From an uncultured bacterium (lineage in GTDB: Bacteria; Zixibacteria; MSB-5A5; JAABVY01; JAHJOQ01): a stretch of DNA of 22,696 nt. A program made the position numbers and the translations under genes. The notes under the pieces are model-generated. The model worked only from the letters and a program-made list of their open reading frames with translations. It was not told the DNA's origin and searched no databases. Shown here in pieces: positions 1 to 22,696 of this stretch (positions are counted from its first letter, which is position 1; each line of letters opens with the position of its first letter). The DNA lies in NCBI GenBank assembly GCA_965369655.1, contig CBDUQR010000041.1, forward strand, positions 1 to 22,696, given 5' to 3'.

Positions 1-41
1 ACGAGCAAGACTCGCACTGGATAATGCCCCAACAGAATGAA

Positions 42-342
42 TCATACCACTAGCAGACTGATTGCCTGACGGTCTTTCTTGAGTTGCCTTAAATCTTGTG
101 CTAACTTCCTTCCATTCTGCTCAACCTCCTGTCCCACCTGAGCTAGCTCCCTTTTGCTCAATCTCCTGCTGCATTTGAGCTTGCTCTTCTCTCACTTGTT
201 CAATCTCCTGCCGCGCCCCTCGTACTTTCTCAATTCTTGCAGCTAACATAGTCCGCAAGTAATCGGAAAACTTGGCAAAAGCATAGAAGAAGAAACAGAG
301 TACGACCAGAATTCCGAGCATTTCAGCCGTGTTAATCTTCAC
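42..342 (-). pseudogene. Frameshifted small membrane-anchored coiled-coil protein with 14-aa repeats
   Basis: From GTG 342 (or ATG 321): hydrophobic helix MLGILVVLCFFFYAFA, then QEIEQ repeats. The frame stops at 121, but the repeat pattern continues in a shifted frame (ELAQVGQEVEQNGRKLAQDLRQLKKDRQAISLLVV) to TGA at 44-42. Confidence 0.5.
90..210 (-). repeat. Three tandem ~42-nt coding repeats (42/37/42 nt)
   Basis: Minus-strand units start CAGGAGATTGAACAA (210), CAGGAGATTGAGCAA (168) and CAGGAGGTTGAGCAG (131). Confidence 0.75.
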
Positions 343-401
343 ATGTATCCCATCAATACCTGTTGTACTCCGAACCACAGTTTGTTCGCATGCCTGGCAT
401 C

Positions 402-1811
402 TTATAACCTCTTGCTGATCCGTTCCTTGTACGGCACATGCTTGCGTGAATAGTACTCTTTGGACATCCTTCGTGTTACACCCGAAAGCGCGAGGATTGC
501 AATCAGATTCGGTATTGTCATTATGCCGAGCGCGATGTCGCCGAACCCCCAGACTATCTCGAGTTTCAGGACTGCTCCGTAGAACAACACGACACAATAG
601 ACAATCCTGTACGGCGTAACCCAACGATTTCCGAACAGATACTGCACCGATCTGTCACCATAATACGACCAGCTTATCATGGTCGACAACGCGAAAAGAA
701 ATACAGACGCGGTGACGATATACCCCCCGTATCCATTCATCATCGTCAGCCCCTGTGTGAAAGCGTATGTCGTGAGCGGCGAACCATTGAGCGCTTCACC
801 ACCGACCGTCACTGTCCACGCATCGGTGACGATGATGCAAAGCCCTGTTATCGAACAGACCATAATTGTGTCAATGTACGGACCAACCATCGCGACAGTG
901 CCCTCGCGAACCGGCTCAGTCGTCTTTGCTGCTGCGTGCGCGATCGCCGCCGATCCCTGCCCAGCCTCGTTTGAGAAGAGACCCCGTTTGACTCCCCAGA
1001 CCATCGTGTAAATGAAAGCCGATCCGGCGAAACCGCCGATCATGCCGGGAGGTGAGAACGCACATTTGAAGATCGATTCGAATGCGCCCGGGATCTTATC
1101 GATATTCAACATCAGGATCATCAGTCCGCCTGTTACATAGATCACCGTCATGGTTGGCGTCAATTTACTCGCCACCTGACCGATTCTCCTGATGCCGCCG
1201 ATGATCACAGTCCCGACCAGCAACGCGAGAAACAAGCCAGTAATCCAGGTCGGAATCGAAAAATCAGAGTGGAGTTGATCGGCCACAGTGAACGACTGTA
1301 TCGAATTGCCGGTCCCGAAGGAGCAGACCGCAGCACTGATGGCAAAGATCACAGCGAGCCATTTCCATCCGAGTCCCTGCTCGATATAGTACATCGGCCC
1401 GCCGGAGGCGGAACCGTCGGGATTGAGCTTCCTGTATTTCATCGAAAGCGTACACTCAGCGTATTTCAGCGATGTGCCGAATATCGCAGTCACCCACATC
1501 CAGAAGAGAGCACCCGGCCCGCCGTAATGGATCGCAGTCGCCGTACCGGCTATGTTACCGATCCCGATCGTCGCCGAAAGCGCAGCGGAAAGCGCCTGGA
1601 AATGCGTGATGTCCCCCGCATCTTTAGGATCATCGAACTTCCCGCGAGTAACATCTATGGCATGTTTCACGTACTTCAGTTGGGGAAAGCCGAGCTTGAT
1701 CGTGATGAATACTCCCGTTCCGACAAGGAGCACAACCAGTATCGGCAGTTCTTCAGGAAAAGACCAGACTATGCCGGCTATGAAATCGACGATCGATCTG
1801 AGAATGTCCAT
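402..1811 (-). CDS. Alanine/glycine:cation symporter (AGCS family, AlsT/AgcS-like)
   Basis: 469 aa, many TM segments; family motifs SATIGIGNIAG, GGPGALFWMW, GGPMYY, FSNEAGQGS; GGAGGAG RBS upstream of the ATG. Confidence 0.95.
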   Translation of the reverse strand: MDILRSIVDFIAGIVWSFPEELPILVVLLVGTGVFITIKLGFPQLKYVKHAIDVTRGKFDDPKDAGDITHFQALSAALSATIGIGNIAGTATAIHYGGPGALFWMWVTAIFGTSLKYAECTLSMKYRKLNPDGSASGGPMYYIEQGLGWKWLAVIFAISAAVCSFGTGNSIQSFTVADQLHSDFSIPTWITGLFLALLVGTVIIGGIRRIGQVASKLTPTMTVIYVTGGLMILMLNIDKIPGAFESIFKCAFSPPGMIGGFAGSAFIYTMVWGVKRGLFSNEAGQGSAAIAHAAAKTTEPVREGTVAMVGPYIDTIMVCSITGLCIIVTDAWTVTVGGEALNGSPLTTYAFTQGLTMMNGYGGYIVTASVFLFALSTMISWSYYGDRSVQYLFGNRWVTPYRIVYCVVLFYGAVLKLEIVWGFGDIALGIMTIPNLIAILALSGVTRRMSKEYYSRKHVPYKERISKRL

Positions 1812-1992
1812 GCTCTCCTCCAGCGCTTGCGGAAGCGGTGGATCGACACCACGCCACCGAACCAGAGTTGACTGCGCAGCGGTTAATATGGATCAATATT
1901 GGAAGCGGCTATTATGTATGCAAGAGAAAAGTCCGATAATCATTCAAGAGTGTTGGTCCATTGGGACTCATACACCCTTGATATGCTGGTAC

Positions 1993-2079
1993 TGTGGGCG
2001 GCAGACGTCCTCGCAAGCTCTGAGCTTCGAAGAGTCTGCCCCGTTGGAATGCGGCAGACCGGGAGGTCTGCCGGCCACA
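1993..2079. repeat. Inverted REP-like doublet (GTGG-tagged GGCAGAC...GTCTGCC palindromes)
   Basis: TGTGGGCGGCAGAC-gtcctc-[insert]-GTCTGCC (1993-2040) and GGCAGAC-cgggag-GTCTGCCGGCCACA (2053-2079); the same core recurs at 7768-7830. Confidence 0.75.
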
Positions 2080-2265
2080 ATTCCAGATAAGCGGGTGTTT
2101 AGTATTGAAACGGTCGGAAGATTGATCTATATTTGAACCAATCAGAGGCCGATCGGTTACATAGGTCTGTGTAACAACTGATGGACTCCGGCGAGTCGTA
2201 TATGGCAACTCGCAGGAGAGTTCTCGGATGAATCGATCCCTCTGGGCAAACTTCAGGAGGCTGTA

Positions 2266-3885
2266 ATGTACGATGGTGAAGAGAGACTCAGACAGGAATT
2301 GAAACAGCTCGGCATCGTCAACACTGGTCAGTTGAGATGGAATCTCAATACGCCGTCACTCTACGAGCAGGCAATCATCAGGCGTGAAGGCGATCTGGCG
2401 CATCTCGGACCACTGGTGGTCAGGACTGGACATCACACAGCCCGAGCCGCGAACGATAAGTATATTGTTGACGAACCGAGTTCGACCGACAAAATCTGGT
2501 GGGGCAAAGTCAACGAACCGATCAGCGAGGAAAGATTTGAATCGCTGTATAACCGCGTGGTCGCATATTTGCAGGGGCGCGAACTGTTCGTGCAGGATGT
2601 ATACGCAGGCGCCGACCCGAACTATCGCCAGGCAGTGCGCGTAGTCACTGAGACAGCGTGGCACAACCTGTTCGCAAGAAACATGTTCATCAGAATCCGG
2701 AACAGAGAAGACCTGAAGCTCCATAAGCCGGAATTCACTGTGCTCCATGTTCCGCATTTCCATGCGCGACCCGACTTCGACAAGACCAACAGCGAGACAT
2801 TCATCATCGTCCATTTCGGCAAGAAGCTTGTCATCATAGGCGGCACCAGTTACGCGGGCGAGATCAAGAAATCGGTCTTCACCTACATGAATTACCTGCT
2901 GCCGCAGGAAAACGTGTTGTCGATGCACTGCTCCGCCAATGTTGGAGAAGATGACGATGTCGCACTCTTTTTCGGGTTATCCGGTACGGGCAAGACAACG
3001 CTCTCTGCGGACCCCGAACGGAGGCTGATCGGCGACGACGAGCATGGCTGGAGCGACAACGGAGTCTTCAACTTTGAAGGCGGTTGCTACGCCAAAGTCA
3101 TCAGATTGTCCGAAGAAGCCGAGCCCGATATTTTCAAGACCACTCGCAGCTTTGGGACGGTCCTCGAAAATGTCGCTCTCGACTGCGACACAAGGCGCAT
3201 CGATCTTGATGATGGATCACTGACTGAAAACACGAGAGCGGCATATCCGATCTCACACATCGAGACTGCGATCGCCGATGGCGTCGGCGCAATCCCTCGG
3301 AACATCGTCATGCTTACATACGATGCGTTCGGCGTCATGCCGCCGATTTCGAAGCTGACCCCGCAACAGGCGATGTATCACTTCATTTCGGGCTACACGG
3401 CGAAAGTCGGGGGCACCGAGAAAGGGATCGGCGACGAACCGAAGACGGTATTCTCGGCCTGTTTCGGCGCACCGTTTATGGCGCTGCATCCGTCGGCATA
3501 CGCGAAGCTGCTTGAGGAGAAAATCAGCAGGCACAACGTCAAATGCTGGCTGATAAATACCGGCATGATCGGTGGCATTTACGGAATCGGTTCACGCGTG
3601 AAGATCGCGCATACTCGCGCAATGGTAAAAGCGGCGCTTACGGGACAACTCGACGACGTGAAGTTTGTCACTGAGCCGGTTTTCGGCCTTGCAATACCAG
3701 AAACATGCCCCGGCGTGCCTTCGAAGCTACTCAATCCGAGAAACGCATGGGCTGATCCTGAAGAATACGACACAACGGCTCGGAAACTTGCAGACAGTTT
3801 CCGTAAGAATTTCAAGGAGTATGAGCAGGATGTGTCGAACGAAGTTCTTCAGGCCGGACCAAGGAATGAATCGATAACGGTTTGA
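2266..3885 (+). CDS. pckA: Phosphoenolpyruvate carboxykinase (ATP)
   Basis: 539 aa; YAGEIKKS, MHCSAN, P-loop GLSGTGKTTLS, LIGDDEHGW, NFEGGCYAK, ENTRAAYP; AGGAGG RBS. Confidence 0.98.
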   Translation: MYDGEERLRQELKQLGIVNTGQLRWNLNTPSLYEQAIIRREGDLAHLGPLVVRTGHHTARAANDKYIVDEPSSTDKIWWGKVNEPISEERFESLYNRVVAYLQGRELFVQDVYAGADPNYRQAVRVVTETAWHNLFARNMFIRIRNREDLKLHKPEFTVLHVPHFHARPDFDKTNSETFIIVHFGKKLVIIGGTSYAGEIKKSVFTYMNYLLPQENVLSMHCSANVGEDDDVALFFGLSGTGKTTLSADPERRLIGDDEHGWSDNGVFNFEGGCYAKVIRLSEEAEPDIFKTTRSFGTVLENVALDCDTRRIDLDDGSLTENTRAAYPISHIETAIADGVGAIPRNIVMLTYDAFGVMPPISKLTPQQAMYHFISGYTAKVGGTEKGIGDEPKTVFSACFGAPFMALHPSAYAKLLEEKISRHNVKCWLINTGMIGGIYGIGSRVKIAHTRAMVKAALTGQLDDVKFVTEPVFGLAIPETCPGVPSKLLNPRNAWADPEEYDTTARKLADSFRKNFKEYEQDVSNEVLQAGPRNESITV

Positions 3886-3937
3886 ACAGACATAGAAAAC
3901 TGGATCGAAAACCTGAATCAGGGATGGAATCTGTTAC

Positions 3938-4909
3938 ATGGCAGTAAGTGGGATTGGGATTATCACAAGCGGTGGTGATGCGCCTGGCATGAACGCATGC
4001 ATCAGGGCAGTCGTTCGCACAGCCCTTAAGAAGAAGATGGAGATCTACGGATACTTGCGCGGCTACTGCGGACTTATCGAGGATGACTTCATCACCCTCA
4101 AACGCTTCGCCGTCTCGAATATCATCCATACGGGCGGCAGCATCCTGATATCTTCGCGCAGCAAGGAATTCGAGACTGAAGAGGGTCGCCGCAAGGCTGC
4201 CGAGAATCTCGAAAAGCGTGGAGTGACCGGACTGGTTGTCATTGGCGGCAATGGCAGCATGACGGGAGCGCATCTCCTCGGACAGGAATCGGGCATCAGA
4301 GTCATCGGAGTGCCGGGAACTATCGACAGGGACATCTATGGCACCACGCAGACGATCGGATTCGACACGGCAGTAAACACCGCCCTCGAAGCGATCGACA
4401 GGATAAGGGATACTGCTTCGGCTATGGAGCGAGTATTCATTATCGAAGTAATGGGGCGCGACTCCGGTGACATAGCGTTGTATGCCGGTGTGGCGGGCGG
4501 CGCCGACGCCGTCCTCGTGCCGGAGATCAAGACGGACATCGGGGCGCTGATCGCAAATATCAAGCTTGGATTCGAGATCGGTAAGAAGACAAACCTGATT
4601 GTGGTCGCCGAGGGTCATGAGTCCGGTGGAGCGATTAAGCTCTCAGAAACGTTAAGCGCAAGCGGCATCAAGTCGTGGGTATCGATACTCGGCCACATTC
4701 AGAGAGGCGGTCGTCCGACAGTGCGAGACAGGTATCTCGCGACGGCATTCGGAGTGGCTGCGGTTAATGCGCTCGCCGACGGCATATCAGGAGTTATGAC
4801 CGGATGGGATGCGGGCGGAGGAATCAAGCATGTTCCGTTGAAGGAAACATATTCGAACAAGAAGGTATTCAGACCGAAAATCAGGGAGCTTCTTGAAGCG
4901 GTGAGTTGA
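3938..4909 (+). CDS. pfkA: ATP-dependent 6-phosphofructokinase
   Basis: 323 aa; TSGGDAPGMNA, GGNGS, PGTIDRD, IGFDTA, EVMGR, VAEG, LGHIQRGG. Gly at both donor-specificity positions indicates the ATP type. Confidence 0.95.
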   Translation: MAVSGIGIITSGGDAPGMNACIRAVVRTALKKKMEIYGYLRGYCGLIEDDFITLKRFAVSNIIHTGGSILISSRSKEFETEEGRRKAAENLEKRGVTGLVVIGGNGSMTGAHLLGQESGIRVIGVPGTIDRDIYGTTQTIGFDTAVNTALEAIDRIRDTASAMERVFIIEVMGRDSGDIALYAGVAGGADAVLVPEIKTDIGALIANIKLGFEIGKKTNLIVVAEGHESGGAIKLSETLSASGIKSWVSILGHIQRGGRPTVRDRYLATAFGVAAVNALADGISGVMTGWDAGGGIKHVPLKETYSNKKVFRPKIRELLEAVS

Positions 4910-4927
4910 CAGGTGCACGGAGGAGCG

Positions 4928-7513
4928 ATGAGCAGGAGTTTCGTCAAAGCAATAAAGACATTTCAGGTGAATCCAACTCTGCCGCCGGAGTTGAATGATC
5001 TCAGGGACATATCCTTCAATCTATGGTGGTGCTGGAATCACGATGTGATCGGACTCTTTCGTCGCCTGGACCGCAATCTGTGGGAGCAGACCGGTCATAA
5101 CCCTGTGCTGATGCTCGGTTCGATCGACCAGGAAAGACTTCAACGCGCTGCTCAGGACGAGGGTTTCAAGGCTCATCTGGAACGGGTCAGGGAGGACCTG
5201 CAGACCTACCTGTCTGAGTCGGCATGGTTCGCGACAACACAATTCCAGACCGAAACCCCGATCATCGCCTATTTCTCCGCCGAATTCGGATTCACGGAAT
5301 GCCTCCGGAGCTATTCCGGCGGCCTCGGAATTCTCGCGGGTGATCATATCAAATCCGCGAGCGACACAGGCATCCCCCTTGTCGGGGTCGGCCTGCTCTA
5401 TCAGCAGGGCTACTTCCGGCAGTATCTCAACAACGATGGCTGGCAGCAGGAATTCTACCCGGAAAATGACTTCTACAATCTTCCCCTGACGAGAGTCAAC
5501 TCGGACGACGGCAGTCCGCTAATGATCGCGATCGATTTCCCGGGTCGAAAAGTGTATGCGAATATCTGGAGAGTCCAGGTAGGTCGGATTTCTGTCTATC
5601 TCCTCGACACAAATGTACCAAAGAACAGCCCCGAGGATCGCACTATCACAAACCAACTCTACGGCGGCGACAACGAAACAAGAATCAAGCAGGAGATCGT
5701 GCTCGGCATTGGCGGCGTAACGGCCCTGGACACGCTCGGAATCAAGCCGGTTGTATTCCACATGAACGAAGGGCATTCAGCGTTCCTGGCTCTGGAGCGG
5801 ATTCGCCGCTGGATCAAGCATAACAATCTGAGCACATTTGAAGCTATCACGCTCTCCCGCCAAAGCACGGTCTTCACGACACACACTCCTGTACCCGCAG
5901 GTATCGATGAATTCAGTGTGTCTCTCATGCAGACATATTTCAGGCACTACTATCCTCGACTCAACATGAAGTGGGACGAATTCCTCGCTCTCGGATCGGC
6001 AAACGATTCGACCGGATCGAGTCAACCGTTCAATATGGCAAACCTCGCCCTGAAAATGGCTACGTACATAAACGGCGTATCCAAACTCCATCGTGAGGTG
6101 TCGCGTCACATGTGGCAGAAGTTCTGGAAAAAAGTGCCAATCGATGAAATCCCCTTAGACGGCGTGACCAACGGTGTTCATATGAATTCATGGATTTCGG
6201 CCGAGATGTCGGTTTTGTTCGACCGGTACCTTGGTCCCGAATGGAAGAGAAATGCGACCAGTCAGAATCTCTGGGACAGGATTCTGGAGATTCCTGATGA
6301 GGAACTGTGGCGCGTTCATGAACGCCGGAAAGAGAGGCTCGTAGCCTTCACACGGAGAAGGCTGGCTGAGCAGATCAAGCGGCGTGGAGGCCTCGGTTCG
6401 GATATTAAGGCAGCCCGAGAAGTGCTCAATTCCGAAGCGCTTACGATCGGATTTGCTCGCCGTTTCGCGACATACAAGCGAGGCACTCTGCTCTTCAAAG
6501 ACTTGGACCGGCTCACCAGAATCTTGACAAACCCGGACCGCCCGGTGCAGTTGATATTCGCGGGCAAAGCGCATCCAAGAGATAACGAAGGGAAAGAACT
6601 GATAAAGGAAATTGTCCATCTGGGGCGACGTGACGACTTCCGGAATCACATCGTCTTCCTCGAGAACTACGACATAGCTATTGGCCGATACCTGGTACAG
6701 GGCGTAGACGTATGGCTCAATACGCCGAGGAGACCGATGGAGGCGTCCGGAACATCGGGCATGAAAGTCGTTTTCAACGGCGGAATCAACCTGAGCATTC
6801 TCGATGGATGGTGGGCTGAAGCCTATAACCCTGAAGTCGGCTGGGCTATCGGTGGCGGTGAAGAATACGCCGACCTAAGATATCAGGACTGGGTTGAGGC
6901 TAACGCGCTCTACGATGTTCTCGAAAAGGAAATCATCCCACAGTTCTATGACATCGGACGCGATGACCTTCCCAGAGAATGGATCGCCAAGATGAAGCAG
7001 TCGTTGCGACAGCTCGGCCCGATGTTCAACACAAACCGAATGGTCAAGGAATATGCGGAGTCGTTCTACCTGCCCGCTTTCAGACAGTCACAAATACTGC
7101 AGAAAAACGACCGCAAGGAATTGAAGGATCTCTCTGCGTGGCGGGAAAGACTGCTCGATGCCTGGGGCGATGTCAGAATACTACAGGTGAACTCCGATTC
7201 ACCGGAAGAGACCGAAGTCGGATCAGAACTTGACGTGGAAGCGTTTGTGCACCTCGCTGAACTGCTCCCATCCGATGTAATCGTCGAGCTGTATGTCGGT
7301 CGACTCAGCCCGTCCGGCGAAATATCGGAGGCGACCCCGGTACCGCTCGAGTTCACAGGGGAAGATCGTGAGGGAGCCTATCGTTTCAAGGGTACGGCAC
7401 AATTCGCAAAATCAGGAAGACACGGGTTTTCTGTCAGAGTGACCCCATTCCACAGAAGCCTTGTCAAACACTTCGAACTCGGCATGGTGACCTGGGCAAA
7501 CGAATCGATCTGA
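4928..7513 (+). CDS. glgP: Alpha-glucan (glycogen) phosphorylase, GT35
   Basis: YFSAEFG, YSGGLGILAGD, HMNEGH, FTTHTPVPAG, ARRFATYKR, AGKAHP and PLP-lysine motif EASGTSGMK. ATG 4928 chosen because GGAGGAG precedes it. Confidence 0.96.
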   Translation: MSRSFVKAIKTFQVNPTLPPELNDLRDISFNLWWCWNHDVIGLFRRLDRNLWEQTGHNPVLMLGSIDQERLQRAAQDEGFKAHLERVREDLQTYLSESAWFATTQFQTETPIIAYFSAEFGFTECLRSYSGGLGILAGDHIKSASDTGIPLVGVGLLYQQGYFRQYLNNDGWQQEFYPENDFYNLPLTRVNSDDGSPLMIAIDFPGRKVYANIWRVQVGRISVYLLDTNVPKNSPEDRTITNQLYGGDNETRIKQEIVLGIGGVTALDTLGIKPVVFHMNEGHSAFLALERIRRWIKHNNLSTFEAITLSRQSTVFTTHTPVPAGIDEFSVSLMQTYFRHYYPRLNMKWDEFLALGSANDSTGSSQPFNMANLALKMATYINGVSKLHREVSRHMWQKFWKKVPIDEIPLDGVTNGVHMNSWISAEMSVLFDRYLGPEWKRNATSQNLWDRILEIPDEELWRVHERRKERLVAFTRRRLAEQIKRRGGLGSDIKAAREVLNSEALTIGFARRFATYKRGTLLFKDLDRLTRILTNPDRPVQLIFAGKAHPRDNEGKELIKEIVHLGRRDDFRNHIVFLENYDIAIGRYLVQGVDVWLNTPRRPMEASGTSGMKVVFNGGINLSILDGWWAEAYNPEVGWAIGGGEEYADLRYQDWVEANALYDVLEKEIIPQFYDIGRDDLPREWIAKMKQSLRQLGPMFNTNRMVKEYAESFYLPAFRQSQILQKNDRKELKDLSAWRERLLDAWGDVRILQVNSDSPEETEVGSELDVEAFVHLAELLPSDVIVELYVGRLSPSGEISEATPVPLEFTGEDREGAYRFKGTAQFAKSGRHGFSVRVTPFHRSLVKHFELGMVTWANESI

Positions 7514-7529
7514 TCGCGCAATCAGATTT

Positions 7530-7832
7530 GTAGGTCAATCGGCCTGCCTGTCCTGAGCCTTGCGAAGGACCCGATTGACGAGTCCCGTAGGTCATGCCCG
7601 CTTGCAACGTCCTGAGTTTGGCGAAGGAGGGCGTGACATTCCGGTAATCCTCACGTCCCCATTCGTCAGGAAATTCTCACGCCCCGAGCGGGCGTGAGCT
7701 ACAAGAACTGGAGGAAGGAGGATCAGAGGGGGCACAGGACTCCTGATCTACGATCCTATCTGTGGAGGGCAGACGTCCTCGCAAAGTCCTGAGCCTCGAA
7801 GGACGAGTCCTGTGCTTCGAAGGGTCTGCCAC
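7530..7832. repeat. Cluster of GTAG/GTGG-tagged REP-like palindromes with inserted GA mini-hairpins
   Basis: GTAG-GTCAATCGG...CCGATTGAC (7530-7579); GTAG-GTCATGCCC...GGGCGTGAC (7587-7637); CTCACGCCC-cgagc-GGGCGTGAG-CTAC (7676-7702); TCCTGATCTAC (7741-7751); TGTGGAGGGCAGAC...GTCTGCC (7761-7830). Confidence 0.8.
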
Positions 7833-7932
7833 GCTGTAACGAACATTCGACTACCATTCCGCACAGCATCTATATATATTCACAGGCAACATACATCAAC
7901 CGACTCACCGTCGTCTGTCAGGAGTTGCAATT

Positions 7933-10068
7933 ATGAAGAAATGGATATTCCTCGTTTCACTGATCATTTTGATAGCCGCACAGGCATTGAATCCCGCCAT
8001 CGCAGCAGGACAAAGCAGTGCAGCCTATCCCGAAACAGCTATTATTGGGATCACAGATACGCTTCACGGAACGCCTGTGTACGATCCATACAGGTGGCTC
8101 GAAGACGGCAGCGATTCCTCAGTAATCGAGTGGACAAGGGCACAGAATGCTTACACCAGAGAAATCCTCGATGCGATTCCGGGACGTGACCGGCTGCAGG
8201 CTCGGATAGAGAAGGCGCTGAAGAAGCGCTGGATGTCGACGCCCAAAGTCGAGGGAAGCCGTCTCTTTCTGATGAGACAGTCTGAAATTCAGAATCAGCC
8301 GGTTCTCTACATGAGGGATGGAATCGAGGGTATTGAAATCGCGCTTGTCGATCCGAACAAACTGAGCAAACATGGCATCGCCTCGCTCGATTGGTATTTC
8401 CCTTCGCACGATGGGAAGCTCCTCGCGTACGGAGTTTCATGGAGCGGCGATGAGAATAGCACGCTCTACATACTTGATACCGACAACCTGACGCATCTCG
8501 ATGACACGATACCGAGGACCGGAGCGGCCAGCGTCATGTGGCTGCCCGATAACAGCAGCTTCTACTACACGAGATATCCGGCCAAAGGCGAGGTCCCGGA
8601 CGGCGAAGAAGTATACCATCGCCGGATATTCTATCACAAACTCGGGGATAATCCGCGCTCCGACAGAGAGGTATTCGGCGGCACGCTCGACATGCAGGAC
8701 TGGACAGACGTACATCTTTCGGAGTCCGGCAGATATCTTGTCGCATACGTCTTCAAGGGATGGAGCAAGACTGATCTCTATCTCGACGATCTGTCGACAG
8801 ATGAAGGCTTCGTTCCACTCGCTAAAGGCGAAAATGCCTACTTTGACGGGCTGTTTCTTGGCGAGGATTTCTACGTCCGTACAAATCACAATGCGCCAAA
8901 CTACAGGATACTGAAGGCGGATTTCGGAGGGAAAGATGTCTCCGAATGGAACGTGATTGTTCCAGAGGACCATAAGAGAACGTTGCAATCGTTTAGCATT
9001 GCTGCTGACCGAATTGCATTGACATATCTGGAGGATGTCTCCTCCCGGCTGATGATTATGGATCCTGCTACTGGCGATATTTCAGAAGTACATCTGCCGG
9101 GAATTGGCAATGTTGGATCTGTAAGAGGTGACATTCATGGCTCCGATGTTTTCTTCGCTTACACATCATTTATGAGTCCCCGGACAATATTCAGGTACGA
9201 TGTCGTCACAAACATTCTCGATCGATTCGATGGCGTCGAGGCGGACGTCGATCCATCGCTGTTCACCACTGAGCTTGCGCACTATGACTCGAAAGACGGT
9301 ACGCGCATTTCGATGTTCATCGTTCACAGAAAAGACCTGACGTTAGACGGCGACAATCCGACTATGCTGACCGGCTATGGCGGGTTCAACCACAGCCAGA
9401 CGCCCTACTTTTCGAGCACCCGTATGATGTGGCTGAATGCAGGCGGAGTATTCGCACTGCCTCACCTGCGAGGCGGAGGCGAATACGGTGAAAAGTGGCA
9501 TCAGGATGGTATGCTCAGCAACAAGCAGCATACGTTCGACGATTTCATGGCTGCTGCGGAATACCTTATCGATCATGGCTACACTAATTCCGACAGACTC
9601 GCGATCTGGGGCGGCTCCAACGGAGGGCTGCTGGTCGGCGCAGCGATGACTCAGCGCCCCGACCTGTTCCGCGTCGTGATATGCGGCAACCCGCTGCTCG
9701 ATATGATACGCTACCACATGTTCCTGATTGCGAAACTCTGGATTCCGGAGTACGGATCGTCGGACGACCCGCAGGGTTTCGAATGGCTCTATGGCTATTC
9801 GCCTTATCATCACGTGATCGATGGGGTGAATTATCCAGCTACCATGATTCTGACGTCCGATTCGGATTCGCGTGTCGATCCGCTGCATGCGAGAAAGATG
9901 ATCGCGAGGCTTCAGGCCGCGAATGCATCGTCGCATCCGCAACTCCTGAGGTTTGAATTCGAAGCGGGTCACGGCGCGGGCACGCCGACATGGAAACGCG
10001 CCGAACGTTACACCGACATCTATTCATTCATCGCAGAGCAGTTGCACATGCAACTCGTCGAGCAGTAG
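7933..10068 (+). CDS. Prolyl oligopeptidase (S9A) with N-terminal signal peptide
   Basis: MKKWIFLVSLIILIAAQA signal; DPYRWLED, GYGGF, RGGGEYG; catalytic Ser GGSNGG, Asp DSRV, His GHG; AGGAG RBS. Confidence 0.96.
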   Translation: MKKWIFLVSLIILIAAQALNPAIAAGQSSAAYPETAIIGITDTLHGTPVYDPYRWLEDGSDSSVIEWTRAQNAYTREILDAIPGRDRLQARIEKALKKRWMSTPKVEGSRLFLMRQSEIQNQPVLYMRDGIEGIEIALVDPNKLSKHGIASLDWYFPSHDGKLLAYGVSWSGDENSTLYILDTDNLTHLDDTIPRTGAASVMWLPDNSSFYYTRYPAKGEVPDGEEVYHRRIFYHKLGDNPRSDREVFGGTLDMQDWTDVHLSESGRYLVAYVFKGWSKTDLYLDDLSTDEGFVPLAKGENAYFDGLFLGEDFYVRTNHNAPNYRILKADFGGKDVSEWNVIVPEDHKRTLQSFSIAADRIALTYLEDVSSRLMIMDPATGDISEVHLPGIGNVGSVRGDIHGSDVFFAYTSFMSPRTIFRYDVVTNILDRFDGVEADVDPSLFTTELAHYDSKDGTRISMFIVHRKDLTLDGDNPTMLTGYGGFNHSQTPYFSSTRMMWLNAGGVFALPHLRGGGEYGEKWHQDGMLSNKQHTFDDFMAAAEYLIDHGYTNSDRLAIWGGSNGGLLVGAAMTQRPDLFRVVICGNPLLDMIRYHMFLIAKLWIPEYGSSDDPQGFEWLYGYSPYHHVIDGVNYPATMILTSDSDSRVDPLHARKMIARLQAANASSHPQLLRFEFEAGHGAGTPTWKRAERYTDIYSFIAEQLHMQLVEQ

Positions 10069-10082
10069 ATCGAGATATTGAA

Positions 10083-11267
10083 GTGAGCAGCTTACCCAAA
10101 GTGATTCTGATGTTTCCGGGCGTCGACTGGCCGATATTCATGTGCCGCCAGATGGTGATCGCGCTTGCCGAATCGGCCAGAGAGTATGGCATGACTCTGA
10201 TTGTCATGAATCGACCGCTCTGCCCTTTCTCAACACTTTTCAAAAAGCCAAAGAGGCTTCGAGAATTCATGTCAGCACCGAAAATCGAGAAACTCTCCGA
10301 CAACCTGTACATGGTCTCTCCGAAATACTTTATTCATGATTCTGTTGCGGGTAAATTCAGAATTCTCGAGAAACTGAATCTCGCCGCATTGAGACGAAGC
10401 TACGCGTACGTCTGCCGCAGGATCGGCATCATGGAAGAATCGCCTCTTGTCTGGTACTTCTACCCGCAGCAGAGCTATGTGATGAATCTCTTTCAGAATA
10501 GCCGCACTGTCTACGAAATGAAAGATAATCTCGCGGATGTCAAGGGTCGCGAACTGACGGCTCAGATCAGGTTGCAGAACGAGGCCAGGAGTCGCGTTGA
10601 TTTTCTCGTGACCACGTCGAAACTTCTCCACGAGAAATACTCCCCTGGGTACAGGAAAGCGATCGAATTCCGCAATGGCCTCGATCGAAAAACGTATCTT
10701 CGCCTTACGACTGATGATCCTGAGCCCATCGAAGCTATTGAAAAGATCGACAGACCTCGGATCGGCTTCGCGGGGGTCGTCTCGCAGCGATTAGACTGGG
10801 AACTTATCAGAAGGATTGCAGCAGGCAGGCCGAAGTGGAATCTTGTGTTCGTCGGTCCAACACCCGATAAATCGATCATCGAATCTGTGGTTACCTTGCC
10901 CAACATCCATTTCACGGGTGCTTTCGACCATTCCATGGTACCGTCTATCCTGAAGAGCTTCGACATCGGGATAATGCCATATTTCGATAACGAGTTTTTC
11001 AGGTACTCCAATCCGCTGAAATTCTACGAATACGCTGCAGCCGGAATTCGGACAGTGTCATCCGATATGAAAGAGCTGGAGACATTCCCCCGGAAGATAA
11101 TAAGAATCGTCCCGAACATCCCGTCCGAATGGATCGGCGCAATCGAGTTAATGCTCGCCTCTAACGCAGACGAAGCAAAACGTATCGATCAGGCATTTGC
11201 CGGCAAATTCATCTGGGAAGATCTCACAATAAAGCTGCTCAAGGAAATCACTGCCGAGATGGAATAG
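10083..11267 (+). CDS. GT-B glycosyltransferase (GT4-like, TuaH-type)
   Basis: RPRIGFAGVVSQRLDWELI, FDIGIMPY, NPLKFYEYAAAG. Start uncertain (GTG 10083 or ATG 10110); the ORF-track start at 9990 overlaps the peptidase gene. Confidence 0.85.
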   Translation: MSSLPKVILMFPGVDWPIFMCRQMVIALAESAREYGMTLIVMNRPLCPFSTLFKKPKRLREFMSAPKIEKLSDNLYMVSPKYFIHDSVAGKFRILEKLNLAALRRSYAYVCRRIGIMEESPLVWYFYPQQSYVMNLFQNSRTVYEMKDNLADVKGRELTAQIRLQNEARSRVDFLVTTSKLLHEKYSPGYRKAIEFRNGLDRKTYLRLTTDDPEPIEAIEKIDRPRIGFAGVVSQRLDWELIRRIAAGRPKWNLVFVGPTPDKSIIESVVTLPNIHFTGAFDHSMVPSILKSFDIGIMPYFDNEFFRYSNPLKFYEYAAAGIRTVSSDMKELETFPRKIIRIVPNIPSEWIGAIELMLASNADEAKRIDQAFAGKFIWEDLTIKLLKEITAEME

Positions 11268-11334
11268 CTTGCTGATGTATCACAGTCTGACGGAAAACCC
11301 AGGCATTCCCGACATTTTAGAAACCGATCGTACT

Positions 11335-11907
11335 CTAACTCCGGCGATCCAGCCCCCGCCAGATGGTCGGCAAGATAACGGCAGCGAGCCCAATCTTCAT
11401 GATCGCGCCCGGTATGAATGGGATTAGCCCTGCTGTCAGGAGAGCGGCTCCCGGTATGAACTGCGTGAGCCAGGTGAGACCGCACGCGAAGATAATCGCT
11501 GTTCCGAGAGTCATTGCCGCAACAGACTTGATATAACTCCCGGACCAGCCACGATCGGCAAGGTAGCCGACTATGTAAGCCGCAGCGAGAAATCCGATAA
11601 TGTATCCACCTGTCGGACCGGCAAGGGCAACAATCCCCGCCTTTCCGCCTGCGAATACCGGGAGTCCGACCATGCCCTCAAGCACGTATGCGCCCACTAC
11701 TGCCACAGCTCTCGTCCGATCAAGCGCCATCGCGATCAGCAGCACACCGAATGTCTGACCTGTGATTGGCACAGGCGAAAACGGAAGGTTTATGGCCATA
11801 TACGCAGTTGCTATCAGCAGCAGGTTGAAACCGATGAGAACAGGTATCTCTGCAATCAGACTCGACGGTTTGAAACGATTGTAGATCGATACGGAGTAAG
11901 CGGTCAT
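11335..11907 (-). CDS. bioY: Biotin transporter S component BioY
   Basis: 190 aa, hydrophobic; PVPITGQTFGVLL, GLPVFAGG, GPTGGYIIGF, GLIPFIPG; AAGGAG RBS. Confidence 0.95.
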   Translation of the reverse strand: MTAYSVSIYNRFKPSSLIAEIPVLIGFNLLLIATAYMAINLPFSPVPITGQTFGVLLIAMALDRTRAVAVVGAYVLEGMVGLPVFAGGKAGIVALAGPTGGYIIGFLAAAYIVGYLADRGWSGSYIKSVAAMTLGTAIIFACGLTWLTQFIPGAALLTAGLIPFIPGAIMKIGLAAVILPTIWRGLDRRS

Positions 11908-11984
11908 CAGGAACTCCTTTCTTGTTCACACAGAATTTGCTGAGAAACTAAGTCCCAGCGAATGATGGCGCAAGGTTTTTCAGA

Positions 11985-13688
11985 TCATTCGCGACAGATA
12001 CCATCGTACAGCTTTCGATAACTCTTGATAGCCCTATCCCAACTAAAACGTGAGAGCATCTTATAGCCGTGATAGATCATCTCGGCATATGCGTCCTGAT
12101 TGTCAGCATAGAGCGCGATTGCGTCTCTCAGCGCCGAACCGGCAGCTCGTGACATTTCGTTGAACAGCCCGATCTTCCTGCGGTCATCGAGACGATCGCC
12201 GACCGGCGTCTGATCCAGATAGTCGCAATCGACCATCTCCTGCCAGTCGTCGACTTCAGAAACCGAGTCCGGCTCTCTGAACAGAAATCCTGTCGGCTTG
12301 CTGCCTGAGCCGTGATACTCATCGACAATTTTTGAGCATGACGCGGGCAGACACGTCCTGTCAAACGGGAATACCTGCTGAATCAGCCCTCCGGTCGCGC
12401 GAGCTACTACCGGCATACCGGCGAGATATGCTTCGGTGGCTCCGCCGAACGGCTCATACAGTGAGCACATCACCATGAACGAACTGCCTTTCTGCAGTGC
12501 GGTAAACGCCTCGAAATCTACCCTGAACGGAAATACTATCACCTCACCGGGACGTTCTTCAGCCAATCGCTTCAGGAATCGCAACCCCTCGAAACCCTCG
12601 TCTCCCGGCATCGGAGTGAATACATACCTCGCAAGCCCTTTTGGTATCGAGGAGATTGCAGCGGCGGCGACGTCGTAACCCTTTTGCCTCGGATCATCCC
12701 TGCCGAGGAAGAAAAACACTGGCAGATTCGGATCGGACAGATCGATTCCGTCCCCCCAGACCTGCTGATCGGGTTCTAACCCATCTAAGCAATTGCCGAT
12801 AACCTCACCCAGGCGGATTCGACGTTCCTTCTTTTCGTCTCTGATCAACGAGAAATCTCCCGCCTCTGCCCTGGTCAGGGCATCTTGCGAAAACGGGAAG
12901 CTGAGTTCGCCGAACAGACCGTTGTCGACACCGATTATCGACTTCTCGCGAAAAAGCTCCTGCAGATGATCGGCGAAAACATCCGTGTGAAGAAATTCAT
13001 TGGTGAGTTCTCGGGCAAAATTTTCTGAAACAGTTGAGAGAGGACCATCGACCAGAGGGATCATTTTAGTCAGGATCGTCTCGCCAGGCAGGTTGCTCGC
13101 GGAGATCAGTCTCGCCGCCGTTTTGTCGAGCCCACGATCGTATGGGTTGTGCAGAGTCAGAAGACAGGCATGCGGTCCAAAATTACTGTCAAGTTTCGCG
13201 GTCTGTGCGACAGATGCAGACTCCCAGTCCTGAAGGTGCAGGACCATGTCGGACGACATGTCGAGGGCGCGCAGAGCAACAGGTACCGCTGAACAGAAGA
13301 AGAGCGAATCTTCGAGAAGCTGATCCGGATCACCCGGATTGATATATGGGTCCTTCGGAGCATTGAAGAAACGATCGGCCTCCAGCAAATAGTGCATGTA
13401 GCCCGAATCATCGCGGTGTTGAAGTATCCTGACAAGATTGGAGCTGCCGCCGAATTTCAGCTTAAACCTAATTCCCGTCTTACTGATTTGGGCGTTGATC
13501 GGTTTCTTCGATGTGATTTCGCTAAAGTATGGAGCTATCGTGCAGCATCGTTCGACCTTCGCAAGTTGTCTTGGCAACAGACGCATCACCGCCGCAAGCC
13601 CTCCACACGGTGCGAACTCAGTCTCGTATGTTACAAAGACAATGGTTCTCTTTGATTTGCTCGGTTTCGAAGAATCTATCTTAGTCAC
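11985..13688 (-). CDS. Divergent glycogen/starch synthase-like glycosyltransferase (GT5)
   Basis: FVTYETEFAPCGGL, HLQDW, TLHN, TVSENFA, DNG, GRDDPRQKGYD, SLYEPFG, ARATGGL, FSW. GTG 13688 has GGAGG upstream; the ORF-track ATG at 13742 lies in the predicted -10 box. Confidence 0.8.
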   Translation of the reverse strand: MTKIDSSKPSKSKRTIVFVTYETEFAPCGGLAAVMRLLPRQLAKVERCCTIAPYFSEITSKKPINAQISKTGIRFKLKFGGSSNLVRILQHRDDSGYMHYLLEADRFFNAPKDPYINPGDPDQLLEDSLFFCSAVPVALRALDMSSDMVLHLQDWESASVAQTAKLDSNFGPHACLLTLHNPYDRGLDKTAARLISASNLPGETILTKMIPLVDGPLSTVSENFARELTNEFLHTDVFADHLQELFREKSIIGVDNGLFGELSFPFSQDALTRAEAGDFSLIRDEKKERRIRLGEVIGNCLDGLEPDQQVWGDGIDLSDPNLPVFFFLGRDDPRQKGYDVAAAAISSIPKGLARYVFTPMPGDEGFEGLRFLKRLAEERPGEVIVFPFRVDFEAFTALQKGSSFMVMCSLYEPFGGATEAYLAGMPVVARATGGLIQQVFPFDRTCLPASCSKIVDEYHGSGSKPTGFLFREPDSVSEVDDWQEMVDCDYLDQTPVGDRLDDRRKIGLFNEMSRAAGSALRDAIALYADNQDAYAEMIYHGYKMLSRFSWDRAIKSYRKLYDGICRE

Positions 13689-13737
13689 CTGATACCGTCC
13701 TCCGTTATGAGTAACCACAAACAGAAATGACTCTGCG

Positions 13738-13768
13738 ATCATATACGAAACTGCAAACGCTGGGTCAA
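13738..13768 (-). promoter_or_regulatory. Putative sigma70 promoter for the GT5 gene
   Basis: TTGACC (13768-13763), then 17 nt to TATATG or 19 nt to TATGAT. Confidence 0.45.
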
Positions 13769-13872
13769 GTCAGAATGTGGTCGGGCACAGCAAATATCAT
13801 CAAGAATCAAGGCAGGCCATCGTGAAAACAGCCCGCTCGGAGACAAATCAGATTTTATTGACCAGCCCGATC

Positions 13873-14301
13873 CTACTCACAGAATATCCGGACTTTTTCG
13901 TCCTCAGAATCGACATCGATGCTCATATCGGTGATGGCCTCGATCAGCGACTCAAGATCGCTCGACTTGAGATCTTTCAGATCGATCCCGATTCCCTTCT
14001 CCTTCAGCGCGTGATCAACCCTGCGATGAGCGCCATGAGGAATGATCGACCCGAGTTTTATCCCGGCGCGAATAAGCTGCAGGGGAACGCGGATATTGAC
14101 GTTCTCTCCGTTGCTCTTGCCTTCACCCGGAGTTACAACTACGCGCAGATACTTCGGAGCACCCGAACTCTCAACATGCTCGCCTCGTTTCTCGTCAGGT
14201 TTTTCGAGACCTCCAATTGCATCAAGCAATTCTTCTGCCTCTGCAAGGCTGATCTTACCTTCCTTCAGCATCGACAGGATTTTCATACGTTCTTCGCTCA
14301 T
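13873..14301 (-). CDS. SHOCT-like (YvlB/LiaX N-terminal type) domain protein, DUF2089-associated
   Basis: N-terminus EERMKILSMLKEGKISLAEAEELLDAI; C-terminal part with VNIRVPL and DEKVRIFCE; GAGGAGG RBS. Confidence 0.8.
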   Translation of the reverse strand: MSEERMKILSMLKEGKISLAEAEELLDAIGGLEKPDEKRGEHVESSGAPKYLRVVVTPGEGKSNGENVNIRVPLQLIRAGIKLGSIIPHGAHRRVDHALKEKGIGIDLKDLKSSDLESLIEAITDMSIDVDSEDEKVRIFCE

Positions 14302-14313
14302 TGGTATTCCTCC

Positions 14314-14595
14314 TCAGGAAATATCGATCAGTACTTCGTCATTTTTGTCTTTCATCTGGATCAGGAGCCCCCTCAGTGAGAAGATCACAACCATGACCCG
14401 CCAAATCTTCCGAAGAGCCTTTCTCACGGAACGGGAGCCGAGGCTCACGATTGCTGCGACCGCTGCGACGGGTGCAAATATCACGGCCACCACGACTGCA
14501 AGCGGCCAGAGTATTACGACCGGCAGCCAGAGCCGAATTCTTCTCCCTCCATTTTCGATCAAACGAATTCTCACAAACACCGGTGGAATCATCAT
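14314..14595 (-). CDS. Small hypothetical membrane protein of the DUF2089 operon
   Basis: 93 aa; IRLWLPVVILWPL plus a long hydrophobic stretch; ATGA overlap with the upstream gene and a 12-nt gap to the downstream gene. Confidence 0.75.
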   Translation of the reverse strand: MMIPPVFVRIRLIENGGRRIRLWLPVVILWPLAVVVAVIFAPVAAVAAIVSLGSRSVRKALRKIWRVMVVIFSLRGLLIQMKDKNDEVLIDIS

Positions 14596-14954
14596 TTCTT
14601 CAACCTCCCGACAGCCTCTTTGACCGAGATCTCACCGCGTTCGAGCTGATCGAGAACATCCGTGCTTTCTTCGGCAATCGATATGTCGACAAACCCGAGC
14701 CGCTCGGAAATCCGGTTGAGTCGGCTCTTGATTGTCGGATAGCTGACTCCGAAGAGCTTCTCCATCTGCTTGATCGAGCCGTGACTCCTGACAAAGGCAG
14801 CGACGAACACCTGGTCCTCCATCGCCAGCCGAGCCAGTGGTGGAAGCTCGAAATCTCCCTCAATCGCGATGCCGCTCCCGGTAAGCCTTACCCTTTCGAT
14901 CTTCACTGTGTCATCGCCTGTCATCCGGGTCAATTCCTGCCAATCTTTTGCCAA
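14592..14954 (-). CDS. DUF2089-family HTH protein with C-terminal SHOCT-like helix pair
   Basis: IEGDFEL, FVRSHGSIKQMEKLFGVSYPTIKSRLNRI, VLDQLERGEISVKEAV. TTG 14954 follows GGGAGG; ATG 14966 is the alternative start. Confidence 0.85.
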   Translation of the reverse strand: MAKDWQELTRMTGDDTVKIERVRLTGSGIAIEGDFELPPLARLAMEDQVFVAAFVRSHGSIKQMEKLFGVSYPTIKSRLNRISERLGFVDISIAEESTDVLDQLERGEISVKEAVGRLKK

Positions 14955-14967
14955 CTGACCTCCCATC

Positions 14968-15042
14968 TTGATATTATCAATTCAATATACGCAATAGACT
15001 ATCATATGTTTCATATATAATTGACTATCTTTATTTTGTCAA
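14968..15042 (-). promoter_or_regulatory. AT-rich promoter/operator region of the DUF2089 operon
   Basis: TTGACA (15042-15037)-N17-TATATA; inverted repeats TTGAC-N12-GTCAA (15021-15042) and TTGATA-T-TATCAA (14968-14980); direct repeat GACTATC (14997, 15023). Confidence 0.6.
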
Positions 15043-15165
15043 CAGGATTTATTAACTTTCTTAAGGTTTTGCGCATGGCGGCGTGATTATGACCTTGCGC
15101 ACGATAATTGGCGTAACCGCCTGCTAATCAATATGTTCGGACTGTTCTATCCGGGTAGAACTGGA

Positions 15166-15400
15166 GAGGCTGTCCCAAAAGGTCTGTTCTTCAGTAGGTC
15201 GGCGTTCCGCAGCAGGCGGAGCCTGTCAGCGACCAAAAACCCGACTGCTGGTCAACAAGATAGAAGTGTCGCGTTTCTTACCTGTCCCTCGGGGATCCCC
15301 TCTCCCACGGGATCCCGGAGGGAGAAGATCGGGGTCAATGACGGGATCAGCGACCGAATTACGTCAGGTTCGGAACACGACCTATTTATGAGACAACCTC
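15166..15400. mobile_element. Non-autonomous MITE-like element, 235 bp
   Basis: Imperfect TIRs GAGGCTGTCCCAAAA and (revcomp) GAGGTTGTCTCATAA; flanking direct repeat TGGA (15162-15165, 15401-15404); no transposase; internal GTAG-type palindromes. Confidence 0.7.
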
Positions 15401-15445
15401 TGGAACTCCGCAAGGCAGATTGGACTTACTTCGACGGGATTGTTA

Positions 15446-15967
15446 TCATCGGCTGTTTCTGTCGTTCCTGATAAAATACTCGATGCAGTCTTTTCCACGT
15501 TCCGTCAATTCGTAGTAGGTGTGATTCCTGTGCTTGATCCACTTGTTGTCGACCACCCCTTTGCGATACCGGATCATCAGCTTTGGAACTCTCCTGAGAA
15601 ACCCCATGTCTCTGAGTTTGGCATGCCTGTCGAACACCTCCTGCTTATCGAGGTGGAGCAGCCTTGCGACCTTGTGCGAGTAATCGAGCCCTACTCTGAG
15701 ATGGAGCGCGAGTATTCTGAAGTCGTTTTCTTCCAGCGAGCGGTATGAATCGTCCGGTTTGAATTCGTCTCTTAAGAGTATATCATCCCAGGATAGATTG
15801 ATCAACCTCTCCTGCTCGGCATTTCGGAGATTTGGGCAGTCAGCGGCATGCAGCTTGATAATATCATCGCGGCTGTGGAAACCGACGACTGGCCGCTCGG
15901 GCGTCGGAGTGCAGCATTTGGCGAGAGCATACTCCGACCTGATCCTGAAATTCTGTTTAGCAGACAT
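15446..15967 (-). CDS. RelA/SpoT-type zinc-finger (RIS/ZFD) domain fused to a DUF2250-like winged helix
   Basis: aa 13-60: LAKCCTPTPERPVVGFHSRDDIIKLHAADCPNL...ERLINLSW. aa ~80-165: ILALHLRVGLDYSHKVAR...KLRDMGFLRRV...HRNHTYYELTERG. Confidence 0.75.
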   Translation of the reverse strand: MSAKQNFRIRSEYALAKCCTPTPERPVVGFHSRDDIIKLHAADCPNLRNAEQERLINLSWDDILLRDEFKPDDSYRSLEENDFRILALHLRVGLDYSHKVARLLHLDKQEVFDRHAKLRDMGFLRRVPKLMIRYRKGVVDNKWIKHRNHTYYELTERGKDCIEYFIRNDRNSR

Positions 15968-15975
15968 GCTTCAAT

Positions 15976-16004
15976 AATATAGCTGGTGGTCGCCTTGACA
16001 GCAA
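15976..16004 (-). promoter_or_regulatory. Putative promoter giving a leaderless or near-leaderless mRNA
   Basis: TTGCTG (16004-15999)-N17-TATATT (15981-15976), 8 nt before ATG 15967; no Shine-Dalgarno. Confidence 0.4.
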
Positions 16005-16021
16005 CAGGGCATGCAGGAATT

Positions 16022-16930
16022 CTACTCAGTGAGTGGAATGACCAACCTACCAGGTTCGTTCACGGGCAGGTTGCCGATGAGAAGCGCCATGTCGCCACAG
16101 CCGGCTCCGGTCGGCTTGGCTCTGCCGCCGTGTTTGCGCGCCCACACGTCGAGTTCATCATGAACGGGCAACCAGTACTGAATCTTTGCCGCTTTTGCAC
16201 AATCACTCATGCGTGATACGAACAGATCGACGGCGTCGATCAACTCATCTGGAGGCGAGTCGAGCCAGAGCCGCGCAAGGTTGTCGGCTGACTCGATCAA
16301 CGAGGTAAGTCGGCGTTCTGCTTGCGCGCCGCCATCTTTCAGCCAATTCTCGAATTTCGTCACCATCTCGCGGGTGTCTGCGGGAACGCCTGTCCAGACA
16401 AGATTCAGGGTCGTCGAATGGCTGGAGTATTCGGCGACATTGATATCCACTCCTGACTCATCCCGCCTGAACAGAATCGGCTGTCTCAGAGCGCAGACGG
16501 CGACATCCGCACCGCTGCCGATTCCGCCCTGCACATGTCTGTGAATATGTTCAGCGTACGCGGCGACCTTCTCGATATTGTCATCCCACCTGAGTCCGGC
16601 CCGTTCAAATCTCAGCGCCACCACGCCGACAGCCTCAGCGGCTGAGAGGCCAAGCCCGAGTTTCGAGCGTGCGCCATCCGACTCGTGAAAAAACTGCGCA
16701 CTGTCGATTTCGAGTTTCAGTTCGCCATGATCTTTCTCGTACAGCTCCAATTCGGTTATCGGAAAGTCAACTGCGGCACGCACGATCTTCGTGTAGGCGT
16801 CCACATCGGCGCCAGAGGATTCGCGGGCTTCCAGATGTCTGGCAACTGGCAGCAGAGTCGCGGCGGCGCCGTGCAGTACAGCATATTCTCCCGACAGCAT
16901 CACTTTACCCGGTACACTGACTGATATCAT
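16022..16930 (-). CDS. Phosphomevalonate kinase (GHMP kinase, MvaK2-like)
   Basis: PGKVMLSGEYAVL, KLGLGLSAA, QGGIGSGADVA, KPTGAGCGD; ATG 16930 overlaps the mvaD stop (ATGA). Confidence 0.8.
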   Translation of the reverse strand: MISVSVPGKVMLSGEYAVLHGAAATLLPVARHLEARESSGADVDAYTKIVRAAVDFPITELELYEKDHGELKLEIDSAQFFHESDGARSKLGLGLSAAEAVGVVALRFERAGLRWDDNIEKVAAYAEHIHRHVQGGIGSGADVAVCALRQPILFRRDESGVDINVAEYSSHSTTLNLVWTGVPADTREMVTKFENWLKDGGAQAERRLTSLIESADNLARLWLDSPPDELIDAVDLFVSRMSDCAKAAKIQYWLPVHDELDVWARKHGGRAKPTGAGCGDMALLIGNLPVNEPGRLVIPLTE

Positions 16931-17898
16931 TCCCATTCGAGCACCTTGGATCCACCTGCCGGTTTTCCGATGAACGCCGAGTCGATTCCCGGCGCATTAC
17001 TAACTCGCTTCAGGACCCTGTCCAGATCACTCAGTCCGCACAGGAAGCAGACATTCGGACCCGCGTCGATTGTAGCATATGCGGCGATGCCGTCCGATCT
17101 GATCGCGCGCGCGAGTTCTATCAATCTCAATGTAGTTTCGTTCCAATACACTATCGACGGCCTCGTTGCGATCATACATGCGTGCATGGCGAGTGCGTTC
17201 GCCTCTGCGATCTCACCAACGACCTCGATGTCGAATTTGCGAAGTGCCGCGAGCATCGCTTTGTAGTCGCGCCTCGACTGATCGAGCCATGCCTTGAAAT
17301 AGGGAGAGTTTGTCTTGCAAAGCTTCATCGCCTCTCTCGATGAAATCTCTTTTTCGGATTTCCCTGCGATTGCGACGACCATTCCGAACTCGGCTCGATC
17401 CGGCGCGATGAGCAGCCTTGCCGCCGGATCGTTCCCTGTCGGCATAGCGGCTACCCCACCGACAATCGATCTTGCGGCTGAGCCGCTCCCGAGTCTGGCG
17501 AGACGGGACAGAGTCGATTCGCTGATGCTGGTTTCTGATAATTTGCCGAGCGCTGTTGCAAGAGCTGCGAAACCGGATGAACTCGATGCGAGTCCCGCAG
17601 CAGTCGGGAATTCGTTCGTTGATGATATTCTGACATGCCCTGTCAGCAGTCCTCTCTCTCTCCAGAGGTCGAGATAGTCCCTGATCCGCTGTGCGGCTAC
17701 TCTATCGGCGGACTTGCCATTCAATTCGATGCGATCGCGCTTTTCCCTGGTCTTGGTGACGACAGTCTCGGTGACGAGTGAATCGAGGGCAAGGGAAACC
17801 GATGATGTCGCCGGCAGGTTTCTAAGTTCATCCAGTTTGCCCCAGTATTTTATCAGTGCAATATTGGCGTAAGCTCGGGCCCTGACCCTGCGGATCAT
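16927..17898 (-). CDS. mvaD: Diphosphomevalonate decarboxylase
   Basis: ANIALIKYWGK, PTAAGLASSSSGFAA, RLGSGSAARS, TIDAGPN; ATGA overlap with the upstream gene. Confidence 0.93.
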   Translation of the reverse strand: MIRRVRARAYANIALIKYWGKLDELRNLPATSSVSLALDSLVTETVVTKTREKRDRIELNGKSADRVAAQRIRDYLDLWRERGLLTGHVRISSTNEFPTAAGLASSSSGFAALATALGKLSETSISESTLSRLARLGSGSAARSIVGGVAAMPTGNDPAARLLIAPDRAEFGMVVAIAGKSEKEISSREAMKLCKTNSPYFKAWLDQSRRDYKAMLAALRKFDIEVVGEIAEANALAMHACMIATRPSIVYWNETTLRLIELARAIRSDGIAAYATIDAGPNVCFLCGLSDLDRVLKRVSNAPGIDSAFIGKPAGGSKVLEWE

Positions 17899-20195
17899 AT
17901 TGTGGCTCCGAGAGTAAACGGGTAGATCAGCGCGAATTCACTGGAGAGCCGATCAAGCAATTCATACTGCATATCCGGCTCGACTACGGCCACTACCGCG
18001 CCGCCGCCACCTGCTCCGGTCAGTTTAGCGCCGAGCGCTCCGTTGTCGAGCAGGAGGTCAACAGCTTTGTCGAGTGTTCTCGTCGATATGCCAAGCTTTG
18101 CGAGAAGTGTATGGTTCTTTTCCATCAACCTGCCGCATTCCTTCGCGTCACCAGTGCCGAGAGCTATTCCGGCATCCACAGTGATATTGCCTATTTCGTC
18201 GAATATAGCATCCACCGTCTCAGGGTCGCGCTGGCGGTATCGTTTTACTTTTTCCACAAGCTCGATCGTACGCGCTCCCGGTTCCACAATGCAGACGATA
18301 CCGGCCATAGGTTTGGGCACGCGAATCGGCAGGATTTCTCTCGGCGGGCCTTTGCGGAACCAGATCACGCCGCCTGAGAGCACGGTAGCGGCATCCATGC
18401 CGCTCGGGTTGCCATGGAAAACCGATTCGAGCCGCTGAGCATCCTCGAACATGCGGCTGTTCCAATGGCTTTCAACATTGTTGCCTTTGTATTTTCTCAG
18501 GGCTTCGCAAAGTGCTACCGAAAATGAGGCAGATGATCCGAGGCCCATGCCGGGCACAAGATTCGACTCGACTTCGATAGCAATCGGTTCACTCTGTAAA
18601 CCGAAATGCTCGAGTGCGGCATCAGCGGCGCGTGAGAAGAGCCTGACGTCGCTGTCCGACGTCGGCACCGGAAACGCCTGCTTGAACTGCGGATTCAGGA
18701 ACCTCGGACCATGCGAATCGCTTTTGATCCTGACAGTCAGTCCGAGATCTATAGTCGTAATGATTCCAGGGTAGCCGTAAACAGTGGCGTGCTCGCCGAA
18801 CAGGACGACCTTGCCTTTTGCGAATGACTCGACAGGCAGATCGTGTTCTGGCTTCTCGACTACAGGCTGTCGGCACATTTTCCTGAATATCTCTTCAGCG
18901 GCCGATACTTTGACATCACCGCGTCTTATCATCTCCAGCGCGACCTTCTCGACATCATCCGGTGAGACTCCAACGCTCACAGCCACGCTTCTTGCATGCA
19001 GCGCCATGTGTCCCTTCTGGATGCCGACGGTGCAGAGCGCAAGGCAGGCCGCGAAATTCTGTGCCAGACCGACAGACGCCAGCAGGCCCGACAGCTCTCT
19101 GGAATTCTGTATACCGCTTATGGTCCTGAGAATCCTGACGCCGGGGTGAGAGTTGACCGCTCCGCCGACCCAGCCGACCTGGAGCGGGAGCTCAATCTCT
19201 CCCACGAGATTTTCGCCCTGTATTTCATATATGGCAAGCCCTCGATACTGACCGTCACGTGCCGCATAGGCATGTCCGCCAGCCTCGATGGCGCGCCAGT
19301 CCTGTCCAAGAGCAAGCGCCGCTGCGCCGATGCCGTTGAATATGCCCTTGTTATGGGTGGTTGCGCGGTACGGGTCGACTTCTGCGAATCTGCTGGCCTC
19401 GACCATTCTCTTTGCGACTTCGTGTCCCTGATCGGCGTCCGTTGATAGATGTTTCACGGGGAGACTGAACCTTGCGCGTGCGATTCGCCTGTCGGCGAAA
19501 TTGGACAGAATCCTGAGGTTGACGCGACCCCCCGTCAGTTTCTCGATAATCGGCCCGACCGCTTCGCACACGGTATTGACCGCATTCGCACCCATGGCTT
19601 CGCGGACGTCGCACAAGAGGTGGACTATCAGCATTCGGCCTATATCCCCACCGTCGAGAATACGGGTCTCGATATTCAGCACCCCGCCGCCTCGCGTCTT
19701 CATCTTTGGATCGGCGCTGTTTGCCGTATCCAGGATTTCATCTTTGTGATCGGACAATATGGCTGCGGCTTTTTCCGGGTCCTCCAGATCAAGCACCTGG
19801 ACCTGACCGATCATGATCGGATCGTCGACTGTCGAGTCGAATCCGCCCCCCTCCCGGATGAGCAATGCTCCCTTGGAGACGGCAGCGATGATCGAGGCTT
19901 CCTCGATTGCCATCGGGACAAGGTACTCCCTGCTGTCCACGACAAAATTCAGACCGAGGCCGAGCGGAAGACCAAACACTCCGACTGTGTTCTCAACCAT
20001 ATTCACGGCATGCTCTACTTTCAGGGCACTGCCGCCGCGCAATTGGGCTATTTGATCCTCTGTCAGATTGAATGCCCGAGCCAGAAACGCCAATCTTTGT
20101 TCTACCGATAGTCGATAAAATCCCGGGATTCGGGATGTTTTCCGATCCGGCGTGACGGTTACTTCGGTCTTCCTGACCAGTTTAGTCTTTTTCAT
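17895..20195 (-). CDS. Bifunctional class II HMG-CoA reductase / mevalonate kinase fusion
   Basis: HMGR part: SRIPGFY, ENTVG, EEASIIAA, EAMGAN, THNKGIFNG, GIQKGHMALH. MVK part: GKVVLFGEHATVYG, PGMGLGSSA, HGNPSGMD, KLTGAGGGG. Single frame, 766 aa from ATG 20195 (AAGAGG RBS). Confidence 0.92.
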   Translation of the reverse strand: MKKTKLVRKTEVTVTPDRKTSRIPGFYRLSVEQRLAFLARAFNLTEDQIAQLRGGSALKVEHAVNMVENTVGVFGLPLGLGLNFVVDSREYLVPMAIEEASIIAAVSKGALLIREGGGFDSTVDDPIMIGQVQVLDLEDPEKAAAILSDHKDEILDTANSADPKMKTRGGGVLNIETRILDGGDIGRMLIVHLLCDVREAMGANAVNTVCEAVGPIIEKLTGGRVNLRILSNFADRRIARARFSLPVKHLSTDADQGHEVAKRMVEASRFAEVDPYRATTHNKGIFNGIGAAALALGQDWRAIEAGGHAYAARDGQYRGLAIYEIQGENLVGEIELPLQVGWVGGAVNSHPGVRILRTISGIQNSRELSGLLASVGLAQNFAACLALCTVGIQKGHMALHARSVAVSVGVSPDDVEKVALEMIRRGDVKVSAAEEIFRKMCRQPVVEKPEHDLPVESFAKGKVVLFGEHATVYGYPGIITTIDLGLTVRIKSDSHGPRFLNPQFKQAFPVPTSDSDVRLFSRAADAALEHFGLQSEPIAIEVESNLVPGMGLGSSASFSVALCEALRKYKGNNVESHWNSRMFEDAQRLESVFHGNPSGMDAATVLSGGVIWFRKGPPREILPIRVPKPMAGIVCIVEPGARTIELVEKVKRYRQRDPETVDAIFDEIGNITVDAGIALGTGDAKECGRLMEKNHTLLAKLGISTRTLDKAVDLLLDNGALGAKLTGAGGGGAVVAVVEPDMQYELLDRLSSEFALIYPFTLGATI

Positions 20196-21288
20196 CGTTC
20201 CTCTTGATCCCTTCAGACCATCCATAGTACTGAAGCCATTCGCGAAGCTTCCCGGTGCATACATGTGGAGCTGTCGATAGTTGCTCTACGTTTACGGATC
20301 CGGTGAGAAGCATTGCGATTCTCAGTTCTTGTTTGATTCTGTCTATATACTCCGATGCACCGTCCGTTCCACCATCGAGAAACGATACCAGCACCGATCG
20401 TGCGAATCCTGCTATGTCCGCTCCGATGGCGATCGCACGGGCGGCATCCAGCCCGTTCTCGATCCCTCCCGAAGCGATAATTCGAGTCTGGTCGCCGCAG
20501 ACCTTCCGCGCGGCGATCACGCTGAACGCGGTCGGGATGCCCCAGTTGGAGAAAGTTCCGCCTATCCGCCTGAGAACACCCTGGTTTGCCCGGTACATTT
20601 CGACTTTGGTCCAGGATGTGCCCCCAGCTCCTGAAATATCGACGTACCTGACACCGAGAGATTTGAGTTTTTCTGCTGTCTGAGGCGATAGTCCTGCACC
20701 TGTTTCCTTGATTAGCACCCTGCCATGCATCTTCTCCATAAGATGCTCTATTGCGTTCATCAATCCCTTAAACCGGCGATGCCCTTCGCTCTGGACAAGT
20801 TCCTGCGCAGGGTTCAGATGCACACAGATGCCATCGGCCTCTATCCGGTCGACCAGATCGACAATTGTTTCGACCGGGTACTCCTCAAGTTGCACGGCCC
20901 CGATATTGCCGAGAAGCACGCCATCCGGGATATATTTTCGGACTGCGAAATGGTCGGAGACGTCAGGGTGTTTCAGCATAACTCTCTGGCTTCCGACAGC
21001 AAACGCGACGCCTTCTCTCGCGGCTGCCTGCGCAAGTCCCCGGTTCATTTCCTCGGAGAACTCCGCGCCCCCTGTCATACTCGTGATCATCAAAGGCGCA
21101 TCCAGAGTCTTGCCGAAGAAATCAGTCTTAAGATCGATCTCATCGAGGTCGAGTTCAGGCAGCGCCTGATGCAGAAGGTTGACGTCTTCGAGAAGCGTGC
21201 TGCCTGCGTGGACAACATCGTTGTCGGAGACAATCCGCAGGTGCTCGCTCTTGCGGCGTATAGTCTGGACCGCCGTGTTGTCGGTCAT
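20182..21288 (-). CDS. fni: Type 2 (FMN-dependent) isopentenyl-diphosphate isomerase
   Basis: RKSEH, ITSMTGG, VGSQR, HLNPAQE, KETGAG, GAGGTSW, WGIPT, ASGG. Start uncertain among several upstream ATGs up to 21333. Confidence 0.95.
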   Translation of the reverse strand: MTDNTAVQTIRRKSEHLRIVSDNDVVHAGSTLLEDVNLLHQALPELDLDEIDLKTDFFGKTLDAPLMITSMTGGAEFSEEMNRGLAQAAAREGVAFAVGSQRVMLKHPDVSDHFAVRKYIPDGVLLGNIGAVQLEEYPVETIVDLVDRIEADGICVHLNPAQELVQSEGHRRFKGLMNAIEHLMEKMHGRVLIKETGAGLSPQTAEKLKSLGVRYVDISGAGGTSWTKVEMYRANQGVLRRIGGTFSNWGIPTAFSVIAARKVCGDQTRIIASGGIENGLDAARAIAIGADIAGFARSVLVSFLDGGTDGASEYIDRIKQELRIAMLLTGSVNVEQLSTAPHVCTGKLREWLQYYGWSEGIKRNDEKD

Positions 21289-21413
21289 GTTTCTTTTCTT
21301 AGCTGCCATCAAGTCCATGTCCAATCGTCGCATCTGGGGCTGTATTGCCTCAAATTCTACGTGACAAGTCTCACCATGTTCCCAGAGGCGAAAGCCGCCT
21401 GCGACAGTTACGC

Positions 21414-21442
21414 AATATTTGGACCGAAAGTGGAATCGTCAA
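21414..21442 (-). promoter_or_regulatory. Putative sigma70 promoter of the mevalonate operon
   Basis: TTGACG (21442-21437)-N17-AATATT (21419-21414). Confidence 0.4.
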
Positions 21443-21519
21443 GTCTTTTATTTCCCGGAACCGCCTGCCGATCTATTTGTAGTTGACAGATAGTCAGACA
21501 TAGGGATCATATTACGGAT

Positions 21520-22491
21520 ATGTCACGAAAACGGATAACATCTATTATCGGGCTCCTGATGATGCTTGCGTTCGCGATTCTCGTGCTCGAAAGGCTCAGG
21601 CTGCCACATGATACACTACTTTGGCGCGAAATCCACGACTTTGGCCACACGCCGCTGTTCGGTATTATCGCGCTTATATACCTCGGATTGTCGCACACTG
21701 TGTTGAAAAAAATGGCGCCCAATTCGTTATGGCACTACGTGTTAGCGTTTCTGACGACTGTTGCGATAGGAGCAATCGCAGAGCTTAGCCAGATATTTCG
21801 GTCGAGAGACGCCGATGTCTGGGACTTGATAAGAGATATCGCTGGCGCATTAGGTTTTCTGGGATTGCACTGCTCAATACTCCGGGCGCGTACCTGCGAA
21901 ATAGCTCGGACAAAATTCCGTCGTTCGATTGTGGTGATAGTATCCATCGCAGTTCTGGTCGGTTCGGTTCTGCCTGTGACGATGTTAGGTATCGCGTACA
22001 AGAAAAGAGATGCAGCGTTTCCGGTTCTGTTGGATTATGAATCATGGTTCGAGAGCAGGTTCATCACAACTCAGAATGCTTCGCTCGATGTTGCAAAAGC
22101 TCCAAGTCATTTTTCTATTGCTTCCGGATCGCGTGTCGGCAGGCTTATTCTGTTCCCAGCGACATACTCCGGTTTCAGGATCGATGATCCGTATCCGGAC
22201 TGGTCAGGACATGATACTCTCCTGATAGACTTTTTCTCCGACGAGGATGCTATCATTCACCTGGTTCTGAGGATTGATGACCGACGTCACAATCAAAGCT
22301 ACGATGACCGCTTCAACTATTCGTTTCCAGTCCCACCGGGGATATCATCGATTCTTGTACCCCTTGATCGAATCAGGACTGCACCGGTGAAACGTGAGAT
22401 GCAGATGCAGGACATAGCAGCGATTCACATTTTTGCATTCGAAGCGACAGACACAGTGACACTATATATCGATGATATGAGACTGAAATGA
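21520..22491 (+). CDS. VanZ-like membrane protein with a C-terminal soluble beta-rich domain
   Basis: HDFGHTPLFG and ELSQIFRSRDADVWDLIRDIAG (VanZ-like), about 5 TM helices, then DWSGHDTLLIDF...LRIDD...LYIDDMRL. Confidence 0.75.
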   Translation: MSRKRITSIIGLLMMLAFAILVLERLRLPHDTLLWREIHDFGHTPLFGIIALIYLGLSHTVLKKMAPNSLWHYVLAFLTTVAIGAIAELSQIFRSRDADVWDLIRDIAGALGFLGLHCSILRARTCEIARTKFRRSIVVIVSIAVLVGSVLPVTMLGIAYKKRDAAFPVLLDYESWFESRFITTQNASLDVAKAPSHFSIASGSRVGRLILFPATYSGFRIDDPYPDWSGHDTLLIDFFSDEDAIIHLVLRIDDRRHNQSYDDRFNYSFPVPPGISSILVPLDRIRTAPVKREMQMQDIAAIHIFAFEATDTVTLYIDDMRLK

Positions 22492-22550
22492 CTTAATGGC
22501 TGAACGTTCCCTGCTGATCAGAGAGAAAGATTCTATTGTGCATCAGTCGA

Positions 22551-22652
22551 GTAGGGCAGAATCCGCGAAGTCCTGAGCCCTGCGAAGGGTAGTGAAGCGG
22601 AGTGATTCTGCCATTCAGGAAGAGCGGCAGAACCGCTAAGGGGTTCTGCCCT
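22551..22652. repeat. Inverted GTAG-tagged REP-like doublet with GA mini-hairpin insert
   Basis: GTAGGGCAGAATC...GATTCTGCC (22551-22612) containing GTCCTGAGCCCTGCGAAGGG; GGCAGAACC-gctaagg-GGTTCTGCCCT (22626-22652). Confidence 0.75.
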
Positions 22653-22696
22653 TGTATATTCTCTTCGTATTGGTTTATAATGGTTAAGGATCGGGA

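Follow-up and report, generated by a model that had tools for sequence, protein, structure and literature searches.

The zinc-finger domain of the long RSH enzymes, for which ZFD, CC and RIS are names of one and the same domain (PMC7797070), has been described only inside these enzymes, as their main ribosome anchor, and no other role is attributed to it in the accounts of PMC4974054 and PMC5829649. [quoted passage not shown] The contact between the A-site finger and the ZFD is presented as key to both the binding and the activation of RelA (PMC5829649), and in a report on Bacillus subtilis Rel, removal of the RRM and the ZFD abolished activation by A-site tRNA and raised hydrolysis (PMC7797070).

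DUF2250 (PF10007), in comparison, is a family without a known role in archaea and bacteria. Pfam describes it as 'conserved in archaea', and the two papers in which a search of the literature met the family do not deal with its function, one of the mentions being a table entry concerning Methanoperedens plasmids. The protein described here joins the two. It is encoded in a window of 22,696 nucleotides (the whole stretch of DNA that was analyzed) from the genome of an uncultured member of the Zixibacteria, and it combines a RelA/SpoT-type zinc finger with a DUF2250 winged helix-turn-helix (wHTH) in a single short chain.

Gene and Domain Layout

The features of the gene and its surroundings are collected in Table 1. 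The open reading frame begins with an ATG whose A is at position 15967. An earlier note, prepared from the letters and translations of this DNA, had proposed a stand-alone RSH-type ZFD/RIS fused to a DUF2250-like winged helix. The details on which it drew are all present in the translation, namely the spacing of the putative ligands (C18, C19, 20 residues, H40, three residues, C44) and the C-terminal motifs D95-Y96...A101, L118-V127 (LRDMGFLRRV) and H146-G158 (HRNHTYYELTERG). Both domain assignments were also upheld by profile comparisons and by predicted fold, as set out below. The absence of catalytic and other RSH domains from the protein, also claimed at that time, agrees with searches of Pfam and NCBIfam, in which the 173-aa protein gave no match to synthetase, hydrolase (HD), RelA_SpoT, TGS or ACT models.

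Table 1. Positions of the fusion gene, its predicted domains and nearby features in the window
Feature	Position	Strand	Basis
Coding sequence of the RIS/ZFD-DUF2250 protein, 173 aa, stop codon included	15446..15967	-	ORF list
RelA/SpoT-type zinc-finger domain (ZFD = RIS = CC), aa 12-63	15779..15934	-	profiles, AF2 and Foldseek, invariant ligands
Predicted Zn ligand codon, C18	15914-15916	-	
Predicted Zn ligand codon, C19	15911-15913	-	
Predicted Zn ligand codon, H40	15848-15850	-	
Predicted Zn ligand codon, C44	15836-15838	-	
Acidic linker, aa 64-79	15731..15778	-	alignment A1; lower pLDDT at 61-70 of the full model
DUF2250 winged helix-turn-helix, PadR/MarR type, aa 80-173	15449..15730	-	PF10007, AF2, Foldseek
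Predicted recognition helix, aa 108-120			
Predicted extended wing, aa 124-154			
Predicted C-terminal helix, aa 156-172			
Invariant wing motif W143-I-K-H-R-N-H-T-Y151	15515..15541	-	72/72 relatives
Promoter-like site CTGTCA, 16 nt, TATTAT	15974..16001	-	consensus scan
GHMP-kinase (phosphomevalonate-kinase-like) gene, last of the mevalonate-pathway cluster	16022..16936	-	Pfam, NCBIfam

Two alignments were used throughout: A1 comprises 72 relatives, and A2 comprises 52 sequences drawn from genome loci. In A1, conservation extends into the linker area, where P71 and the region of D82 are retained. A complex prediction with two copies of the fusion protein returned a score of 0.00, which carries no weight either way.

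The N-Terminal Zinc Finger

Residues 12-63 are homologous to the ZFD/RIS zinc finger of RSH enzymes in both sequence and fold. The NCBIfam model spoT_relA (TIGR00691) matches aa 12-62 over its positions 554-605 of 687 (E 5.3e-9); the score of the fusion protein is 35 bits against a cut-off of 499.2, with the ZFD stretch alone matching, and the NCBIfam equivalogs for E. coli RelA and SpoT match the same residues. When the A1 profile was compared with the PDB, the matches included B. subtilis Rel on the ribosome (6htq_x, E 6.5e-10), mycobacterial Rel (8fr8_I), E. coli RelA (5kps_A, 5iqr_8 and 5l3p_z, E ~5e-7) and SpoT (7qpr_A, E 0.005), all RSH matches spanning aa 12-63. In the alignment to RelA, C18 and C19 fall on the CC pair, and H40 and C44 on HRADC. 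A chance match is excluded because C18, C19, P21, H40, C44 and W60 are invariant in all 72 sequences of A1 and all 52 of A2.

Structure prediction leads to the same assignment. The AlphaFold 2 (AF2) model of aa 1-68, built from A2 (pLDDT 84.8), has strands at 13-15, 27-31, 37-41 and 55-58 and a helix at 45-49. In a Foldseek search of this model against the PDB, each of the nine best matches is a ZFD from a RelA, Rel, Rsh or SpoT chain (TM 0.58-0.63, query-normalized; rmsd 1.8-4.1 A over 50-59 columns), and the tenth has an E value of 1.9. The structural matches of the domain in the PDB are thus RSH ribosome anchors only, and no DNA-binding relatives were found among them. In addition, precomputed annotations place the Pfam family PF28438, named RelA_RIS (Pfam 38.1) in the output of the ESM Atlas, on all 120 listed of 318 fusion relatives and likewise on all 120 long RSHs listed when the ZFD region of the genome's own RSH served as the query.

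The docking helix of E. coli RelA RIS aligns to C44-R54 of the fusion protein in the A1 profile alignment. The residues named in this stretch (C44-x-N46-L47...R54-L55) are either invariant or at least 90% conserved in A1, N46 and L47 at 90% or above and R54 without exception, and they follow the RSH consensus. The helix that docks to the A-site finger is poorly conserved among the RSHs themselves, so its conservation in the fusion family is no proof of the same partner.

The C-Terminal Winged Helix

Pfam assigns aa 81-162 to DUF2250 (40.3 bits against a cut-off of 24.4, E 3.6e-10), the match covering model positions 9-90 of 93, and the fusion gene is the sole PF10007 match in the window's genome. 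In the full-length AF2 model (pLDDT 86.5, pTM 0.62), the C-terminal half has helices at 80-92, 97-104 and 108-120, followed by strands at 124-127, 131-133, 143-145 and 151-154, with a low-confidence loop at 134-142, and then by a helix at 156-172. Foldseek places aa 80-170 on MarR-family proteins, AspA (4rs8, 5k5q) and other wHTH proteins (E ~3e-4), with TM values up to 0.82 for AspA when normalized to AspA; nearly all of the 29 PDB matches at E <= 0.001 are wHTH regulators. Matches to PadR models were below threshold, both in Pfam (12.8 bits over the wing against 27) and in NCBIfam (equivalog, 13.3 against 112). With aa 75-173 as the query, the ESM Atlas gave generic MarR-like clusters only, at 0.90-0.91.

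The W143-Y151 motif of the wing does not vary in A1, and its K, H, N, H, T and Y residues are invariant in eight of eight distant DUF2250 proteins as well, among them stand-alone proteins attributed to Athalassotoga, Mesoaciditoga and Desulfurella. Since this invariance reaches far beyond the phylum, it is more in keeping with a target that is conserved everywhere than with operators, which vary. Four histidines, H89, H115, H146 and H149, are also invariant and may form part of a nucleic acid-binding surface or of a metal site, both being candidates.

A second DUF2250 fusion was found in P0225, a 220-aa protein from a 4-member cluster (one representative at 50% identity) in which DUF2250 occupies aa 120-205. 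Its N-terminus matches Pfam PCRF at aa 24-111 (25.5 bits against a cut-off of 24) and positions 3-103 of 361 of TIGR00019 prfA (E 8e-7); these RF1-like scores are modest and lie over a helical, charged stretch. Comparison of the single sequence with the PDB gave nothing useful, and scans of metagenomes for the P0225 locus found none. If the match is real, the RelA-type ZFD fusion and this RF1-domain-1-like fusion would mean that modules from A-site factors of the ribosome were fused to DUF2250 on two occasions.

Resident RSH, Distribution and Origin

The window's genome (99.5% complete, 100 contigs) encodes one full long RSH of 722 aa on another contig (TIGR00691, 781.8 bits, positions 1-685), the ZFD of which is 42% identical to aa 13-62 of the fusion protein. 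Because the genome keeps this complete RSH with its own ZFD, the fusion protein is no fragment of the stringent factor, and its stand-alone status, as the earlier note had it, is confirmed. Across genomes, the ZFDs of resident RSHs and of fusion proteins are 33-47% identical over aa 13-61.

A word-indexed search yielded 318 relatives of similar length among 337 candidates, and both Pfam families are present on all 120 relatives listed of the 318. The survey of homologs that the note had called for found the fusion and its CC/H/C ligands kept across the family (72/72). Named relatives are mostly recorded as 'DUF2250 domain-containing protein' from Zixibacteria or GN15, and two carry the JGI name '(p)ppGpp synthase/HD superfamily hydrolase'. 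In GTDB species genomes, a relative is encoded in 269 of 299 pattern-matched stretches; most of these records have Zixibacteria in their titles and some have Ignavibacteriales, Calditrichota or FCB group, and a diverged relative is labeled Candidatus Poribacteria. In a sample of 151 Zixibacteria genomes with completeness of at least 90%, where presence was defined as a match to the DUF2250 half at E <= 1e-10, the gene occurs in 87, one copy each. Presence is mostly all-or-none by taxonomic family (15/15, 10/10 and 8/8 as against 0/13 and 0/11), and the full-length fusion gene occurs in 18 of 41 close relatives. Its absence from 64 of the 151 high-quality genomes of the phylum indicates that the protein is no core translation factor.

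Searching 1.84 billion representatives of all lengths gave 267 matches at E <= 0.001. Among the best 150 of these 267, full-length matches are proteins of ~170-185 aa and fragments, many others match the ZFD only and are long RSHs or their pieces, and no protein longer than ~200 aa matches both halves. A word-based search for longer fused forms (304-2000 aa) scored 0 of 423 candidates, a result that is weak evidence.

The origin of the fusion ZFD was approached with a FastTree phylogeny of ~55 aligned ZFD columns. It comprised the ZFDs of 72 fusion proteins, those of 40 Zixibacterial RSHs (every third one in a set of 120) and 126 further matches from the search of 1.84 billion representatives. 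All 72 fusion ZFDs group together in a clade with support 0.87, and the RSH ZFDs lie apart from it in a clade with support 0.94. The tree is indicative only, given its short alignment, and to this extent it points to a single origin of the fusion ZFDs. The fusion gene itself is inherited vertically, phylum-wide and in single copy.

Gene Neighborhood and Upstream Region

In the window, a mevalonate-pathway cluster on the same strand ends 54 nt upstream of the fusion gene. It consists of genes for a type-2 IDI-like protein, an HMG-CoA reductase-GHMP kinase fusion, a diphosphomevalonate decarboxylase and the phosphomevalonate-kinase-like GHMP kinase. This adjacency is found in four of four relatives from the window's taxonomic family and in none of seven loci from other families; a functional link to the mevalonate genes was rejected on the ground that the adjacency is confined to that family.

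A broader survey covered 54 of 80 loci, picked by eye for their flanks, 51 of which contained the target ORF. Upstream, a divergent gene for a DUF819 membrane protein is present at 30 of the 51 loci; downstream, a co-directional gene for a DUF5117/DUF4953 Met-zincin at 22; and both together at 20. Other upstream neighbors are GlnA (7/51), a nitroreductase (5/51) and an RluD-like pseudouridine synthase with TldD/PmbA downstream (2/51), the RluD arrangement also occurring in four of the seven loci from other families. No Rel gene adjoins the fusion gene at any of the 51 loci. Among the 41 close relatives, DUF4953 was detected in 3 of 18 genomes with the fusion and in 12 of 23 without it, and it was searched for and not found in the window's genome; being rarer with the fusion and absent here, it was rejected as a functional partner. 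DUF819 shows the opposite tendency (12/18 versus 5/23), a co-occurrence that is weak because these genomes are kin and not independent. There is no firm functional partner among the neighbors, and the neighborhood differs by lineage.

The region directly upstream of the gene shows a recurrent element. In the window, the TATTAT hexamer of the promoter-like site ends at 15974, 6 nt before the A of the start codon, and is overlapped by TATATT at 15976-15981 on the minus strand. A TATA[AT]T hexamer ending 5-9 nt before the start codon is present at 24 of 52 loci, the window included, compared with 6 of 188 neighboring genes, for which start calls are crude; over 180 nt of upstream sequence, 25 of its 36 occurrences lie within the last 10 nt. 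By k-mer counts over 120 nt upstream, TATATT occurs at 31 of the 52 loci, where shuffled sequence reached 14 at most, and the same comparison gave no other word clearly above shuffles and no conserved palindrome. Looser TAnnnT forms were seen by eye at several other loci. A GACAAY word lies near -55 in ~11 loci and has the look of a -35 region, which may belong to the DUF819 gene on the opposite strand.

A -10-like hexamer at 5-9 nt before the start codon predicts a leaderless transcript, and the pattern suggests that the fusion mRNA is leaderless or nearly so. The gene thus has a promoter-like element of its own, and transcription from a separate promoter is predicted even where the gene abuts an upstream operon. 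No RNA runs containing the locus were found; the stretch is present only in DNA runs labeled marine sediment metagenome.

Possible Functions

The explanation that we tentatively place first is that the fusion protein is a regulator that docks on the ribosome at the site where RelA is anchored. The RIS module would keep its one known activity, docking at the inter-subunit bridge B1a of the 70S ribosome, with its sheet against uS19 and its short helix in the minor groove of H38, the A-site finger of the 23S rRNA, and the winged helix would take the place of the RRM/ACT of long RSH enzymes and supply a second contact. The protein would thereby occupy non-rotated ribosomes at the site of the cell's own Rel anchor, where it might compete with Rel or be retained and then released to another target, so that the state of translation would be coupled to regulation. 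Zn binding, ribosome binding and any effect on Rel or transcription are predictions of this scheme. Ribosome docking is favored by the profile and fold matches to the ZFDs of RSHs and the established role of that domain in RelA, by PF28438, which marks the fusion family and all listed long RSHs alike, by the conservation of the stretch aligned to the RIS helix, by the ZFD-RRM-like order of the domains, by the wing motif that stays invariant well outside the phylum and by the RF1-like N-terminus of P0225. A wider proposal, which we regard as rather unlikely, is that the DUF2250 winged helix is directed to the ribosome and was fused on at least two occasions to A-site modules (the RIS of RelA/SpoT and, in P0225, domain 1 of RF1), the Zixibacteria protein being the first to use RelA's anchor site at B1a as a stand-alone protein. 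If it were true, a small factor would read or block the B1a site and thereby tune the stringent response, or, alternatively, a DNA- or RNA-binding activity would be tied to the state of the ribosome.

The main rival, possible in our judgment and placed after ribosome docking, is an ordinary sequence-specific transcription factor without any link to the ribosome, in which the DUF2250 winged helix would bind an operator, probably as a dimer, and the zinc finger would be an accessory that provides a second DNA contact, a surface for dimerization or for a partner, or a thiol or zinc sensor. Most bacterial proteins with a MarR-, PadR- or AspA-like winged helix are transcription factors, and a divergent gene pair is their typical layout when they act locally. 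The fold of aa 80-170, closest to DNA-binding repressors of these kinds, and the divergent DUF819 gene at more than half of the surveyed loci speak for this rival and against ribosome docking; the weak PadR matches over the wing, the DUF819 co-occurrence among kin genomes and the source name 'predicted transcriptional regulator' given to stand-alone DUF2250 proteins point the same way. Ribosome docking is further weakened by the patchy presence of the gene in high-quality genomes, by the modest support for P0225 and by the isolation of the ZFD, since RelA is held on the ribosome with the help of TGS, helical and RRM contacts that are missing here. Against a transcription factor, the 120 nt upstream of the 52 loci hold no conserved palindrome and no shared word except TATATT, the upstream neighbors vary by lineage (mevalonate genes, GlnA, nitroreductase or RluD), DUF4953 was not found in the window's genome, and the N-terminal domain is without known DNA-binding relatives, its structural matches being RSH anchors only.

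Two further readings are less likely than either ribosome docking or a transcription factor. According to one, which we consider improbable, the protein modulates Rel by mimicry: its free ZFD would replace Rel's own ZFD in intramolecular contacts and shift the balance of synthetase and hydrolase, with the winged helix reporting to this contact or being controlled by it. The shift of B. subtilis Rel toward hydrolysis upon deletion of RRM and ZFD, as reported in PMC7797070, implies that the ZFD takes part in intramolecular control; moreover, every fusion-bearing genome in the 41-genome sample also encodes a long RSH with its own ZFD, and the two kinds of ZFD retain a third to nearly half of their residues in common. 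On the other hand, long RSHs are equally present in genomes with and without the fusion, so there is no co-variation, Rel was never adjacent in the surveyed loci, and the fusion ZFDs form a clade of their own apart from those of resident RSHs, which argues for long independent evolution and not for a mimicry kept in step. The other reading, that the gene is a mis-called part or decayed remnant of an RSH gene and has no function of its own, is hardly credible. Its sole support is the JGI naming of two relatives, and the conservation data contradict it. An intact frame is kept by 318 relatives, ligands and wing are invariant, the gene is single-copy with a presence consistent by family, a complete RSH is encoded elsewhere in the genome, and no longer fused form emerged from either search, the word-based one counting for little and the other covering the best 150 of 267 matches.

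Novelty and Significance

The earlier note knew of no described system of this kind, and this holds in part. The architecture is already labeled automatically, by Pfam 38.1 as RelA_RIS plus DUF2250 and by the ESM Atlas as a cluster of 260 members named 'DUF2250/RelA/SpoT RIS domain-containing protein'. A search for a paper describing the RIS-DUF2250 architecture found none, and the supplementary tables of RSH surveys might list it. What is new is the combination, so far unstudied, of a ribosome-anchor domain with a wHTH family, both of them known.

As a natural minimal system, the fusion protein allows one to ask what the ZFD/RIS binds when alone, and it could show whether factors other than Rel compete for B1a and the A-site finger. 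It would also offer a first functional handle on DUF2250. Should the protein prove to be no more than a transcription factor, the result would be of modest interest, namely a PadR/MarR-like regulator from an uncultured phylum that carries a new accessory domain. For work on the stringent response its relevance is moderate to high; for other fields it is low.

Comparison with Known Systems

Relative to the ZFDs of RSH enzymes, the fusion protein shares the CC...H-x3-C ligands, the fold of four strands and a short helix and the core motifs A-x-CC-x-P, I-x-G-[FY], H-x-x-D-C-x-N and R-L...W, whereas it has S-H-D where RSHs have a T-x-G-x-G hairpin. The context also differs: here the ZFD forms the N-terminus of a 173-aa protein that has no synthetase, hydrolase, TGS, helical or RRM/ACT domain. 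The order of a zinc finger followed by a nucleic acid-binding domain of ~90 aa is common to the fusion protein and to the ZFD-RRM part of RSHs, but the second domain is a winged helix in the former and an RRM/ACT fold in the latter.

Stand-alone DUF2250 proteins, which occur in archaea and in bacteria such as Athalassotoga, Mesoaciditoga and Desulfurella, have in common with the fusion protein the PF10007 match and the wing signature K-H-x-N-H-T-Y-Y-x-L-[TS]-x-x-G; they are 85-114 aa long and lack the zinc finger. With the PadR and MarR repressors and AspA, the PadR-like centromere binder of pNOB8, the C-terminal half shares the wHTH fold and a C-terminal helix after the wing, and its Y-Y-x-L-T-x-x-G stretch aligns to the wing of PadR in weak profile matches. 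Sequence identity to these proteins is only 14-27%, and the wing of the fusion protein is longer than theirs, with an extra pair of strands and the loop at aa 134-142.

Start-site and conserved residues of the fusion gene

A sequence resembling a -10 promoter element (TATATT or TATTAT) lies 5-9 nt ahead of the start codon at 24 of 52 loci carrying the gene for the RelA-type zinc finger-DUF2250 fusion, as against 6 of 188 neighbouring genes. Since a -10-like motif is placed so close to the start codon, a leaderless mRNA is predicted for the fusion gene family. Within the DUF2250 half of the protein, four histidines (H89, H115, H146 and H149) are unchanged in all 72 aligned relatives; for two of them, H146 and H149, the same holds in distant DUF2250 proteins that stand alone. 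One possible role for the four residues is a second metal site, another a surface that contacts nucleic acid.

Features of the window
Feature	Position	Strand	Remark
Carbon-storage/glycolytic gene run	2266-13742		
Three small ORFs	13873-14966	-	3' of the fusion gene, co-directional with it
DUF2250 half with invariant histidines	15449-15730	-	
-10-like promoter site	15974-16001	-	Counterpart sought in 51 related loci
789-aa ORF	17895-20264	-	Inside the mevalonate-pathway cluster
323-aa ORF	21520-22491	+	No match in Pfam or NCBIfam

Genomic surroundings

In most other Zixibacteria, the fusion gene has on one side a gene for a DUF819 membrane protein, oriented divergently from it, and on the other, in its own direction, a gene for a DUF5117/DUF4953 Met-zincin of about 890 aa; a PCMT gene is often found on the far side of DUF819. 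Both flanks are present in 20 of 51 loci, and the arrangement is exemplified by L021, L023, L024, L028, L035 and L038, among other contigs carrying relatives of the gene.

In the window, the 789-aa ORF is an apparent HMGR-mevalonate kinase fusion: an HMG-CoA reductase domain, present in full, spans aa 54-424, and the N and C domains of a GHMP kinase occupy aa 542-777. The small downstream ORFs comprise a DUF2089 HTH protein (124 aa), a 93-aa ORF to which no family was assigned, and a protein of 142 aa whose N-terminus is a SHOCT-like DUF2089-C domain. The carbon-storage and glycolytic run includes PEP carboxykinase, phosphofructokinase and an alpha-glucan phosphorylase of the DUF3417 type. It also holds two glycosyltransferases, of which one has the catalytic domain of a starch synthase, and a prolyl oligopeptidase and BioY are interspersed among these genes.

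A second DUF2250 fusion candidate

P0225, a 220-aa protein retrieved from the search of protein representatives, carries DUF2250 at its C-terminal end. Its N-terminal stretch matches RF1 domain 1, with a PCRF score barely over the Pfam cut-off, and aligns to positions 3-103 of the prfA profile. Judged from these profile matches, P0225 would be a second case of DUF2250 joined to a ribosomal A-site factor module.
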